From an uncultured Gammaproteobacteria bacterium (lineage in GTDB: Bacteria; Patescibacteriota; Patescibacteriia; 2-12-FULL-60-25), in contig CAYTIN010000001.1 of assembly GCA_964438015.1 (NCBI GenBank), forward strand, positions 54,074-118,073: a stretch of DNA of 64,000 nt, in the 5' to 3' direction. The translations under genes were made by a program, and so were the position numbers. Under the pieces are notes generated by a model. That model did no database searches. It was not told the DNA's origin and saw only the letters and a list, made by a program, of their open reading frames with translations. Below, one piece after another: positions 1-64,000 of the stretch; position 1 is the stretch's first letter; the number at the start of each line of letters is the position of its first letter.

Positions 1-74
1 GTAGATTCGCTCACCGTTGAACTTGAGGACACGAACCCGGAGCTGTTCGCGGATGAAACCTTCATCGCCTAGAT

Positions 75-287
75 ATGACTATCGAAAAAAGAATCGAGGC
101 GCTACAGCAGGCGCTTAAGTGTCTTTCGGACGCGGAAAACATCCTGCGCAAAGCAGGAAGTCCGGTGCTCAAAGCGTATGTAGCAGATCCTTTGGACGCG
201 AAGAATGCGAAACGCGGCAAGGGCATGTGCGGATTGATCCATTGTGAAATCGAAGATCTTAAGGAGAGAAAGAAAACCGAAGTATGA
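75..287 (+). CDS. hypothetical phage protein (70 aa)
   Basis: ATG at 75. The stop overlaps the next start (ATGA at 284-287). No recognisable family. Confidence 0.4.
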   Translation: MTIEKRIEALQQALKCLSDAENILRKAGSPVLKAYVADPLDAKNAKRGKGMCGLIHCEIEDLKERKKTEV

Positions 288-523
288 AAAGCGCTATTCA
301 CGAATTTCCGGAAATCCGAAAGGAAATCTACCGGAAGCTTATCAAAGAACTTCGGGCGAGCGCCTACGAATTCAAAGAGGATGCTGAGACATGGAAAGCG
401 CGGACATACGGTCCCAAGCTAAAAAGCGTCTATGACGCCGAAGAACAGTACCTCCGGTCAATGTTCGCCGCCATGGTCTACGGAGACCTCGCGCAGCAGC
501 TAGAAGAGATCAACGAAGGCTAA
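284..523 (+). CDS. hypothetical phage protein (79 aa)
   Basis: ATG overlaps the upstream stop and the gene lies in the same-strand tight array. No family recognised. Confidence 0.45.
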   Translation: MKSAIHEFPEIRKEIYRKLIKELRASAYEFKEDAETWKARTYGPKLKSVYDAEEQYLRSMFAAMVYGDLAQQLEEINEG

Positions 524-534
524 CATCCAATCCT

Positions 535-780
535 ATGTCACGAAAAATCGGAGCCCTATGGCTCAAAGAAACCAAGGACGGGAAAAAGTATTTCTCTGGC
601 GTTCTAGAAGACATGCGCGGCGAAATCCGCATCGCCATCTTCAAGAATGATCGCAAAGAGAAAGAAAATCAGCCGGACTATCAAATCATTGTTTCCGAGG
701 AACGGCGGGAACAGCGCGAGCCGTCTGATCAGACATCCCAAGCGACCGATCAGGTCAATTTGGATGACATCCCGTTTTAA
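535..780 (+). CDS. hypothetical small phage protein, possibly DUF736-like
   Basis: The N-terminus IGALWLKETKDGKKYFSGVLE...IRIAIFKNDRKEKENQPDYQI resembles small DUF736-type phage/plasmid proteins. This is a weak recollection-based match. Confidence 0.4.
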   Translation: MSRKIGALWLKETKDGKKYFSGVLEDMRGEIRIAIFKNDRKEKENQPDYQIIVSEERREQREPSDQTSQATDQVNLDDIPF

Positions 781-785
781 GCCGT

Positions 786-1070
786 ATGCATGAACAACCC
801 GCATACGCACCACGTCCGCAGGCGGCACCGTCCCGCCGCCTCGGACGAACGGAACAGGCGGGTAATGTCCGCTTGATGCAAAAACGCAAAGCGGGACAGA
901 TTCGTTCTCTCGACTGGGTGTTGAACGTGGTCGAACGGATGCGCGTACGCGAGAAGAGCGACTTCGCCCGAATGGCGTTCGAGGACGTTATCCGTACCGT
1001 TTCACGCCAGCGAGAAAAAGAGATCCGCGACTTGGCCACGTTAGACGAAGCCGAACGCGAACTAGCCTAA
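786..1070 (+). CDS. hypothetical phage protein (94 aa)
   Basis: ATG at 786, 5 nt after the previous stop. Basic/acidic helical C-terminus. No family recognised. Confidence 0.4.
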   Translation: MHEQPAYAPRPQAAPSRRLGRTEQAGNVRLMQKRKAGQIRSLDWVLNVVERMRVREKSDFARMAFEDVIRTVSRQREKEIRDLATLDEAERELA

Positions 1071-1077
1071 CCCACAT

Positions 1078-1716
1078 ATGGGAAAAGTGTCGTATCCATT
1101 CGCCGCACTGCCCAACCAGATCTGTCGCGGAGGCCATGGCCCGGTCCATATTGCCGTACTCGCAATTCTGTTGAGTCACGGCCGGACTTCTGCCTCTGCA
1201 CAGACCTTGGCGAGGGAAATCGGATGCGACCGCAAGAGCGTTTTCAAGTCTTTGAAATACTGGCGCGAGGAAGGTCCCAAGTACGGGATTCATCTTCGGA
1301 CCGGAGAACGGAAGGGTTGCACCACCGTTATCGAGGTCGACATCGTCACATGCCACACCAGTACCGAAAACGGTACTAACCATGCTGTGGATAGCGGAAA
1401 TCGCCCATACCAAAAACGGGACGGGGCTATACCGCAAACGGAACTGGCACCCGTACCGATAACGGCACACAAGGAAGAACCCGTAAGAAGACCCCTGAAG
1501 AATCACCCCCTACCCCCTCAAGGGGGAGCGGTGACTCCATTCGTGCCAAGACCAAGACGCTCACGCGGAGATCCGAAACAAAAGAAGCCACGACCGTATC
1601 TCGAGGGAGATCTCGCGCACCTCGACGAATCGCGCGGAGTCTGGCGAGTCAGAATCCATACCGGAGAGTGGGTCGACTACGGAGGCAACGTAAAACAGAA
1701 CCTCATCTGGAAATGA
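1078..1716 (+). CDS. winged-helix DNA-binding protein (replication/regulation module)
   Basis: The segment HIAVLAILLSHGRTSASAQTLAREIGCDRKSVFKSLKYWREEG looks like a wHTH. The C-terminal half is Pro/Arg-rich. Confidence 0.45.
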   Translation: MGKVSYPFAALPNQICRGGHGPVHIAVLAILLSHGRTSASAQTLAREIGCDRKSVFKSLKYWREEGPKYGIHLRTGERKGCTTVIEVDIVTCHTSTENGTNHAVDSGNRPYQKRDGAIPQTELAPVPITAHKEEPVRRPLKNHPLPPQGGAVTPFVPRPRRSRGDPKQKKPRPYLEGDLAHLDESRGVWRVRIHTGEWVDYGGNVKQNLIWK

Positions 1717-1910
1717 CTATGCGAACCGCCACAAAAGAAATTCACGCAGTCGCCAGTGAGCGTGATTATCAGCCACCGACTCAAAGTCAGCGGTTACGCG
1801 CCACTCTCTACCGCCTCTGGGAACGGTCCGGAACGAACGCCACCTTCGACGATTGGTATCGAGACCGGATGGACCGCATCATCTCGCGCTTGCAGCGATT
1901 GCTCGATTGA
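1713..1910 (+). CDS. hypothetical phage protein
   Basis: ATG at 1713 overlaps the upstream TGA (ATGA). I chose this over the longer track start at 1668. Confidence 0.35.
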   Translation: MTMRTATKEIHAVASERDYQPPTQSQRLRATLYRLWERSGTNATFDDWYRDRMDRIISRLQRLLD

Positions 1911-1924
1911 ACGTTTCACAATCT

Positions 1925-2104
1925 ATGCCGATTGAGATCGTCGCACGCTTCCGGACGAAGGAAAGCGCCGACAAATTCGCCGAGAGCGCGAACAAGCGGC
2001 ACTTCGAGTCCGTCGCGGTTGAACGCCAAAAGATCGACGGCCTTTGGGAGGTCAGGCTCGTCCCGAAGCGAAAGCTTCCCGTATTCAGACCTCCAACCAC
2101 ATGA
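1925..2104 (+). CDS. hypothetical phage protein
   Basis: Internal ATG at 1925 (MPIEIVARFRTKESADKF...) avoids overlap with the previous ORF. Confidence 0.35.
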   Translation: MPIEIVARFRTKESADKFAESANKRHFESVAVERQKIDGLWEVRLVPKRKLPVFRPPTT

Positions 2105-2107
2105 ACC

Positions 2108-2545
2108 ATGCTCATCAAACCGAAATCAGAAAACATCGATGCACTGTCGATTATCGTCATGGCTGAAGATGGCCGCGCTTTCGTTCTACGGCGGAGGCGC
2201 GGCGCAGCCCATGTCACCCTCGAAGACATGCGCCGCTGGGCAGAGAAGCGACTCTGGCTCGCCGACGGTGTACCGGACCGTATGACGGGACTCATCCAAA
2301 ATCTCGGAGAGGCATACGAGCAGTATCTCTACTGCAAATCGCAGGAACTCGAGATCTCGGCCGACCAATGGCTGAACATCTCAGACAAACTTGCAGGCCA
2401 GCTATCAGACATCGTCGAACGTGGGACGAAGATGCCGGAAGTGGTCACCGTGTACGTCCCGCATCGTGCGCCTCCGCCTCCCACGCGTTCGAGACGCAGT
2501 TCCAAGCCGCCTCCGGCCATGGCTCCCGAGCCGGTTCGTGGATAA
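2108..2545 (+). CDS. hypothetical phage protein (145 aa)
   Basis: ATG at 2108, 3 nt after the previous stop. Pro-rich C-terminus. Confidence 0.45.
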   Translation: MLIKPKSENIDALSIIVMAEDGRAFVLRRRRGAAHVTLEDMRRWAEKRLWLADGVPDRMTGLIQNLGEAYEQYLYCKSQELEISADQWLNISDKLAGQLSDIVERGTKMPEVVTVYVPHRAPPPPTRSRRSSKPPPAMAPEPVRG

Positions 2546-2573
2546 CCGGCCAAATTTCAGACTTCGTGCGCCT

Positions 2574-2918
2574 ATGCTTGTCCGCATGAAGGAAACGGAA
2601 ATCCAACGGTCCATTCTTGAGAATCTGCGCTGGCACGGAATCCTCGCGTATCGCTGCCAGCCGGCACCCGTCCCGATCAGAAACGGAAACCGCATTGTCG
2701 GTTTCCGCCGAGCCGATGCATTCAATGTCGGCATGCCAGACATCGTCTGCGTCATCGCTGGACGGTACATCGGCATCGAAGTGAAGTCCGAGACAGGACG
2801 CCAACGCACCGAGCAGCTCGATTGGCAGCGCAAGATCGAGAAGGCCGGAGGAACGTATGTGCTCGCACGTTCGTGGGAAGATGTTGAACAAGCAATCTTA
2901 TGCAATACGAATCCATAA
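2574..2918 (+). CDS. VRR-NUC domain nuclease
   Basis: ETEIQRSILENLRWHGILAYR...GMPDIVCVIAGRYIGIEVKSETGRQRTEQLDWQRKIEKAGGTY shows a PD-(D/E)xK core (PD...EVK) typical of the VRR-NUC family. Start taken at ATG 2574. Confidence 0.7.
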   Translation: MLVRMKETEIQRSILENLRWHGILAYRCQPAPVPIRNGNRIVGFRRADAFNVGMPDIVCVIAGRYIGIEVKSETGRQRTEQLDWQRKIEKAGGTYVLARSWEDVEQAILCNTNP

Positions 2919-4126
2919 AAATATCCGATCTCAAGCCTGCCGAATATAATCCGCGCTCTATTTCCGAGCGTGAACTTGCGAAGCTTACTGAATCCATTCG
3001 GACGTTCGGTTTCGTCGATCCGGTCATCGTGAACAAAGACGGAACGGTTATCGGCGGCCACCAGCGCATCAAAGCGGCGGAACGTCTTGGCATGTCAGAG
3101 GTTCCATGCGTTCGTGTCGATATCCCGAAAGAGCGGGAGCAGGCCTTAAACCTTGCGTTGAACCGTATCTCGGGTGAATGGGACATGGAACGGTTGGCCG
3201 TCTTACTCGAACAGCTGGATGCGGAGTCGCGGAAGCTTTCCGGTTTCGATGAACAAGAGATCACTGAAGCTTTGAACCACTTGCTCAAGCAGCCGGTAGA
3301 AGACGATTACGAGCCAGAACTTCCGGAGAATCCGAAAACGAAATTGGGAGATTTGTATCAGCTCGGCAACCATCGATTGCTCTGCGGTGACTCGACTAGC
3401 GTCGAAGCGTTCGACCGTTTGCTCGAAGGCAACAAGGCCGACATGTGCTTTACGGACCCGCCCTACAATATGGTGTATCGCGGAGGTCCAGGAGCGAATC
3501 GGAAGAAAATCGCCAACGACGCCATGCCACGTGACGAGTTTATTTCGTTTCTTCGCAAGGTGATGGGGAATCTCGTCGCCAACGTCACAGGCGGTTTCTA
3601 TATCTGCATGTCATACGGCGAACTCCATTCGCTTTGGCAGGCGTTCACGGACGCCGGTGGCCATTGGCAGGGCTACATCATCTGGGTCAAGCAGCGCTTC
3701 ACGCTCGGCGGTTCCGATTATCAGCACCAATCCGAGCCGATCATGCATGGCCTTTCAGCAGAGGAATCCGCAAAGCTTTCCGATGAGAACGTCGACGCCG
3801 AAGCGTCTCCTATCATGTACGGCTGGACTCGCCATACGTGGTACGGGGGCCGGAAGCAGGGTGATGTGTGGTTTTTCGATAAGCCGCACAAGTCACCGGA
3901 GCATCCGACCATGAAACCCGTCAGGCTTTGCGCCAAAGCCATCGTGAACAGCTCCCCGACGAACGGAATCGTGCTCGATGCCTTCGGAGGTTCCGGTTCC
4001 ACATTGATTGCCGCCGAACAGGTCGAGCACCGCTGTTTCATGATCGAAATGGATCCCGCCTATTGCGACGTCATCGTTGACCGTTGGGAGAAATTCACGG
4101 GTAAAAAGGCTAGCAAAATCGAATAA
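2900..4126 (+). CDS. ParB-like nuclease domain fused to a DNA N6/N4 methyltransferase (beta-class)
   Basis: N-terminus: IKISDLKPAEYNPR...VIGGHQRIKAAERLG (ParB/Srx box). Methyltransferase motif IV (CFTDPPYNMVY) precedes motif I (LDAFGGSGSTLIAA). Confidence 0.85.
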   Translation: MQYESIKISDLKPAEYNPRSISERELAKLTESIRTFGFVDPVIVNKDGTVIGGHQRIKAAERLGMSEVPCVRVDIPKEREQALNLALNRISGEWDMERLAVLLEQLDAESRKLSGFDEQEITEALNHLLKQPVEDDYEPELPENPKTKLGDLYQLGNHRLLCGDSTSVEAFDRLLEGNKADMCFTDPPYNMVYRGGPGANRKKIANDAMPRDEFISFLRKVMGNLVANVTGGFYICMSYGELHSLWQAFTDAGGHWQGYIIWVKQRFTLGGSDYQHQSEPIMHGLSAEESAKLSDENVDAEASPIMYGWTRHTWYGGRKQGDVWFFDKPHKSPEHPTMKPVRLCAKAIVNSSPTNGIVLDAFGGSGSTLIAAEQVEHRCFMIEMDPAYCDVIVDRWEKFTGKKASKIE

Positions 4127-4129
4127 TTT

Positions 4130-4161
4130 TAGGTTATTAGGTTTTTAACCTAGAAAACCTA
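4130..4161. repeat. nested palindrome TAGGTT-ATT-AGGTT-TTT-AACCT-AGAA-AACCTA
   Basis: Read directly. Two AGGTT half-sites face two AACCT half-sites, 12 nt upstream of the putative small terminase ATG. Confidence 0.6.
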
Positions 4162-4172
4162 GACACCTGCTT

Positions 4173-4550
4173 ATGGCCGGACTCGCAAGCAAACGGAACG
4201 GGAAGAAGGGCGGCCGTCCGAAAGGAACGGTCAGCTTCGAGACGCGCATCCAGAAACAGATCAAGCGCAAACTTCTTTCGGCCGTAAGCAAAGAGTTCAA
4301 GCCCATCATGGAAGCAATTCTTGATTCAGCCAAAGGGCTTACGCTTTACGTTCCAGGTAAGGACGGCAGACGCGACAAGGTGTACCGCCGAAGCCCGAAC
4401 GTCGACATGCTGAAGTACATCATGGACCAAGTCGCGGGTAAGGCATCGACACCTATCGAAGTCGAAGGAGAACTTGAGGTCGGTAACCTACAGGAATTTA
4501 TCTATGCCGCGTATGAAGCCTCGGAACGCAAACGACGCGGACGTTCTTGA
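4173..4550 (+). CDS. putative terminase small subunit
   Basis: Called by position immediately upstream of, and overlapping, the large terminase. Basic N-terminus (KRNGKKGGRPKG). No firm motif. Confidence 0.4.
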   Translation: MAGLASKRNGKKGGRPKGTVSFETRIQKQIKRKLLSAVSKEFKPIMEAILDSAKGLTLYVPGKDGRRDKVYRRSPNVDMLKYIMDQVAGKASTPIEVEGELEVGNLQEFIYAAYEASERKRRGRS

Positions 4551-5889
4551 GTCGCTACAGCGTGACCCCGCCGCTTTTATCGCTCTATGTTGGCCGGACG
4601 CCGTACTCTGGGAAAAACAGACGAGCGTTGCGGATGCGGTTGCGGGACATAAGCGCGTCGCGGTCCGCTCCGGCCACGGAGTCGGCAAGTCATGGCTCAT
4701 GGCACGTCTCGCTATTTGGTTTCTCACCGTTTTCAAACCATCCAAGGTCGTCACGACCGCACCCTCATGGACGCAGGTCGAAAAAGTTTTGTGGGGAGAG
4801 ATCGCAACCGCATACCGTTCGAGCCGTATTCCTCTCGGCGGAGATTTACTCAACACGCAGTGGAAGATCGCCGAGGATTGTTTTGCTATTGGCATTTCGA
4901 CACGCGAGAGCGTCGAGCAGCGTGATTTCGGCTCAACGAAACTCCAAGGATTCCACTCCCCAAACCTGCTCGTCATTTTGGACGAAGCCGCTGGCGTGCC
5001 TCCCGAGATCTGGACGGCAACGACATCGCTTGCGACGGGTGAAAATAACCGCATCGTAGCTATCGGCAATCCGGCTAGTCCATCCGGTCCGTTCTACGAT
5101 ATTTTTAAAAGCGCCATCTGGCACAAGCTTGAGATTTCATGCCTCGACCATCCGAACGTGACCACCGGCGAGACTGTCATCCCCGGCGCAGTCACAAAGG
5201 ATTGGGTCGAGGAACGTAAGACGGAATGGGGCGAGAAAAGCCCGCTCTATCAAGCTAAAGTCCTCGGCCAATTCCCCACGGAAGGCTCCGATACCCTCAT
5301 TCCACTCACTTGGGTCGAAAGGGCGGTCAATGCAGAGATCGCGGGTGACGAACGCCTATCGGTCGGATGCGACGTGGCGCGTTTCGGCGAGGACGAGACG
5401 GTTATTTTTAAATCCAAAGGCAACACATACGAATTGGTCGAAGCGGTTATCAAGCGTCCGACGAATGAGACGGCAGGACGGCTTGTGCTCGCATCCAAGG
5501 AAAGCGGCGCGGAATTCGTGGCTGTAGACGACACGGGTGTCGGTGGCGGCGTCACTGACATGCTGCGCGAACAGGGAATGAGCGTCGTACCCGTGAACTT
5601 CGGTTCGGCGGCGGAAGATCCGGAACGCTTCGCCAATCTCAAGGCGGAAATCTTTTGGAACCTCCGTGAGGACTTCGAGAAGAAGAATATTTCCATTCCT
5701 GACGACCCCGTACTCATGAACCAGCTCGCTTCGATCAAGTACGGCCTGACTTCAAAGGGACAGATCAAGATCGAATCGAAGGACGACGCGAAGAAGCGGG
5801 GATTGCGTTCTCCGGACCGTGCGGATGCTCTCGCTATCTGCCATTACGCCAAACGAGCCAACTGGATTCCTGAGATGCTGTGGATATAG
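4504..5889 (+). CDS. terL: terminase large subunit
   Basis: P-loop-like SGHGVGKS, Walker B LLVILDEAAG, and a C-terminal RNaseH-like nuclease region (VGCDVARFGEDETV, DDTGVGGGV). Start at ATG 4504 or 4513. Confidence 0.85.
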   Translation: MPRMKPRNANDADVLESLQRDPAAFIALCWPDAVLWEKQTSVADAVAGHKRVAVRSGHGVGKSWLMARLAIWFLTVFKPSKVVTTAPSWTQVEKVLWGEIATAYRSSRIPLGGDLLNTQWKIAEDCFAIGISTRESVEQRDFGSTKLQGFHSPNLLVILDEAAGVPPEIWTATTSLATGENNRIVAIGNPASPSGPFYDIFKSAIWHKLEISCLDHPNVTTGETVIPGAVTKDWVEERKTEWGEKSPLYQAKVLGQFPTEGSDTLIPLTWVERAVNAEIAGDERLSVGCDVARFGEDETVIFKSKGNTYELVEAVIKRPTNETAGRLVLASKESGAEFVAVDDTGVGGGVTDMLREQGMSVVPVNFGSAAEDPERFANLKAEIFWNLREDFEKKNISIPDDPVLMNQLASIKYGLTSKGQIKIESKDDAKKRGLRSPDRADALAICHYAKRANWIPEMLWI

Positions 5890-5926
5890 CGGCGTTTTCG
5901 GAGACTCGTTCCGCGATACTCATGCC

Positions 5927-8026
5927 ATGGGAATCGTCGAACGCGCCAAGGACGCATGGTCGGTACTGCGGGGCCGCAAGTCTCTGTCTGAAGTCGGCGA
6001 GACGCTGGCCTCATGGTTCCACGGACGAAGCGCCACCGTGACCGGCTGGCAATTCAAGGCAGCCAAGCTGCTCGCCGAAGAAGTCGGAGCGGCGGCTTTT
6101 CGTTTGTACAAGGTCAAAGCCGATGGGGCGTGGTCCGAGATCGATGCGAATCCGGTCCTTGATATCTTGCATCGTCCAAATCCGAACGCAACGCATGCGG
6201 AACTGTTCGAAGCCGTGAGCATGTCGCTCGACTTCTACGGGAACGCTTTTCTTTTTCTTGAAGGGGCCAATTCTCCGACATCGAAGCCCAAAGCGCTCTA
6301 TCCTCTCAAGCCGCAGCACGTTTCCATCGTCCGGACTGACGGATTTCCGGATACGATTCTTTCGTACAAGTATCGGCATAAGGCGCGGGAGTATGTTTTT
6401 CAGCCGTACCAGATTCTTCACATCCGGGAATCGAATCCCGACGACCCGCTTGTCGGACTTGGCGCAGTTCAGGCCATGGCCGACGCTGTTGATCTCGACC
6501 ATGCTGCTCGCGTTTGGAATCGTGCGTTTTTTCGTAACAGCGCACGACCGGATCTCATCCTCAAGTCCAAATTTAAGACGCGCGAGCAGATGGATCCCAT
6601 CCGAGCGCAGTTCGAGGATAAATATCAGGGTGCGGAGAACGCCCACAAGATCGCCATTCTCCCCGATGGCGTCGAACCGGAGAAAATGGGCTGGAGCCAG
6701 AAGGACATGGATTTCGTCGAGCAGCTCCGTTGGTCGCGCGATGACATTCTGTCCGGTCTTCGCACTCCCCATGTCGTACTCGGGCTTGGAGCCGGTGAGA
6801 ATTTGAATCGTGCGACAGCCGAAGCCACGAACTACATCTATGCGCTCCGGACCGTCATGCCGCGCCTTCGAAGGATTGCCGCATTTTTTAATACGTATCT
6901 TGTCATACGGTTCGGCAAGGATTTGGTGATTGATTTTGACAATGTCGTTCCGGAGGACGAGGACTTGCAGGTGCGTAAGCGTATCGCGGCGCTCGGAGGC
7001 GCACCGTATGAAAGCTTGAACGAAGTCCGTGACGAACTTGGCCTGCCTGCCGTCGAGGGCGGGGATTCCGTTATGGCCCCGTATTCCCAGACGCCCGTCG
7101 GTTCGCCCAAGGAGGTCAAAGCCAAGCGAAAGCCGCCACAAACGGCTTATCCGGCCCTCAAAGCAGCCAAAGAAGATTCGGCCGTGTCTTCAGCGATTCA
7201 TAGCGCCGTGGATGCCGCCGTTTCCAAAGCCGCCGATAAAATCGAGACTGCGAAGAAAAGTACGGGCGAAGATCGCAAGGAAGCATCGTGGCGCAGTTTC
7301 GTGTCACGAGTTTCACCGTACGAAATCTTGCTCAAGAAACGCATGGCCGAATATGCGGCGGGAATGATTAAGCGTGTTGAAGAAAATCTCGAAGCCGCAT
7401 CGAAGGACGTGGACTTGGCGAAACTTCTCGACCGTAAAGACGACGTGCGTCTCTTGATTCAGGTTTCCTCTCCGACATTGAGCGAGCTATATCGAAGCGA
7501 AGGCGAAGCTATCGCGTCCGACATCGGATCCGCCTTTGATGCGACGCTTGCCCGCATCCGCGAAGCCGTTAACGGAGTAGCGACGCTGCTCGCGCAAAAC
7601 TATCACGACGAAACCGTACGGCTCTTGCGCGAAGCGATGAATGCCAGCACCGAAGCAGGGGAGGGATTCGACAAGCTGAAAGTCCGTATTCGAGACATTG
7701 GAGATTTTTCATCCAACGTGCGAGCTTCACGTGTCGCGCGTACCGAAGCTTTCCGCGTTGCCAACGACGCAGGCCGCGAAGCCTATCGCCAAGCCGGAGT
7801 GAAGAAGCTCGTCTGGTATACGGCGAAGGACGAACGCGTTTGCGAGTTCTGCGGACCGGAAGATGGACGCGTGGTTGGCATCGAAGAAAATTATTACGAG
7901 AAAGGCGATGTCATCCAAGGACGCGATGGCGGCGTTTTGAATATCGACTATTCGAACATCGGAGGCGGTGCGCTCCATCCCAATTGCCGCTGCCGTGTCG
8001 TCCAGTACATCGAAGGCTTGGAGTGA
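5927..8026 (+). CDS. portal protein fused to a Mu F / SPP1 gp7-like head morphogenesis domain
   Basis: The N-terminal ~400 aa are HK97-family portal-like (ILHIRESNPDDPLVGLGAVQA...). The C-terminus RVARTEAFRVANDAGREAY...VWYTAKDERVCEFCGPEDG...LHPNCRCR is the MuF-type motif set. Start at ATG 5927. Confidence 0.8.
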   Translation: MGIVERAKDAWSVLRGRKSLSEVGETLASWFHGRSATVTGWQFKAAKLLAEEVGAAAFRLYKVKADGAWSEIDANPVLDILHRPNPNATHAELFEAVSMSLDFYGNAFLFLEGANSPTSKPKALYPLKPQHVSIVRTDGFPDTILSYKYRHKAREYVFQPYQILHIRESNPDDPLVGLGAVQAMADAVDLDHAARVWNRAFFRNSARPDLILKSKFKTREQMDPIRAQFEDKYQGAENAHKIAILPDGVEPEKMGWSQKDMDFVEQLRWSRDDILSGLRTPHVVLGLGAGENLNRATAEATNYIYALRTVMPRLRRIAAFFNTYLVIRFGKDLVIDFDNVVPEDEDLQVRKRIAALGGAPYESLNEVRDELGLPAVEGGDSVMAPYSQTPVGSPKEVKAKRKPPQTAYPALKAAKEDSAVSSAIHSAVDAAVSKAADKIETAKKSTGEDRKEASWRSFVSRVSPYEILLKKRMAEYAAGMIKRVEENLEAASKDVDLAKLLDRKDDVRLLIQVSSPTLSELYRSEGEAIASDIGSAFDATLARIREAVNGVATLLAQNYHDETVRLLREAMNASTEAGEGFDKLKVRIRDIGDFSSNVRASRVARTEAFRVANDAGREAYRQAGVKKLVWYTAKDERVCEFCGPEDGRVVGIEENYYEKGDVIQGRDGGVLNIDYSNIGGGALHPNCRCRVVQYIEGLE

Positions 8027-8090
8027 TTGTGGATAATCCAGTCTTTTAACTAATGCGTCCCTCTACGCTTATCACCATACGGCTCGCGCT

Positions 8091-8939
8091 ATGCAACTAG
8101 AAAAACTCCAATTCAAAGCGTTCGTACGCAAATCCGAGAACGGACGGCTGACTGTCGTCGCGTCTGACGAAACCGTCGACCGCACCGGCGAATCCATTCC
8201 CATCGACACATGGGATCTTACGAACTTCCGGAAATCTCCGCGCCTGCTCATCGACCACGATTATTCCGTGAAGTCCATCGTGGGACTCGCCGAAAATATC
8301 CGTACCGAGAACCGACAGCTTCTATTCGAACCGCTGTTCCATGCCATCACCCAAGCAGCCAGGGAAACGGACGAGATGGTGGTCCAGGGATTCCTCGACA
8401 CCGTTTCAGTCGGCTTCCAACGCAAAGAAGTAGACGGACGGATTGCGAACGAACTGCTCGAGATCAGTTTCGTCGCCGTTCCATGTAATCCGAGCGCCCG
8501 CACCTTGTCCGTGAAGGACATTGGGCCGGAAGAGGAAAAAGCGGTCGAAGCATTCGTCTCAAAGACGGAAGAACCGGAAACACCTCCCGCTCCTGATCCC
8601 GTTCCACCCAAGGAAGAGGAAACGAAGACGGAACTGGAGGCGGAAGAGAAAGCCGGACGGGCGCTCTCGGAAAAGAGCCGGCAATCCATTGAATCGACCA
8701 TCAATCTTTTGGAACAGGCTAACGGAGCTTTGCGGCAGCTGCTCAATGCGGCGGGTTCGCAGGGTTCCGAGGGGAAAACGTCCGACGATGGCGGAACCCC
8801 GAAACAAAGGTCGAGTGGTGCGGGATCTGACGAGGATGTCTTTAAGCAATGGCTCCTCATGAAGCAGGTCTTGCGCGCCGTGAACACGGCAACGTCGGAC
8901 GCTCTCGCTAAGAGCAAAATCTTTATTCGTCAAAATTAA
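8091..8939 (+). CDS. HK97-family prohead protease (with acidic scaffold-like C-terminus)
   Basis: LLIDHDYSVKSIVG and the VSVGF...EISFVAVPCNP pattern point to the S78-type family. Position between portal and capsid supports the call. Confidence 0.75.
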   Translation: MQLEKLQFKAFVRKSENGRLTVVASDETVDRTGESIPIDTWDLTNFRKSPRLLIDHDYSVKSIVGLAENIRTENRQLLFEPLFHAITQAARETDEMVVQGFLDTVSVGFQRKEVDGRIANELLEISFVAVPCNPSARTLSVKDIGPEEEKAVEAFVSKTEEPETPPAPDPVPPKEEETKTELEAEEKAGRALSEKSRQSIESTINLLEQANGALRQLLNAAGSQGSEGKTSDDGGTPKQRSSGAGSDEDVFKQWLLMKQVLRAVNTATSDALAKSKIFIRQN

Positions 8940-8944
8940 TCCCT

Positions 8945-10129
8945 ATGTTGAAAGAATTGGAACAGTTCAAGTCGGAACTCGCGGAGGATATCAAGGGTCA
9001 CCTCGATAACGCCCTCCAAGAGAAAGTGAAAACCCTGATCGGTGACGAACGCGCAGGCATCGTGCGCGAAGCCGTCGAACAGCTGCGTCTTGAGAAACTC
9101 ATGCTCGGCCACGATAAGACCGGCCTTTCGGACGCTCAGAAGTCGGAGTTTGCGAAGTTCGTGAAGTCCATCGCCATCCCGTCGGCTGTCAAAGCCAATG
9201 AGACCATCATCGGCGAGCAGGATTCTCGCGGTGGCTACCTTGTGCCGACCGAAGTCGCCAACGCCATTTTGCGCGTGGCTGCAACCGTTGGCGTCGCTAT
9301 GAGCCAGTGTGCTCGCTGGGATATGAAAACGGACGAGCTCGACATTCCGAGCTACGCCGGTTCGTTTCTCGAAGGCGAATATCTCGGTGTCGATGCGGCA
9401 GGCAACGTCACGGGTATCACCTTCAAGATGGCGCGCCTCTTGGCCAAGCCATGGCAGCTCGCGTTCGTGGTCGGCAAAGATCTCTTGGCCGATGCGACGC
9501 CTGCCGTCGGCGAATGGCTTATCGCTCTCGCAGCGGAAGCCTTGGCCAACATGGTCGACAAGCAAGTCTTCATCGGTACGGGCAATCCATTCGTCGGCAT
9601 CATGTCGAGTGCGGATGTCGCAGCCTACAGCCTCGCATCAGGGGCGACTGGATTCGGTAACTATAAAGTCGTGGACGATTCGTCGGACGTGATCGCAAAC
9701 GTGGAAGAGTCCGTGCTTGATTCCGCCGCCTTCTACTTCAGCCGCACCAACTGGGCGAAGTTCCGCGCGCAGAAAGACACGGCTGGAAACTACTTGCTCC
9801 CGCAAGCCGGTTCCGTCCTGTCTGCCAATCCTCGGAACGGCGGTCCGAAACCCGCAGGCGAGATTCTCGGCTTCCCGGTTTACACCGTCCGCCATCTTCC
9901 GGCCTACAGCGCTTCCGCCGCAGGCACCAAGTTCGGCGTGTTTGGCAACCTCAAGGCTGTCGCTCTCGGCATGAAAGGCGAGATGGAAATGGAACGCTAT
10001 AACTCCGGTACGTTCGGCGGCAAGGAAATCGCCTTGGCTCGCCAGGTTGGAATGGTCATGGGTAACCGCCATGCGGCCGTGATCGCTCTGGCTGCCGCCC
10101 TTACGACCATCAAGACGGCCGCGTCCTAA
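8945..10129 (+). CDS. major capsid protein, HK97 fold
   Basis: N-terminal delta-like coiled region followed by GGYLVPTEVANAI, 394 aa, located directly after the protease. Confidence 0.85.
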   Translation: MLKELEQFKSELAEDIKGHLDNALQEKVKTLIGDERAGIVREAVEQLRLEKLMLGHDKTGLSDAQKSEFAKFVKSIAIPSAVKANETIIGEQDSRGGYLVPTEVANAILRVAATVGVAMSQCARWDMKTDELDIPSYAGSFLEGEYLGVDAAGNVTGITFKMARLLAKPWQLAFVVGKDLLADATPAVGEWLIALAAEALANMVDKQVFIGTGNPFVGIMSSADVAAYSLASGATGFGNYKVVDDSSDVIANVEESVLDSAAFYFSRTNWAKFRAQKDTAGNYLLPQAGSVLSANPRNGGPKPAGEILGFPVYTVRHLPAYSASAAGTKFGVFGNLKAVALGMKGEMEMERYNSGTFGGKEIALARQVGMVMGNRHAAVIALAAALTTIKTAAS

Positions 10130-10134
10130 TCCCT

Positions 10135-10479
10135 ATGGGTACTTACAAAGTCCTGAAACCCATCGGCTGGTCGGGCCGGCGCGAGCGGGGAGAGGTGCTC
10201 GAGATGACCGAAGCGGAAGCCTCTGCCTTCGGTCCCGATTATCTCGAACCCGTCGTGCCCAAGACCGACGAGAAGGATGCCGGTGACGAACTTCCGACAA
10301 AGGAAGAGATCACCAAGCTGAAGAAACCGGAAGTCATCGCGACGCTCGAGAAACTCGGCATCACGTTCGATGAATCCGCTTCCGTCGGAGAATTGCGCGA
10401 CTTGCTCACGGAGAGCCTGCCTCAAGCCCAAGAGGACGGCGATAACAAACCAAAGACCGACGAGGGCGCGTCGGCATAA
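10135..10479 (+). CDS. hypothetical head-module protein with a SAP/HeH-like motif
   Basis: ITKLKKPEVIATLEKLGITFDESASVGELRDLL resembles a SAP/Rho-N type helix-extension-helix. Confidence 0.45.
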   Translation: MGTYKVLKPIGWSGRRERGEVLEMTEAEASAFGPDYLEPVVPKTDEKDAGDELPTKEEITKLKKPEVIATLEKLGITFDESASVGELRDLLTESLPQAQEDGDNKPKTDEGASA

Positions 10480-10488
10480 TCCATTGCT

Positions 10489-10905
10489 ATGAAGAACATC
10501 GGAGACAACGTCAAACCCTTGGCATCCCTCGTGCCTGCCGTCCGTACCGCGAATGCGAACGGCGGCGTCATCGACACCATGGGCTACGACAACCTCGAAG
10601 TCGTTGTTTCGGCCGGCGACATCGATCTCGCGGACACGGACGAAACGTACGTGGTGAAGCTCCAGGAAGGAGCTGCCTCGAACGGATCGGATGCGGCCGA
10701 CATCACCGGCGCATCGGTCGCCATCACCGCCGACAACCAGCTCAAAACCATTCACGTGAATGGTTTGGGCACCGGCAGCCGCAAGCGCTACATGCGTGCG
10801 GTGCTGACAGTCGGCGGGACGACCCCGTCCATCCCGTGCGCTGTCCTGTTCAATCTCGGACGCGCGCATTCGAACCCTGCGAATACGCCAGACGCTTCCG
10901 TCTAG
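10489..10905 (+). CDS. hypothetical head-associated protein (possible decoration protein)
   Basis: Called only by position after the capsid gene. 138 aa with beta-rich composition. Confidence 0.4.
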   Translation: MKNIGDNVKPLASLVPAVRTANANGGVIDTMGYDNLEVVVSAGDIDLADTDETYVVKLQEGAASNGSDAADITGASVAITADNQLKTIHVNGLGTGSRKRYMRAVLTVGGTTPSIPCAVLFNLGRAHSNPANTPDASV

Positions 10906-10917
10906 GCCAGAAGGTAT

Positions 10918-10941
10918 CCGCTCCGCAATTCTGCGGGGCGG
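10918..10941 (+). terminator. hairpin after the head genes (possible attenuating terminator)
   Basis: CCGCTCCGCA-ATTC-TGCGGGGCGG forms a 10-bp stem with one G-U pair. The downstream T-run is weak. Confidence 0.3.
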
Positions 10942-10956
10942 TTCCATCCGGCGTAT

Positions 10957-11571
10957 ATGGCTACCGTTCCCCACGCGCTCACGACCCTCCAACGGGTCAA
11001 AGACCGGCTCGGACTTACGTCAGCCGGTTTTGACGCGTTCTTAGAACGCTTGATCGATGCGTCCACGGATTTGATCGAGTCGCATTGCGGCAGACGCTTC
11101 AAAGAAAATACCTATTCCAACGAGTTGTGCCTCATGGAATCCGACGGGGGACGGATGCTCATGCTGAAACAGTCGCCCGTATCCGCGCTTTCAAGTCTCC
11201 AATACCGCATCGGCACTCCAGACAATCCATCTTGGACCACCTATTTGGCGAGCGAATTCGAACTTGTCGGCGACGGATCTTCCGGACTCGTTCGGATTTA
11301 TTCCGGCGTTCCAAAAGGCACGAATAATCTTCGCGCGACCTACACCGCCGGTTACAAGATCGACTTCACGAACCCGTACACGGCAACACACACGCTTCCG
11401 TTTGATCTCTCGGACTTGTGTGAACGACTTATCGTCAAAGCGTTCAAGAAGCGGGAGGCAGACGGCAAGCAATCAGAATCAGCGGGGGAAGCGAGCGTTG
11501 TCTGGATGCAGAATTTTGAACCCGAGGAGATTGCGACTCTCGACCGCTATCGTCGCGTCTTTCTGCCTTGA
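10957..11571 (+). CDS. head-tail connector/adaptor protein
   Basis: The N-terminus TTLQRVKDRLGLT is typical of gp6-like (QLRG-type) connectors. Gene order supports the call. Confidence 0.55.
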   Translation: MATVPHALTTLQRVKDRLGLTSAGFDAFLERLIDASTDLIESHCGRRFKENTYSNELCLMESDGGRMLMLKQSPVSALSSLQYRIGTPDNPSWTTYLASEFELVGDGSSGLVRIYSGVPKGTNNLRATYTAGYKIDFTNPYTATHTLPFDLSDLCERLIVKAFKKREADGKQSESAGEASVVWMQNFEPEEIATLDRYRRVFLP

Positions 11572-11572
11572 T

Positions 11573-11959
11573 ATGGCTCTCCGAATTGAAATTAAAAATC
11601 TTGACCGATTGATACAGGCGGTCGGACGCTCGCCTGCAGATGCCGAACGGGAACTTGAAGCCGCGCTTGATGACGCAGTTGGAATTATTTCCAACCTGTC
11701 GCTCAAGCGTTTCGGTATCGTCCCATACCGCCACGGTTTTCTTTCCAATTCTTTCGAGCTGGGGAAGATCCGGGCGCGTTTATTCCGTGCCATCGGTCCG
11801 ACGGTCGAGTACGCGGCCTATGTGAACTACGGCACTCGCTACATCAAGCCGCGCCTCTATATGGAGAAGCTGGTCGAGCGTGCGAAACCATTTATTGATA
11901 AACGGTTCGAGGAAGCGGTTGCTCGCATTCCTGACCGCATCGTCGAGTTCGCAGATTGA
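11573..11959 (+). CDS. HK97 gp10-like head-tail joining protein
   Basis: MALRIEIKNLDRL...GFLSNS...YAAYVNYGTRYIKPRLYM resembles the gp10 family. Junction with the upstream gene is TGATATG. Confidence 0.55.
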   Translation: MALRIEIKNLDRLIQAVGRSPADAERELEAALDDAVGIISNLSLKRFGIVPYRHGFLSNSFELGKIRARLFRAIGPTVEYAAYVNYGTRYIKPRLYMEKLVERAKPFIDKRFEEAVARIPDRIVEFAD

Positions 11960-11960
11960 T

Positions 11961-12398
11961 ATGTCATTTGTCGCTATCCGCGCCGGCCTCAAGGCCAAAC
12001 TAGACGCTCGCAAGATTGCGGGCGTACTTGGCGAAGTCTACGACGGCGAACAGGACCAGCAGGGGATGGATATCGCCAGCTATCCTGTCGCCGAACTTCG
12101 GCGCGCCACAAGCGAAGGTTCTTTTTTTACGAACCGCGAAGATTTGATCGAGTATCAATTCGACATCCTACTCTATGCCGAAATGGGAAACCAAGGAGCC
12201 TCGGCCGCCGAGAAGTCTCTCGATGCCGTGCTCGACAACCTTGTCTACGAGTTCGCCCATGACCGAGATCTCGGAGGCATCTGCGACGGGGGGATCTGGC
12301 CGGCGCTTTCCCGTTCGGGCGTCATCGAATGGCGCAGCAAACCGCACTACGTTTCGGTGCTGACACTCCGCTGCCGGAAGATCCAGGACAACGGGTAG
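11961..12398 (+). CDS. putative tail completion/terminator protein
   Basis: Called by position between the gp10-like gene and the tail tube. ATG at 11961 with a TGATATG junction. Confidence 0.4.
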   Translation: MSFVAIRAGLKAKLDARKIAGVLGEVYDGEQDQQGMDIASYPVAELRRATSEGSFFTNREDLIEYQFDILLYAEMGNQGASAAEKSLDAVLDNLVYEFAHDRDLGGICDGGIWPALSRSGVIEWRSKPHYVSVLTLRCRKIQDNG

Positions 12399-12449
12399 CT
12401 GTGGATTAGTCGCGCATTCCGGAAACCCGTCCCGATACGCTGTATCCGT

Positions 12450-12656
12450 ATGATCGAGAAAGCCGAAAACAAAGCCATCTCCCAATCTCCCCGCTCGAAA
12501 AGCGAAGAGCGCCGCCTTGCCGCCCAGAATGAAGCGGTACAGGAGGAGTGGTACTTCAGCGCGGACGGAGACCGTCCGCCCACGACTATCCAAGCGAAGT
12601 CTTTTGACGAAGCGGTTGCGGAATATAACCGCCGCTACGCATTAACCAACCCATAA
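12450..12656 (+). CDS. hypothetical phage protein (68 aa)
   Basis: ATG at 12450, same-strand array. No family recognised. Confidence 0.35.
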   Translation: MIEKAENKAISQSPRSKSEERRLAAQNEAVQEEWYFSADGDRPPTTIQAKSFDEAVAEYNRRYALTNP

Positions 12657-12659
12657 CCT

Positions 12660-13628
12660 ATGGCAAAATTCATCGGTTCGCGCATTGATCTCGGGATCGG
12701 AAAAGAAACCTCCCGAGGTACGGCCGTTGCGCCCGGCTACTGGCTCCGTCCGTCCGAAGTTTCGGTTGACGAGCACATCATGCAGTCCGTCGACGAGTCC
12801 AGCCGGAACTTGATCGAGGATTCCGTGGATGCGCAGCTTGTCGGCAAATACGGCGAGGGGAATTTCACGCTTCCCATCCGCGACAAATCGTTCGGCCTGC
12901 TGATGCTCGCCTTATTCGGTTCGGTCGCCGATTCGACGGTTGAGACCGGCGTCTATGACCACGTCTATTCTGTTCAGCAATCCAACCAGCATCAATCCCT
13001 TTCGCTCCACTTGAAAGAAGCAAACGCGGGCAAAGATTACGTCCTCGCCATGCTGACTGAGATGGAATTCGCGGTCGAACTCGAGAAGCACGCCATGGGC
13101 AAGTTTGGGTTTCGTTCCAAAACGGGAGCGACGCAATCCCGTTCCGCGACCTATGTCGCGGAGAACATCTTCCTGCCGACGCATGGCGAAATTCGTTTTG
13201 CGAGTACGCTAGCGGGCCTTGCAGGCGCGTCGGCAGTGAAGGTGCGTTCGGTCACCTTGAAAGTCACGAAGAATGTGGAAGAAGATCGGGCGCTAGGCGA
13301 TGCCAATCCGCAGGACATTCTGAACCGCCTGTTCCAAGTCGAAGGCGAGATCACGCTTGTCTACGACGACCAGTCGCAGGTCACGAATCTCTTGGCCAAT
13401 ACGGTCCAAGCGATGCGTATCGACCTCACGAATGCGGCCGTCACCATCGGCGCTGCTTCGAGCCCTCGCGTGCGCTACGAACTCGCCAAAGCACTGCTCT
13501 CGGAAGTCTCGCGCTCCATGGGCAAGGGCGACGTAGTGCTACAGACGCTGAAGTTCAAAGCTTTCTACTCGGAATCCGACTCGGCCATGATTACCGGCAC
13601 TGTCCGAAACACGGTCGCGTCCTATTGA
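12660..13628 (+). CDS. putative major tail (tube) protein
   Basis: 322 aa and beta-rich, lying between the connector genes and the chaperone/tape-measure genes. Confidence 0.5.
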   Translation: MAKFIGSRIDLGIGKETSRGTAVAPGYWLRPSEVSVDEHIMQSVDESSRNLIEDSVDAQLVGKYGEGNFTLPIRDKSFGLLMLALFGSVADSTVETGVYDHVYSVQQSNQHQSLSLHLKEANAGKDYVLAMLTEMEFAVELEKHAMGKFGFRSKTGATQSRSATYVAENIFLPTHGEIRFASTLAGLAGASAVKVRSVTLKVTKNVEEDRALGDANPQDILNRLFQVEGEITLVYDDQSQVTNLLANTVQAMRIDLTNAAVTIGAASSPRVRYELAKALLSEVSRSMGKGDVVLQTLKFKAFYSESDSAMITGTVRNTVASY

Positions 13629-13629
13629 T

Positions 13630-13710
13630 ATGCGCGGCTGCCTCGTTCCTATCGGAGTGGGAGCCGTCGTCATCGTGATTGCCTTTTACGCAATAAAAAT
13701 AGCTGCCTGA
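13630..13710 (+). CDS. possible 26-aa hydrophobic peptide (MRGCLVPIGVGAVVIVIAFYAIKIAA)
   Basis: In-frame ATG to TGA read directly, with a TGATATG junction to the tail tube gene. Predicts a single transmembrane helix. Not in the ORF track because it is too short. Confidence 0.25.
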   Translation: MRGCLVPIGVGAVVIVIAFYAIKIAA

Positions 13711-13713
13711 CAT

Positions 13714-13962
13714 ATGGAACCCACATCATTTTTGACCGATCTCGGAAGCCTTGGCCCCGCTCTCGGGTCCGTCGCCGTCATCGGCATCATCTGTTGGAAA
13801 CTCCTGCAGATTTTTGAGAAGCATGGAGCAGCTATCGAGAGCTTTTCCGCCGCGCTTCAAGGTCAGACGGAAGTCCTGAAAGAGATCGATAAGAACATGC
13901 AGGCCAATACCCAAGCCACGGAACGCATGTCGATGCTCTTGCAGCAAAAAACCACGGGCTAA
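13714..13962 (+). CDS. single-pass membrane protein, holin-like candidate
   Basis: Transmembrane segment GPALGSVAVIGIICWKLL followed by a polar coiled tail. Lies near the M23 peptidase. Confidence 0.35.
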   Translation: MEPTSFLTDLGSLGPALGSVAVIGIICWKLLQIFEKHGAAIESFSAALQGQTEVLKEIDKNMQANTQATERMSMLLQQKTTG

Positions 13963-14038
13963 CCAGCCTGTGGATTTCCAGGCCATTCAGCCAAACCGAT
14001 TCTTTATCCTGAATCCATAACCCACTTAACTGACACTT

Positions 14039-14272
14039 ATGTTATATCGCTTTATCAAGAAGGACGGGAACGTCGAACGTATCGGGGACATCGATGCGGA
14101 AGCTCTCGAATCCAAGCTTCAGGGCTACCTGAATAATGGCTTCGAACTTGCGAACGCCGAAGAGCATGACCAGCAGGTCATCGGGGCGGTGAACCGCCAG
14201 CTCGAAACGGCCAACGAGAAGATCGTTGAACTCGAAGGGAAGCTTGAAGAGAAAGGGGAGGCCGCCGCATAA
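14039..14272 (+). CDS. hypothetical coiled-coil protein (77 aa)
   Basis: ATG at 14039, with an acidic helical C-terminus. Confidence 0.4.
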   Translation: MLYRFIKKDGNVERIGDIDAEALESKLQGYLNNGFELANAEEHDQQVIGAVNRQLETANEKIVELEGKLEEKGEAAA

Positions 14273-14306
14273 GCGGCCTCTTTTCATGTAAGGTAGACTA
14301 TTCTCT

Positions 14307-14753
14307 ATGCCCGGCCTTAAGCATCCGATGGAGCCAGTTGTGCTCACGCAGCACTTCGGGGAGCGCCCTGCGGTCTATGCTCAATTCGGAATGAGGGGAC
14401 ATAATGGACTCGATTATCGAACCCGTTTTTTGGATTCGCCCTTGGGCCATCGTTATGTCACCGCTGCGGCTTCGGGAAAAATACTAGAGATGCGCGATGA
14501 GGGGAGTAAGGGCTACGGAAAATATATCCGGATTGGCCACCCTGACGGTTCGCAGACTGTCTACGGTCATTTGTATAAATTTTATGTGGGCATCGGCAAG
14601 CAAGTAGCCGTCGGACAGCGTATCGGCTTAAGCGATAGCACTGGTTTTTCCTCTGGCCCGCATCTTCATTTTGGTTATCGCCCTCCGGGCTGGGAAAAGA
14701 ATTTGAACAACGGATTCAAAGGATACGTTGATCCTTTGCCTTACATTGTTTAG
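14307..14753 (+). CDS. M23/LytM-family peptidoglycan endopeptidase (candidate endolysin)
   Basis: Zinc-site motifs HNGLDY and STGFSSGPHLHF. Confidence 0.8.
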   Translation: MPGLKHPMEPVVLTQHFGERPAVYAQFGMRGHNGLDYRTRFLDSPLGHRYVTAAASGKILEMRDEGSKGYGKYIRIGHPDGSQTVYGHLYKFYVGIGKQVAVGQRIGLSDSTGFSSGPHLHFGYRPPGWEKNLNNGFKGYVDPLPYIV

Positions 14754-15805
14754 GTCAGGATGTATTTTGCGGCTGGTCCTTTCCCAACCTGTTTTATCAT
14801 TTTGAGTTTTTTGAGTTTCTGCAGGTGAAGCTGAGCAGTACGTCGCGGGCAATTCAGAATATCCATAACGTCTTTGACCGCCATCTTCCCGACCGTATCG
14901 AGGAAGTCAAGAATCGTGATCTGTTCTTTATCGAGGTAGATCTGCGAATCAATGTCCGCGTCAATCTTTTTCACCGACAAGCTAAGCACGCTATGTTTGA
15001 CCTGATCGATTTCCTCTTTGAAGCCCGTCACGAAGTATTCAAGCCAAGGCGTGAAGTCCCTGTCGCGCGTCTCATACGTCTTTCCCATGCTGATAGCTTC
15101 GTAATAAGCAGGGCGGTCGGTGTTGTAATAATCTTCCAAGGCAAAGAGGCGGCGGAAGTCGTAGCCGCGCTGGTAGAGGACGAGAGTCGCAAGCGCACGG
15201 GCGGTGCGTCCATTTCCGTCATTGAAGGGGTGGATGGCTGCAATCTCTTGGTGGACGACGCCCGCGACGAGAATCGGACTGATGTCCTGCTTTTCGCTTT
15301 CCTGAATCCAAGCCACTAAACTTTTCATGAGTTCAGGGACTTTCTTTGCATCCGGAGCCGTGTAGAGGACTTCCTGTTTTCCGTTCAGGTGGCGGCGAAC
15401 GACGTAGACCGGTCCTTTGCGGTAGTGGCCGGACGCCTCAGGCTTCAGTGTCTTATGCGTGACGAGTTCGTGGATCTTTAGGATGACCTTTTCCGTGATC
15501 GGTTTTTTCGCCTTCACCATCAGCTCAATGTACTTGATCGCCTTGAGGTAATTTTCCACCTCGTAGATGTCCCGCTCCGGAGCATCAACCTTTTTATTTG
15601 CGGCCACGGCCTCGACTTCGCGCACGTTCAGTACGTTGCCCTCGATAGCCGTCGAGCTATGGGTCATACGGATCAAGGCTTGGCGGCGCAGCTTCAGCTC
15701 CTGTTTGGGCAGAAGGCGGGCACGCTCAACAATGCTCTTGGCTTCAGCGATGGCCGTGAGCATCTGGATGACCTTATCCGTGATCTTGTATTCGGGCTGA
15801 AACAT
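14750..15805 (-). CDS. fic: Fic family protein (class II, with N-terminal inhibitory helix and C-terminal wHTH)
   Basis: Fic motif HPFNDGNGRTARAL, inhibitory motif STAIEGN, and C-terminal KMIKQVGKGPAAKYIL. This is the only minus-strand gene in the phage block. Confidence 0.9.
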   Translation of the reverse strand: MFQPEYKITDKVIQMLTAIAEAKSIVERARLLPKQELKLRRQALIRMTHSSTAIEGNVLNVREVEAVAANKKVDAPERDIYEVENYLKAIKYIELMVKAKKPITEKVILKIHELVTHKTLKPEASGHYRKGPVYVVRRHLNGKQEVLYTAPDAKKVPELMKSLVAWIQESEKQDISPILVAGVVHQEIAAIHPFNDGNGRTARALATLVLYQRGYDFRRLFALEDYYNTDRPAYYEAISMGKTYETRDRDFTPWLEYFVTGFKEEIDQVKHSVLSLSVKKIDADIDSQIYLDKEQITILDFLDTVGKMAVKDVMDILNCPRRTAQLHLQKLKKLKMIKQVGKGPAAKYILT

Positions 15806-15838
15806 AGTGTTCTAAAGGGGATTCTACTCCTAATTCCC

Positions 15839-15871
15839 GAATCGCGCAAGAATCGCGCAAGAATCGCGCAC
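15839..15871. repeat. 3 x 11-bp tandem repeat GAATCGCGCAA
   Basis: Read directly (15839-49, 15850-60, 15861-70). It sits in the divergent intergenic region between fic and the tail chaperone. Confidence 0.85.
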
Positions 15872-15944
15872 GTTTCTATAGAAAAGCCTGACCATGTGGA
15901 CAATCTGCCCTTATAACCTGGGCGGATTGTTATTTTGCCTGTAT

Positions 15945-16256
15945 ATGCGCATCACCCTCTCAAACGCCCAATGGGCCGACGTCAAAGATTCATTCAGCTG
16001 GGGCGAACGCCGCCGGGCACAAGAAGCCAGCCCGTTTGCCCGTACAAAGGACGGGGAATCGGTAGACCCCCGCGCCTTGAACGACTGGTCAGCCGACTTG
16101 CTCGTTAAGTTCATCGCAGCATGGTCTTTCAGCGATCCGGTCACGAAGGAATCGCTTGAAAACAATCTCACCGCTGAGGAAGGGGAGAAGCTTCTCGACC
16201 TTGCCCTGCAAGCGGTCGGTTTCCGCTCCAAAGAAGACGGCCCAAAAGGGCGTTAG
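15945..16256 (+). CDS. tail assembly chaperone (short, zero-frame product)
   Basis: Lies immediately upstream of the tape measure, is acidic, and ends just after the slippery site. Start at ATG 15945. Confidence 0.6.
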   Translation: MRITLSNAQWADVKDSFSWGERRRAQEASPFARTKDGESVDPRALNDWSADLLVKFIAAWSFSDPVTKESLENNLTAEEGEKLLDLALQAVGFRSKEDGPKGR

Positions 16257-16441
16257 AGAACCTCGTCGAAGGACGAGGTTCCTCGCTTCTCATAGATCCG
16301 GAAGATCTGGCCTCAGCGCACTGGAGACTTGACGCTTTCGCTCTCTGCCGCGCGTTCGGCTGGAGTTATGCGGAACTTGAAGCGACACCCTCCGACGTGA
16401 TCGACGATTTTCTCTACATTCTCACCCATGGCCAACGCTAA
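15945..16441 (+). CDS. tail assembly chaperone, -1 frameshifted long isoform (gpGT-like)
   Basis: The -1 frame is open from 16178 to TAA at 16439-16441. It adds 64 aa (RALENLVEG...FLYILTHGQR) and overlaps the tape measure ATG. Confidence 0.55.
16241..16281 (+). promoter_or_regulatory. -1 programmed ribosomal frameshift signal (slippery heptamer plus hairpin)
   Basis: C.CCA.AAA at 16241-16247 is in the zero frame. After a 10-nt spacer comes a perfect 10-bp stem, GAACCTCGTC-GAAG-GACGAGGTTC (16258-16281). Confidence 0.7.
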
Positions 16442-18746
16442 GCTGCAAATTGCCATTGAGGCTTCCAACAAGGCAGCCGGTGAATTGAAATCCCTCGAAA
16501 ATGATTTGCGCGGCGTATCGTCTGCGACCAATACGTCGGGAGTGGGCTTCGGAAAACTTGTCGGAGCCATCGGATTGGGAAATCTTGCCGCAAACGCCGC
16601 GAGCTCCGCATTCAACGCCTTGGGAGATTTCTTGAAAGGCACTCTTGAGGCTGCTGGTAATGCAGAAGCGGGCCAAGCCCAGCTCGCAGCTGTTTTGCAA
16701 TCTACGGGAATGGCGGCAGGAGTCACCGGAGAGATGGCGAATGATCTCGCAACCAAGATGGCGAACCTCTCGACCTTCACGGACGACGAGGTGCTTTCGG
16801 CCGAGAACCTGATGCTGACGTTTACAAAAGTCACGAAGGACGTTTTTCCGGATGCCATCCAAGCGGCGCTCAATGTCAGTACCGTCATGGGGCAAGACCT
16901 GAAATCTTCCGTGGTCCAGCTCGGCAAGGCGCTGAATAATCCGATTGACGGCCTCACGGCACTCACGCGCGTCGGCGTTTCCTTTACCGACCAGCAGAAA
17001 AAACAGATTGAGACACTGGTCGAAACGGGGAAGACGATGGATGCGCAGAAGATCATCCTGCAGGAATTAAACCGGGAATTCGGCGGATCGGCCGCAGCTG
17101 CCGCGAATACCTATCAAGGAAAAATAAAGCAGCTTAATAACGCGCTCGGAGAAGTGCAGGAGAATATCGGCAAAGCCGTACTGCCTGCGCTCAATCTTTT
17201 TGTTAACGATGCCTTGAGCGCCGCAAAAGGAGCGCAGGAAGCCACTACCAAGAACGATGGATGGTCCCGCAGCTTCTATAGCCTCGCCTCTGGCGCAAAA
17301 GCAGCCGGCTACGTTCTAAAGGGCTTGGCGTATGCCGTGCTCTCGCTTGGAACATTGCTTGTCGGAGGGGCGATTGAGGCAGTTGCCTTCGCATCCGACG
17401 TTGCCAAGTCTTTTAAGCGTATTGGGGAGATCGGACAGAACGTTTTCGCCGCATTAGCCAAGGCGATGACAGGGGACTTCGCAGGCGCGAAAGAATCGCT
17501 TGCCAAAGCCGTCTCAGCTTTTGATCTTTCCGGTTTCAACGCGACGGTGAAGCAGGTCAACAGGACTCTCGGATCTTTTGCGACGGACATGGACTACGCA
17601 TTCATTCAAGCCGGACAGGCAATGAAGGAAGGCGTAGTACAGCAAGGCTTCAAGCCTATCGAGAACGCAGCGCCGAACGTCGCGCGTCAGATCATGGATG
17701 CCGTGGGCGGCGGGACGGCCAAAGCCGCAGACAAGGCTAAGGAATCGCTTGGCAAATTCAAGGATGCCGTCGAAGCGACTCAGTCCAAGCTCTCTGACGC
17801 CATCCGTGACTACACGCAAAAATCCAATGACCGCCTGGACGACCATCGGAAGAAGGTTGCCGAAATCAATGCAGAGATGTCGCAGCTGCAGGAAGATTTT
17901 GCGAAGTCGACGGCCGACAGGGAGAAGCAATACCAAGACCAGCGCCTTGATCTATTCATGGCGCACCAGGACAAGCTGACGGAAGCACAAAAGGAATTCG
18001 CCAGCCTGCAGAAGGATTTACAGAACGCAGATGATCCCGACCGCCGCGCCGAACTCGAGGCGAGAGCGAGCGAAACCAAGAAGCAGCTTGATGCGGAACA
18101 GGCCATTGTCGATCAGTACGCGTCGCTCAAAGCGGATGCGGAAAAATATCGCGCTTCGAATGACCTCGAACGTTTACGGTTGAAGCATGAGGCCGAGAAC
18201 CTCGCCGACAAGCAAGCCTTCGACGAGAAGATGGCCACGCTCAAAGAGCGGATGCAGGAAGAGGAGGACGAGTACATAAAACAAACCGAACGTCTCAAGG
18301 AAGAGACCGTCCGGCGTTTTGACGAACTCCTGAAGGAATATAAAACCGGATACGACAAGCTGATTGCCGAATCAAAGATAAAACAGTCGGAACTTAAAGC
18401 CATTCAAGATCAGGCCGAGGCGACGCTTAAAGCCATCCAGGCGGCACGCAGCGCCATCACGTCAGCTCCGACGGGCAACGCAGCTGCGATTCCGCATCTT
18501 GCTGCAGGAGGCATCGTGACTCGTCCGACTATCGCCCTTATCGGCGAAAGAGGACCGGAAGCGGTGATTCCATTGAATCGCTCTGGAGCTGCCATCGGAG
18601 GGCAGCCGATTTCCGTTTCCATCTTAGAAGGTGCTGTTTTGAATATCTCGAACGAAGCCGACGAGTCGAGGCTTGCCCGCACCGTAGCCAAGGAACTTGC
18701 CAAGGTGCTCCAAGGCAATCGATTTGGCTTGGCAGCCCAAATGTAG
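16428..18746 (+). CDS. tail tape measure protein
   Basis: 772 aa. TP901-type core (LGKALNNPIDGLTALTRVGVSFTDQQKKQIE), a Gly/Ala-rich hydrophobic middle, and a long coiled coil. Confidence 0.9.
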   Translation: MANAKLQIAIEASNKAAGELKSLENDLRGVSSATNTSGVGFGKLVGAIGLGNLAANAASSAFNALGDFLKGTLEAAGNAEAGQAQLAAVLQSTGMAAGVTGEMANDLATKMANLSTFTDDEVLSAENLMLTFTKVTKDVFPDAIQAALNVSTVMGQDLKSSVVQLGKALNNPIDGLTALTRVGVSFTDQQKKQIETLVETGKTMDAQKIILQELNREFGGSAAAAANTYQGKIKQLNNALGEVQENIGKAVLPALNLFVNDALSAAKGAQEATTKNDGWSRSFYSLASGAKAAGYVLKGLAYAVLSLGTLLVGGAIEAVAFASDVAKSFKRIGEIGQNVFAALAKAMTGDFAGAKESLAKAVSAFDLSGFNATVKQVNRTLGSFATDMDYAFIQAGQAMKEGVVQQGFKPIENAAPNVARQIMDAVGGGTAKAADKAKESLGKFKDAVEATQSKLSDAIRDYTQKSNDRLDDHRKKVAEINAEMSQLQEDFAKSTADREKQYQDQRLDLFMAHQDKLTEAQKEFASLQKDLQNADDPDRRAELEARASETKKQLDAEQAIVDQYASLKADAEKYRASNDLERLRLKHEAENLADKQAFDEKMATLKERMQEEEDEYIKQTERLKEETVRRFDELLKEYKTGYDKLIAESKIKQSELKAIQDQAEATLKAIQAARSAITSAPTGNAAAIPHLAAGGIVTRPTIALIGERGPEAVIPLNRSGAAIGGQPISVSILEGAVLNISNEADESRLARTVAKELAKVLQGNRFGLAAQM

Positions 18747-18749
18747 CCT

Positions 18750-19598
18750 ATGTCTGTCTACCAATTTGATGCCGCAAAACTCGACACCGTCACATTGGAC
18801 GGTGCTTCGGCGACCTCTCCCGCGTCGACCGACGAGATTACCTTCAATAACTACGGCCTGCAGAACACGAGCATCCTGACCCGTTTCGTGAAGCTTTCCG
18901 CGCCCATTCTAGATCTGCAGAAACGAGCCTACCCGCGTGCGCAAGGCGCATATGCGGAAACCGCTTACTGGCGGGAGACGCATCTCGTCCTGCGCGGAAC
19001 CATCAAAGGATCGAGCCGGACGGATATGGAATCGCGGATGGATACGCTGCGAAAGAACCTCGCTGTCTTCGGCGGCATCCTCAAGATCCCTTGGGCCGGA
19101 ACTTCGCGCTACTACGAATGCTACGCCATCGGCCTCGACCGTATTTTCCAGGAACGCGACCACTACCACATGACGATGTGTCCGTACGAAATCGAACTCA
19201 TCGCCCTGCAGCCATTCGGCCGGAGTGGGGGACGGACGGTCACCGACGTTCCGACGCCTATAGCGGTTTCGCCGACGACCATGGAATTCGTAAACGCCGG
19301 AACGGCTGAAGCTGACTCGCTCGCGTATCTCACCGTCGTCACAGCCGGAACGCTTTCGCAGATTGTTTGGGAGAACACGACGAACGGCGACAAGGTGACC
19401 ATCCCTTCCAGTTTTTCGAATGGCGACCAGATCGTCATCGACGGCGAGAACCGCCGCGTCACGAAAAACGGCGTCGAGATCGACTACACCGGCGTCCTGC
19501 CGAAAATCATCTCAGGTTCGAACGCTTTCAAAATAACTCTTACGGGATCCGGTTTCTCGATCTCCGCGACCGAACTCCATTACTCACGCTTCTACTGA
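18750..19598 (+). CDS. distal tail protein (Dit-like siphovirus tail component)
   Basis: Called by position directly after the tape measure, plus size and beta-rich composition. Confidence 0.5.
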   Translation: MSVYQFDAAKLDTVTLDGASATSPASTDEITFNNYGLQNTSILTRFVKLSAPILDLQKRAYPRAQGAYAETAYWRETHLVLRGTIKGSSRTDMESRMDTLRKNLAVFGGILKIPWAGTSRYYECYAIGLDRIFQERDHYHMTMCPYEIELIALQPFGRSGGRTVTDVPTPIAVSPTTMEFVNAGTAEADSLAYLTVVTAGTLSQIVWENTTNGDKVTIPSSFSNGDQIVIDGENRRVTKNGVEIDYTGVLPKIISGSNAFKITLTGSGFSISATELHYSRFY

Positions 19599-19599
19599 T

Positions 19600-21120
19600 A
19601 TGTCGTATCAAAAACTTTTCGTCTTGGACCGCGCATCCTTTCTCTTGGATGCCCAGCTCCTTTCATCGCAGACCTCCGGAACCTTCACCGGATCTTCGGC
19701 GTCCGCGCTGGGAACGCAATCATGGAATATGCCCGCTGGCTACAAGGGCGTGCTCACCATCGAGAACGAGCAGATTCTTCTTTCTGCCATGTCGATTTCG
19801 GGCGGGGTCGTAACCTGCACCATCGACACGCGCGGGTACGACAATACGACGGCCGCGACTCATGCCTCCGGTGCAACTTGCGAGATCCATTTCACAAAAG
19901 GAAACCATGACCAGATTCAGGACTACCTTGCCGGTTTCGACGACGGAGGTTTTATCGTCCAAAGCGCGGTGACGACTGTTGTCTCGGCGACGAGCCACAC
20001 CATCAGCGGGGACAAGACGGCAATCTTCACGGTTGGACGCATCTATCTGTTCAAGGTGGCGGGCACTTGGTATCGCGGCGTCATTACGGCCGTTTCATAT
20101 TCCAACCCGACGACAACCATCACGCTCATGGGCGACGGATTGCCGGGATCTGGAACGGTGACGAACGCAGGCTTCGAATTCAACCAATCGGTCAACAAGG
20201 CCATCGACATCGCGCTCATCAAGCAAGTCACGACCGCTCCGGCGTCCAACCCGCCAGCGGGCTATCTCTACATTTGGGCGAAGAATGGTGGATGGTACAC
20301 GCGAGACAGCTCCGGCAATGTGCGCTATCTGAATGCCGTGACCGCTTCCGTATCATCTTCAAGCGGCGTTCTGACATGCGACTGTTCGACCGCGAATTTT
20401 TTCGAATGCACGCTCACGGAAAACATCACCCAAGTAACATGGCAAAACGGTACGGACGGGGAGAGCTATTTTATCCGTTTCCGTCAGCACGCTTCGGCAG
20501 CTAAAACTGTCGCCTTGAATACAGCCGGCGGGACGCGATTCTCGAATGATATTCCCTCCTATGTAGTCACGTCCGCCGTCTCGACCGTGGACTATCTCGA
20601 ATTCCGCTACCACAGCAGCGATACGAAGTGGGATCTCACAAAAGTCACTCAAGGATTCCAGGCTTCGCCCACGGCTGCCGCTTCGCTCCCTCCGGGCATC
20701 ATGGCTCCATACGGCGGTTCGTCGGCTCCCTCGGGCTGGCTGCTTTGCGACGGAGCTGCGGTATCGCGCACCACCTACGCCGCTCTATTCGCCATTCTCA
20801 GCACCGCATACGGGGTCGGCGATGGATCCACGACTTTCAACTTGCCGAACATGAAGGGGAACGTTCCGGCTGGCTACGATTCAGGACAAACGGAATTCAA
20901 CGCGCTGGGCAAAACGGGTGGCGCAAAAACGCACACGCTTCAGACCACGGAAATTCCGGCGCACACCCACAGCATTCCTGGCGCTTCCGGAACGTCCGGA
21001 GGATTCCCGCCTGCAACCGCGCAGAACGCGGGCGGGTGGACTTCAGGCTCTACGGGTGGCGGCGGAGCGCACAATAACTTGCAGCCCTACAACACGTTCA
21101 ACTTCATCATCAAGACGTAG
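19600..21120 (+). CDS. tail fibre protein with C-terminal phage tail-collar domain
   Basis: The C-terminus GWLLCDGAAVSRTTYAALFAIL...TFNLPNMKG...HTHS...HNNLQPY is the tail-collar (MdpB-like) signature. Confidence 0.75.
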   Translation: MSYQKLFVLDRASFLLDAQLLSSQTSGTFTGSSASALGTQSWNMPAGYKGVLTIENEQILLSAMSISGGVVTCTIDTRGYDNTTAATHASGATCEIHFTKGNHDQIQDYLAGFDDGGFIVQSAVTTVVSATSHTISGDKTAIFTVGRIYLFKVAGTWYRGVITAVSYSNPTTTITLMGDGLPGSGTVTNAGFEFNQSVNKAIDIALIKQVTTAPASNPPAGYLYIWAKNGGWYTRDSSGNVRYLNAVTASVSSSSGVLTCDCSTANFFECTLTENITQVTWQNGTDGESYFIRFRQHASAAKTVALNTAGGTRFSNDIPSYVVTSAVSTVDYLEFRYHSSDTKWDLTKVTQGFQASPTAAASLPPGIMAPYGGSSAPSGWLLCDGAAVSRTTYAALFAILSTAYGVGDGSTTFNLPNMKGNVPAGYDSGQTEFNALGKTGGAKTHTLQTTEIPAHTHSIPGASGTSGGFPPATAQNAGGWTSGSTGGGGAHNNLQPYNTFNFIIKT

Positions 21121-21126
21121 TTCCGT

Positions 21127-22206
21127 ATGCCGAAGGCCGCACGATTTCTTGCAAAAATATATTCCAGCACAGGCGGCTCTTTTCGGCGTGTCTTAGATAG
21201 CGGCGTTCTGCTCTCGGTCCCGCGAATCGTCAGAGAGGTGAACAAGCCCGCAGGGGAGATCACGCTGGACGTAGCGCTCCCATGGGATGGCTTCGGATAC
21301 GGATCGACGATTAACCTATTCGATCTGGTAAAGGTCTACGCAGTAAACGACGCAAATCCCGATGGGCTATTGGTTTACCAAGGGCACATCACCGAGATCG
21401 AGACGCACTTCGACGCAACGGGGAACGGAGTATCGCTCCGCATCTTTCCAATCGATGCTCTGCTCGGAAACGCCTTTTGGGTTGGTGCTGCATACACCGT
21501 GGCGTATGCTGCTGCGGACGTGGATACGATGTTCTCTGATGGTATCGATGATGCGAATGCGGTCCACGGATCGTTCTTTACGAAGAACCTCGGGAATCCG
21601 GCATTATCGGTCACCGTCAACTTCGTGCAGAAGACGCATCTTGAGGTGTTGCAATCAGCTTTCGATTTCCTTAGCGCAACATGGTATTGGCGCGTACGCG
21701 CGAATGGACAAATTGATCTCCAACAATATTCCGACGTTACACAGACGCATACGCTCGCGCTTGGGAAGCATGTCGATTCGATCCAAGCCGGGAAGTCTAT
21801 TCTGAATCTGAAGAATCTCGTTCGGCTAGGATGGGGGAGCGGGCCTACTTATGCCGTCTATTCAGATGGGACGAGCCAGACGGCCTATGGCCATCGTGAT
21901 GAGGCGCTAACGGATTCCGGTATTCAGAACAGCGGGTCGGCTGACGCGAAAGGGAACGGGGAAATTGCGCGCCTAAAAGATCCCCGCACAAAAACCGTTC
22001 TGACCGTGAATGCGAACTATGCCATCGAGACGATTCTGCCAGGGGACACGGTGAAGGTCGTAAACGTGCCGACCGGCGCGTCATCCATCCTTTCGGCGCT
22101 GGTACTGCGCGTCCAGCGCGTTGAATACGATGGGAGCCTAGCCGTCCTGCACCTTGCAGATACGGCGGATCTTTTTGGAGAGGAGTTATCAGCGATTCTA
22201 GAATAG
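21127..22206 (+). CDS. putative tail/baseplate protein
   Basis: Last gene of the + strand structural array. No firm motif. Confidence 0.4.
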   Translation: MPKAARFLAKIYSSTGGSFRRVLDSGVLLSVPRIVREVNKPAGEITLDVALPWDGFGYGSTINLFDLVKVYAVNDANPDGLLVYQGHITEIETHFDATGNGVSLRIFPIDALLGNAFWVGAAYTVAYAAADVDTMFSDGIDDANAVHGSFFTKNLGNPALSVTVNFVQKTHLEVLQSAFDFLSATWYWRVRANGQIDLQQYSDVTQTHTLALGKHVDSIQAGKSILNLKNLVRLGWGSGPTYAVYSDGTSQTAYGHRDEALTDSGIQNSGSADAKGNGEIARLKDPRTKTVLTVNANYAIETILPGDTVKVVNVPTGASSILSALVLRVQRVEYDGSLAVLHLADTADLFGEELSAILE

Positions 22207-22241
22207 AAAAACAGCCACTCCGTGCGGCTGCTTTCCTATTC

Positions 22242-23291
22242 TTAGTCTAAAAGATCCCTGTTATCGAAGATCCGAGAGAGATGGGCGATAATCGTTCCCC
22301 ATTCCGAGATCGGTTTGTTGGACCACTTCTTCGTAATGTCGCGCGAGGCGTCCCATAAGCGGAAACGCAGACCTTCTTCGTTCGGCGAGATGCCCTTAGT
22401 GACGCGGCGGAATTCGCTATGCAGGCTTTCAATGGGATTCGTCGTGTAGACTAAGCGCCGCACAGGCTCCGGATAACTGAAGAATGAAGCGAGCTCTGGC
22501 CATTCTTTTTCCCAGCGGCGGAGGAACGGTTCAAAGTCAGGCCACTTCTTTTTCATTTCTTCAAGAGCGACCAACCCCGCTTCTTCCGTCGGAGCATTGT
22601 AGACCTCTTTGAGATCAGCGCAGAACTTCTCTTTGTTCTTGCCCGTCACATACTTGCTGCTGCCGCGGACAAGGTGATTGATGCACTGCTGAATGGTTGT
22701 TTTCGGAAAAACGTCGGTGATAGCCTTGGAGAATCCCTTAAGGCCGTCGATGCAGCAGATTAAAATGTCTTTGACTCCGCGATTTTTCAAATCGAGCAGA
22801 ACATTTCCCCAGAACTTAGCTCCTTCCGTATCAGCAATCCAGATTCCGAGAAGCTCTTTCTCGCCGTCCATGTTGATGCCCAGCGCATGATAGCTGCATT
22901 TGGTCACGGTCTTGCCGTTTTCTTTCACAGAGCAATGCATGCCGTCTAAAAAGACGATTGGATAAATATGGGAAAGGGGGCGGGTGAGCCATTCGTGCAT
23001 GCGAGGAATGTCTTCTTCAGATGCGGCCGAAATTTTTTCGCGCGACATCTCTACGCCTTCCGCTTCTTTCAGGTAGGCGCGAATACCGCCCGTGGTCATG
23101 CCTTTTCGCTTCAGCGCTTGAATCTTCTCTTTCACGTCAACCTGTTTTCCTGTGAGCTGCATCGATTCCATATTGTGGACGAGGAGCTCATACGAGGGGC
23201 CAAGGAGTTCTTTTAAAAAAGTCTTCTGATCTTCCGGCGAATCGAGCTCCTTTAGTTTTTCCTGAATGTCTGTGAATGTGAATGCTTCCAT
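22242..23291 (-). mobile_element. IS256-family (Mutator-type) transposase, N-terminally shortened
   Basis: The DDE region is clear: IVFLDGMH, ICCIDGLKGF, VYTTNPIESLH, plus the GAKFW motif. At 349 aa it lacks the segment normally lying between the N-terminal helices and the ...GMTT... box. I saw no terminal inverted repeats. Confidence 0.8.
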
Positions 23292-23340
23292 AAAGAATGA
23301 ATTTAGTTTTTAGCGCGACAAGCATGGAGGGGTGAGGGGA

Positions 23341-24213
23341 TTAGGTAAGATGTTTGTCCAATAGTTTTTGCATTTCTAAGAGTAAGACTTTTTCCTGGTT
23401 GGAGAATGGCGTCTCGGATTTCTCGTGCTTTTTGATCTCCTTGATCGAATCCTCCAGCCAGAGTGAGAAGCCCGACTGAATCGTGTTCTTCTCAAGATCC
23501 TCGACGCTCATATCCGGGTTAGACAAGAACCCGTGGATGTAGTTGATGTTCGCCGTGGTGCGCAGAAAGATGCGTCCCAGCGTGCGAAAATCCTTCGAGC
23601 TATGAATGACTTGGTACTTCACGCGCTCGAAGAGCGTTTTTACGATATCGTCGACCGTAAATTCTTTGATCGGCCGAAGCTTAGGATGCAGCTTCACGAA
23701 CTCGACCTGGTAGCTGGACGAAAGGCCATACTCGTCCATCATGTTTTTGTATTCAGACTTGAGTTTGCTCAGCTTCAAAGAATTACTGATTATCGTTTCG
23801 GAGATGAAAAGCTTTTCGGCCACCTTCTTGTTCTCGTTGATGCCTGAAGCCTTCTTGTAGTTCGCCAAAGCCTCTGCTCGTTCGGTTGGCTTCCAAAGCC
23901 GGCGGTTCGTCTGCCACTCGAAACGAATTCGTTCCAGCTGACCTGCTTCAAGTTTCGGATAGACAAGACAGGGGACTGTAGTCAGCCCGATTTCGCCAGC
24001 GCACTTATGGCGGCGATGCCCATCGATGATCTGGAATTTTCCGTTATCCAGCTTCATTACAGCAATCGGCTGCTGGACCCCAAACTCCTCAAGCGAAAGT
24101 CTGAGGCGATTCTTGTCGCCTTCGGTGTTGAAATCTTCGCGCGGCTGGCGGGGGTCGCGTACCAGCTGCCCGATGGGCAGCTCTTTGAATTCGGCGGAAA
24201 TGGGTTCGGTCAT
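23341..24213 (-). CDS. ParB/Srx N-terminal domain protein (290 aa)
   Basis: LPIGQLVRDPRQPREDF...FQIIDGHRRHKCAGEIGLTTVPC is a ParB box, followed by an HTH-like region. Start at ATG 24213. Confidence 0.7.
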   Translation of the reverse strand: MTEPISAEFKELPIGQLVRDPRQPREDFNTEGDKNRLRLSLEEFGVQQPIAVMKLDNGKFQIIDGHRRHKCAGEIGLTTVPCLVYPKLEAGQLERIRFEWQTNRRLWKPTERAEALANYKKASGINENKKVAEKLFISETIISNSLKLSKLKSEYKNMMDEYGLSSSYQVEFVKLHPKLRPIKEFTVDDIVKTLFERVKYQVIHSSKDFRTLGRIFLRTTANINYIHGFLSNPDMSVEDLEKNTIQSGFSLWLEDSIKEIKKHEKSETPFSNQEKVLLLEMQKLLDKHLT

Positions 24214-24421
24214 AAAAATTTCCGGCAGATTACACAAATTTTTTTATTGGCGTCAAGGGTGGGGGAGGTGATGATGTAGAAAAACCCCTAAAACACTAGG
24301 TAAAATCGCACTATTGCGGAGCACTAAGTGTGCAGCGCAGACATAGGGGAGGGCGCACGAAAATCAACGCAATCTTGGGGGAGCGCAATCGTCCCCAAAT
24401 GGCGCAACCGGAGATTTAAAA

Positions 24422-24454
24422 CCTAAAAACCCAGCTTGGTGCTGGGTTTTTAGG
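24422..24454 (-). terminator. intrinsic terminator closing the mod-res-parB-dam unit
   Basis: CCTAAAAACCCAGC-TTGGT-GCTGGGTTTTTAGG forms a 14-bp perfect stem, 16 nt after the dam stop. A T-run follows on the minus strand. Confidence 0.75.
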
Positions 24455-24469
24455 AGGTCCGTCAGGAAT

Positions 24470-25318
24470 TTAAACCTTCACCTTATCGGACATGATCATG
24501 ACCTCGCGACCTTTGCGGGACTCGTAGGCATTGTATCGTAAGGAGAAATTCTGAATTCTTCGCTTTGGATAAAGAGACTTGATCTGAACTTTATTATCGT
24601 AGGTCAATAACCAAAATGCATCTGGATTTGCGTTTAGACGGTCGGCAAGATCTGCATGATCTCCCTTTTGGTAATGGTTCAAATAAAGAGTTGATCCTTT
24701 TTCAAAATAGGGAGGATCCAAATAAATAAATGCATTTTTCTTTTTTAGGTAACGACCAATCAACGAGACTCCATCTTTGTTGAAAACCGATATCCTATTT
24801 TTGTATAGAGAGAGCTGCCTGATCCGCTCAGCCAATGCCACTCTATTAAAACGTGCATCGATCTTCCACTTGCCCTTCTGTTCAATGCCACCGATTGGTC
24901 CTCCATTTAGAATCCCAGAGACATTTGTTCTATTCAGATAAAATGTGGCAAAACCTAGCTCGAATCGCTTAGACTTGGGATTCGTGTAAATCTTTTTTTG
25001 CTTTCTCCATTCTTTGATTGTCAATGGAACCGAGGAAAGTTTTCTGATGAATTTTTCTGAATCAAAAATTGCAGACTTCCAAAATGAATATATCGCCTTA
25101 TCTAAATCATTGATGACAATCCTCTCCACCTTTTCTAAAAAGAGTAATGCCAAGGCTGCACCAGCACCGCCCGCAAATGGTTCAACGTACGTGACATTCT
25201 TTAAACCGCTATCCTTCAATACGCGGTCAAAGAAAGGGAAAAGCAAAGTCTTACCTCCAGGATATCGCAGGGGACTGTAGTAAAATTTCGGACTTTTTTT
25301 TTGAAGGATACGGATCAT
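24470..25318 (-). CDS. dam: DNA adenine methyltransferase, D12/Dam class (alpha-class)
   Basis: YYSPLRYPGGK, motif I VEPFAGGAGAAL, and motif IV YLDPPYFEKG. Start at ATG 25318, 4 nt after the upstream stop. Confidence 0.85.
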   Translation of the reverse strand: MIRILQKKSPKFYYSPLRYPGGKTLLFPFFDRVLKDSGLKNVTYVEPFAGGAGAALALLFLEKVERIVINDLDKAIYSFWKSAIFDSEKFIRKLSSVPLTIKEWRKQKKIYTNPKSKRFELGFATFYLNRTNVSGILNGGPIGGIEQKGKWKIDARFNRVALAERIRQLSLYKNRISVFNKDGVSLIGRYLKKKNAFIYLDPPYFEKGSTLYLNHYQKGDHADLADRLNANPDAFWLLTYDNKVQIKSLYPKRRIQNFSLRYNAYESRKGREVMIMSDKVKV

Positions 25319-25322
25319 GATC

Positions 25323-26702
25323 TTATTTCGGATCCAAAATGAATCGCAGCATTTTATCCATCGCATCCCAAGCGTCTTCCACGTCTTCTGGACGCGCAAA
25401 AATACTTGGATTGTGATTGATTGCATTAAAGAGCAGCGCTGAATATGCAGTCATCTTTGAGTCGTCCCTGATCCTTTCGCCGACCTGACGCAGCTCATGG
25501 TTCTGCTCCGTCTTCATTTTAGCAATAAAAGCATCAAGTGCGCCATCTAGATAAACGTATCCACCCTGTCTTTGCGGCTGTAGAGCCTGACCGATGTGGG
25601 AGAAGTACGCTTTTAATGCGCATTCCAAGAAGCTTCTAAGAAGATCATGAGCGGCGTTCGGGAATCGATGATGATCGATGGTTTGGAGTTCGTTGAGCAT
25701 CTTTCGAACCCCGGGAGCATTGAGACCGAATTTAACATTTTTTGGTGCTGGGGATTTCCGTTTCTGCGTCTTAACCACTTGCAGAGGACGAAAATTCTTA
25801 CTTGTCAGGATTTTTCCCGTTGCTTTAGTTTTGTTTGGAACATCACTCGGAGGCAAGCTTGCTAGGTATTTCTTGCGTTGATCCTCCTTGTTCAATTTAC
25901 GAGAGTCGATATTCTTCTCTACCACGTCCTGAACGATGCGCTTGAACCCTTTTTCGAATTCTTTTCTCTCAATCTGAATATTCACCTCACCGTCCTTATC
26001 AAAATCAAAACCCAAAAAGTCTCGAACATTCTTATCTTCGTACAAGCGCTCGATGGTCGTAGCAGGAAACGAACGTTCGTCGCGAACTTTTTGATCGATA
26101 GAGTCAGAGTCAAACTTGATGGATTTCGCGATTTGATGAACGCTCAACATTCTCAAAAATCTTTCAATGTTGACGTTCGGATATTCGTTCCGAAGTTCCT
26201 CAACAGTTTTACCTCTCGAGAGCTCAGCTTGATAGAAATGCGCCTGCCTCAACGGCCGCCAGGCACGTCGAGTGTTCTGAGTGTGTTTGCTGGCCAAAAA
26301 ATGGTTAACAGCGGCTCTATTCGGAGCTACAAGGACATCGATTTCATCGATGGAATATCCTAAATCCTTAGCCAATATTTCTATCCTTTTTTCGCGAGAG
26401 GGTACAACTTGAGGACGTAGAAGAGCCTTTAAAGAGGCGATGCGACGATTACCCTCTATCACAACATATTTTTTCTTTTCCTTAACGACAACAGGCAATT
26501 CATCTGGAAAGAATCCGTGTGAGGATATGCTCTCTAGAACCTGCATGGCATCCTCATTTACAAAAAGATCATTAATGAGAGATTCTTGGGCATCCAAAGG
26601 CTGCAGAAGACGAATATTTTCTGGATCAAGAAAAAGATCTGTGATTTTTACCCGTTCTCGGGTCCAGTCTTTGTACTTGGGTTTCTCAAATGTCTTTTTC
26701 AT
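25323..26702 (-). CDS. ParB/Srx N-terminal domain protein with a large uncharacterised C-terminal region (459 aa)
   Basis: VKITDLFLDPENIRL...YVVIEGNRRIASLKAL is a ParB arginine box. The remaining ~340 aa are unassigned. The ATG overlaps the res stop (ATGA at 26699-26702). Confidence 0.7.
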   Translation of the reverse strand: MKKTFEKPKYKDWTRERVKITDLFLDPENIRLLQPLDAQESLINDLFVNEDAMQVLESISSHGFFPDELPVVVKEKKKYVVIEGNRRIASLKALLRPQVVPSREKRIEILAKDLGYSIDEIDVLVAPNRAAVNHFLASKHTQNTRRAWRPLRQAHFYQAELSRGKTVEELRNEYPNVNIERFLRMLSVHQIAKSIKFDSDSIDQKVRDERSFPATTIERLYEDKNVRDFLGFDFDKDGEVNIQIERKEFEKGFKRIVQDVVEKNIDSRKLNKEDQRKKYLASLPPSDVPNKTKATGKILTSKNFRPLQVVKTQKRKSPAPKNVKFGLNAPGVRKMLNELQTIDHHRFPNAAHDLLRSFLECALKAYFSHIGQALQPQRQGGYVYLDGALDAFIAKMKTEQNHELRQVGERIRDDSKMTAYSALLFNAINHNPSIFARPEDVEDAWDAMDKMLRFILDPK

Positions 26703-29404
26703 ACTTTCAAGAGATCAAATATTTCTTTCGGGTCTTCCAGTGCTTTAAATTCCCAACTTCCGAAACCGCCATGAGCATTCACAGCTCTGACCCATTCTTC
26801 GGCAGCAGCCCACTTAGCCTTATCCTGTTCCTTTTTTTGCCCCTTCACTTCAATAATCATATACCGTTCACCTTCGAATCGCAGAAGGAAGTCTGGAAAA
26901 TATGTGTGGACTTTTCCTTGCCAGAGATAGTAAATCTCGAATCCAAGATGATCATTCTTGGCCCAGGATAGAAGGTGGGGGATGCGATTACGCTCAAATT
27001 CGAATCCTACGGACTCCCATCCGCTATCCATGACGATGTGACTCAGTTGGCTCTTTTGAACTGGCTGAGTCGGCTTCGCGGTATACCAAATCGGCGCTGA
27101 TGCTGTGCTACGAAGTGGACGTACGTTGTCGAACACAGGAGCCGGCTCATCCTTACTTGAACTTTTAATAAATTGGCCAATGTGTTCAACAATGCGTTGA
27201 AGGTTGGTCGCAATCAGCACTCGACGGAAGAGATCTCCTTCTTTCGTTTTTGGCACTTTCACATCAAGCTTATCTGACACGATAAAACGATCTAGCAAGG
27301 TCATCAATTGGCTAATGTGACTACCGGCATCACCTTCCCAATTCGAGCCAAGCTTATTCTGTAGCTGAACCGAAGCCTGAAGTTTAGACTTTTGCATCCG
27401 ATGCTCATCCGCTAATTGCTCAAGATCGATTTGCGTCACTTTGGAGAAGTCCGGCTTGCCATCAATGGTCGGCGCAACTTCAACGACCGTAGGGGTATTC
27501 TCGGCCGAGAGCACAAGTGGTGAAAGCTTATCCCACTGGAGATCGAGAAAATATCTAAGCTTGTATTCGACTCGGATTACGTGCGGCCAACGGATTTCCA
27601 AATCTCGACGCGCGATAATAGGCTCGACCTTGGTTTTGGGCGGCATTTCACGCGGCGGCCCCGACTCCGTTTGTTCAACGGGCAGGAAGGTAAATGGAAC
27701 ACCGAAAACAGTAACGTATTCCGCTTCTAACAAGCCCGTTTCAGGATTAACGTCATACGAAATACGTCGGAGCCCACGACCCACAACCTGTTCACACAGA
27801 AGCTGACTAGTGAATGCGCGAACGCCTAAAATATGCGTGACTGTTTTCGCATCCCATCCCTCTGAGAGCATGTTTACGCCAATCACGCATTGAATGTTTT
27901 GACCTGCTTTTCCCTCCTTACCAACCGTATTCATTTTTTCGCGTAATTGCTCAGCCTGTTTCTCCTTACTACCCAAACTCTTGGTTTCCTCTGCTTCGAC
28001 CCTATCTAACGCATCCTGATCAACGCGGATTAATCGATCTTTTTCCTGTAACTCATGAACGGCCGTGAAGCCATTTACAATCGAATATTCAACGCGTGCT
28101 GCGGTTTCAGTTCGATTGCAGATAACAATCATGACCGGAGGAACCTTCATGCCGCCCTTACTCCAACTATCCCTCTCCTTAAGCCAATCTCCCCCTAGGA
28201 TGTTAAGAGCCTGAGAAAGAAGATCCGGGAGACCTTCGTGAGATTCAGCACGCCGATTTAAATCATCCTTCATTTCGGGGTACATGTGGAACAACTTCGA
28301 TTTGAAATCGGAGCCAACACCAGAGTCATCACGGACCGCGACCTTAGGCGTCTTCACGAGCCCACTTTCGATTGCATCATTGAGTCCAAAGTCGCTCACA
28401 ATCCAGCTGAACAATGATTCTCCCGCATTGTTGTGTCCGGATGGACGGAAAGGGGTTGCTGATAAATCATACGTTCTTAAAACGCCACGAGCTCTATGTA
28501 TGCGCTCGATTCCACTAATCCATATCGTAGCCTGTTCCTTTTCAATTCCGCTCAGTTCTTCACCCTCAGATGGCTGATGGCAGTGATGCGCTTCATCGTT
28601 TATGACAAGTATATTTTGTACGCCTCCAAAATCCGGGAGAACGCGTCGAACAAAAGCTTCATCGCTCTCTGGCCCTTTTTTGATCACCTTCGGGCCAGCA
28701 TTCTCATCAAGCGGTGCAAGAGTATGCCAGTTTGTAACCTGTATCTTTGCCCCTTGTAGCTCCTGCCACATGTGAGAGGGGATGACATTGAATGCTTGAT
28801 AGTAATTCTCTGAATCTGATGGCAAGAGAACCTGAAGACGGTCACGGACGGTAATACCTGGTGCAAGAATGAGAATATTTTTTGAAAATCGACCATCTTT
28901 CGGATTCGCGAGTTTATTCAAAGACTGCCATGCAATCAACATGGCCATCACTATCGTCTTTCCTGTTCCTGTAGCAAGTTTAAGACACTGACGTTCCCAA
29001 TCATTCTCACTTGGGATATCGATACCTTGTTTCTCGGCCGGACTGGCCTCGGTAAGCCAAATCGCCGTCTCAATCGCCTCAAGTTGGCACCAGAAGAATG
29101 GAAATTGTCGCTGTTCGCGGTCATTCCAATGATCTAAAAGTTTTTTTGTCGTTCCAGAAATTCCAGGATAGCCTGCGTCGCGCCACGACTTTACTCTAGG
29201 TCGAATTCGATTGACGAGCTCTATTTGGATAAATTCTCCAGGATCATCATAATTTCGTTTATTCGATCCAGAGGCGCGCCAGTATCCGGCCGGACGTCGC
29301 CCATCTTCAAGAATAAACTGCTGAGATTCTCGAGCGTAGACCCAATGCTTAGCCGGTTCTTGGTAGGGGCTGTTGATGATCAATTGTTCAATTTTTGCGC
29401 TCAT
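26699..29404 (-). CDS. res: Type III restriction enzyme Res subunit (SF2 helicase plus C-terminal PD-(D/E)xK nuclease)
   Basis: N-terminus INSPYQEPAKHW, Walker A LATGTGKT, DEAH-box VINDEAHHC, and C-terminus YFPDFLL...MIIEVKGQ. The start overlaps the mod stop. Confidence 0.85.
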   Translation of the reverse strand: MSAKIEQLIINSPYQEPAKHWVYARESQQFILEDGRRPAGYWRASGSNKRNYDDPGEFIQIELVNRIRPRVKSWRDAGYPGISGTTKKLLDHWNDREQRQFPFFWCQLEAIETAIWLTEASPAEKQGIDIPSENDWERQCLKLATGTGKTIVMAMLIAWQSLNKLANPKDGRFSKNILILAPGITVRDRLQVLLPSDSENYYQAFNVIPSHMWQELQGAKIQVTNWHTLAPLDENAGPKVIKKGPESDEAFVRRVLPDFGGVQNILVINDEAHHCHQPSEGEELSGIEKEQATIWISGIERIHRARGVLRTYDLSATPFRPSGHNNAGESLFSWIVSDFGLNDAIESGLVKTPKVAVRDDSGVGSDFKSKLFHMYPEMKDDLNRRAESHEGLPDLLSQALNILGGDWLKERDSWSKGGMKVPPVMIVICNRTETAARVEYSIVNGFTAVHELQEKDRLIRVDQDALDRVEAEETKSLGSKEKQAEQLREKMNTVGKEGKAGQNIQCVIGVNMLSEGWDAKTVTHILGVRAFTSQLLCEQVVGRGLRRISYDVNPETGLLEAEYVTVFGVPFTFLPVEQTESGPPREMPPKTKVEPIIARRDLEIRWPHVIRVEYKLRYFLDLQWDKLSPLVLSAENTPTVVEVAPTIDGKPDFSKVTQIDLEQLADEHRMQKSKLQASVQLQNKLGSNWEGDAGSHISQLMTLLDRFIVSDKLDVKVPKTKEGDLFRRVLIATNLQRIVEHIGQFIKSSSKDEPAPVFDNVRPLRSTASAPIWYTAKPTQPVQKSQLSHIVMDSGWESVGFEFERNRIPHLLSWAKNDHLGFEIYYLWQGKVHTYFPDFLLRFEGERYMIIEVKGQKKEQDKAKWAAAEEWVRAVNAHGGFGSWEFKALEDPKEIFDLLKV

Positions 29405-31923
29405 AGTGATTTCACAACAAACGATTCAATCCCGCGATCATCAATAATCTTTACCGCAATCTTCCTATTCGTTCCGGGGGAAAAGGGGAGTGACTCGATG
29501 CCGGTAAAAGCTTCCATCAATTCCTCGTTCACCGCGCCATTCAAAGATTTGGCTAACTTAGTCCAATCCCTACTTGAATCCTGCATAGGAAAGAAGACCT
29601 GATCCGGGAGAAGACTCTGCTCATCATAATCGGTATCCAACATCCACATCGCAATCTTGCTCGCTCCACCAGAATCAATTTCACCACTTACCGGATTGTA
29701 GTAATCGAACCCTTTTACAACGACCTTGAAGGTACCGTTTTTCTCTGGCATGATCTCAACATCAGGTTGACCAATAAGCCAAAAACTCTGATTTGAAGAT
29801 CGTTTTTTTCTTAAATCTTCCGTCAAAAGATCCACGCTCATCTGCGCTTTCAAGATCGTGATATCACCAGCTCCAAATTTCATTTGATCGATATCTTTCG
29901 CCGCTTCGGGATCAAAATGGAAAGCTGCAAAAATGAGGAAGTTTGGCTTTTCCTGCATGCCCACTGCTTCATTGACTGCTTGCTCAACTTGACGCTGCTC
30001 AAGCGGGCCGAAGTCTGGACCAAAACTTATATAGGCTTTTTTGGGCTGACCTACGCTGTCTAGTATTTCACCCTCAGCATGAAGCCATTTCGTACCGCTT
30101 AACGGCTCAATACGAGAAAATTGCAGGAAGTGGCCCCCGGTAGCACGAATTCCACTAGCCTTTAGTTCATCACACCAGTGCGCATAGTTAGCAGTTTCGC
30201 CTGCACGAGCAACTGCATTCCCAGTAATGGAAGAATTTCTCTCTTTTGAATCAAAGGGTTTTGTTCTGAGAGAGGGGACAGCTTCTACCGTAAATGGACC
30301 AGCGGCTCTAACTTTTTCTTTTTCTACCTTTGGCTGATCGTATAACGTCTCCTCGTGTGGAGGAGCATTATTAGCGACACTCGCCATTGTGATTCTTGGG
30401 TAGGTTTTGTAGATGAATCCGCTTTGCAGTCCTTCCTCGGGTTTCTTAAGTGCAAAATAAGGGAAGGCCGCTGTCATCATTCGCTGCTTAGCCAGAGCAA
30501 TAGCAACCCTCGATGTATCACATGCCATCCAACGTCTACCGAATAGCTCCGCAGTGTAGGCAGTGGAACCTGATCCGCACGTTGGATCGAATACCAAATC
30601 GCCTGGATCCGTTGTTAGCAGCATGCAGCGCCTAATGATCTCAGTATTTGTCTGAACCACGTAAATCGGATTCGCCGCACCACCAAACCCTTCCCATAGG
30701 TTGCTAAGTGTCTTATACGGAAAATCATCAAAATACTTAACAAAGCGAATGCTGTTCTCAGTCGCCCAGATGCGGCCTGCACTAATAATTTTTTCTATAC
30801 CTTCTTTTGTTGTTCCCCACCATCTGGATCCAGAATCATATTTTCGTCCTTTAAATTCGACGTCGAATTTTGATCCGGGTCCTGGCTTAGTCATTAAAAC
30901 TGTTGAGAAAAGTTTGCTTCCCTTGGGGAGTAATTTGATGTTCTTTTTTTCCTCAGGGGTCAGATTACGTCTCTCACCATCTGCTAATTCCACCATCGTG
31001 TAACCTTCTTCGACCGGCCCTCCTCGTTCTTCAAAAACAGGACGATATTTCATTCGCTCGGCATTCTTTGCATACCAAACAATATAATCTAGACGTGAGC
31101 CAACTCGATTAGCAGCCTCCAAACCACCGGCCGCTTTCGAGAACGCGATCATGGAAATAAAGTTATCTTTTCCAAATACCTCATCCATGATTTCTCGTAC
31201 GTGATGAACGTTCTCGTCATTGATTTGTAAAAAACAGCTCCCAGTTTCGTGAAGCAAACTCTTTATCAATTGGACCCTGTCCCGAAGATAGGTCAGGTAG
31301 GAATGGATTCCTAACTCCCATGTATCGCGGAAGGCTTTTATCATCTCTGGCTCAGATGAGAGGCCCTCATCGCTTCCATCCTTAACATCTCTACGATTAA
31401 CGAAGGGTTGAAAATTTGAATTGTACTTAATTCCGTATGGAGGATCGAAATAAACCATTTGCAAGTGTCCCTCCATGCCTTCCTTTTCGAGCAGACTGTT
31501 CATGACCAACAACGAGTCGCCGGCAATCAATCGATTACTCCAATCTTGATCATGCGAATAAAATTCAACAGCTTTATTTAAAGGGAGCTGATTCTCAATA
31601 TATTCGAAAAGCGACTGCTGCTTTAAGCCTGTTCGTTCACGTAAAAAGGATTTGATGATGCGCCGAGAATCAATTCTTTCGTGGACATGCAAGCTTACGA
31701 CCGGAACATCAAAATTCGTTCCTTCGGCCTTACCGGCCCAACTCAGATTCGGATCTATGTGCGGGTCGTGTTGGTATTTTTTCACACCACCAACACTATC
31801 CGTAGCGGTCGATACAAGTCCAACAGGAGGATTGTTGGTGCGTTTGCGGCCAACGTGCGTGTACGCTGCAACGCTAATCTCTTTGGGCGCAGCCGCCCGG
31901 GTTGAAACCGCTTTTCTAGGCAT
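29401..31923 (-). CDS. mod: Type III-like DNA methyltransferase Mod (beta-class N6/N4)
   Basis: Motif IV VYFDPPYGIKYNS precedes motif I VFDPTCGSGSTA. 840 aa. Confidence 0.85.
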   Translation of the reverse strand: MPRKAVSTRAAAPKEISVAAYTHVGRKRTNNPPVGLVSTATDSVGGVKKYQHDPHIDPNLSWAGKAEGTNFDVPVVSLHVHERIDSRRIIKSFLRERTGLKQQSLFEYIENQLPLNKAVEFYSHDQDWSNRLIAGDSLLVMNSLLEKEGMEGHLQMVYFDPPYGIKYNSNFQPFVNRRDVKDGSDEGLSSEPEMIKAFRDTWELGIHSYLTYLRDRVQLIKSLLHETGSCFLQINDENVHHVREIMDEVFGKDNFISMIAFSKAAGGLEAANRVGSRLDYIVWYAKNAERMKYRPVFEERGGPVEEGYTMVELADGERRNLTPEEKKNIKLLPKGSKLFSTVLMTKPGPGSKFDVEFKGRKYDSGSRWWGTTKEGIEKIISAGRIWATENSIRFVKYFDDFPYKTLSNLWEGFGGAANPIYVVQTNTEIIRRCMLLTTDPGDLVFDPTCGSGSTAYTAELFGRRWMACDTSRVAIALAKQRMMTAAFPYFALKKPEEGLQSGFIYKTYPRITMASVANNAPPHEETLYDQPKVEKEKVRAAGPFTVEAVPSLRTKPFDSKERNSSITGNAVARAGETANYAHWCDELKASGIRATGGHFLQFSRIEPLSGTKWLHAEGEILDSVGQPKKAYISFGPDFGPLEQRQVEQAVNEAVGMQEKPNFLIFAAFHFDPEAAKDIDQMKFGAGDITILKAQMSVDLLTEDLRKKRSSNQSFWLIGQPDVEIMPEKNGTFKVVVKGFDYYNPVSGEIDSGGASKIAMWMLDTDYDEQSLLPDQVFFPMQDSSRDWTKLAKSLNGAVNEELMEAFTGIESLPFSPGTNRKIAVKIIDDRGIESFVVKSL

Positions 31924-32021
31924 AAATATGGCTCAATTCTCCCTCATTTGCGGCTAGTTTACAAGGGCGGCCGGTTAAGGTATTTTTGCAGTAACTATCA
32001 TGATCCACTGCCTCAGGAGAT

Positions 32022-32065
32022 AAACCGCCAAACCGTTCGGAATTGAACGGCTTTTGGTGGTTTTT
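32022..32065 (+). terminator. long imperfect hairpin plus T-run just upstream of tRNA-Arg
   Basis: AAACCGCCAAACCGTTC-GGAATT-GAACGGCTTTTGGTGGTTT followed by TT. There is no nearby + strand gene to terminate. Confidence 0.4.
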
Positions 32066-32080
32066 GATTATCGAAATTTT

Positions 32081-32156
32081 GCTCCCGTAGGCTAATGGAT
32101 TAAACCACCTCGGTTCTAACGAGGATTTCCGGGTTCGAGTCCCGGCGGGAGTACCA
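32081..32156 (+). tRNA. tRNA-Arg (anticodon TCT), CCA encoded
   Basis: Folded by hand: acceptor GCTCCCG/CGGGAGT, anticodon arm CCTCG-GTTCTAA-CGAGG, T arm CCGGG-TTCGAGT-CCCGG. Confidence 0.85.
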
Positions 32157-32468
32157 AATATTTGAATAAAACCTTTCTAAATATTTTCTAAAATCGAAGT
32201 GGATAACTTACTTGACGCTATTTTCGGTTCAAGGGACAAATACGCGTGCCAGTCATTATTCCTAGCTCCCCACCGGCGAACCGCTTGAGCCTCACGGCTC
32301 GTCCTCTGATAAAACGGAGGATGATATTCCAGCAAGCGCTCGTTTGGGCCAGATTCCCCCTGGGCATTGCGCCTTTTGGTTAGGTGCAATAAATTCCAGG
32401 GTGCAGGCTTCACGCATGCGAATGCATGGCGTCTGTAATCCGCCCACCCGAAACCGCAAGGACTGGAA

Positions 32469-32482
32469 TCCGAGCGGGAGTA
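32469..32482 (+). repeat. degenerate direct copy of the tRNA-Arg 3' end (12/14 identity, exact 9-mer GCGGGAGTA)
   Basis: TCCGAGCGGGAGTA here versus TCCCGGCGGGAGTA at 32140-32153. It lies 17 nt upstream of the recombinase ATG. Confidence 0.45.
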
Positions 32483-32498
32483 TGGTGGGCGGTTTCAT

Positions 32499-33377
32499 AT
32501 GCGTGAACCTACAGGGTTAACGCTCCAAGAGGGTCTTTCAGAGTTTACGGAATGGGGGATGGGTAAGTACTCCCATAACACGGTGAGGACCTATACGGAC
32601 CTCATCGGACGGTTCATCACGTTCGCCGGCGACAGGCCGCTGGCGGATATCAAAGTGACCGAGATCGCCAAATATCACGGCTATCTCAAAAACAAGGACT
32701 ACGCTGACTCCTCCGTCGCCTTCATGATGGTCGCGCTACGTCAGTTCATGAAATACCTGTTCCTGCGGCACGAAATCACTTGGGACTACCAGCTGGTGTC
32801 GGTCCCAAAGTACGTCAGCCGCTCCTATGCGCCCGTAGAGACTGAAGATGCCAGATCGATGATCGATGGGCTGCGTGCTGACAATTTTCGTAGCCTACGC
32901 GATAAGGTCATGCTCTCATTCCTCTATTCGTCAGGCGTCCGCGTTGCCGAGCTCTGCTGCCTTGAAACGAAGGATCTCCGGATCCAAGATGGCCATGGCT
33001 CAATCATCTCCAAAAAGAACCGCCAGCTTCGCATGGTGTTCTGGGACGATGCGACTGCAGCGCTCTTGAATGAATATCTGCCTCAACGCAATCTCTGGGC
33101 AACGTCTGATGCGCTATTCATCTCCATGGACCGCAAGAATAGGGGAGGGAAGCTATCAACGAGGACTGTCCAGCGGCTTGTAGCCGATCTGCGGCCGAAC
33201 AAGAATATTTCGCCGCACTCATTCCGACACGGTTTAGGCATGCGGGCAGTAAAGTCGGGGATACACCCTCGTTACATCCAAAAAATCCTCGGGCACAAGA
33301 ATATCAACTCGAGCCAGATCTATCTGGACGTACATGACGAAGATGTCGTCAAAGCGTACCAAAAGATCGCGGCCTAA
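32499..33377 (+). CDS. tyrosine recombinase/integrase (XerC/D-like)
   Basis: SAM-like N-domain, then catalytic SGVRVAEL (R), HSFRHG (HxxR), LGHKNINSSQIY (H...Y). Confidence 0.85.
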   Translation: MREPTGLTLQEGLSEFTEWGMGKYSHNTVRTYTDLIGRFITFAGDRPLADIKVTEIAKYHGYLKNKDYADSSVAFMMVALRQFMKYLFLRHEITWDYQLVSVPKYVSRSYAPVETEDARSMIDGLRADNFRSLRDKVMLSFLYSSGVRVAELCCLETKDLRIQDGHGSIISKKNRQLRMVFWDDATAALLNEYLPQRNLWATSDALFISMDRKNRGGKLSTRTVQRLVADLRPNKNISPHSFRHGLGMRAVKSGIHPRYIQKILGHKNINSSQIYLDVHDEDVVKAYQKIAA

Positions 33378-33618
33378 ATTCCACAGAATTCGTAAGGGAA
33401 TTGATTATTTGACCCTTACGGAACGGTAAGGTATCTTAGCGACTAAGCAGAAAAAGCAGGTAGGGCAGGGGACTTTCACAACCGACAAGAGCGGTTTTAT
33501 AAAGGGGTGGATGCGTCGCACAATAAATGTTATAAGACTCATGGCGGCACTTAGGCCAGGATCGGCTGCTTTTTTCCCTATTCTCGATACACACGATACC
33601 GGATACTCGATACTTGTC

Positions 33619-34461
33619 TTACTTAACATAAATCCTATTAGGAACTCGTACATCCACATACTCTTTGACTTGTACGTCTTTAGGTTTCTGTTGCTGGAAG
33701 GCTTTAAACGCCTCTATTTGCGTTTCTAAGGTATCCTGGGAGGTATCAAACCAGGCATCGTACCCTTGGGCCGTTTTAACCACGAGCTTAGTAGTCGAAG
33801 CATCTTGTGGTGGCTCAACCTCACGATACCCAATACCCTGCTTTTGCAGCTGGAGGCTTATAGCGAGCCATACCGTAGCCTGTGGCACCTGAACTACTTG
33901 GCCGATCACGACAGGCACTAAACGGTCATCATAAGCAATAATCGGTGGATCCGTAAGATTCGACATGCGCTTCAAAGATAAACGAGCTTCGGCATCTTTT
34001 TGCTCTTGATTGGTAAGCTCGCTTAATACTACGCCCATTTTATCCAACCAAACATACCGAGTAGGAGTATGAAGGATAAAACGTTTCACTCGCTCTTCTA
34101 CCATGAGTCGTAAAATATTTATAGAAGGCTTTTCAATGGTTACCCGTTCCGCAGATAAGCGCTCTGTGAGCACCGACTCAAGCTCTTCCACGTTCAAAAA
34201 CAAGCTGTGCCGTGCTGGCTGCCAGAATGGACGAGTGCGCACATCAATAGCCTCATACACTTCCCTCTTTACCCGCAAAGGATCCATCCCCTTCCCTGCC
34301 GCAATTTCAATAGCTTTGACCTGAAAAGCATCGCTAATAAAAAAGACATACAACCACCCAATCGCCGCCACAACACCTAAAAACAGAAAAAAAACCAAAC
34401 GCATTGAACCACGCTCAGCCGACTGTCGACGAGTAAACCGATTTTGCGGCTCAAGAACCAT
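33619..34461 (-). CDS. ftsQ: cell division protein FtsQ/DivIB-like (POTRA)
   Basis: N-terminal transmembrane helix followed by FQVKAIEIAAGKGMD (POTRA-like). 280 aa. Confidence 0.5.
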   Translation of the reverse strand: MVLEPQNRFTRRQSAERGSMRLVFFLFLGVVAAIGWLYVFFISDAFQVKAIEIAAGKGMDPLRVKREVYEAIDVRTRPFWQPARHSLFLNVEELESVLTERLSAERVTIEKPSINILRLMVEERVKRFILHTPTRYVWLDKMGVVLSELTNQEQKDAEARLSLKRMSNLTDPPIIAYDDRLVPVVIGQVVQVPQATVWLAISLQLQKQGIGYREVEPPQDASTTKLVVKTAQGYDAWFDTSQDTLETQIEAFKAFQQQKPKDVQVKEYVDVRVPNRIYVK

Positions 34462-34964
34462 GGAATCAGTATAGCAAAAATATCAAGACAAGGATTGCTC
34501 GATGAAAGCTCGATATCGCTCTGCCTCCTGTAAACGAATAGGATCTTTCTTGGATAAGGAAAAAAGGTGAGGAGCACGAAGCACAAAAGAATTTCCATTT
34601 GATCAAGGATAGGAGTGGAACGGGATTCGCGACCGGGGAACTCTTCTACCATCTTCGTCATTTGATACCCTAAAGACCGAAGCTCTGCTTGAGAAATGGT
34701 TCCTCGCAATAACCGACTCGCCAAGTGAGCCGAAGGACTCACACGCTTCATCTCGATCACATAGTCAAAGGCATCTGGACGTTCAAGAATAAGGCTTCGG
34801 TTTGTATATACTCGGGGCGGATACCAGTTTTCTCAAGCCCCTCTACCCTCCCCTCTTTAAATGCCTTGATAATACCTCGTGACGGTCGAGAGACGTCAGG
34901 ATATTGAATATTTTTCTAATAGATGATACAGATATTTCTCAGAAAGGAGCAACGATAAACAGTC

Positions 34965-35303
34965 ATGCAGGCTATCCAACCAACGATGGAGTGGCTGCAG
35001 CAATTCGTGGGGGGTCAAGTAGTAATCAAACTTCACGAGAGAACAGTGGTAGGAGAAATCTCTGGGGTCAAAGAGGGAGTTCGGCACTTCGAACTGGACT
35101 TCACCTGGAGGGTAGAAAAAACGCCTAATAGGTGGATTAAGTTGGCCACCCTTTCTCAACGAGTAGGCAAAGGCCTGTATCACGTAATAGAAAGAGACGA
35201 CGGCACCAATCTGAGTTGCACAATTCTCAAAACTGAACTGACCTTCTACCGTCAGGATAATCCCGATCGTCCAATCACGGAAAAGCGCGTGATACAGCCA
35301 TAG
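34965..35303 (+). CDS. hypothetical protein (112 aa)
   Basis: ATG at 34965. No family recognised. Confidence 0.35.
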   Translation: MQAIQPTMEWLQQFVGGQVVIKLHERTVVGEISGVKEGVRHFELDFTWRVEKTPNRWIKLATLSQRVGKGLYHVIERDDGTNLSCTILKTELTFYRQDNPDRPITEKRVIQP

Positions 35304-35420
35304 TCGAACCCCGACACATTCTACTTTTCTCTCTTAGAGGCATACCCTCTTTTTTGTTACCTAACACAGATGCTTGACGCTCCGGCACCAGTTCGATACT
35401 CTTCTGCATGTTCCAGTAGA

Positions 35421-35507
35421 GCCGGGATGGCGGAATTGGTAGACGCACAGGACTCAAAATCCTGCGATCGCAAGGTCATGAGAGTTCGATTCTCTCTCCC
35501 GGCACCA
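35421..35507 (+). tRNA. tRNA-Leu (anticodon CAA), long variable arm, CCA encoded
   Basis: Acceptor GCCGGGA/TCCCGGC, anticodon arm CAGGA-CTCAAAA-TCCTG, T loop GTTCGATTC. Confidence 0.85.
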
Positions 35508-35588
35508 TCTAAAAAACCTCACGAATGTGAAGGTTTTTTAGATGTCTCGTGGATGCAAAGCATCTTTACGAGACTCCGTATCACAGGA

Positions 35589-36731
35589 CTAGTACGCCAC
35601 CGGCACTGCATTCATTGCCTCAACCTTCTGCTTAGCCATTTGAATGAGAGATTGAAGCGTCGTAAACTCAGTAGGTGAGGTCAACTGACGGTTAGCTACC
35701 GTCTTCATGGCAGAAATCAGGGTAAATCCAAATTCGTTATATCCCGACAATCGTTTGACTAAACGGGTGCTACGAGCACTAGCATATTGTTCGGTATAGC
35801 TTGGCTCAACAAACTTCCCTGCCGCCTCCACTCGCTCAATCATCCCCGTCTGCTCATTAACGACCGCCACCATACGAATCTTATTCATCCTGGTACGAAT
35901 TGAGGCAAAAGCTGTGCGTAATTCCTTTGTTTGAGCGGCATACTGCGTATTGTACGCCTTACGATCCGTTGTCTTCAAAGAAGCGAGGTCTTTTTCGATT
36001 TGTTTACGCAGCATGGTCTCAAGCTGTGTCCAGAGAACAGGGTTCACTTGGAATTGGACACGGGAGTACATCACTCCGCCACGATTTGTCCGCGATTCTA
36101 AACGAACAGCGCGTAACAATCCAGGCTTCTGGACAATCGGTAAAAGTTGACGAGTAATATCTTCTTGAGATTGACCAGAAATCTTAAGCTCGCCGGTCAT
36201 AGGAAAAACTTCCTGCAAGCTTTGTTGGAGTTGGTCCACATCAATTTGCAACCAACGACCGACAATATGGTCCAAGTTCAAACCGGAAACTTGCAGGTTA
36301 TTAATCATCGTCCGCACCTCATCAGACAAGGAAGCGACACGGAGGTAATAAATATTCCCGATCTTCTTCATTTCAAAGCTGGCAGGGTCTTTCCAGCGCA
36401 TCGACATGCCTAACCCAAGCTCCTGCGCCCCCATGACCTCCAAAGATTCAACACGCAAGCGTTGCTCCGTATCGAAAGACACTTGGCTACGTGGCAGTGT
36501 TTCTGCGTTCGCGATAATATGAACTTTGACTCCTCCAGCCTGTTGCCCAGCCGTAATCGGACGGTAATTAAAGTTAAATGTAACGTCCACCGTGCTCACT
36601 TGAGGTTGTTGCCGGGTAAGAGACATGCTGGCAGCCCGGTCGAGTAGCTGTTGCGGGGTAGCCGCTAAGACAAATTGAGGGGCAAGCAATGCCGTACACG
36701 CCATTCCTGTCGCAAGACGTTTGATAAACAT
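35589..36731 (-). CDS. secreted hypothetical protein (380 aa)
   Basis: Signal peptide MFIKRLATGMACTALLAPQFVLAA. No family recognised. Confidence 0.55.
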   Translation of the reverse strand: MFIKRLATGMACTALLAPQFVLAATPQQLLDRAASMSLTRQQPQVSTVDVTFNFNYRPITAGQQAGGVKVHIIANAETLPRSQVSFDTEQRLRVESLEVMGAQELGLGMSMRWKDPASFEMKKIGNIYYLRVASLSDEVRTMINNLQVSGLNLDHIVGRWLQIDVDQLQQSLQEVFPMTGELKISGQSQEDITRQLLPIVQKPGLLRAVRLESRTNRGGVMYSRVQFQVNPVLWTQLETMLRKQIEKDLASLKTTDRKAYNTQYAAQTKELRTAFASIRTRMNKIRMVAVVNEQTGMIERVEAAGKFVEPSYTEQYASARSTRLVKRLSGYNEFGFTLISAMKTVANRQLTSPTEFTTLQSLIQMAKQKVEAMNAVPVAY

Positions 36732-36836
36732 AGTAGCCAGACTGTATCACCTTGACGGAGAGAAGAAAAGCAAGTAACCTGCACTAGCAGCCAGTATTCT
36801 CTATACGAAATACTGTATACTAAATACGTCATTCGT

Positions 36837-36911
36837 CGCGGGGTAGAGCAGCGGCAGCTCGCCAGGCCCATAACCTGGAGGTCGCCGGTTCAAATCCGGC
36901 CCCCGCAACCA
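36837..36911 (+). tRNA. initiator tRNA-fMet (anticodon CAT)
   Basis: CGCGGGG...CCCCGCA-A-CCA gives the C1:A72 mismatch typical of bacterial initiators. Anticodon loop CCCATAA. Confidence 0.75.
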
Positions 36912-36914
36912 ACA

Positions 36915-36945
36915 AAAACACCCACCTCATCGATGGGTGTTTTTG
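36915..36945. terminator. bidirectional intrinsic terminator
   Basis: AAAAACACCCA-CCTCATCGA-TGGGTGTTTTT, located between tRNA-fMet and the convergent DUF457-like gene. Confidence 0.7.
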
Positions 36946-36951
36946 TAATCA

Positions 36952-37419
36952 TTACCACACCCGTACCATCAAAAACACTAAAACAATAAGCTGCATGACA
37001 ATTCCCCACCCTAAGGGAATATCCCCTTTTTTAGAGGTAATGAGATTATGAAAAAAGAAGTGGAATTTATTAAACCACCTCAACCGTTCCACATGAAAAA
37101 GCTGATAAACAGCGACCAAAAGGTCGGGCAGCACTGATCCCAAGATACCCAAAGAAATAGCAAGACGATGTTCATTGAACCCGGTGTTAAATAACCCCAA
37201 AACAAACAACATCGCCACCAAGGCATCTACGGTCACGTATGCAACCGCCCGTTTAACCTTAGAACCAGACACGTACCCTTTATATAAATTCGAGTCGCCG
37301 TGCGGAATAATATCCGCCAAAAAATGGGAAATAAGACCTAACCCAAAGGCCAACGCTGGATGACTCGCCACTTGTTCGCCAATCAACGCCCCCAAAAGTG
37401 CGTGGGTCGTAATAAACAT
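36952..37419 (-). CDS. membrane-bound metal-dependent hydrolase (DUF457/YdjM-like)
   Basis: MFITTHALLGALIG...HFLADIIPHGD, multi-pass membrane, 155 aa. Confidence 0.6.
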   Translation of the reverse strand: MFITTHALLGALIGEQVASHPALAFGLGLISHFLADIIPHGDSNLYKGYVSGSKVKRAVAYVTVDALVAMLFVLGLFNTGFNEHRLAISLGILGSVLPDLLVAVYQLFHVERLRWFNKFHFFFHNLITSKKGDIPLGWGIVMQLIVLVFLMVRVW

Positions 37420-37495
37420 GTAAAAAGATTCTATCTCAAAAAAGAGAAAACGTGAAGATAATACCTACCAGTAAAAAAGTTCCGATTTTCATACA

Positions 37496-37523
37496 AAAAA
37501 CGTCACCACTTGGTAACGTTTTT
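37496..37523 (-). terminator. hairpin plus T-run after the tRNA(CAT)
   Basis: AAAAACGTCACCA..TGGTAACGTTTTT with one mismatch, directly 3' of the tRNA on the minus strand. Confidence 0.5.
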
Positions 37524-37525
37524 GA

Positions 37526-37602
37526 TGGTAGCGGGGGGCGGAATCGAACCGCCGACCTCGGGCTTATGAGTCCCACGCTCTAACCAGCTGAGCTACCCCG
37601 CC
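37526..37602 (-). tRNA. tRNA with CAT anticodon (elongator Met or Ile2/lysidine type)
   Basis: The reverse complement reads GGCGGGGTAGCTCAGCTGGTTAGAGCG...CTCATAA...GGTTCGATTCCGCCCCCCGCTACCA. Confidence 0.8.
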
Positions 37603-37627
37603 ATATACCTGAACAGGCCAGACTCTA

Positions 37628-38692
37628 TCATTTTCCTGCTATGACGGCAAGTATATGCTCTGCCACCGCTTCCCAAGAGAAAGACGCGGCCCGTAAACGT
37701 CCTTCTTGCTGCTTCTTTTGCCACCAGGATGTATCCAAAAAAAGTTTACTAATAGCGACTATCCATGCCTCTCGATCACGAGGGTCAAGCAACACTCCTG
37801 CCTGTCCAATCACTTCTGGATGTCCCCCTACCCTGCTTACCACAACTGGTGTCCCATGCGCCATAGCTTCCAGAGTCACCCGTCCAAAACCTTCATGCAG
37901 GGAAGGAACCAACACTAACCGCGATTGCTGAAATAAGGCATCCCGTTCTTCATCCGACACCCGAATCACTCGCTGAACAGTCCCATTATCCTTCACAGAC
38001 ACCTGCCCCCATCCCCTGCTTCCTGCGATCACTAGCTGCACACGACGACCAACCCGACGACAAACCTCCGGCCACAAATCAACAAGGAAAGTAATGTTCT
38101 TACGCGGCTCAACCGTCCCAAACACCAAGGCTTGGTCAAGACGATCAGAAAACCCTGGTACCCTCTCTGGAACCCGTACCCCTTCGCTCGTCACGCTCAT
38201 CACTTCCTCGGGTAGAGACATTAAGGCCGCCACCGCTCGTCTCGTATCTTCACTAACACAAAAAATATGTTGTGCCTTATTTAACCCATGTAAAAAGAGC
38301 CGAGTCGTGAGTTGACGCCGAAGCCAAGACTGCGGGAACCATTCCGGGTGCGAAAAAATGGCCACGTCATGTACCCAAGCAAAGGCTGGTAAAGAAAGGC
38401 TTAAGGGAATCGAACCCGTAGGAGCAAAAAAGGCATGGCATCCGTCCATCCGGACGGCCTGCAAGAGCCGACGCGAAGAAAAAACGGTATGACTCTTGGA
38501 AGAACCAAGACGCGCAACCTTCCCCCCTCCTCCAATGTCTGCATCCCCTCCTGCATATCCAATACATTCAACACCAAACAGAGAGGCTCGTTCGCTGCAC
38601 GCTTGAAAGAGCTCACGGGTAGCATGAGGAATCCCCGCGCCCGGTGAACCATCGGCCGGCAAGCAGCGCAAGTCAAACGCAATACGCTTCAT
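37628..38692 (-). CDS. glycosyltransferase family 1 (GT4-type)
   Basis: EGFGRVTLEAMAHGTPVVVSRVGGHPEV is the E-x7-E region. ATG 38692 overlaps the upstream stop (ATGA). Confidence 0.8.
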   Translation of the reverse strand: MKRIAFDLRCLPADGSPGAGIPHATRELFQACSERASLFGVECIGYAGGDADIGGGGKVARLGSSKSHTVFSSRRLLQAVRMDGCHAFFAPTGSIPLSLSLPAFAWVHDVAIFSHPEWFPQSWLRRQLTTRLFLHGLNKAQHIFCVSEDTRRAVAALMSLPEEVMSVTSEGVRVPERVPGFSDRLDQALVFGTVEPRKNITFLVDLWPEVCRRVGRRVQLVIAGSRGWGQVSVKDNGTVQRVIRVSDEERDALFQQSRLVLVPSLHEGFGRVTLEAMAHGTPVVVSRVGGHPEVIGQAGVLLDPRDREAWIVAISKLFLDTSWWQKKQQEGRLRAASFSWEAVAEHILAVIAGK

Positions 38693-39663
38693 GGGCGGAC
38701 GGTAGAAGCAAGGACGGAAGGGCGAGCTGCGGCCGCAGTAGACGGCCAACGAAAATTCTCAAAGGTCCAAAATGTTAAGGCTTTCGCATCTTGGAAACGA
38801 GAAAAATGATTATCACTACCAAGAACCACGACAATCACTTCATGTCCAGCCTTATCTCGTGTCGCTTGAGCCAAACAATAGCCCGCTTCCGGTAAAGAGC
38901 CGGTTTTCCCAGCAATAATACGATACGGATCACGATTCAAAAACGAACCCAATAATAAATTGGTGCTATCAATCAAATACGGCTTAGCGGTGGCCCGGCC
39001 AATAAGCTGGATTTTAGAAATTTTAGTAATCTCGCGAATTTCGGGATAATGCAAGGCCGCTCGCAACGCTAACGCCACATCATGCGCCGAGGCTTGGTTA
39101 TTACTATCCAAACCCGTCGGATCATCAAAATGCGCTTGCCGCATACCTAAGATTTGGGCTTTGGCATTCATGGCCGATAAAAAACTCTTCATACCCCCTC
39201 CGCTGCGCGCCAACGCATCACCAGCAATATTCACGGATCCAATCAAAAGTGATTCAAGTAACTCCCGACGGGTAAAACGCTCTCCTTGCGGAAACACAGA
39301 CTTTCCTTCTTTTGGTTCATCTTCCCTTAAAATAGTGATCACCTCATCCATATCAGACGACTGATCCAAGACCGTCATGGCCGTCATCAATTTCGTAAGA
39401 CTCGCAATTGGGTAAGCAGTCTCGGCATTTTTCTCGTACAGCACCTCACCACTTGCTACGTCAATCGCAATCGCTGCCCGTGCCGTGGTCTCGATTCCAA
39501 AGGAATTAGGGTCTTTTTTTGTAGGAGGTTGAGGACCCGGCACATAGCGCGCAACCGGCAACGACTGAATGACAACCGGTTGAGCCGCCGGGATACGGGC
39601 TTCACGGACCGTAAGGACCGTCGTAAGTGCTAAAAACGATTCAGCGAACATGACGGCTATCAT
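38689..39663 (-). CDS. D-alanyl-D-alanine carboxypeptidase (S11 family)
   Basis: SxxK motif IASLTKLM, KTG motif AGKTGSL, and an N-terminal membrane anchor. Confidence 0.8.
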   Translation of the reverse strand: MIAVMFAESFLALTTVLTVREARIPAAQPVVIQSLPVARYVPGPQPPTKKDPNSFGIETTARAAIAIDVASGEVLYEKNAETAYPIASLTKLMTAMTVLDQSSDMDEVITILREDEPKEGKSVFPQGERFTRRELLESLLIGSVNIAGDALARSGGGMKSFLSAMNAKAQILGMRQAHFDDPTGLDSNNQASAHDVALALRAALHYPEIREITKISKIQLIGRATAKPYLIDSTNLLLGSFLNRDPYRIIAGKTGSLPEAGYCLAQATRDKAGHEVIVVVLGSDNHFSRFQDAKALTFWTFENFRWPSTAAAARPSVLASTVRP

Positions 39664-39700
39664 ACAAAAACCGTGGCCATCCGGCAAAGACCAAGGCAGC

Positions 39701-40267
39701 TCACGTAACGATAGGTGGCGGAGTTGGCTTGGCGTCTAGCTGATCTAACACGTGTTCCACCGTGGGATGGGCATGTAAAGAGGCAAAATCGGGCAAATCA
39801 TCTACTCGTGTAAGACCTAAATGCTTCACAAACTCCATTGTGACCTGGTAGACAGGCTGGCCAAGCCTGTTTTCTTCCCGCGCCTCCACCAACCCTCGTA
39901 ACATCAAGTTGCGAAGAATAATGACTGATTGTACGCCACGGATTTGTTCCAACTCAGGACGAGTAAGCGGTCCACGATACGCTAAAATAGACAATGCCTC
40001 CAAAGCCGCTTTCGAAAGCTCTGACTGCGCCTCCACTTTGGCAACGAGTCGAACAGCTTCTGATGCATCGGGATGCGTGACCAGTTCGACATCAGACCCA
40101 TGACGAACCACCTGCAACCCACTTCCCTGCTCAAGCCTGGTTTGTAAGACTTGAAGACCAGCTTCAACCTCTTCGGAAGAAACCTGACAAACATCGCACA
40201 AACGACGAATGGTCAGAGAACCTCCAGCCGCAAAGAGAACCGCTTCTAAGTGGGCATCAATGGTCAT
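39701..40267 (-). CDS. scpB: segregation and condensation protein B
   Basis: LEAVLFAAGGSLTIRRL...LSILAYRGPLTRPELEQIRGV. Lies adjacent to scpA. Confidence 0.8.
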   Translation of the reverse strand: MTIDAHLEAVLFAAGGSLTIRRLCDVCQVSSEEVEAGLQVLQTRLEQGSGLQVVRHGSDVELVTHPDASEAVRLVAKVEAQSELSKAALEALSILAYRGPLTRPELEQIRGVQSVIILRNLMLRGLVEAREENRLGQPVYQVTMEFVKHLGLTRVDDLPDFASLHAHPTVEHVLDQLDAKPTPPPIVT

Positions 40268-40272
40268 ACATC

Positions 40273-40974
40273 TTACACAGAAGAAATTTCAATATCTTCA
40301 AATAGCTCAGCTTGTTGCACTCGGAACGTCCGTTGTTTGGTGAGCTCAAGCAAAGCGAGAAACGTCACAATAAGTTCCGCGCGACTGCTAGCTTCATGCG
40401 CCATGGCGCGAAACGAAGTCTGAATAGCTTGACGCACCTTATGGACCAACTGAGCCATCTTCTCCTCCAACGTCATCACCCGCTCAATCGCAGCCTGTGG
40501 CAAACGCACGATTGGCTCAAGCCGACGAACGAGGCGGATAAATAAACCACGCAGGTCTTCGACCGAGGCGTGAGGCGGCAAAAAATAAGCATCTTCTTGC
40601 TTATACATCGCGCGAGGATGACTAAATGAGCGGACACCTTGCGAAGCTAAGGCTTGCAATTGCTTAGCCGCAGCCACAAATGCTTGATAGGTCCGTAATT
40701 GACTCGCCAGATCTGGACCTTCTTCCAACGCATCCGCCTCTAAACTCGGAACAATCGCCTTAGATTTGAGATAAACCAATTTAGAAGCAATCAACAAAAA
40801 ATCCGCCAATTCTTCCGGCATCATCTGTCCACGCCGCTCTTCCAAATACCGCAAAAACGGCTCTGTGACTTGCACCAAAGAAATATCAGTGATTTCCAAC
40901 TTCTCACCCTCAACAAGCTGAAGCAAAAGGTCTAAAGGACCTTCAAAGTTCTGGATGGCGACGGAATAGGACAT
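40273..40974 (-). CDS. scpA: segregation and condensation protein A
   Basis: FEGPLDLLLQLVEGEKLEITDISLVQVTEPFL is the typical ScpA N-terminus. Confidence 0.8.
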   Translation of the reverse strand: MSYSVAIQNFEGPLDLLLQLVEGEKLEITDISLVQVTEPFLRYLEERRGQMMPEELADFLLIASKLVYLKSKAIVPSLEADALEEGPDLASQLRTYQAFVAAAKQLQALASQGVRSFSHPRAMYKQEDAYFLPPHASVEDLRGLFIRLVRRLEPIVRLPQAAIERVMTLEEKMAQLVHKVRQAIQTSFRAMAHEASSRAELIVTFLALLELTKQRTFRVQQAELFEDIEISSV

Positions 40975-40979
40975 CGAAG

Positions 40980-42389
40980 CTATGCCATTTTTATATGGGC
41001 TTCACGAATTTGCTTATCATCAAGTAGCGAGGGAGCACCCATCATAAGGTCACGGCCATCACCTGTTTTGGGCACAGCCGTAACTTCACGGATATTCGGC
41101 TCGTTCGCCAAAATCATCACAAGACGGTCAAGTCCGGGACCAAGCCCGCCATGCGGAGGTGCACCATAACTAAACGCTTCCAGCATGTGACCAAATTTCT
41201 GCTGAATCTGTTCTTCGGTATGGCCTAAAATCTCAAACACTTTTTTCAACGCTTCTGGCGTATGGTTACGAATACTACCTCCACCAACCTCGTAGCCATT
41301 TAAGACAATATCATATTGAGTCGTCAGGATCTCGCCTATATTCTTCTTCTCAAGAAGCCATTGCCGATGCTCCGGCTTAGCAGCCGAAAAAGGATTGTGA
41401 CTATATGTCCATTCCCCTTCCTCAGTCTTTTCAAAAAAGGGAAAATCTACCACCCATTCAAAGGCAAGCAAGTCAGGGTCACTTTTATCTTCGCGTAAGT
41501 CAGGCTTGTCCGTCCCATACTTCTCCATAACTTCTTTGTAGGATAAGCGAGGAAAGGGAACTTGCTGGATACGTTTATGTGGAGTAACCGTTTTCACAAG
41601 CTCAACAAGTAGCTGCTCGAACAGGCTCATCACATCTTCACGCTCAACAAACGACATCTCAAGATCGAATTGTGTGTGCTCAAGTTGACGGTCGCCTCGT
41701 TGGTCTTCGTCACGAAAACAACGTGCCATTTGAAAGTAGCGCTCAATGCCACCTACCATCATGAGCTGCTTAAACTGTTGCGGTGACTGAGGCAACACAT
41801 AAAACTGTCCGGGATGAATACGAGAAGGAACAATAAACTCACGCGAACCCTCGGGGGTGCCTTTTGTGAGATAAGGAGTTTCAATTTCCAAGAATCCGTG
41901 ACGGTGAAGGAAATCACGAAAAAACTTGGCGACCGCATCACGCAAAATCATGTTTTTAAGCATGCGCGGCGACCGCAGATCCAAATACCGGTACTTAAGA
42001 CGTAACTCCTCATTCACTTTAGAGGTATCTTCAATTTCAAACGGCAACGTTTTGGCAGGATTTAAAATGATCAATCGCTTCGCTAAAACTTCAACCGTGC
42101 CGGTAGGCAGGTCTGCGTTGATTTGTTTTTCTCCACGTTTTTGAACAACTCCATGAATCTCCACACAAAACTCACCACGTACTTCTTTCATGGTTTCCCG
42201 AGAAGCTTCGTCCAACTCCGCCGGGACAAGCACCACCTGAACCAAACCCGATCGGTCGCGGACATCCAAAAACGCCAATTTTCCCATGTCTCGGCGGGTA
42301 TTGACCCACCCTTTAAGCAAGACGGACTCGCCGATCTTGCCAACCGTTTCTAAAACCATGCTGCGCGTCATATCGCCGTAGCTTCGCAT
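40980..42389 (-). CDS. aspS: aspartate--tRNA ligase, bacterial type but lacking the GAD insertion domain
   Basis: QSPQQFKQLMMVGGIERYFQMARCFRDEDQRGDRQLEHTQFDLEMSF and GAPPHGGLGPGLDRL. Only 469 aa. Confidence 0.9.
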   Translation of the reverse strand: MRSYGDMTRSMVLETVGKIGESVLLKGWVNTRRDMGKLAFLDVRDRSGLVQVVLVPAELDEASRETMKEVRGEFCVEIHGVVQKRGEKQINADLPTGTVEVLAKRLIILNPAKTLPFEIEDTSKVNEELRLKYRYLDLRSPRMLKNMILRDAVAKFFRDFLHRHGFLEIETPYLTKGTPEGSREFIVPSRIHPGQFYVLPQSPQQFKQLMMVGGIERYFQMARCFRDEDQRGDRQLEHTQFDLEMSFVEREDVMSLFEQLLVELVKTVTPHKRIQQVPFPRLSYKEVMEKYGTDKPDLREDKSDPDLLAFEWVVDFPFFEKTEEGEWTYSHNPFSAAKPEHRQWLLEKKNIGEILTTQYDIVLNGYEVGGGSIRNHTPEALKKVFEILGHTEEQIQQKFGHMLEAFSYGAPPHGGLGPGLDRLVMILANEPNIREVTAVPKTGDGRDLMMGAPSLLDDKQIREAHIKMA

Positions 42390-42396
42390 AAAAGCC

Positions 42397-42597
42397 TTAA
42401 TTCATCAACAACCAAATCACGGAAGGATCACAGTCCACGCGCTCTTGACGTTCACAGGCAGCCAAACGAGCACGCTCGGACCGGACGTATTGGGTAAGGA
42501 AAAGAGGGACTAGGAAGGCAACGATCGTCGCAAACACTCCAAGCCAAACAAAGAGGGTGAGATGCCGCGGGGAAGATGGAAGTTGAGATTCATTCAT
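42397..42597 (-). CDS. small membrane protein (66 aa)
   Basis: Single transmembrane helix LTLFVWLGVFATIVAFLVPLFL. Confidence 0.4.
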   Translation of the reverse strand: MNESQLPSSPRHLTLFVWLGVFATIVAFLVPLFLTQYVRSERARLAACERQERVDCDPSVIWLLMN

Positions 42598-42609
42598 AGA
42601 AAAAGGGAA

Positions 42610-43533
42610 TTAAGGCAAAGAACCGATCCAACGAAGGTCATCAGGCACGGTCACGGAACTGCAGGCAGGAGGAGAAGAGTGGGAAACAATACACACGTGT
42701 CGGTCTCTTAAGAAAACGAGACGATGATCCGGTAACCATCCCAACGACCTTCCCTTTATAGGATTAAGAAGCTGTCCATCGTCAACCAAACGGATATCAC
42801 TCTGATCGGTACCAAAAGCCACATCTCGTCCGTTAGCAACAACGTCTGTTACCAACGCATCCCTACGTTCATCAATGATGCGGGTGGATGTCGTTCCTCT
42901 CACATCAATTGACCAAACCACTGAAGGGCCGTGCGGAGGCAGTTCTATCCCCTCTCGTGGCGCTGATTCAACCAACCATACACGCCCATCTTCCACCCCC
43001 AATGGAACGGTGTCATCCGTGAGAATAAGAAGTTCACGAATATCCCCCGTACGAGACACAGACAATAAAATACGACGATCAGAATCTATTACGGCAACAG
43101 CAAAATGATTTTCATCTAGCTGACCAACAAACAAAGGATCAAGATAAGCATTCCCCCGTCGATTACGCAGTGCCACACTCCAGGTCGCATCTCTTAATAA
43201 CCACGCTCCTGTTTCCGTTGGACGAGTGACATAGACACTCGACGATAGCGGTAATCTCCAACCCTTCTCTGTTGAAGTAGATGTCAGAGTTTGCGCGTCT
43301 ACGTCATACACAAAACGCTGGTCCCTATCTGCTGAAGGCTGGGAACGTCCAAGGACGATGCGTGTAGTCGAAGAAGGGGAAGAAACAACAAGCGCAGTAG
43401 AAGGCTGGGAGTCAGACGTAGGGGGCAGAGCCGTCTTACTCATCACGACCCACCCGATTACCCCCATGATGACCGGAAACAAAAGAATAACGGGGTTGAT
43501 CCGTGCAGGAGCTTCGCGGGGAGAACGAGACAT
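42610..43533 (-). CDS. membrane-anchored hypothetical protein
   Basis: Start moved to ATG 43533 (MSRSPREAP...transmembrane helix), because the track start at 43617 lies inside the 26-bp inverted repeat. Confidence 0.5.
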   Translation of the reverse strand: MSRSPREAPARINPVILLFPVIMGVIGWVVMSKTALPPTSDSQPSTALVVSSPSSTTRIVLGRSQPSADRDQRFVYDVDAQTLTSTSTEKGWRLPLSSSVYVTRPTETGAWLLRDATWSVALRNRRGNAYLDPLFVGQLDENHFAVAVIDSDRRILLSVSRTGDIRELLILTDDTVPLGVEDGRVWLVESAPREGIELPPHGPSVVWSIDVRGTTSTRIIDERRDALVTDVVANGRDVAFGTDQSDIRLVDDGQLLNPIKGRSLGWLPDHRLVFLRDRHVCIVSHSSPPACSSVTVPDDLRWIGSLP

Positions 43534-43556
43534 GACGATAGTATATCGTCGAATAC

Positions 43557-43634
43557 CGTAGTGGTCGACCCCCGTGTCGACCCGAATGTCCCGAAGAAAT
43601 CTTACACCGGTCGACACGGGGGTCGACCACTACG
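43557..43634. repeat. perfect 26-bp inverted repeat (CGTAGTGGTCGACCCCCGTGTCGACC) with a 26-nt spacer
   Basis: Arms at 43557-43582 and 43609-43634, verified base by base. A third copy lies at 51472-51496. Confidence 0.9.
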
Positions 43635-43636
43635 CC

Positions 43637-44956
43637 CTACGGTTCCATCCGATTCAACATACGTGGAAACGGAATCGTTTCACGAATGTGGTGAATGCCA
43701 CACAGCCAACGCACCGTACGCTCAAGGCCAAGGCCGAATCCACTATGGGTAACTGTCCCGTATCTACGGGTATTTAAATACCACTCATATTGCTGCAACG
43801 GGTAGTTACGAGCAATAATTTCTTGCTTCAACTTATCATGATCTTCTTCACGTTGGCTGCCGCCAATAATCTCACGACCTTCCTCGGGCGCAATCAAGTC
43901 CGCACAACGAGCGCGAAGAACGCCTCGTTCATCCGTAAACCGTTTCATGTAAAACGATTTTATCTCTGCAGGATAATCTTCAATAAAAACAGGGAGCTGA
44001 TATTTATTCCCAAGCGCGATCTCCTCTTCCGTGGACATGTCATCAAGCCAATACGCATCATCATAGACCTCCTTCTGAATCAATCCCTCCTCTTTGAGGA
44101 TGCGTTTTGCTTCGTAATGTTTAAGATGCACAAATGGTTCATGAACCAAACGCTGAAGAAGCGTCGTGTCACGTTCTAAAATCTGTAACTCAGCTTGACA
44201 CTGTTCCAGAACATCTTTCACGATCCGTTTCACCAACCGCTCCTCAACCTCCATGTTCATGGCTTGGTCATGGTAGGCCATTTCGGCATCCACCATCCAA
44301 AGCTCAGAAAGATGATGACGCGTCTTGCTTTTTTCTGCGCGAAACACTGGACCAAAGTCGTATACTTTCCCAAACCCCATGATCCCCGCTTCACTGTAGA
44401 GCTGTCCCGACTGAGAAAGGTAGCCGGGAGTATCATAATAATTCACGGTAAATAATTGCGTTGTATCTTCACAGCTCGTTGGCTGAATAATGGGCGTGTC
44501 AAATCGTATAAACCCTTCTTCGTGAAAAAACTGTTCGATCGAAAAAAACACCCGATCACGTATCCGCAACACCGCCCAAGGCGTCTTGGAACGTAAATAT
44601 AAATCCCGGTTATCAAATAAGAAATCGGGTCCATGCTCTTTCTTTCCAATCGGATACTCCTCCGCACGATGCACTAGCTTGACGTTAGTTGCTTGCAATT
44701 CAAACACACCCTCTTGTTTTGGATGTTTAACGACCGTTCCTTCGACAATGCAAGAAGACTCGATCGTAACTTGCGTAGCCGCATTCCAAGTCGCTTCATC
44801 AACGCCTGACTTAGCTACGACAGCCTGCGTAAATCCGGAACCATCACGCATCTGCAAAAAAGCGATCGATCCACTCGAACGGACATTGTAGGCCCAACCC
44901 TGAATGGTAACCACCTGTCCAACCAAACGGGAAAAATCTTTGATAGAAGCCATCAT
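43637..44956 (-). CDS. asnS: asparagine--tRNA ligase
   Basis: OB-fold N-terminus (VTIQGWAYNVRSSGSIAFLQMRDGSG), class II motifs (FRAEKS..., GFGLGLER), 439 aa. Confidence 0.9.
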   Translation of the reverse strand: MMASIKDFSRLVGQVVTIQGWAYNVRSSGSIAFLQMRDGSGFTQAVVAKSGVDEATWNAATQVTIESSCIVEGTVVKHPKQEGVFELQATNVKLVHRAEEYPIGKKEHGPDFLFDNRDLYLRSKTPWAVLRIRDRVFFSIEQFFHEEGFIRFDTPIIQPTSCEDTTQLFTVNYYDTPGYLSQSGQLYSEAGIMGFGKVYDFGPVFRAEKSKTRHHLSELWMVDAEMAYHDQAMNMEVEERLVKRIVKDVLEQCQAELQILERDTTLLQRLVHEPFVHLKHYEAKRILKEEGLIQKEVYDDAYWLDDMSTEEEIALGNKYQLPVFIEDYPAEIKSFYMKRFTDERGVLRARCADLIAPEEGREIIGGSQREEDHDKLKQEIIARNYPLQQYEWYLNTRRYGTVTHSGFGLGLERTVRWLCGIHHIRETIPFPRMLNRMEP

Positions 44957-44965
44957 ATGACCTTA

Positions 44966-44994
44966 AAAATAGTCGGTTCGACTCGATACGTCAA
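44966..44994 (-). promoter_or_regulatory. candidate asnS promoter (TTGACG-17-TATTTT) placing the TSS within a few nt of the ATG
   Basis: Read on the minus strand. The -10 element ends 9 nt before ATG 44956. Confidence 0.4.
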
Positions 44995-45002
44995 CCACTT
45001 TA

Positions 45003-45119
45003 AAAAATAAATGCGACCCACCTCTCCTAAGATGGGTCGCTAGACAGTTCCCTTCTTTTCTTCCGTTTACCTCTTCTTTACACCGTAAAAGATTCTCCTT
45101 TCCACTTCTGAGAAGAAGC
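45003..45119 (-). ncRNA. candidate small RNA (promoter-to-terminator unit without an ORF)
   Basis: Bounded by a near-consensus promoter (45126-45153) and the terminator GCGACCCA-N12-TGGGTCGC plus T-run (45003-45040). Internal hairpin CTTTCCGCTTCT..AGAAGTGGAAAG. No ATG-initiated ORF. Confidence 0.4.
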
Positions 45120-45125
45120 GGAAAG

Positions 45126-45153
45126 AGTATATCCTTAAAAAGAATCCTGTCAA
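45126..45153 (-). promoter_or_regulatory. sigma70-like promoter TTGACA-16-TATACT
   Basis: The minus strand reads TTGACAGGATTCTTTTTAAGGATATACT. Confidence 0.55.
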
Positions 45154-45406
45154 CAAACGTTAAAACACTCCCACGACATGAACCTCGAGTGACGACTCAC
45201 GACCGCCTCTGGCACCGCCGCCGATGCTTACGGAGATGCCTCCTCGGAGAAAGATGAGAACCGCGAGTCCCCTTCACACGAACCTGGAGCTGTCGACGAA
45301 CAAACTTGACCGTGGTAAAACGCCCCATGATGCAGGCACCTTCTTTGTCAACCCAATGCTCCATTGCCGGGTGACGACGACAGGATGCAAAGATAATCAA
45401 AAATCG

Positions 45407-46189
45407 TCAACTCACTGCCGCTAACATCATTCCCACACTCTCAAACCCATGCGGAGGCACGTGAACCGCCGTCTGCCGTAAAGACGCCATCGCCATAGCT
45501 TGAACAGCTTCAAACAAGGATGGAGGAGCAGTCACTTTTAAACATTCTGGGAGCGGCTGAGAGCTGACAAACAAAAATAAAGGGATGGAACGTTCGGGTA
45601 AGCGCATTCCCTCCTCCGCGCGAAACGTCTCGTAACGGCATAAAGAACAGGTGATGATACCAATTTTTTGTAAGAGAAAGGCCTCTCCTTTTAAAGGCAC
45701 ACGACATTGGTTACAACGATGTACATCTGGGACATGTCCCAGCATGCGTAAAATCTTTAACGCAAACGCAGCAAACAAAAATTGCCCACGCACCGGCGTT
45801 ACCTCTTCTTCCGTGTCAAAAAAAACATCTAAGGCTTCTTGAAGAAGTTCATAGAGATAGAAATCTGGTGCGCCAACATGCGTGAGTCGATCGACAAAAT
45901 CCGCCGCCGCGCCGGCAAGAATCGTCGCCGACAGAGAACGCCGAACGTGATGACGCGGGTGTACCAACCGAGCAACTGCGACCTTGTCGAACGCAGACCC
46001 CTTGGCAATCATCACCTCAACTTCTGATAAGGGTTGTAAGTGACCTAAATGCTTCGCATTCAAAACTCTTGACCCACGAGCCACCGCTGTAAACTTTCCC
46101 AGCATTCGTCCGTAACACGTCAACCACACGTCCTGCTCCCGAAACGGCTCAGCACGTAAAACAATGGCACGATCACGTGTGTAGGACAT
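45407..46189 (-). CDS. recO: DNA repair protein RecO
   Basis: RDRAIVLRAEPFREQDVWLTCY...(OB fold) plus a zinc motif CNQC...CSLC. Confidence 0.85.
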   Translation of the reverse strand: MSYTRDRAIVLRAEPFREQDVWLTCYGRMLGKFTAVARGSRVLNAKHLGHLQPLSEVEVMIAKGSAFDKVAVARLVHPRHHVRRSLSATILAGAAADFVDRLTHVGAPDFYLYELLQEALDVFFDTEEEVTPVRGQFLFAAFALKILRMLGHVPDVHRCNQCRVPLKGEAFLLQKIGIITCSLCRYETFRAEEGMRLPERSIPLFLFVSSQPLPECLKVTAPPSLFEAVQAMAMASLRQTAVHVPPHGFESVGMMLAAVS

Positions 46190-46211
46190 AAGCTACTCCA
46201 CCACTACTCTC

Positions 46212-46625
46212 CTACTCACTACCCCCTATCCCATATCTATCCAAATATCCTTGCAAAATATTAGCGGCTGCAAGCTCATCTCGTTTCCCACGCAATCCAG
46301 CCTCCATCCCCTGCTTTGCCGCAAGCGAGGAAGACCATGTTTCGTTTTCCTCCACCACACTGAGCCCACTGGTACGCACAAGTTCAATAAACTCACGGAT
46401 TCGCTGTGTCTGATCCGTGTCGCGTTGCTGATCAGCCAAAGGATGAGGCAATCCAATTACCAGCAGATCGATAGCTTCTTGCCGGACAATCTCAACAAGC
46501 TCTTGGAGGAGCTGTGAGTCGTCTTTACGGGTCAAGACTTTCCACGGGCCCGCTAAACCCGTTTCCGTATCGCCTAATGCCAACCCAACACGTGTGCCTC
46601 CATAGTCCACCCCGAGCAGGCGCAT
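46212..46625 (-). CDS. ruvX: Holliday junction resolvase-like RuvX/YqgF
   Basis: MRLLGVDYGGTRVGLALGD, 137 aa. Confidence 0.85.
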   Translation of the reverse strand: MRLLGVDYGGTRVGLALGDTETGLAGPWKVLTRKDDSQLLQELVEIVRQEAIDLLVIGLPHPLADQQRDTDQTQRIREFIELVRTSGLSVVEENETWSSSLAAKQGMEAGLRGKRDELAAANILQGYLDRYGIGGSE

Positions 46626-46632
46626 ACCTAAA

Positions 46633-47154
46633 TTATTTCGCAGACTTCATGGCCACCGTTTTATTCTTTTTGGCTGCATCCAAAAATCGCGCTCGAATAC
46701 GAGTAACACTTTTATTGTAGGATTTATTGGCAGCACTTGTCCCAAACGCACCAAACCCACAGTAGGGCTGCTCCATCGCTTCCCACGCCATATCAAGACC
46801 TTGGAGATACGTACGATAAGCATCCGCTAGCGGAGGGAGTACGTCTGTTCCTGAAACGGAATCAAAGGTTAATGCATACGGTTCACCATCCTTCTTAGCT
46901 TGTTCCAAATTTTTCACGTGGACCTTTTGCATGGCGGGTGTATTGCATCGGGAAGTCGCATCGGTGATTTCTATCTTTTCGTCACCATAACGTCGTCGGG
47001 GATTGTAAAGATCGTAAGCAATAGCCTTTTTAGTAACCGTTTTCTTAGCCACCGTCTTCGCCGTCGCTGCTCGAGTGACAGCAGGAACCGTCACCACTAT
47101 ACACGCCAGTACAACCGCAAAAAAAACGCTAAAATAAGATAAATGTTTGCGCAT
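46633..47154 (-). CDS. secreted hypothetical protein
   Basis: Start at ATG 47154 gives the signal-like MRKHLSYFSVFFAVVLACIVVTVPAVTRA. Confidence 0.5.
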   Translation of the reverse strand: MRKHLSYFSVFFAVVLACIVVTVPAVTRAATAKTVAKKTVTKKAIAYDLYNPRRRYGDEKIEITDATSRCNTPAMQKVHVKNLEQAKKDGEPYALTFDSVSGTDVLPPLADAYRTYLQGLDMAWEAMEQPYCGFGAFGTSAANKSYNKSVTRIRARFLDAAKKNKTVAMKSAK

Positions 47155-47228
47155 AGAGGGATGTATGCTAAAGCATACCACCATTTTGGATTTTTGTAAC
47201 GGGGAAGGAGAGAACGTATAGTACCAGC

Positions 47229-47861
47229 ATGAAGCATCCAACATTCAGCTATGAACGCACCTTATGGACACAAGGAACGCTCTGCGTGGCGGGAGTTGAT
47301 GAAGTAGGATGCGGAGCCTGGGCAGGTCCCGTCTATGCAGCCGCTGTCATACTCATTCCCGGCAAGCGATTACCCCAGATAAACGACTCAAAACAACTTT
47401 CCCCCGTGCTGAGAACAAGACTCGCGAAAATAATTAAAGAGAAAAGCCTTGCCTGGTCGATCGGGACGGCATCCGTCGAAGAAATTGCTGCTTTAAACAT
47501 CCGTCAAGCGGCTGCTATGGCCACGCAACGAGCGATCGTGGGATTGAAGACCGTCCCTGAATGGATTTTAAGCGACGCCTTTCCGATCGCAGGCCCCATC
47601 CCCTGCACACCCATCATCCACGGGGACACGCTCTGTAAATCAATCGCTGCCGCCTCCATCATTGCAAAAGTAGCCCGCGATACGCACATGAAAGAATTAG
47701 ATGGAATAATCACAGGCTATGCATTCGCAGAGCACAAAGGCTATGGGACAAAGGGGCATCAAGAAGCACTACAACGGCTGGGACCTTCTCCTATACATCG
47801 TATGACGTACGAACCGATCAAGAAGCTCTTAAACACAAAAAACCGAGACATTATCACATGA
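47229..47861 (+). CDS. rnhB: ribonuclease HII
   Basis: GVDEVGCGAWAGPVYAAAV...NDSKQLS...KGYGT. Confidence 0.85.
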   Translation: MKHPTFSYERTLWTQGTLCVAGVDEVGCGAWAGPVYAAAVILIPGKRLPQINDSKQLSPVLRTRLAKIIKEKSLAWSIGTASVEEIAALNIRQAAAMATQRAIVGLKTVPEWILSDAFPIAGPIPCTPIIHGDTLCKSIAAASIIAKVARDTHMKELDGIITGYAFAEHKGYGTKGHQEALQRLGPSPIHRMTYEPIKKLLNTKNRDIIT

Positions 47862-47895
47862 CAACGACTCGGCTGTTTTGTCTGTACCCTTCTTT

Positions 47896-49497
47896 ATGCA
47901 AACACGTTGGAAACGGTATCTAGTTACTTTGGGAATAGGAGTACTGGCTGGTTTGGTTCTGGGATATGAGCAGATAAATAAAGTAAATCTTGCGTCGCAA
48001 AATATAAATATAATCGATGAAAACGTACATTTGTTCTCCAACTCCACTGCGCTAGGCTTAGGGAATAAGATCATCCAAGTCCCACCAGCCGATCTCCTTG
48101 AACCAGCTTGGAAAGTTCGACAAACCTGGGATGTCCCAAGCTCAACACGGATCTTAATTGCTCCCCATCACCTCGTCGCCGCCAAAGAAATCGCCTCGCT
48201 CGTCTCCTCTCTCCCCTTCCAACCCAGTACCATCTTCCTCATTTCGCCGGATCACTTTTCGCAGGGAAAAACGCCATTCACGACTACCAAAACCTCGTTC
48301 GTTTCGTCACAAGCGACAACGGCCGTAAACACAAGGGCAGTAAATAGGCTCTTAGAACAAATATCTGAGGCTTTACTGCAGTCAAATGACCACATCTTTC
48401 CGCGCGAACACGGTGTACACGTTTTACTCCCTTTCATAAACCGCACTTGGCCGTCTGCATCTATTGTCCCCTTAACCATCAAAGATGGAGTAGACAACGG
48501 AGACTTAGAATGGGTAGGCCGCGCCTTAAGCCAAGAACTCAAACAAGATCCACGCGCCATAATTCTTGTGAGCAGTGATTTCTCGCACTATCTCCCAGCA
48601 GAATTCGCTGACTTTCATGATGAAAGAACTATCGCCGCTCTTAAACAATTGGATACCTCCGCTGTTCCTCATCTCGAAACCGACGTTCCCGGCGTCTTAA
48701 CCGTCGGTCTTATGGTGGCTCGAGAACTGGGCCTTGGTAACGTCACCATCCATGCTCATACCAACTCCTTGCGGTTGGCACGCGCGACGATCGATCAACA
48801 ATCAACCAGCCATCTTCTTGTTTCCTTTTCTAAAGGACGAACTCAAGAAACATGGCCGCCCCGCTTTGTAAGCGCGCTCGTCTTTGGACAAACTGCCGCC
48901 ACCAAAGACCATCCCATCGCCCACCTGGCAGGACCGGAAGGCCGCGTCTTCCGTGGCCAAGACGCCATCGTCTTTCCGGATGACCCATCTGAAGGAAGCC
49001 CGCATGGTGTAAACGCAGCTTGGATCAATAATCCTTACAGCTGGTACGACCTTCCTCCCCTGGGAAATATCGGACGGTATCAAGCATTGACCATCGTCTA
49101 TAGCACTTCATCAAAAGTAAATACCTGTCCGGAAGTCATCGATATAAAAGAGGCATGTGGATATATCTGGGACGCCACTCGAGCCGATGTGAGTATGACC
49201 TTTGAACCGCGGATGATTCCTTCTCTGAATCTTCAACCCATCGAATCAGGAGGATTTCGACTCATCGTCCGCAATCCACCTTCGCCAACCATACAACTTG
49301 CGGTTGGAGTAACGACAAATAAAAACCATGACAACCAATCCACGTTACGTGCCTACCTTTATCCCATGCGTGCGTCGCAAAACGGAAGTATGTTTCTTAC
49401 AGGAATGGAGAGGCAAAGGATGCTAGAAAAAATCGCTGATCAGAGTCCGGCAAATCTGCATAGCCAAATTCTAAGAGGCGTCGTAGAATGGATGTAA
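47896..49497 (+). CDS. Memo/AmmeMemoRadiSam-B-like domain protein with a C-terminal extension
   Basis: N-terminal transmembrane helix, then REHGVHVLLPFI and VSSDFSHYLP, which resemble Memo-family motifs. The C-terminal ~200 aa are unassigned. ATG 47896 preferred over the TTG at 47878. Confidence 0.5.
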   Translation: MQTRWKRYLVTLGIGVLAGLVLGYEQINKVNLASQNINIIDENVHLFSNSTALGLGNKIIQVPPADLLEPAWKVRQTWDVPSSTRILIAPHHLVAAKEIASLVSSLPFQPSTIFLISPDHFSQGKTPFTTTKTSFVSSQATTAVNTRAVNRLLEQISEALLQSNDHIFPREHGVHVLLPFINRTWPSASIVPLTIKDGVDNGDLEWVGRALSQELKQDPRAIILVSSDFSHYLPAEFADFHDERTIAALKQLDTSAVPHLETDVPGVLTVGLMVARELGLGNVTIHAHTNSLRLARATIDQQSTSHLLVSFSKGRTQETWPPRFVSALVFGQTAATKDHPIAHLAGPEGRVFRGQDAIVFPDDPSEGSPHGVNAAWINNPYSWYDLPPLGNIGRYQALTIVYSTSSKVNTCPEVIDIKEACGYIWDATRADVSMTFEPRMIPSLNLQPIESGGFRLIVRNPPSPTIQLAVGVTTNKNHDNQSTLRAYLYPMRASQNGSMFLTGMERQRMLEKIADQSPANLHSQILRGVVEWM

Positions 49498-49515
49498 GAT
49501 TTTCTCAACACATCT

Positions 49516-51405
49516 ATGAACGAATCGAATAATCCCCAATCCAATCCTCCTTCAGAAACAAACGCGCTACCCCTCAAATCCTCCGCCGTCCAGCCTTGGC
49601 ACCTAGTCTTAGTCTTGGTCCTCGGCATCGTGTTAGGATGTTTTCTTCCCCGCATCGGAACCGTGCCCGTACCCACCACTCCACCAGCAGCATCAAATCC
49701 TCCAACCCCACCTACACCCCCTAGGCCACCATCTGAACCACTGGTTGAACCTACCCCCGTCACCCCACCATCCACCGCCAAAGAAAACCGCGTTGACGCT
49801 CGGGCACTCTCACTGGAAGTCAATTGGCAACCACGGACGACAGTCTCATTAGAAACGCTTTACAATAGCTTGGGCATCAAAGATACAGATGAAGATGCGG
49901 CATATTTTAAAACACGCATCTCCCAAGAAGAGATTGAGCGCGGTGATGTAGTTGATTTCGATCCCAAAACCCAGCTCTGGAAACTAGGGATTGTGCGCGG
50001 GAGCGAATATGATGGAGCAACCATCTATTTGCTGCGAACGACAGACACCGGCATGGGCTATTACGCCAACTACGAACACTTGTTAGTGGATGAAAGACGA
50101 CATCAGGGACTCCTACTCGGCAAGGAAAGCTATGAGGCCTCTTCTCAAAGTCATTTGCTCGCCGCACCAAATATACGCTTGAACGTCTCACGCCCCCTTC
50201 CCACTCGAGTCACCCTCGAGAATGGTAAGCAGTTAGTGCTCAACGGGGAAACAAATTTTGCGTATGACTTAGGAGAATGCACCAATGAAGGATGTCCAGG
50301 CCAACAAAAGTTTAGCGGAAGTAAAGAAGGTATTAATGTGTTCGCCGGACCTGCAAAACAATTCTTTGCGTCAAATCAAGTTTCCGTTACCTGTCTCAAA
50401 GCCTTCCAAGAAGATGGGCGAGTAGGAATCTATACTTCTATCATTCCTTCGAATACAACCTCCTCTCGTGTTTCCGACACGAGTAGCGCGGTAAAAAGCC
50501 CTTATCTGATCTGGAAGACGGAATTTGCAAACAACAACACCTTTCTTCCCTATACGCTTGGGGGCTGCGGATTTCACGAATGCACAGATATCATGACAGC
50601 AGACCAAATTGGACCCATGTCAGGTTTGGTGGAAGCCGGAAAAACAATAGAAGGTGACCCTATCTATTTCCCAAAGGATCCGAAAAATCATGGGGAAGTA
50701 AGAAAAGCCTACGAATCTTGGATGGATTATGATCAAAATGGTGAAAAACCATCGTTTAATGCTTTCATGCAACAACAAAAAGTGCCAATCTTCTTCTGGA
50801 AAGACGCCTTTGGCCGCTGGATTCGCTACAGCAACGATAAAACACTTCCGCTAGCGGAATGTGGCAAACCTGTTATCTACCTCTACCCAGAGAGAACCAT
50901 GGGCATAAACGTCAAACTCCCCTCTTTCGTCCAAGTCACCGTTAGCGAACCCACCTATCCTCGAACCGGCTGGAATGTAACCGCCGAACCAAACGGATCA
51001 TTAACCATGTCGGATGGCAGTAAAGTCGGCTCACTATTCTGGGAAGGATTAGGAGTGTCTTATCAAATGCCAAATGAAGGGTTCATCGTCAAAGATGGAG
51101 AAGTCGATTCCTTCTTAAAAAAGACTCTAGCAAAGTATGGGTTAAATGAAACCGAGAGCCGCGAGTTTCGAGACTTCTGGGCACCGAAGATGATAGGCGC
51201 TGCCTACTATCGTGTCGCCTTCTTAACAGATGCATGGGACAAAGCAGCACCATTAAACGTTACTCCGCGACCGAAAACTTCGATCCGTCTTTTTATGGAT
51301 TGGCGAAAATTAGCAGAACCGATTTCCATTCCAGAACCTAAGATCATAACACCAACGCGTGACGGGTTTACCTTGGTAGAGTGGGGAGGAACGTTATACA
51401 AATAA
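49516..51405 (+). CDS. membrane-anchored hypothetical protein with a Pro-rich linker (629 aa)
   Basis: Transmembrane helix followed by PTTPPAASNPPTPPTPPRPPSEP and a large extracytoplasmic region. No family recognised. Confidence 0.55.
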   Translation: MNESNNPQSNPPSETNALPLKSSAVQPWHLVLVLVLGIVLGCFLPRIGTVPVPTTPPAASNPPTPPTPPRPPSEPLVEPTPVTPPSTAKENRVDARALSLEVNWQPRTTVSLETLYNSLGIKDTDEDAAYFKTRISQEEIERGDVVDFDPKTQLWKLGIVRGSEYDGATIYLLRTTDTGMGYYANYEHLLVDERRHQGLLLGKESYEASSQSHLLAAPNIRLNVSRPLPTRVTLENGKQLVLNGETNFAYDLGECTNEGCPGQQKFSGSKEGINVFAGPAKQFFASNQVSVTCLKAFQEDGRVGIYTSIIPSNTTSSRVSDTSSAVKSPYLIWKTEFANNNTFLPYTLGGCGFHECTDIMTADQIGPMSGLVEAGKTIEGDPIYFPKDPKNHGEVRKAYESWMDYDQNGEKPSFNAFMQQQKVPIFFWKDAFGRWIRYSNDKTLPLAECGKPVIYLYPERTMGINVKLPSFVQVTVSEPTYPRTGWNVTAEPNGSLTMSDGSKVGSLFWEGLGVSYQMPNEGFIVKDGEVDSFLKKTLAKYGLNETESREFRDFWAPKMIGAAYYRVAFLTDAWDKAAPLNVTPRPKTSIRLFMDWRKLAEPISIPEPKIITPTRDGFTLVEWGGTLYK

Positions 51406-51441
51406 TACAATATAGGAGCGTGGTCTTCCTGCCCTCCGACC

Positions 51442-51471
51442 AAAACACACGGGTTTACCCCGTGTGTTTTT
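51442..51471 (+). terminator. intrinsic terminator
   Basis: AAAACACACGGG-TTTAC-CCCGTGTGTTTT forms a 12-bp perfect stem followed by a T-run. Confidence 0.8.
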
Positions 51472-51496
51472 CGTAGTGGTCGACCCCGTGTCGACC
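51472..51496. repeat. third copy of the 26-bp repeat (one C shorter)
   Basis: CGTAGTGGTCGACCCCGTGTCGACC directly abuts the terminator. Confidence 0.85.
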
Positions 51497-51598
51497 AGTG
51501 TGTTTCTGGTAACTTAGCTCTCTTGTCTATTTTTTTCATTCACGATACAACATACACGGACTAATAGTAGTGTGGTTCGGACAAAGCGAGGAGCATTA

Positions 51599-52222
51599 AT
51601 GACAAACAATCTCACCTTCGCCGATCGGCTGATCGATCGGATGAAAAAGGTGGGCAGTGTTCTCGTGGTGGGACTCGATCCCAACCTCGAGGAGATGCCC
51701 GCAGAACTGGTGCGCACGTATCAGGGAGACGGAAACTCGGACGAATCCGACCGTATGTACAGACTGCTCGTCGATTTCTACCATTCCATCATCAACGCAA
51801 CGACACCCTACGTGGTCGCGTACAAGCCGAACATCGAGCTCTTCGAACGGTACGGACCCGCAGGCGTACGGGCACTCGAGACGGTGATCCGGTACGTAGT
51901 GAGCAGAGAGCTGCTCGTTATCATCAACGCGAAGGTTGATGACTGCGACCCAAGCACCCAAGCTGCAGCCAATACCTTCATCGGCGAAGTGCCGAGCACT
52001 TTCTTCCTGGTTCCATTCGATACACAAGGTGGGGACACGGACGACGCCGTGTCTGCAGCAGACTACAATGGCTTCGGAGTAATCGTGTCCACTCACGCCA
52101 TCTGCAACCAACTCGACCCTGGTGGAGCTGCCAAAACCGCCCGGCAAACGCTCAATAGTGCACTCATGCGCGCAGGCAAAGGTTGCGGCGTCTTCTGGGA
52201 TCTCCCCGACGAATGCTGCTGA
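51599..52222 (+). CDS. type-2 OMP decarboxylase (PyrF)-like protein, divergent and C-terminally short
   Basis: VLVVGLDPNLEEM, VVAYKPNIELFERYGPAG and LVIINAKVDD align by eye to the PyrF type-2 boxes (GxDP, KPxxAFFE, DAKRGD). The first Asp of DAKRGD is Asn. ATG 51599 has a GAGGAG SD upstream. Confidence 0.4.
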   Translation: MTNNLTFADRLIDRMKKVGSVLVVGLDPNLEEMPAELVRTYQGDGNSDESDRMYRLLVDFYHSIINATTPYVVAYKPNIELFERYGPAGVRALETVIRYVVSRELLVIINAKVDDCDPSTQAAANTFIGEVPSTFFLVPFDTQGGDTDDAVSAADYNGFGVIVSTHAICNQLDPGGAAKTARQTLNSALMRAGKGCGVFWDLPDECC

Positions 52223-52440
52223 GCCGTCTACTCAATCAGTCAACATACTTCAAACTCACACCTTTCTCTGCCGGCGTACTCCTACGCCTTCGAGTCTTTC
52301 CCTCTAAGAACATCTTGGAACGAGAGAGTTGAAATAAAAACGGCATAACAAGGGATTCTTCGACAATGAGCATTCTTTTTCATCAGCTGATCTCCGCTCA
52401 GAATGAGGAAGTGTGAAAAAACGAGGACCTCATAAATACA

Positions 52441-52470
52441 AAAACACCAGGCACTTAGCCGGGTGTTTTT
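52441..52470. terminator. bidirectional terminator-like hairpin
   Basis: AAAACACCAGGC-ACTTA-GCCGGGTGTTTTT with one mismatch, A-run on the 5' side and T-run on the 3' side. Confidence 0.55.
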
Positions 52471-52577
52471 GACTGTCTTGCATTCGGGGTCTGCGTTCCC
52501 GTAGCTATACTATAGCACAATCAATGAATCGTGCCAAAGCTCCGTCAAGACTACGCTGTGCATATCGCCACTCAATC

Positions 52578-53852
52578 TCATGAGCCAATCTTATCAAACC
52601 CACAATATGGCCTGAGAACTTCTGGGATCAAAATCGACCCGTCCTCTTGCTGGTAGTTTTCTAAAATAGACAATAGCGCACGAGGTGTCGCCACCACCGT
52701 TCCGTTTAGGGTGTGCACATACTCCTTCTGCCCTTCTTTGGTCATATACTTAATCTGTAACCCGCGGGCTTGGTAATCAATACAATTCGACGTACTCGTG
52801 ACCTCACCCCAACCGCCTTTGCCTTCATTCTTGCCCCACATCCAAGCCTCAATATCATACCGACGATAATCCGACCCACCCAAGTCTCCCGTACAACAAT
52901 CAACGACCCGATACGGAATACCCAGACTCTGCCAGAACATCTCTTCTAAACGTAAAAACTCCAAATGGATCGCTTCGGACTGCTCTGGTTTTGCAAAAGC
53001 AAACATTTCCACTTTCGAAAACTGGTGCACACGATAAAGCCCGTACGATTCGCGCCCATAAGAACCAGCCTCCGTGCGAAAACAGTGGGAGAATGCGACA
53101 TACTTTTTTGGAACCTCTTCTTCCGGAATGATCTCATCCATGTGGTATCCCAGGACAGTAATTTCTGATGTTCCTACCAGTGCCAAGTCCTGTTCCTCGA
53201 CATAGTACACTTGTTTCTCAGGTCCTCGCGGCAGAAATCCTTTCCCGATTAAAACAGCTTCTTTAGCAACATCCGGCGTCGTCAAAACCTCGTAGCCTTC
53301 TCGGTAAATAAGATCCATCGCGTATTTAATCAACGCCTGCTCAAGCAAGGCCAACTTTCCTTTTAAAAAATAAAACTTGGCACCGCTGACTTTCGCTGCC
53401 CGGGTAAAGTCCATCAAGTCATGCATCTCCGCCAACTCAACATGGGAACGCGGCTGAAAAGTAAACTTCCGAATCTCGCCGATTTGTTTCATTTCTTTAT
53501 TGTCTTCGTCAGAAGCACCAACGGGAGTAGCGGGATGCGTCAAATTCGGGATGCGCATGGTCATCTCTTTCCATTCTATTTCTACCTTTTCTAACTCCGC
53601 CTCTTGAAGAGACACTTGCTCCTTAATCGCCTTCCCCCGTTCAATCAATCCGGGTCGAGTTTCTGCCGTGGCGGATTTCATCGCTTCCGCAACCTCATTG
53701 CGTTCGCGCCTCATTTCTTCGAGCGTACGCAAAAGTGTCAAGCGGCGTTCGTCCAATACAAACAACGCATCTACATCTACAGATGCATTGCGGGCTTTGG
53801 TATTAGCTCGGAGCATGTCCGGTTGTTCGCGCAAGAGTTTTATATCGATCAT
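52578..53852 (-). CDS. serS: serine--tRNA ligase
   Basis: MIDIKLLREQPD..., an N-terminal coiled coil, and the class II core (FRTEAGS..., TLNGT). Confidence 0.9.
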   Translation of the reverse strand: MIDIKLLREQPDMLRANTKARNASVDVDALFVLDERRLTLLRTLEEMRRERNEVAEAMKSATAETRPGLIERGKAIKEQVSLQEAELEKVEIEWKEMTMRIPNLTHPATPVGASDEDNKEMKQIGEIRKFTFQPRSHVELAEMHDLMDFTRAAKVSGAKFYFLKGKLALLEQALIKYAMDLIYREGYEVLTTPDVAKEAVLIGKGFLPRGPEKQVYYVEEQDLALVGTSEITVLGYHMDEIIPEEEVPKKYVAFSHCFRTEAGSYGRESYGLYRVHQFSKVEMFAFAKPEQSEAIHLEFLRLEEMFWQSLGIPYRVVDCCTGDLGGSDYRRYDIEAWMWGKNEGKGGWGEVTSTSNCIDYQARGLQIKYMTKEGQKEYVHTLNGTVVATPRALLSILENYQQEDGSILIPEVLRPYCGFDKIGS

Positions 53853-54006
53853 ATTCTTATTACTTCGTCATCCTGAATGGAGTTTGACGCAATGAAGGAT
53901 ATCGACCGGAACAAGTAGCCATTTATATGATCGCTACCCGTTTCCAAGCCAGATCCCTCACCCCATCGAATTGCGTTCGGGATGACGAAAAGAGAGGAAA
54001 GTAAAG

Positions 54007-54411
54007 TTAGGATTTATTCAAAAGGGACGACTTATACACTTCCGGCTTATAGGCCCTTGCTCGCCTTACTGTGCAGGAAAGGCCGCGCTCGCGCAAGGTT
54101 TTCTCCAAGTCATCCGTAAAAGCTTGCTGGTCGTAGCCAAGCAAAATGATGTCAGGCCTTACCTCCTCGATGACTTGATATTTATCGCCCGGAAGACCCA
54201 ACCGAGCTTTAGCAACAAGTGGATGGGAGGAAACAGCAGCCAGACGATCCTGCTCACTCTGCCGCGGGCGCCGACCCTTCACGCTTAGCACTGTTTCGTC
54301 CCGAGCCACAATCACAACCACGCACTCACCTAAGTCTTTTGCCTGACGAAAATAGTCTTCATGCCCAGGATGAAGCCTATCAAACGTCCCGAAGCACAAA
54401 ACAGTCGTCAT
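54007..54411 (-). CDS. cytidylyltransferase-family nucleotidyltransferase (RibL/TagD-like)
   Basis: CFGTFDRLHPGHEDYF is an HxGH-type motif. 134 aa. Confidence 0.65.
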   Translation of the reverse strand: MTTVLCFGTFDRLHPGHEDYFRQAKDLGECVVVIVARDETVLSVKGRRPRQSEQDRLAAVSSHPLVAKARLGLPGDKYQVIEEVRPDIILLGYDQQAFTDDLEKTLRERGLSCTVRRARAYKPEVYKSSLLNKS

Positions 54412-54423
54412 AGTTATTCTCCG

Positions 54424-55917
54424 CTACTCCTCTACTTCTCTACCCGCTTTCGGTCTCAAAGTAGGAAACGCAATCACCTCCTTTAAGTTCGGAGCATTGG
54501 TCAAAAAAGCAACTAAACGATCGATACCTATGCCGAATCCAGAGGTAGGCGGCATCCCCTGCTCTAAAGCAAACAAGAAATCCTCGTCAACTTGCTGCGC
54601 TTCGTCGCTCCCCTGCTCACGCAGCATTTCTTGTGCTTCAAACCGACGACGCTGGTCAAGTGGATCGGTTAATTCATGGTAATAGGCATTGATAATCTCT
54701 GCTCCTTCAACAACTAATTGAGCAGAAGCACTCTTGGTTGCATCGTGGGCACAACTACGCGCTAGCGGCTTGAGCTCCACCGGGTAATCCAACACCCACG
54801 TTGGCTGACGGAAGGCGGCACGCGCCGTTTTTTTGTACAACTCATCGTAGTATTCGCCAATCCCCACACACCCTTTAAAATCAATCGCTAGCTCCTTGCT
54901 TTTCACCGCTTGGACAAGGGACTTCTCATCTCGATGGGCATCAATATCAATTCCACATGCATCCAGGATAGCTTGACGAAAAGTGGTCCGTGGCCAAGCC
55001 ACGGAAAAATCAATCTCATGGTCTTCGTAGGGAACGCGGAGAGCACCAACAGCAGATTGAATCATGTGACGCATGATTGATTCCAAGAAATCGATAAACC
55101 CATCTTTGACAGGAGCGAATGCCCAGTACAGTTCAGCCATGGTAAATTCCGGGTTATGGGCGTAATCGATGCCCTCGTTGCGGAACGAACGGCCAACCTC
55201 GTAGACTTTCTCAAATCCACCTACTACAAGACGCTTCAAAAACAGTTCAGGAGCGATGCGCAAATACAGGTCAACGTCCAAACTATTATGGTGCGTGATA
55301 AACGGACGCGCATTAGCCCCACCGGGAATCGCATGCAAAATGGGTGTCTCCACCTCCATGAATCCACGTTCATCCAAAAAGTGGCGCAAAGCCGACACCA
55401 TCCGTGAACGCGCGACCAACCGCTGGCGGGTCTCTGCATTCATGATCAAGTCCAATTCGCGATGACGATAACGCGCTTCAACATCCTGTAATCCATGCCA
55501 TTTCTCCGGCAATGGCCGCAAGGCTTTAGACAACACTCGCCAACTTTGCACCGCCAACGATTTCTCCCCACGCTTGGTCACAAACAATGTCCCCGTCGCT
55601 TCGACAAAATCCGACGGATCCATCAAATCGCGGAAACGCGTGAATACCTCTTCACCAATATCATCTTGCTTAAACGTAAATTGCAACTTCCCCGATTGGT
55701 CCAAGACATCGGCAAACATCATCCCGCCGTGCACACGGATCGTAAGGATGCGTCCAGCTAAGGTAACCACACGAGCCTCGCCAGACAATGTCTCAAACGC
55801 GGACAAAGCCTCACCCATCGTATGCGTACGCACGGCGTCAGACGTGTAAGGATCGACACCCAACGCCTTGAGCTTAGTTAACTTCTCACGCCGTACCTGA
55901 AATTCATCAAGCAACAT
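54424..55917 (-). CDS. lysS: lysine--tRNA ligase (class II)
   Basis: OB N-domain, [32 protein letters not shown], and [15 protein letters not shown]. Confidence 0.9.
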
Positions 55918-55946
55918 ATGCGGCCAATACTAGCAGACTTACCAAC

Positions 55947-56411
55947 TTACTTCACCTGCTTAATAAGATACGGGGTCGTACCCGCTGGCGTCGTCACCGG
56001 TACTTTATCACCAACACGAGAACCAAGCAGGGCGCTCCCAATAGGAGATTCATTAGAAATCTTGCCGTTAATAGGATCCGCTTCGTTAGAACCTACAATC
56101 TGAAACGTTTTTTCTTTACCATTCACTTCGATCACCACGGTAGAGCCCACACGAACCACTCCATCAGAAGTGGCCGCTTCATCAATGACACGGGCGCTCT
56201 TCAAAAACTCTTCGACCTCAAAAATATGAGTCTCAAGCAAAATCATCTCATCCTTAGCTTCGTGGTATTCGGCGTTTTCGGACAAGTCTCCCAATGCTTT
56301 GGCGACCTCAATACGATCCGCCACTTGGCGGCGTCTTACCGTCTTAAGCTCATGAAGCTCAGCCGTAAGCTCATTAAGTCGATCTTGGGACACGTATTGA
56401 ACCGGGGACAT
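55947..56411 (-). CDS. greA: transcription elongation factor GreA
   Basis: GDLSENAEYHEAKDE in the coiled-coil tip, and C-terminal domain SPIGSALLGSRVGD. Confidence 0.9.
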   Translation of the reverse strand: MSPVQYVSQDRLNELTAELHELKTVRRRQVADRIEVAKALGDLSENAEYHEAKDEMILLETHIFEVEEFLKSARVIDEAATSDGVVRVGSTVVIEVNGKEKTFQIVGSNEADPINGKISNESPIGSALLGSRVGDKVPVTTPAGTTPYLIKQVK

Positions 56412-56566
56412 AGGTGAAGAAGCCTTCGCGCTTTAGATAAAGATTGAATAAATCGTCGGGGATGAACAAATGAAAAAACGTGGTTAGACGTTTTTTCATT
56501 CGTAAAGACAGAAGAACGCTGCCTTGATAAACCAACAATACACAAGGCCTTTACGAACGTCAACCT

Positions 56567-58528
56567 TTAAAAGACCCCTCCCCGTTCCGAACGCAACTTC
56601 CACCAAGCTTGGAAGACATTTTTTGCCACTGGAACTGCGTAAGCAGAACCCTCCCCTCCTTCTTCCAACAGGACGGCTACGACAATCTCCGGCGCCTCAA
56701 ACGGAGCAAAGCCCGTAAACCAAGCATGAGTCTGCCGGTTGCTATTCCATTGCGCCGTACCCGTTTTACCCGCCACTGCAAATGGCAACACACTAAGCGC
56801 CCGTGCCGAACCGTAAGTAACGGCGTCACGCATTCCCAAGCGCACCGTTTCTAAAACCTCCGCATCCGTTACCTGCGTAGCCCGTGGCGTAAAGGTCGGC
56901 CCTGAACGCTCCCCACCAGTTGTGGCCGTCATCGATTCAAGTACATGAGGCCGGAGTAACGTTCCCCCATTCGCCACCGTCGCGGCATAAACCGCCACTT
57001 GCAAAGGAGTAACCAATAGATCTCCCTGCCCAATCGACAGGTTGTAAGTGTCACCCAAAAACCAAGGTTCCCCTTTGGCCTCCTGTTTCCATTCTTTGCT
57101 CGGTACAAACCCCGCCGCTTCCGCGGGCAGGTCAATCCCCGTTTTCTCACCCAACCCAAAGCGCCTCATCCAAGCCCCTAAACGGTCAACTCCAAGCCCC
57201 ACAAACGACTCGTAGCCCCCGCCGATATAGTAATAAAATGTGTTGACCGACCAAGCAATCGCCCGACGCACATTCGTTACTCCATGCCCGCCGGCTTTCC
57301 AATCCGGAAAAAACCACGGGCCGACGCGAATCCCTCCCACCGACAAAACGTTCGTAGTTGAAGTAATGATTTTCTCAGCCAACGCGGCTGCAGAAATAAC
57401 GATCTTGACCGTGGAACCAGATGGGTACGTGCCGGACCAGGCGCGCGGAAAAAGAGGATGGTCAGCATTATCCGCCAAGGCACGGTAGGCGGTGGACGAA
57501 ACCGTACCGGAAAACAAGTTGTTGTCGTATCCTGGCCAAGACACCAGCGCCAACACACTCCCATTGCGCGGATCCAAAGCAACAACGGCACCTCTCGTGG
57601 TCTTAGCTTGCGAGAGCTGGGCCTGTAACGCTTGTTCGGCAGCCGCCTGCAATTGGCTATCAAGAGAAAGACGCATTTCTTTGCCGTCGGTAGATGGAGT
57701 TTCACGGATTCCAGCTCGGCGTCGGCCAAAGGCATCGACCTCACTCACCCGTTCACCCACTTTCCCTCGCAACTCCGTTTCATAAGTAGCTTCAATCCCG
57801 ATCTTGCCAATTTCATCCGCCCGTCGGTATCCCTCCTCACGGTGCAACGCATAGTCATCCTCAGACACTTTGCCGACATACCCCAAGATATGCGATAAGC
57901 TCGGAATGGTCGTCGACAAAGGATAACGGCGCTTGGGACGAATCTCCAAGCGAAATCCGGGCAAGTGCGGCAAAGCCACTGCCATAGACATAGCCCGGTC
58001 ATATGATAGAGAATCAGCGACCAAGACCGCCTCATCGCGAGCCGTGCCGGTAACAGTAGCAAAGAGACGTAAGTCATTGATACTTAGACCCAATAAACGA
58101 GCCGCCTGCCCCAAATCCAAGGAAAGCTGGTCTCCCTTACTAAGCTCACGAGGCGTCATGGTAACTTGAAAGCGGGGAATATTATCAGCCAAGATGACTC
58201 CTGTACGATCACGAATAATCCCTCGCTTAGGCCAGAGTGGCTCTTCTCGTAAACGATTGGATTCAGCCAGCTTAGCGTAGACGTTCCCCTGCCACTGCTG
58301 CATCCAAAAAGCACGTCCGAGAAGTCCAGCTAATATAAAACCAACACACAACTGTAGGAATAAAAACCGACGCGCGGTAAAAGGATTACCGAGATAAAGT
58401 GGACGGTCACGGACAGAGGTAGCTTGATCTTCATAAAAAACCTCATGATGCACAACCTCCTCTTGATCTTGAGAAATACGCCAATCGCGCTCTTGCGCAC
58501 CGGGCACGTAAAAGAAGCGACTAGCCAT
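56567..58528 (-). CDS. mrdA: penicillin-binding protein 2 (elongasome transpeptidase)
   Basis: N-terminal transmembrane helix, SxxK motif PSGSTVK, KTG motif AGKTGTA. Synteny with mreBCD. Confidence 0.85.
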   Translation of the reverse strand: MASRFFYVPGAQERDWRISQDQEEVVHHEVFYEDQATSVRDRPLYLGNPFTARRFLFLQLCVGFILAGLLGRAFWMQQWQGNVYAKLAESNRLREEPLWPKRGIIRDRTGVILADNIPRFQVTMTPRELSKGDQLSLDLGQAARLLGLSINDLRLFATVTGTARDEAVLVADSLSYDRAMSMAVALPHLPGFRLEIRPKRRYPLSTTIPSLSHILGYVGKVSEDDYALHREEGYRRADEIGKIGIEATYETELRGKVGERVSEVDAFGRRRAGIRETPSTDGKEMRLSLDSQLQAAAEQALQAQLSQAKTTRGAVVALDPRNGSVLALVSWPGYDNNLFSGTVSSTAYRALADNADHPLFPRAWSGTYPSGSTVKIVISAAALAEKIITSTTNVLSVGGIRVGPWFFPDWKAGGHGVTNVRRAIAWSVNTFYYYIGGGYESFVGLGVDRLGAWMRRFGLGEKTGIDLPAEAAGFVPSKEWKQEAKGEPWFLGDTYNLSIGQGDLLVTPLQVAVYAATVANGGTLLRPHVLESMTATTGGERSGPTFTPRATQVTDAEVLETVRLGMRDAVTYGSARALSVLPFAVAGKTGTAQWNSNRQTHAWFTGFAPFEAPEIVVAVLLEEGGEGSAYAVPVAKNVFQAWWKLRSERGGVF

Positions 58529-59042
58529 AATAAGAAGAGCGCGAACGCTGTAACGGGAAGAGTCGGGCTTGCAAAGAAAAAAAGCTTAAAAAACTGAACA
58601 CGACAAAGGAACAGATCCCATGGATAAGGAGCGCCAAGAAAAATCCTTTCCAGGACCAGGCTAGTCCAGGCGCCACTCCTTGGAAGACATCGCTCGCAAA
58701 CGCCAAGAACGCATCTAAGCCTGTTATAAGTAAAGATAGGACTAAAGCAGTGTAGACAGATTTATTGGTTAACCAACGACGAAAAACAATCCAAGACACA
58801 GCGAACAAGAGAAGAAGTCGAACCGTGTGAAATTCGAGACCGTAGAGCGTATAGCTATCACATAAAAATCCCACCATCAGGACAAAGGTCAGCGCATAGG
58901 CAAAGCGCGTGCGAACCAGCATTAAAACCAAACAAGGAATCACTAACCCAATCTCGTGATAGGAAACAAGAAAGGGAATAACGGCGATCTGAAAGATCGC
59001 AACCAAGAGTCCACACAAGAGACTGAAAAATATTCCCTGCAT
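58521..59042 (-). CDS. mreD: rod shape-determining protein MreD
   Basis: Polytopic membrane protein lying between mreC and mrdA. The call is mainly by synteny. Confidence 0.6.
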   Translation of the reverse strand: MQGIFFSLLCGLLVAIFQIAVIPFLVSYHEIGLVIPCLVLMLVRTRFAYALTFVLMVGFLCDSYTLYGLEFHTVRLLLLFAVSWIVFRRWLTNKSVYTALVLSLLITGLDAFLAFASDVFQGVAPGLAWSWKGFFLALLIHGICSFVVFSFLSFFSLQARLFPLQRSRSSYYG

Positions 59043-59049
59043 ATAAGCG

Positions 59050-59850
59050 TCAAGGACTTGGCCTCAAAACCGTCGGACGAAGGATTGACACCATCGATAA
59101 ACGATCCAATCCTACTAGAGGCTCAATAGCGGCAGTTAAGAACGGATCCGTTGGCTGTCCATTAACACGGTTAATGATCCCCAATGGCAGATTGCCGGGC
59201 ACCTTTTCCTCCGTCCCCGCCGTAACCAGTAAATCGTCTTTCTTTAAAACTTCCGATGGTGGAATATACGTCAAAAGAGCCGCCCCATTCCCTCGCCCTT
59301 CCACAATACCCACTAACCGCTGACGCTGGGAAGGAGAAGCTGACGTACGCGCATCCGGATCAGTAAAGACTTCCAAAACAGATAAGCGTTCGGTAGCACG
59401 CAAAATCTTGCCCACAAACACCCCTTCTCCTGTAATGACTGCTTGCCCCACTTCCACCTGGTCACGTGTTCCCCGGTCAAGCAAGAAGTGCATCCTACCA
59501 TTTTGTAAATCTCGTCCAATAACCTGCGCTCCCACCGATTCATACCCGGAAGTCTGCAAAAAACGAAGCTGCGTACGCAAAGTACGGTTTTCCTCTTCTA
59601 ATCCTTGCAGACGAGCACGGTCTAAGGCATTCCCAGCGATACGGGCTTCAAGTTCTTGCAAGTGCGCCTCCGAACCAGCAGATCTGCCTAATAGAGCTCG
59701 AACACGCTGCGTAGAAATCGCGGAGAATTGCATAAGCGGAGCCGTCACCACCCGCAAAGCACTACCAACAGGCTTGGCCGCTCCGGTCAAGATCAAGAGA
59801 AGGAAGAGAGATACACTACCTCCAATCACAAAGAGAGAACGAGGTTTCAT
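59050..59850 (-). CDS. mreC: rod shape-determining protein MreC
   Basis: Transmembrane helix, coiled coil (LEEENRTLRTQLRFLQ), and beta domain. ATG 59850 preferred over the TTG at 59868. Confidence 0.8.
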   Translation of the reverse strand: MKPRSLFVIGGSVSLFLLLILTGAAKPVGSALRVVTAPLMQFSAISTQRVRALLGRSAGSEAHLQELEARIAGNALDRARLQGLEEENRTLRTQLRFLQTSGYESVGAQVIGRDLQNGRMHFLLDRGTRDQVEVGQAVITGEGVFVGKILRATERLSVLEVFTDPDARTSASPSQRQRLVGIVEGRGNGAALLTYIPPSEVLKKDDLLVTAGTEEKVPGNLPLGIINRVNGQPTDPFLTAAIEPLVGLDRLSMVSILRPTVLRPSP

Positions 59851-59900
59851 GGGAAGAGCAAGCTGCAAAATAAAGAACGCCTAAACGATGCAAAAGAACA

Positions 59901-60953
59901 TTACACGCCGGGGATGCGTTCCGTCGCCGGAAAGGCCACATCATCAAGTAAGGCACGCTGGTCTAACAACATCCCGGTACCCCGTGCAACAGCCGTTAAA
60001 GGATCGTCGGCCACACGTACCGGCAAACCCGTCCCACGACTGATAGCTGCATCCATGCCACGCAAGAGCGCTCCACCGCCGGTGAGCACAATACCTTTTT
60101 GATAAATATCCGCCACAAGCTCCGGAGGAGTAATCTCTAAAATAGCTTTTACCTGTTCGACAATGCCCTTAACAGAACGAGCCAAGGCTTCGCGGATTTG
60201 TGCATCATTCACCAAAATTTCTCGTGGCAACCCACTTAAAATATCACGCCCACGCATTGATGTTTCCATTGTCTCACCCATCTCAACCGCCGAACCGACG
60301 GCCATCTTAATCTGCTCAGCGATCCCCTCACCTAAGAGCAGGTTAAAGACGTCACGGGCATACTGGGCGATATTTTTATTGAGCTCTTCTCCCGCAATCG
60401 CCATACTCTTAGCCGTTACCACCCCATTCAAAGAGATGACTGCTACTTCTGTGGTTCCGCCACCGATATTGACGATCATGTTGCCGAGCGGGCTAGAAAT
60501 ATCCATCCCTGCTCCAATCGCCGCGGCAATCGGCTCTTCTACGACAAGGACCTCATGGGCACCCGCACTCATAGCTGCATCGCCGACCGCCTTACGTTCC
60601 ACCTCCGTCACGTCTAGCGGAACAGAAATGATCACGCGTGGACGAGGAAGGACAAGAGACCGATCGTCATGGACTTTATCAAAAAAATACCGCAGCATTT
60701 TTTCTGTAACTTCAAAGTCGGCAATAATCCCTCGCTGCAAAGGACGCGTCACCAGAATATGCGGGGGCGTTTTGCCCATCATGGACCGAGCCTCCTCCCC
60801 AACCGCGAGCACACGACCATTCCGACGATTCACCGCCACCACTGAAGACTCATTGACTACAATTCCTCGCCCTTTGACATAGACCAAGGTATTCGAGGTT
60901 CCCAAATCAATGCCAAGCTGTTTGGTAAAATTACGCAATAAAGCTCGCCACAT
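59901..60953 (-). CDS. mreB: rod shape-determining protein MreB
   Basis: LGIDLGTSNTLVYV, NIGGGTTEVAVISL, and VLTGGGALLRG are actin-fold motifs. Confidence 0.9.
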   Translation of the reverse strand: MWRALLRNFTKQLGIDLGTSNTLVYVKGRGIVVNESSVVAVNRRNGRVLAVGEEARSMMGKTPPHILVTRPLQRGIIADFEVTEKMLRYFFDKVHDDRSLVLPRPRVIISVPLDVTEVERKAVGDAAMSAGAHEVLVVEEPIAAAIGAGMDISSPLGNMIVNIGGGTTEVAVISLNGVVTAKSMAIAGEELNKNIAQYARDVFNLLLGEGIAEQIKMAVGSAVEMGETMETSMRGRDILSGLPREILVNDAQIREALARSVKGIVEQVKAILEITPPELVADIYQKGIVLTGGGALLRGMDAAISRGTGLPVRVADDPLTAVARGTGMLLDQRALLDDVAFPATERIPGV

Positions 60954-61127
60954 ACAGGAGGATCATAGAGACTCTTCACAAAGATAGCAACTCAATATTC
61001 ATCCGGATGTAAAAACCAAAAGATTTACTCCTGAACGAAGGAGTGCCCGAGGCATTTTGCCAGGCGATAAGCCGTCTAAGGCGAAACAAAGAAGGTGCCG
61101 ACGAGAGAGGGGTAAATCTTTTGGTTT

Positions 61128-61565
61128 TTACATCCTCCTACTCTCTTCCATCGCCACAAACACATATTCAACCACCCCCAAAACTGCAAATAATCCTAGG
61201 ATATTCCACCACACCAGCACATTCTGGGCAGATAATGCCAAGGTCGCCACCGCCACAAAGGCTAGCATAATGCTATGACGAAACGAAATGCGAACTTCAC
61301 GCATCACAATTTCCTGACGTTTCAAAACCAACACACGGTACAAAACACCAACAACCGCTATGGTACCCATCAAGGCCGCAAATAAAGTGATATAAAAAAG
61401 AAATAACCCTGGAATGCCCGTTTCCACAGGATCCAAACGAAATAGAACCACGAGCCAACCAACCCAAGCGAGCAAGGTGGTAGCCGCCATGGTCCAAAGG
61501 TAGACAGAAAAGGTCATGCCGGAACGCATGGCAGCATTGTAACGCAAAAACGATCCCTGCTCCAC
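61128..61565 (-). CDS. membrane protein (start uncertain: GTG 61565, ATG 61529 or 61517)
   Basis: Four hydrophobic helices. No family recognised. Confidence 0.45.
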   Translation of the reverse strand: MEQGSFLRYNAAMRSGMTFSVYLWTMAATTLLAWVGWLVVLFRLDPVETGIPGLFLFYITLFAALMGTIAVVGVLYRVLVLKRQEIVMREVRISFRHSIMLAFVAVATLALSAQNVLVWWNILGLFAVLGVVEYVFVAMEESRRM

Positions 61566-61701
61566 TCTATATATAACTCAAGCAGAACTAGCGGAAAGAC
61601 GCTTTCTTGCCTGCAGGGCCCGGGTTATTTCCTAGGAGCCATCTTTAAGGATCTCGGGCAGTCCTCGGCAAGAAAAACATCTTCCCGCTGAGTACATTCA
61701 T

Positions 61702-62001
61702 CTATCTGCTAACAAACAAAATCTTTTTAACCACTTTTGCTCCCAAGACCCGATTTACATCGTTCTGAAAACGGACGGATTGCATTTTTAGCTCTTGGAG
61801 AGCGGCTCCAGCCGAAGACGCAACCTTAAGCGTTCCTTCCGAGAAAGATACCATCTGCACATACGCCGCCCTCTCCTCTCCCCATAGGCGCACCAATGAT
61901 TGCTGCGCCTCAAATAAAACACGCGCCGCTGTCACTTTGTCGGCAATGCCTGCCGTCTGGATGGCGCGAGGAAGAAAACGACGGATCGGTTCGAGAGCCA
62001 T
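61702..62001 (-). CDS. DUF721/DciA-like protein
   Basis: 99 aa. The pattern ...AARVLFEAQQSL...VSFSEGTLKVASSAGAALQELKMQ resembles the DUF721 family. Confidence 0.5.
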   Translation of the reverse strand: MALEPIRRFLPRAIQTAGIADKVTAARVLFEAQQSLVRLWGEERAAYVQMVSFSEGTLKVASSAGAALQELKMQSVRFQNDVNRVLGAKVVKKILFVSR

Positions 62002-62003
62002 AC

Positions 62004-64000
62004 TTATAACTTGCGAAACTCGCAGATATTCCTAAAATCACAAAACTTGCAGGTAAACGGTTCTGGATTCGGCGGATAGTCTGACTTCAGGATTTCATCC
62101 ATGCGTTGCTCAAGCTTATCTAGGAACTTCTGGCGGGCAGGACCGGTCAAAGGCTCAACCTCACGGAACTCCCAATCCATAACATAGACATATGACAGCC
62201 GTCCAACCGTAAGTCCACGTTCCTCCAAAGCAATTTGGTATAAATACAGCTGCTCCTTATCCTCCGCTTCCAACGTCTCCTTGGCCGTCCCCGTCTTATA
62301 ATCCAACACCATCACACTTCCATCCGATAAACGATCCACCCGATCAATTTTCCCTTTCAAAGAATGCTGACCCAGAATCAAGGTAAAATCTTTTTCAATC
62401 TCGAGCACTTCGGGCACAGCCTGCACATACGCACGATAAAATTGACGCACTGCCCCTCGACCTTTTTGATAATATTCATCATGACGCGCACGCGTCTCAT
62501 ACCACTCATCAATCCAAGCTTCGTCGAAGATGCGTAATGCCTCCTCTTCCATCACGCGCAAACCTAAACCTGCCTGCACCGGTCCTTGAGGAGTCGCAAA
62601 TAAGTCCCCCTGTACCGCTCGGCTTCGCTCACGATGTAGCTCAAGGATACGTTGGAAGGTTAAGTGGACGGATTGTCCAAAACTCTTTTGGTACGCACCC
62701 AACACCGGAATACGATAAATATGAGCAAATTTGTATTGTAAGGGACATTTTCGAAAGGCAGCTAGCTGGGTAAAGCTAAAACGCCGCTTTAATGGATATA
62801 AGGTTTTTTCTTGGTAAGCTTCGGTCAGCGCAACTTCCTCAGGAGGTAACAACAACTTAGCCGGATCACGACCAATCACCAACGAATCCGGCACATCCAA
62901 CTTTGCCTCCGCCCAAAAGGGGGAAGGCTTCTTAGGCCGCGTACCTCCATAATCCGAAGCTCCGGTTATCATGAGGGTATCTTTGGCACGCGTCAGGGCC
63001 ACGTATAATAACCGCCGCTCTTCCTCTAAGTGATGGTCCCCTTCTTCTTGATGCTCTTGCACGAGTCCATCCGGCAGTGGAATAGCCTCAGGACGACCAC
63101 GAGAAGGAAAACGCTGTTCGACCAGCGAAACCACATATACATGCTTAAACTCCAACCCCTTGGCCGCATGGACGGTCAAGATCTTTACTAACTCAGGTCC
63201 CGAATCGGAATCGGTATCAAGCGCCCCTTCTTCCCCACTTTCGATTTCAAGACGAAGTTCCTCTAAAAAATCACGCAATGACGGATCCGTCGAAACCGCC
63301 TCATAACGCTTGATACGCGAGGCAAAGCCATTTAGCCATTGAAGTGCCTCACGTTTCTCACGCTCAGGCCATTTGACGACCATGGCTAAATACCCTGTTT
63401 GCTCTAGAGCGGCCTGAAGGAGTTTAAGAGGCGGATCACGACGAGCACTAGTCGCAAGCTTGTCGACGGTCGCTACTAAGGCTCGCAAGACCTTCAGCCC
63501 TTCCTCGCTCACCTCAGACCCTTGCCGCTCGCCACGCACGACCAAGGTAAGCGCGAGCCAAAGCGGCAGCCCTTTTCGATTGGCAAGCTGCACGAGCTCC
63601 GCCCGATCACGAGCTGACAGGTTATAACAAGGCAACGCCAAGGCTCGCCAAACTGCGGACGATTCGTGATAGCCATCCAAAAGCGACAAGAGTGCTATCA
63701 CGTCTAAGATGACCGGCTTCCCGTATAACCCCCGTAACGCCATGAACTGAAATGGAATCCCATGACGCTCAAAAGCCCGCACAAACGGCTCGGCTCCGTC
63801 ATTGGAGCGAACGAGGATGGCAAAATCATTCCAATTTGTATCCCCTGCTTGCGCCTTAGCTTTAATGTCTTCCACGACCGCCTCCGCCTCCTCTTCAACC
63901 GAAGGTGCCCACACCGTCTCAATCTCTCCGCCTGCTCCTCGGTGGGCAGACAGTTTTTTCGACAATCCCGTTTCTTGCAACTTCACTTCCAGACGGTGAG
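62004..64000 (-). CDS. UvrD/PcrA-like helicase C-terminal half fused to a PD-(D/E)xK (AddB/Cas4-like) nuclease; partial, continues beyond the window
   Basis: LTVHAAKGLEFKHVYVV and LLYVALTRAK (helicase motifs V/VI). C-terminus KGKIDRVD...VLDYKTG plus Cys cluster CKFCDFRNIC. The frame is still open at 64000. Confidence 0.75.
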   Translation of the reverse strand, partial: HRLEVKLQETGLSKKLSAHRGAGGEIETVWAPSVEEEAEAVVEDIKAKAQAGDTNWNDFAILVRSNDGAEPFVRAFERHGIPFQFMALRGLYGKPVILDVIALLSLLDGYHESSAVWRALALPCYNLSARDRAELVQLANRKGLPLWLALTLVVRGERQGSEVSEEGLKVLRALVATVDKLATSARRDPPLKLLQAALEQTGYLAMVVKWPEREKREALQWLNGFASRIKRYEAVSTDPSLRDFLEELRLEIESGEEGALDTDSDSGPELVKILTVHAAKGLEFKHVYVVSLVEQRFPSRGRPEAIPLPDGLVQEHQEEGDHHLEEERRLLYVALTRAKDTLMITGASDYGGTRPKKPSPFWAEAKLDVPDSLVIGRDPAKLLLPPEEVALTEAYQEKTLYPLKRRFSFTQLAAFRKCPLQYKFAHIYRIPVLGAYQKSFGQSVHLTFQRILELHRERSRAVQGDLFATPQGPVQAGLGLRVMEEEALRIFDEAWIDEWYETRARHDEYYQKGRGAVRQFYRAYVQAVPEVLEIEKDFTLILGQHSLKGKIDRVDRLSDGSVMVLDYKTGTAKETLEAEDKEQLYLYQIALEERGLTVGRLSYVYVMDWEFREVEPLTGPARQKFLDKLEQRMDEILKSDYPPNPEPFTCKFCDFRNICEFRKL

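Follow-up and report, generated by a model that had tools for sequence, protein, structure and literature searches.

A predicted PD-λ-5 defence cassette closing a Type III-like restriction-modification operon of a Patescibacteria prophage

The locus described here lies in a window of 64,000 nucleotides, the whole stretch of DNA analysed, from whose first letter all positions are counted. Four minus-strand genes follow one another closely: mod (29401-31923, 840 aa), res (26699-29404, 901 aa), a 459-aa open reading frame termed gene A (25323-26702) and a methyltransferase termed gene B (24470-25318, 282 aa from the ATG chosen in an earlier, sequence-only reading). A longer frame for gene B extends to 25426. 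Read directly from the sequence, mod and res overlap by ATGA (...atcactATGAgcg), as do res and the 459-aa gene (...aaagtATGAaaaag), and the stop codon of A is separated from the start of B by 4 nt (TAA-gatc-ATG). An intrinsic terminator on the same strand follows B (24422-24454; 14-bp stem with seven GC pairs, 5-nt loop), and the tail after this hairpin, TTTTAAAT, is T-rich. The hairpin ranks strongest among terminator-like sites of the 23.0-32.6 kb region, and no comparable minus-strand terminator was seen between 31923 and 24470. Since each junction is an overlap or a 4-nt gap and a single strong terminator stands after B, mod-res-A-B is predicted to be one tightly packed transcription unit, a single operon.

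The sole non-coding gap 5′ of mod (31924-32080, minus strand) runs to a tRNA-Arg and is presumed to hold the leader and the promoter of the operon; a sigma-70 consensus scan for that promoter gave no minus-strand site, a consensus that is uninformative for a Patescibacteria host. Beyond the gap, on the plus strand, are the tRNA-Arg itself (TCT; 32081-32156, ARAGORN) and a XerD-like tyrosine recombinase or integrase (32499-33377, 292 aa, Pfam Phage_integrase). On the other side of the operon, both on the minus strand, are a 290-aa ParB protein (ParB290, 23341-24213) and a Mutator/IS256-family transposase (22242-23291, 349 aa, Pfam Transposase_mut 1.7e-66). The sequence-only reading had placed the frames, both overlaps, the 4-nt gap, the terminator, the tRNA, the integrase and the transposase where they are found here, and its gene calls and folds are borne out. 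Its description of the block as an AT-rich island holds in part: the operon, at 45.2% GC (gene B 39.8%, the 459-aa gene 43.8%), is clearly AT-richer than the phage flank on the left (55.4%) but only about 4 points below the host flank on the right (49.6%), and ParB290 and the transposase, at about 50% GC, are not AT-rich.

The product of mod matches Pfam N6_N4_Mtase (7.9e-27) and the PADLOC model MTase_III (PDLC03632, 2e-147) and carries a DPPY motif at residue 160, as predicted for a Type III-type beta-class N6-adenine DNA methyltransferase; its C-terminal extension of about 340 aa has no Pfam match. The product of res satisfies the NCBIfam equivalog NF046055 with 1003.6 bits (cutoff 800) and matches Pfam ResIII and Tn7_TnsA-like_N, the latter a TnsA-like PD-(D/E)xK nuclease. 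Its helicase and PD-ExK motifs are intact (GTGKT146, DEAH270, SAT315, PD837...E852-V-K854), so that it is predicted to be a Type III-like restriction subunit of the BPTD_3080 family, an SF2 helicase with a C-terminal PD-(D/E)xK nuclease. It matches PADLOC REase_III only weakly (2.3e-8 across 64 residues), which suggests a branch diverged from EcoP1I and EcoP15I. In plasmid homologues the annotation reads mod plus BPTD_3080 res, often with extra genes in or after the operon; they share with the window the pairing of an N6_N4-class Mod with an overlapping helicase-nuclease Res. Where a BPTD_3080-family res occurs on plasmids or in a related metagenomic locus (L101), its mod partner is 42-51% identical to the mod of the window. 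The window's operon differs in its unusually long Mod and in the two additional genes apparently co-transcribed with mod-res.

Those two genes, which the sequence-only reading could not place in any named defence system, match a known one. For gene A, 24 of the 25 PADLOC models matched are PD-Lambda-5_A (best 2.2e-58), and the match to PDLC04013 is full-length, residues 15-457 aligning with model positions 5-437 of 440. Gene B matches PD-Lambda-5_B (PDLC04018, 7.2e-109, model positions 4-274 of 291) and Pfam MethyltransfD12, with FAGGAG and DPPY201 intact, and is thus a predicted D12 (Dam-class) N6-adenine DNA methyltransferase; its score against TIGR00571 dam, 56 bits, falls under the cutoff of 114.85, indicating that it is not an orthologue of Dam itself. 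Judged by these family profiles, the pair is the two-gene anti-phage system PD-λ-5, validated as a defence system and listed as 'ParB/HEPN, methyltransferase' (Vassallo et al. 2022). In that work the two genes alone protected E. coli, broadly, with T-even phages held off better than λvir and T7; the authors describe the system as a compact 'RM+Abi' (Vassallo et al. 2022). Their screen dropped clones that showed epigenetic escape at high frequency, as is typical of restriction-modification (R-M), and retained PD-λ-5; the system could be cloned only in a host lacking the mrr region, implying that its methylase is active (Vassallo et al. 2022). No publication on its mechanism was found in the literature searched.

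The window pair resembles the founder, from a prophage of E. coli ECOR7 (PADLOC/DefenseFinder 'PD-Lambda-5'), in gene order, with A directly before B, in protein size (A about 450-490 aa and described as ParB/HEPN, B a methyltransferase of about 280-330 aa), in its prophage location and in the strong matches of both proteins to the family HMMs. It differs in its Patescibacteria host, being too diverged for a DNA match to E. coli, and in that A-B is appended downstream of Type III-like mod and res in one operon rather than standing alone with its own promoter. The founder was validated by experiment, whereas the window copy is known from its sequence.

Although gene A has no Pfam match, its AlphaFold model (pLDDT 82) bears out the ParB fold proposed earlier: Foldseek pairs it with structures of ParB, Noc and KorB at E between 1e-5 and 1e-3 (probability 1.0). 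Residues ~1-290 form a ParB-like NTP-binding N-domain and a helical DNA-binding domain. The remainder, residues ~325-459, may be a HEPN-like helical bundle: HEPN proteins top its Foldseek list, though non-significantly (E >= 0.46, TM <= 0.49), and profile searches of the PDB and Pfam found nothing for this domain. Among 46 relatives at 25-53% identity, D26, N29, R31, E83-G-N-R-R87, H140, W148, R219, R268, E338 and H430 are invariant, the ParB motifs being the most strongly conserved portion. The canonical HEPN Rx4-6H motif is not conserved in gene A, R346 being variable and R356 nearly conserved, but the invariance of E338 and H430 implies a conserved active or binding site in the C-terminal domain.

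ParB290 is a different kind of protein. It contains ParB_N and HTH_ParB domains (Pfam), scores above the TIGR00180 cutoff, matches 'ParB-like partition protein' in PHROGs and has no sequence similarity to gene A apart from the (D/E)G(H/N)RR motif. As had been noted, it lies behind its own intergenic region, of 256 nt, inside which there is a promoter-like element (TTGACG-18 nt-TAATCT). The adjacent transposase covers Pfam model positions 101-376 of 379, about the first 100 being missing, and a 349-aa copy 91% identical to it also adjoins a ParB gene in a related locus (L099).

The genomic context of A and B was followed through 80 metagenomic loci; the family is large (244 clusters at 50% identity, E <= 1e-30). 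In 74 of the 80 loci B is directly downstream of A, confirming the suspected linkage of the 459-aa protein to a Dam-class methyltransferase; of the remaining six, five are contigs that break off there and one has the order B-A. The pairing is therefore essentially constant, as expected of a self-contained cassette. The majority of A-B loci have neither mod/res nor any other R-M neighbour.

Close relatives of the prophage separate the pieces of the block. Four of them (L089-92) contain mod-res with a different two-gene cargo (247 aa and 134 aa) in place of A-B; another (L093) has mod-res-A-B but neither ParB290 nor the transposase; and two more (L099 and L100) have ParB290 and the transposase but none of mod, res, A and B. 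These variants point to three independent modules stacked in one slot. Res is 93% identical in L089-92; across L089 and L093 it is 92-93% identical, whereas Mod is only 67-75% identical. A 90% identical recombinase occupies the equivalent place in L089-92, in synteny with mod-res and the tail genes; members of its cluster are named Patescibacteria recombinase or XerD. The four genes are thus not an obligate unit, since a 93% identical res is found with mod but no A-B, and A-B occurs without mod/res in most loci. Nor is the ATGA coupling of res to A a fixed feature: the overlap gives way to 3 nt of spacing in L093 and to 80 nt in L101. ParB290, which had been grouped with the system, is absent from L093 and accompanies the transposase alone in L099 and L100, and is by this distribution a separate module and an unrelated passenger, outside the R-M/PD-λ-5 unit.

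Within the clade to which the window's A belongs, a restriction gene is nevertheless often close by, as the sequence-only reading had suspected: 13 of the 21 lineages carry an R-M gene immediately 5′ of A in the same orientation. These genes belong to Type I (L011, L013, L015), Type IIG (L019, L022, L023, L025), Type II (HinP1I-like with Vsr, L105), HARE-HTH/MutH nucleases (L012, L014, L017) and the Type III-like family (the window with L093, and L101); lone endonucleases are among them. L101 holds a second, divergent operon of the Type III-like family found in the window, at 33-42% identity and in the order res-mod-A-B, and in L085 a Mod-like C-terminus is directly upstream of A, giving three junctions of A-B to Type III-like genes (window/L093, L101/102 and L085). 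This placement is more than clustering in islands alone might produce, and could reflect functional coupling.

Several known systems invite comparison. An earlier survey includes proteins that fuse ParB to HEPN, and operons in which a HEPN gene is accompanied by genes for a ParB nuclease and a DNA methylase (Anantharaman et al. 2013). Where R-M operons encode a HEPN nuclease, as with PrrC-EcoprrI, the gene of the HEPN-type effector likewise stands within the operon or comes last in it, and the notion of a second line of defence is shared. PrrC, however, has an ABC-ATPase N-domain, depends on a Type Ic partner and lacks its own methyltransferase, whereas A has a ParB-like N-domain, always comes with its own methyltransferase and mostly lacks an R-M neighbour; only the operon position is similar, and a PrrC-type anticodon nuclease was rejected. 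DndB and DpdB, of the phosphorothioation and 7-deazaguanine systems, share the ParB/Srx-superfamily fold and a link to defence through DNA modification, but A carries an effector-like domain at its C-terminus and is paired with a plain adenine methyltransferase. The neighbours of A are res, mod, the D12 methylase, ParB and the transposase; with no dndACDE or dpdA/dpdC genes in the locus, and no Dnd or Dpd model among the PADLOC matches returned for A or its neighbours, the earlier exclusion of these systems was correct. The Type IV enzymes GmrSD and BrxU (DUF262 ParB-like NTPase plus DUF1524 HNH) combine N-terminal ParB-like nucleotide binding with a C-terminal nuclease-type effector in one polypeptide and are often appended to other defence operons. 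The window's A differs in having no Pfam match to DUF262 or DUF1524/HNH, and GmrSD in that it targets modified DNA and has no cognate methylase.

The most probable explanation is that the 8.5-kb block comprises two self-sufficient defence modules in one operon, with ParB290 and the transposase as a third, unrelated module inserted beside it. The block occupies the accessory (cargo) slot of a prophage, with the tail-fibre genes to one side and the recombinase to the other, in a Patescibacteria genome. In the first layer, as family assignment and intact motifs suggest, Mod would methylate adenine within its own recognition site and Res would use ATP to find unmodified sites, which its C-terminal nuclease would cut. 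In the second, resident DNA would be marked by B, and A would serve as both sensor and effector: its nucleotide- and DNA-binding half most likely loads on DNA and senses a missing B mark or another infection cue, whereupon its HEPN-like domain (RNA cleavage) or its ParB domain (DNA nicking) would be released and infection stopped. B would meanwhile protect the host, and this keeping of A harmless may be why the two are never separated. What the sequences show is membership of the families, the autonomy of the cassette, the exchange of modules among relatives and the repeated position of A-B behind restriction operons of many types; the order of these events, the RNase activity and any cross-talk between the layers are what we infer. 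The locus fits the published idea of R-M with a HEPN back-up, PD-λ-5 itself being a system already named.

A closer integration of the four genes can be imagined, in which A-B exists to back up or guard the R-M encoded ahead of it, in the way that PrrC serves Type Ic EcoprrI: A would be silenced by Mod/Res and fire when a phage anti-restriction protein disables the complex, B providing a second protective mark. The translational coupling of res to A in the window, the restriction genes upstream in 13 of 21 lineages, the recurrence of the Type III-like family with A-B in another gene order (L101), the Mod-like C-terminus in L085 and the established theme of HEPN genes inside R-M operons as a second line of defence (Anantharaman et al. 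2013) all speak for it. We nevertheless consider it unlikely, given that A-B suffices for protection in E. coli (Vassallo et al. 2022), that most A-B loci have no adjacent R-M, that the 93% identical res of L089-92 operates in an operon without A-B and that the ATGA gives way to gaps in L093 and L101. The partners, moreover, come from R-M types unrelated to one another, which makes a specific interface between the proteins less likely. In another reading, entertained as tentatively, the cassettes of this clade would be specialised 'riders' that insert behind the last gene of Type I, II, IIG and III R-M operons, among them the BPTD_3080 Type III-like family at least three times, and are co-expressed with the host R-M as an all-purpose fail-safe, triggered once restriction is circumvented or blocked. 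A-B would then be more than a neighbouring system, namely a guard of R-M independent of its type.

Strict pairing with a catalytically intact methyltransferase is a hallmark of R-M, and A-B could in principle be a small Type II-like system in which the ParB/Srx domain of A cuts DNA without B methylation, the C-terminal domain being structural or regulatory with no RNase or abortive part; the locus would then be a tandem of two ordinary R-M systems. In its favour, the ParB motifs are the best conserved part of A, the HEPN call in the window's A is statistically weak, and DNase or nicking activity is on record for ParB/Srx proteins (Maindola 2014; RK2 ParB). Against it, PD-λ-5 protects best against T-even phages, whose DNA is heavily modified and resists most classical restriction enzymes. 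This point, together with the survival of PD-λ-5 in a screen that dropped epigenetic escapers, its description as ParB/HEPN and RM+Abi by the authors of that screen (Vassallo et al. 2022) and the invariant E338 and H430, makes the interpretation decidedly unlikely. A role of both ParB-fold genes in maintenance or partition of the mobile element, not in defence, is very improbable. The 459-aa protein is identified as PD-λ-5_A, has an obligate methyltransferase partner and ends in an effector-like domain, all pointing to defence, and the genes beside the two ParB-fold genes (B, res and the transposase) include no ParA-type ATPase. A ParABS system was likewise rejected for ParB290, which has the terminator of B and the transposase as neighbours and no ParA, as in L099. 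For this protein, with its classical domains, its TIGR00180 and PHROGs matches and its place with the transposase at the prophage end in L099 and L100, a role in partition or maintenance, or as a ParB-like regulator or nuclease, is favoured.

The operon that the sequence-only reading could not assign to any named defence system contains one. The 459-aa protein encoded at 25323-26702 (minus strand; hereafter A) is PD-Lambda-5_A in PADLOC-DB (24/25 model matches, best 2e-58, one full-length), and the 282-aa MethyltransfD12 protein at 24470-25318 (minus strand; hereafter B) is PD-Lambda-5_B (7e-109). PD-λ-5 belongs to the 21 systems that Vassallo et al. 2022 validated, and appears in their supplementary table as ‘ParB/HEPN, methyltransferase’. 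Its protection was the broadest in that set, with stronger effects on T-even phages than on λvir and T7. Cloning required a host without the mrr region, so the methylase is active. In B the FAGGAG and DPPY motifs are intact, but its score lies below the TIGR00571 cutoff, making it Dam-class rather than Dam itself. A search of all complete E. coli genomes returned no DNA match to the 8.6-kb block. What appeared to be an unclassifiable four-gene system is thus the named PD-λ-5 stacked on a Type III-like restriction-modification (R-M) system and is therefore not to be presented as a novel one. Two features deserve a note, the composite operon and the clade-specific riding of the cassette on R-M operons described below, but both lie inside published concepts.

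Every element proposed from the sequence alone was found where it had been placed, and the domain calls hold for all those with a family match. On the minus strand these are mod (29401-31923; 840 aa; Pfam N6_N4_Mtase), res (26699-29404; 901 aa; ResIII and a TnsA-like PD-(D/E)xK nuclease), A, B, a second ParB gene (ParB290; 23341-24213; 290 aa; ParB_N and HTH_ParB) and a transposase (22242-23291; Transposase_mut). An integrase/recombinase (32499-33377; Phage_integrase) and a tRNA-Arg gene (32081-32156) lie on the plus strand. The mod/res and res/A pairs each overlap by ATGA, and the whole gap between the stop of A and the start of B is 4 nt, which happen to be GATC. The strongest terminator-like site of the region is a hairpin at 24454-24422, its 14-bp stem followed by a T-rich tail. 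Judging from the gene spacing and this single terminator, mod, res, A and B are probably co-transcribed, from upstream of mod through the terminator after B. A scan with the sigma-70 consensus, which is uninformative for a Patescibacteria host, identified no promoter for the operon. The AT-rich island described earlier is real for the operon (45.2% GC, compared with 55.4% in the phage to the left), if modest relative to the host sequence on the right (49.6%), but does not extend to ParB290 and the transposase, at around 50%.

The AlphaFold model of A (pLDDT 82.4) bears out the ParB fold predicted for it, though for the N-terminal half: residues 1 to ~280 match ParB, Noc and KorB (Foldseek E 1e-5 to 1e-3). 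Modelled alone, the C-terminal 142 residues reach a pLDDT of 87.6, and their top Foldseek matches are mostly to HEPN proteins (4nqf, 1wol, YutE, MNT-HEPN toxins, AbiV and the sacsin HEPN domain), none of them significant (E >=0.46, TM <=0.49). This domain has no sequence-profile match, a profile search against PDB sequences giving only noise. Conservation was assessed over 46 relatives with 25-53% identity. Invariant positions in the ParB half are D26, N29, R31, E83-G-N-R-R87, H140, W148, R219 and R268, and in the C-terminal half E338 and H430; R356 and N431 are nearly so. DxxNxR and GxRR correspond to motifs with which ParB proteins bind nucleotides. These relatives do not conserve the canonical HEPN Rx4-6H motif, leaving an RNase (HEPN) role for A plausible rather than proven. 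Mutagenesis targets for PD-λ-5 are at hand in D26, N29, R31, EGNRR83-87, E338 and H430. No Pfam or NCBIfam entry matches A apart from a sub-threshold hit to G6PD_C over residues 404-454 (25323-25490; best 2e-5; 24 bits, cutoff 27). This recurs in 9 of 12 relatives, but was rejected as spurious because it lies below the gathering cutoff and falls on a helical segment.

The A family comprises 244 clusters at 50% identity with E <=1e-30, or 1,148 with E <=1e-10, mainly in Patescibacteria and other uncultured lineages, and bears the NCBI name ‘ParB/Srx family N-terminal domain-containing protein’. A single-protein query against genome contigs gave three distant loci; an alignment query against metagenomes was far more productive. 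We took 80 metagenomic A loci and located B in them by tblastn. In 74 of them B lies directly 3' of A in the same orientation; five more contigs stop there and one is ordered B-A. Of the neighbourhood suggested by the sequence-only reading, the Dam-class gene behind A is therefore recurrent. The A-B cassette is autonomous. A matches phrog_9592, and phages carry copies of A-B as well, for instance beside the integrase of Marinobacter phage AS1.

In about ten loci another ParB-like protein, shorter than A (~355 aa), is encoded behind A-B, and its PD-Lambda-5_A matches cover the N-terminal half only (L032, 3159-7657; L033, L034, L039, L043, L048, L049 and L060; inverted in L076 and L077). These loci lie mostly near TrwC relaxase or HTH_17 genes, and a ~354-aa gene without assigned function comes next in nine of them. 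A similar pair, ParB-N plus a hypothetical protein, is found beside a methyltransferase in the cargo hotspot of P2-like coliphages (L094, NC_049457).

When mod and res of the window type were sought beside A by tblastn (80 loci, 1e-5), none was found except in L085, where a fragment homologous to the C-terminus of Mod (33% identity) lies directly 5' of A. Other R-M types surfaced only upon clustering and annotation of the neighbours of A in the fetched loci and in four further look-ups. Directly 5' of A, and on the same strand, are Type I hsdM-S-R operons (L011, L013, L015; gaps of 48-73 nt), Type IIG or Eco57I-TaqI_C enzymes (L019, L022, L023, L025; 7-39 nt) and HARE-HTH PD-(D/E)xK nucleases with MutH-like or IIG partners (L012, L014, L017; 43-176 nt). 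Also directly 5' of A are a Type II trio of C5-methylase, R.HinP1I and Vsr in a phage-like region (L105/L106; 17 nt) and Type III-like genes, both in the window (ATGA overlap) and in L093 (res/A gap of 3 nt). A divergent version of the same Type III-like family is seen in L101/L102, in the opposite order res-mod-A-B with a gap of 80 nt (identity to the window: res 33%, mod 42%, A 62%, B 78%).

In a neighbour-joining tree of A, these R-M-linked loci, L085 apart, all fall in the clade of the window. Of the 21 lineages there whose upstream sequence is long enough, 13 by our count have an R-M gene directly upstream, and the type of R-M partner varies even between close relatives. In the other clades A-B sits beside TrwC relaxases or housekeeping genes, with an R-M-like gene upstream in only ~3/28, L085 being one. 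This hints at a preference, in the PD-λ-5 clade of the window, for attachment to restriction operons, whatever their type. In L012 (3008-4406), A-B is directly preceded by two nucleases, one MutH-like (the GATC-nicking family) and one HARE-HTH PD-(D/E)xK; with no other methylase in between, the Dam-class B may be their cognate methylase.

The best-supported reading of mod-res-A-B is that of a two-layer defence operon. The first layer would be the Type III-like R-M system and the second the self-contained PD-λ-5 cassette, in which the B methyltransferase would keep A, as a ParB/HEPN sensor-effector, silent on host DNA. Alternatively, A-B might stand guard over the upstream R-M in the manner of PrrC. 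We consider this unlikely since A-B works alone in E. coli, R-M neighbours are missing from most A-B loci and, where present, they are of unrelated types. That A-B is a plain Type II-like R-M system seems more doubtful still. Readings as Dnd, Dpd or GmrSD were rejected for want of their partner genes or domains, in agreement with the earlier exclusion of the first two, and a partition reading fails on the defining features tested. The attachment pattern of A-B matches an already published theme. Anantharaman et al. 2013 described HEPN effectors that lie within R-M operons and serve as a second defence line; their survey covers ParB-HEPN fusions, and also operons in which a HEPN gene accompanies a ParB nuclease and a DNA methylase. 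The ‘RM + HEPN back-up’ hypothesis (Anantharaman 2013, Vassallo 2022) is testable with a defined pair of operons, with and without the cassette.

Related contigs from groundwater genomes with the same prophage end provide a natural dissection of the locus. L089-L092 carry the recombinase (90% identity to the window), three small genes, mod (67%), res (93%), 247-aa and 134-aa genes and the tail fibre; A-B, ParB290 and the transposase are absent. L093 has mod, res (92%), A (83%), B (94%) and the tail fibre, without ParB290 or transposase, and L099/L100 have ParB290 (90-95%), the 349-aa transposase (91%) and the tail fibre, without mod, res, A and B. The slot therefore carries three independently exchangeable modules and illustrates cleanly how cargo is swapped in nature within a single Patescibacteria prophage slot; its res gene is found with three different downstream cargos. 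In L089 (11670-12786; also L090-L092) the place of A-B is filled by co-oriented genes of 247 and 126-134 aa, beginning 3 nt past the 93% identical res. The 247-aa and 134-aa products match nothing in Pfam, PADLOC or PHROGs; the pair is a candidate for accessory or defence cargo.

ParB290, previously grouped with the defence genes, accompanies the transposase in L099/L100 and is missing from L093; it belongs with the transposase. It shares no similarity with A outside the (D/E)G(H/N)RR motif, and comparison with A and with the second ParB-like gene behind A-B in the ~10 loci showed it to be kin to neither. It resembles ParB-like proteins of the sort often found in phages. The transposase, of the Mutator/IS256 family, is missing roughly the first 100 positions of its Pfam model. 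The copy at L099:8923-9972 is of equal length with 91% identity, and the transposase always lies beside ParB290. This suggests a ParB-transposase unit rather than a decayed IS fragment.

As for the R-M layer, res scores 1003.6 bits against the NCBIfam equivalog ‘BPTD_3080 family restriction endonuclease’, above the cutoff of 800, and has helicase motifs GTGKT, DEAH and SAT and a C-terminal PD...EVK nuclease motif, and mod matches PADLOC MTase_III (2e-147). Plasmid homologues with 33-48% identity are annotated as mod and BPTD_3080 res. Comparison of such plasmid operons (L096, L097, L098) reveals frequent accessory genes inside or behind them: DUF6883 behind res in Rhizobium, with a DUF262 protein and a UvrD-type helicase nearby; DUF3800 between mod and res and an AbrB/PIN pair behind res in Thermus (L097, a Thermus brockianus plasmid); and two hypothetical genes between mod and res in Planktothrix. 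The BPTD_3080 family thus commonly hosts passengers. A DUF3800 gene is also present in the L089 prophage.

Positions 1-22206 are prophage, with tape measure, Dit-like, collar and tail-fibre genes and a left end outside the window; near relatives of its tail module are found in several groundwater metagenomes (L089-L093, L099). From ~37.6 kb rightwards there are host genes, among them those for a D-Ala-D-Ala carboxypeptidase and PBP2. NCBI gives Patescibacteria names to proteins that share 90% identity or more with the recombinase and tail fibre, and the host appears to be a Patescibacteria (CPR) genome. In the stretch between the operon and the host genes (32081-37602), the recombinase and two ORFs (280 and 380 aa) are interspersed with four tRNA genes: Arg-TCT, Leu-CAA and two Met-CAT. 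These ORFs have no family match but are syntenic with the prophage in L089-92, so that one tRNA-Met gene may mark the prophage boundary. Some 15 kb of the host sequence holds three paralogous class II aminoacyl-tRNA synthetases of the Asp/Asn/Lys type (40980-42389, 43637-44956 and 54424-55917). Directly next to the tRNA cluster, on the island's edge, a GT4 glycosyltransferase (37628-38749) also matches PF20706, ‘Family 4 glycosyltransferase in conflict systems’ (1.8e-13).

Follow-up and report, generated by a model that had tools for sequence, protein, structure and literature searches.

A probable PD-lambda-5-type anti-phage gene pair, encoding a ParB/HEPN-like protein and a Dam-family methylase, in a prophage cargo slot behind mod-res

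Results

The locus and the A-B gene pair

The window, that is, the whole stretch of 64,000 nucleotides analyzed here, contains an operon in which gene A is packed together with res and mod, in the order mod-res-A-B (Table 1). The open reading frame of A, which the first-pass annotation had described without its strand, is a real gene on the minus strand. At E<=1e-3, 289 homologues of the 459-aa protein A were found; the best 120 of these 289 are nearly all full length and share 52-63% identity with the query, and the closest homologues listed belong mostly to Patescibacteria and further uncultured lineages. A search with the family profile retrieved 4480 cluster representatives, and beyond the ~50%-identity cluster that contains the query, members are about 24-47% identical to protein A. 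Moreover, the family has members in phages: A is followed by B in Marinobacter phage AS1 and also on two viral contigs. All conservation counts given below refer to 130 diverse members of the protein A family, which share only 24-47% identity.

Table 1. Coordinates (window positions) of the A-B module, of the regions of protein A, and of the neighboring features
Feature	Position	Strand	Description and evidence
Classical ParB and IS256/Mutator-family transposase	22242..24237	-	ParB at 23341..24237 (N-domain + HTH, 290-298 aa); inserted past the terminator; outside the module
Terminator-like hairpin	24422..24454	-	14-bp stem, then T-run; 16 nt past the B stop; end of the mod-res-A-B transcription unit
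Gene B, PD-lambda-5 subunit B (probable), Dam-family (D12) N6-adenine DNA methyltransferase	24470..25318	-	282 aa; DPPY motif; start 4 nt past the A stop
Gene A, PD-lambda-5 subunit A (probable)	25323..26702	-	459 aa; ATG start; ParB/Srx N-domain, putative ParB-type HTH region, linker and HEPN-like helical bundle
A: HEPN-like helical bundle	25326..25715	-	aa 330-459; domain-only model, motif statistics
A: small alpha/beta element, then basic, poorly ordered linker	25716..26012	-	aa ~231-329 (linker aa ~300-328); secondary structure of the model, pLDDT, conservation
A: HTH-like helical region	26013..26255	-	aa ~150-230, approximate limits; Foldseek and weak profile matches
A: ParB/Srx N-terminal domain, NTP-binding type	26313..26675	-	aa ~10-130; Foldseek, profile match, invariant columns
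ATGA overlap of res stop and A start	26699..26702	-	tcat on the + strand; A ATG 26702..26700, res TGA 26701..26699
res, BPTD_3080-family restriction subunit	26699..29404	-	901 aa; ResIII helicase + TnsA-like nuclease; NCBIfam NF046055 E 9e-302, Pfam; separate system
mod, Type III-like N6/N4 DNA methyltransferase	29401..31923	-	840 aa; PADLOC MTase_III E 2e-147, Pfam N6_N4_Mtase; pairs with res

In PADLOC, protein A is matched by 24 PD-Lambda-5_A models, with a best E of 2.2e-58. Model PDLC04013 spans aa 15-457, which corresponds to the full length of the protein, and model PDLC04008 spans its C-terminal half (aa 201-453). Pfam and NCBIfam returned nothing useful for protein A, and searches against PDB sequences gave noise only, both with the single sequence and with a 23-sequence profile. 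One match to G6PD_C (E 1.2e-4; last helix, 10 of 23 members) is under the curated cut-off and was discarded as spurious. Similarly, gene B is matched by PD-Lambda-5_B (E 7.2e-109, aa 49-317 of the long open reading frame) and by Pfam MethyltransfD12 (E 7.7e-18). A 318-aa form of the methylase was also considered; the gene call and the homologues favor the 282-aa start at 25318.

Among 23 related genome loci, B directly follows A in 21, with an overlap or a gap within a few tens of nucleotides, and the identity values of the two proteins rise and fall together (r = 0.94). Collectively, this adjacency and covariation indicate that the conserved partner of A is the Dam-like methylase B, not Res. 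The earlier assignment of protein A to a defense locus is right, and the 459-aa gene very probably encodes subunit A of an anti-phage module of the PD-lambda-5 type, a pair of genes in which the downstream Dam-family methylase is its partner. PD-lambda-5 is already known, and protein A adds a member to this system. The classical ParB at 23341..24237 was considered as a third component and rejected, because it lies beyond the terminator and because it and the transposase are missing from the sister island L032 and recur in only one other locus.

The N-terminal ParB/Srx domain and the putative HTH region

The first-pass annotation had recognized ParB/Srx hallmarks at the N-terminus of protein A and had proposed a structure prediction followed by a Foldseek search as a check. 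The AlphaFold model of the protein has a pLDDT of 83.6, and in Foldseek it matches ParB, Noc, and KorB with E values of 1.7e-5 to 1e-3 and a probability of 1.0, the best match being 6sdk_B (E 1.7e-5). These alignments are 220-290 columns long, and the ParB/Noc/KorB chains in them number 180-220 residues and comprise the N-domain and the HTH. A match of the family profile to H. pylori ParB 4umk (E 4.4e-4) keeps Box I and GxRR in register, and a PHROG ParB-like family matches protein A with an E of 2.4e-6. The ParB/Srx call thus stands on 6sdk_B, the 4umk profile, and PHROG, with Pfam and NCBIfam silent, and the proposed structural check matched the N-domain plus HTH of ParB/Noc/KorB clamps. When 23 and then 100 family members were scanned with Pfam, the matches were weak ones to the ParB clan only, with weak GmrSD_N matches to the N-domain and weak DndB matches among the 23. 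Furthermore, hhalign of the protein A family against the classical ParB of the window aligned 19 columns only, around GxRR, with a probability of 6%.

Within the N-domain, D26, N29, and R31 (DPxNxR) and the stretch E83-G84-N85-R86-R87 are invariant in the family, and G84, R86, and R87 of the GxxR nucleotide box are present in 130/130 members. The following putative HTH region gives profile matches in register with the HTH regions of 4umk and 1vz0, which are weak and without significance. The invariant residues H140, T141, and W148 precede this region at the position of ParB Box III, where the protein A family has KHTQN and ParB has ENLQR. In ParB, the two residues that drive CTP hydrolysis are the Gln in the QPR motif and the Glu in GERR. 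In the motif alignment, N29 and N85 are invariant at the places of these two residues. The N-domain of protein A may bind nucleotide without hydrolyzing it, or it may work differently.

The C-terminal HEPN-like bundle

The ~340 aa beyond the N-domain, previously described as unassigned, do lack an assignment in the sequence libraries; structurally, however, aa ~150-230 extend the ParB match, and aa 330-459 form a confident bundle. The stretch between these two parts yielded no structural match; R268 of its alpha/beta element is conserved in 128/130 members. Modeled as a separate domain, aa 330-459 reach a pLDDT of 88 and a pTM of 0.84, and the C-terminal end that the first reading had called helix-rich is indeed modeled as a helical bundle. 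The best PDB matches of the bundle are HEPN domains, all with E of at least 0.87 and none significant. They include 1wol (probability 0.82, TM 0.52/0.58) and 3o10_C (TM 0.54/0.56), with 4nqf, HepT, and AbiV also among the top matches, and designed helical bundles score similarly. Pfam HEPN models matched none of the 23 or the 100 family members, the same scans contained no HNH (DUF1524) nuclease domain, and a Foldseek search of the bundle against a viral structure library returned nothing significant.

The conserved residues of the bundle are E338, R356, E360, N/D426, H430, N431, and W445; E338, R356, and H430 are each found in 128-129/130 members (H430 in 128/130). Such strongly conserved polar residues are more typical of an active or ligand-binding site than of a plain dimerization module. 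The canonical Rx4-6H motif is absent: no Arg lies 4-6 residues upstream of H430, and the family has [N/D]x3HN instead. The string 'HHRFPNAAH', quoted in the first-pass annotation, was tried as an Rx5H HEPN motif and proved not to be conserved, with R346 present in 22/130 and H352 in 19/130 members.

Cassette exchange behind res

The start codon of A lies inside the stop codon of res, as had been reported, and the ATGA overlap was confirmed. Among the 23 genome loci, res/mod homologues occur beside A in only one (L006), where their order is res-mod. Sister prophage islands that carry a 92.6%-identical res have unrelated genes of 247 aa and of 126-134 aa (134 aa in L029) in the slot of A-B. In these islands, homology is lost 16 nt ahead of the res stop; the cassette itself extends exactly from the res stop to the stop of B. 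Another sister island, L032, retains mod-res-A-B with the junction TAG-ATT-ATG rather than ATGA. The context of the cassette is a prophage, and the element is integrated. Because the L032 junction has no overlap, ATGA is, judged from the sequences, cassette packing and not conserved coupling. Collectively, the other genes in the same slot, the rare co-occurrence with res/mod, and the L032 junction indicate that A-B is a separable cassette rather than an accessory of Res. It is well supported that A-B is self-contained and swappable, located in a cargo slot behind an unrelated BPTD_3080-type mod-res, on a prophage and on the same transcript.

Discussion

Comparison with known systems

PD-lambda-5 was annotated by Vassallo et al. 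(2022) as 'ParB/HEPN, methyltransferase', and, when cloned alone in E. coli, it gave broad phage protection (PMC9519451). The clone required an mrr-deleted host (PMC9519451), which is taken to imply that its DNA methylase is active. In E. coli ECOR7 (RCQ13837.1 and RCQ13838.1), as in the window, a 'ParB/HEPN' gene of ~450-500 aa is followed by an adjacent, co-oriented adenine methyltransferase gene of ~290 aa, and both pairs are prophage-borne; at the sequence level, the two were compared through the PADLOC models built for this system. In contrast to the ECOR7 system, the pair of the window sits in one operon behind a BPTD_3080-type mod-res, in a host that appears to be an uncultured bacterium. 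ParB-HEPN fusions and ParB/HEPN/methylase operons were predicted by Anantharaman et al. (2013; PMC3710099), and the Saro_3948-type fusions and the MAE_28990 HEPN operons described there (PMC3710099), which also encode a ParB nuclease and a DNA methylase, are likewise predicted to combine ParB, HEPN, and methylase in R-M-like conflict systems. However, those HEPN families mostly keep Rx4-6H, whereas the protein A family has [N/D]x3HN and a distant conserved Arg, R356.

With the ParB/Noc/KorB clamps (6sdk, 7bnr, 7nfu, and 8qa8), protein A shares the N-terminal ParB/Srx fold, probably followed by an HTH region, and the register of Box I and GxRR; its DPxNxR and GNRR motifs are invariant in the family. 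It differs from them in having Asn in place of the QPR Gln and the GERR Glu, KHTQN in place of ENLQR, and the HEPN-like bundle in place of the C-terminal dimerization domain, as well as in having a methylase partner and no ParA-type gene among the annotated neighbors. GmrSD, BrxU, and SspE combine a DUF262 ParB-like NTPase with a DUF1524 HNH nuclease and target modified DNA without a cognate methylase. Protein A resembles them in design, with a ParB-superfamily N-domain of the nucleotide-binding type fused to what would be a C-terminal effector, and some family members show weak GmrSD_N matches; in contrast, it has no HNH/DUF1524 domain, and a methylase is its obligate partner. PrrC has an ABC-type ATPase and no methylase of its own, and it depends on an R-M partner. 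PrrC/RloC with the Type I system EcoprrI are similar to A-B in that an NTPase and HEPN-type effector gene lies in or beside an R-M operon, as for the pair between hsdM and hsdS in L014, whereas A-B brings its own methylase and the reference PD-lambda-5 works alone.

Alternative roles of protein A

The first-pass annotation had proposed that protein A could serve Res, the helicase-nuclease to which it is translationally coupled, either as an accessory for DNA loading or sensing or as a second effector. This would fit the ATGA overlap, the single mod-res-A-B operon with its one terminator, the position of BPTD_3080-type res and mod immediately ahead of A-B in L006, and the retention of mod-res-A-B in L032. 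However, comparative genomics largely refutes this proposal, which is now improbable: the partner of A is B in 21/23 loci, res/mod homologues are found in 1/23 independent loci and in res-mod order, the slot behind a 92.6%-identical res is also filled by unrelated genes, the overlap is lost in L032, and PD-lambda-5 works as two genes with no Res of this kind (PMC9519451). It is plausible that protein A senses DNA or acts as an effector, but not on behalf of Res. Alternatively, A-B could act in the manner of PrrC, monitoring any neighboring R-M system and firing, through a HEPN-like RNase and abortive infection, when a phage inhibits it. R-M genes of differing types lie immediately beside A-B and on the same strand in 8/23 loci, although this is a raw count, and ordinary defense-island clustering may explain the pattern. 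The neighbors are of Type I in L005, L014, L019, and L020, and in L014 hsdM and hsdS enclose the pair; L003 has a helicase and a methylase/S fusion, L006 and L009 have Type III-like genes, and L017 has a C5 methylase. In five more loci, R-M genes lie within 8 kb. HEPN proteins inside R-M operons are also a known theme (PMC3710099). Nevertheless, these partners are of unrelated types, so that a specific physical interaction is unlikely, nearby R-M genes are absent in 10/23 loci, the two-gene PD-lambda-5 clone protected a laboratory host, and A-B always includes its own methylase, for which a pure guard has no need. We consider such a guard unlikely. In many loci, however, A-B has R-M genes of one type or another at its side, and a degree of functional cross-talk with these systems may occur.

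Protein A might instead be a regulator only, namely a ParB/KorB/DndB-like nucleotide-dependent repressor of methylase B with no effector function. KorB, a CTP-dependent repressor, is among the closest structural matches, weak DndB and GmrSD_N sequence matches occur in the family, and DndB has been described as the regulator of a modification system (PMC10853773). Yet a methylase and its repressor cannot harm a phage, whereas PD-lambda-5 defends broadly, and the conservation of the C-terminal polar residues E338, R356, and H430 also speaks against this role, to which we give little credence. Finally, the ParB N-domain and HTH fold could point to a partition protein that segregates or maintains a mobile element. 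This role is extremely improbable, given that no ParA-type gene was found among the annotated genes of the window operon and of the neighborhoods (judged by annotation only), the C-terminal domain of A is not the ParB dimerization domain, A has a DNA methylase as its obligate partner, the mobile element itself is an integrated prophage, and a separate classical ParB sits downstream.

Proposed mechanism

For a PD-lambda-5-type module, the following sequence of events can be tentatively proposed. Methylase B would methylate a short site on the host DNA as a mark of self. A dimer of A, held together by the C-terminal HEPN-like bundle, would engage unmethylated sites on incoming DNA through its ParB-type HTH. 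Binding of a nucleotide in the invariant DPxNxR/EGNRR pocket would then close the N-domains, as in ParB clamps, and closure would license an effector activity, in which the ParB/Srx domain would act as a nickase or the HEPN-like domain would cleave RNA. The outcome would be restriction, abortive infection, or both, with the upstream Res/Mod acting as an independent, parallel barrier. These steps, taken as a whole, have some plausibility but may well not all hold; PD-lambda-5 identity combined with a mechanism of this kind is the best explanation of the locus, and we regard it as fairly probable. A bolder and rather speculative form is that A is a nucleotide-gated ParB clamp turned immune sensor, which would load at sites left unmethylated by B and whose nucleotide-driven closure would switch on a non-canonical HEPN-like effector ([N/D]x3HN with a distal Arg), with A-B possibly recruited preferentially into Type I/III R-M operons as a second layer.

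Implications

PD-lambda-5 is a validated broad-spectrum anti-phage system, and its A family is large, with many close homologues from candidate-phyla bacteria as well as members in phages. On the basis of the structural models, protein A is now divided into a predicted N-domain of the ParB type, a putative HTH region, and the HEPN-like bundle, with N29, R31, E83, N85, R86, R87, H140, W148, E338, R356, and H430 as candidate key residues. The natural cassette swap shows that A-B does not depend on the upstream restriction enzyme, and, for annotation, it follows that a 4-nt overlap of start and stop codons is no proof of functional partnership. If true, the clamp-sensor idea would carry the biology of the ParB CTP switch beyond chromosome segregation and gene regulation and into immunity.

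Gene organization and family assignment

The minus-strand genes mod, res, A, and B are closely spaced. At 26699..26702, tcat on the plus strand reads ATGA on the coding strand, and the ATG of A overlaps the TGA of the 901-aa res gene, as the first-pass annotation had described. These overlaps, the 4-nt gap between A and B, and the terminator-like hairpin after B indicate that mod-res-A-B is one transcription unit. A database search returned 289 homologues of A, of which the best 120 were nearly all full length with 52-63% identity, and a profile search with A retrieved 4480 cluster representatives at E<=1e-3, of which 426 reach E<=1e-30. Judged by this conservation, A is clearly a genuine gene.

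Positions of the operon and surrounding prophage features in the window
Feature	Position	Strand	Remarks
Third ParB-domain gene	2900-4126		ParB N-domain fused to DNA methyltransferase (phrog_498, E 5e-142); just upstream of terminase
Terminase	4474..5889
Portal	5819..8026
Major head	8945..10129
Tape measure	16428..18746
Dit	18750..19598
Tail fibre	19600..21120
IS256-family transposase	22242..23291
Classical ParB	23341..24237
Hairpin	24454..24422		Strong, terminator-like, 14-bp stem and T-run; directly after B
B, Dam-like methylase	24470..25318	minus	282 aa by gene call; start 4 nt past A stop
A	25323..26702	minus	ORF, 459 aa, ATG start
res	26699..29404	minus	901 aa; 4-nt overlap with A
mod	29401..31923	minus	840 aa; 4-nt overlap with res
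tRNA-Arg(TCT)	32081..32156		Between mod start and integrase
Tyrosine integrase	32499..33377

A had no meaningful match in Pfam or NCBIfam. In PADLOC, 24 PD-Lambda-5_A models matched A (best E 2.2e-58), several of them spanning aa 15-457, and B matched PD-Lambda-5_B (E 7.2e-109). Based on these profiles and the two-gene architecture, A-B very probably belongs to the PD-lambda-5 family. PD-lambda-5 was discovered in E. coli ECOR7 by functional selection, and the supplementary entry reads 'ParB/HEPN, methyltransferase', two genes, 2461 bp (PMC9519451). Cloned alone, it affected 9/10 test phages, all but one, and its cloning needed an mrr-deleted host (PMC9519451), from which we take the methylase to be active. 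The later papers that we found mention PD-lambda-5 in surveys only and report no mechanism. ParB-HEPN fusions and ParB + HEPN + methylase operons had already been predicted in 2013 (PMC3710099). The packing of A-B behind a BPTD_3080-type R-M pair in one operon is a local variant.

A is paired with B and not with Res

Twenty-three related loci from species-representative genomes were searched with the window proteins. A B homologue (39-78% identity) directly follows A in 21 of them, either overlapping it or lying a few tens of nt away. The exceptions are L021, a 2-kb contig on which A is truncated and followed by FtsK, and L024, where the module has decayed, leaving A fragmentary and B split. 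The identities of A and B are correlated across loci (r = 0.94, n = 21). Moreover, the pair occurs on two viral contigs and in Marinobacter phage AS1, where it adjoins the integrase. In contrast, homologues of the window res/mod were present in one locus only (L006, in the order res-mod-A-B). A related split arrangement lies by the portal gene Q of P2-like phages (Escherichia phage vB_EcoM-12474III, L025:2980-6016, and Yersinia phage L-413C); it comprises a 372-aa ParB-N protein matching A aa 18-233, a 330-aa protein without a Pfam match, and, encoded on the other strand, a C5 cytosine methylase.

Close relatives of the window island were located via the res and methylase proteins. Three sister prophage islands (L029-L031) have the integrase, mod, res (92.6% protein identity), and far-side phage tail genes in common with the window. 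After res, they carry unrelated genes of 247 aa and 126-134 aa (134 aa in L029), which occupy the A-B slot (L029:10716-11832, likewise in L030 and L031), the first beginning 3 nt past the res stop. Neither gene has a Pfam or PADLOC match, and both are candidates for undescribed defence or anti-defence cargo. DNA homology between these islands and the window ends at 26715, 16 nt short of the res stop, and restarts in the tail genes. A fourth island, L032, has mod-res-A-B, with identities to the window of 91% for res, 83% for A, and 94% for B; its res/A junction is TAG-ATT-ATG, compared with ATGA in the window. Its homology reaches exactly the B stop and then jumps to window 22179. Collectively, this comparison indicates that A-B forms a discrete cassette, that the cargo slot it occupies behind res is variable, and that the start/stop overlap, which is not conserved, results from tight packing.

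The first-pass annotation had proposed that A could be a DNA-loading or sensing accessory, or a second effector, of Res, with which it described A as co-translated. The pairing with a methylase, the rarity of res/mod beside A, the near-identical res genes preceding other genes in L029-L031, and the absence of the overlap in L032 argue strongly against this. On sequence comparison, the partner of A is the methylase B, not Res, and A-B shows itself independent of Res.

Just past the operon terminator (window 22242-24237) lie a second, classical ParB (N-domain and HTH, 290-298 aa) and an IS256/Mutator-family transposase. Both are absent from L032 and therefore look like a recent, later insertion.

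Prophage setting

Window 4474-22206 holds a siphovirus-like structural module, which also includes protease/scaffold and minor tail genes. The GC content of the island (window 24000-32000) is 44-46%, whereas the prophage structural genes to its left have 50-56%, a difference that fits separate acquisition of this cargo. The island is flanked by phage structural genes on one side and by tRNA-Arg and the tyrosine integrase on the other, a position that marks the defence genes as prophage cargo, as reported for PD-lambda-5. Three more tRNAs (Leu-CAA and two Met-CAT) are grouped at window 35421-37602.

Predicted structure of A

An AlphaFold model of A was built from 23 homologues (mean pLDDT 83.6). 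In Foldseek against the PDB, its top matches come from the CTP-dependent clamp proteins ParB, Noc, and KorB (best 6sdk_B, E 1.7e-5). Fifteen matches fall below 1e-3, each with probability 1.0, and the alignments are 220-290 columns long, with matched chains of N-domain plus HTH domain that count 180-220 residues. Similarly, a profile of 100 diverse A members matches H. pylori ParB (4umk, E 4.4e-4) with Box I and the GxRR box in register; over the HTH it stays in register but is weaker. The PHROG ParB family also matches A (E 2.4e-6), and the ParB/Srx N-terminus noticed from sequence alone is thereby borne out. Among 130 members (24-47% identity), N29, R31, G84, N85, R86, R87, H140, and W148 are invariant and D26, E83, and T141 near-invariant. 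When aligned by motif, DPxNxR, EGNRR, and KHTQN of A correspond to NPxQPR, GERR, and ENLQR of ParB; on this alignment the Gln and Glu of ParB implicated in CTP hydrolysis are presumably both Asn in A, and the phosphate-binding arginines would be kept. Collectively, these results show a predicted fold of the ParB type in which the nucleotide pocket is conserved. The middle region consists of a small alpha/beta element (residues ~231-300), in which R268 is conserved in 128/130 members, and a basic linker (~300-328) that is poorly ordered in the model.

The helix-rich C-terminal segment is predicted with confidence to be a helical bundle when residues 330-459 are modelled alone (pLDDT 88, pTM 0.84). 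Its top PDB matches are mostly HEPN domains, but none is significant (E >= 0.87), and similar scores are obtained with designed helical bundles. These matches include 1wol (probability 0.82, TM 0.52/0.58), the sacsin HEPN domain 3o10_C (TM 0.54/0.56), 4nqf, HepT toxins, and AbiV; a viral structure library added nothing. The HEPN Rx4-6H motif is absent from the 130 members, and R346-x5-H352 of the window protein, considered as such a motif, is not conserved. Instead, the family carries [N/D]426-x3-H430-N431, with H430 in 128/130; R356 (129/130), E338 (128/130), E360, and W445 are also conserved, and the alignment shows a conserved polar cluster in this domain. The C-terminal domain is therefore best described as HEPN-like and non-canonical, with HEPN membership unproven; this description fits the published 'ParB/HEPN' label. 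A sub-threshold Pfam match to G6PD_C (E 1.2e-4; window 25338-25493, aa 404-454) covers the last helices of A and recurs in 10/23 family members; though oddly consistent, it was treated as spurious.

Possible mechanism and alternatives

R-M genes immediately adjacent to A-B and in the same orientation
Locus	Arrangement
L003	helicase, methylase/S fusion, then A-B
L005	hsdS-hsdR upstream of A-B
L006	res-mod upstream of A-B
L009	A-B, two N6/N4 methylases, then ResIII protein
L014	hsdM-A-B-hsdS ... hsdR
L017	C5 methylase upstream of A-B
L019, L020	A-B, then hsdM, hsdS further on

The possibility that A-B is a PrrC-like guard of neighbouring R-M systems deserves mention, as R-M genes of several unrelated types lie directly beside it in 8/23 loci (raw count) and within 8 kb in 5 more. 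In L014 (6544-16902), A-B is embedded in a Type I R-M operon, a layout that recalls prrC inside EcoprrI; hsdS is followed by 270-aa and 184-aa genes, an AAA_14/DUF4143 ATPase, and an EcoEI-type hsdR. In L020 (10271-14381), a DUF6119 protein (E 2e-132) lies downstream of A-B, between Type I hsdM and hsdS. However, for a guard the R-M partners are too diverse in type, 10/23 loci have no R-M genes nearby, the module brings its own methylase, and E. coli PD-lambda-5 acts autonomously. A role of A as a regulator only cannot explain the defence phenotype, and a role in partition is opposed by a methylase as partner and by no sign of a ParA gene among the annotated neighbours. A would work like the ParB CTP-clamp family yet is not a member, as it differs in catalytic residues, in its C-domain, and in its partners; its likeness to GmrSD/SspE lies in design logic only.

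For A-B, we tentatively propose a mechanism of five steps, a scheme that could well prove wrong. B would mark self DNA. A would dimerise, probably via the HEPN-like bundle in place of the ParB dimerisation domain, and might bind unmethylated DNA by its predicted HTH. Nucleotide binding would then close A, which may act as the effector by DNA nicking or by RNA cleavage through the HEPN-like domain; ParB/Srx nucleases are known (PMC12839542). With the domain map and the list of conserved residues, the mechanism of the PD-lambda-5 family becomes testable.
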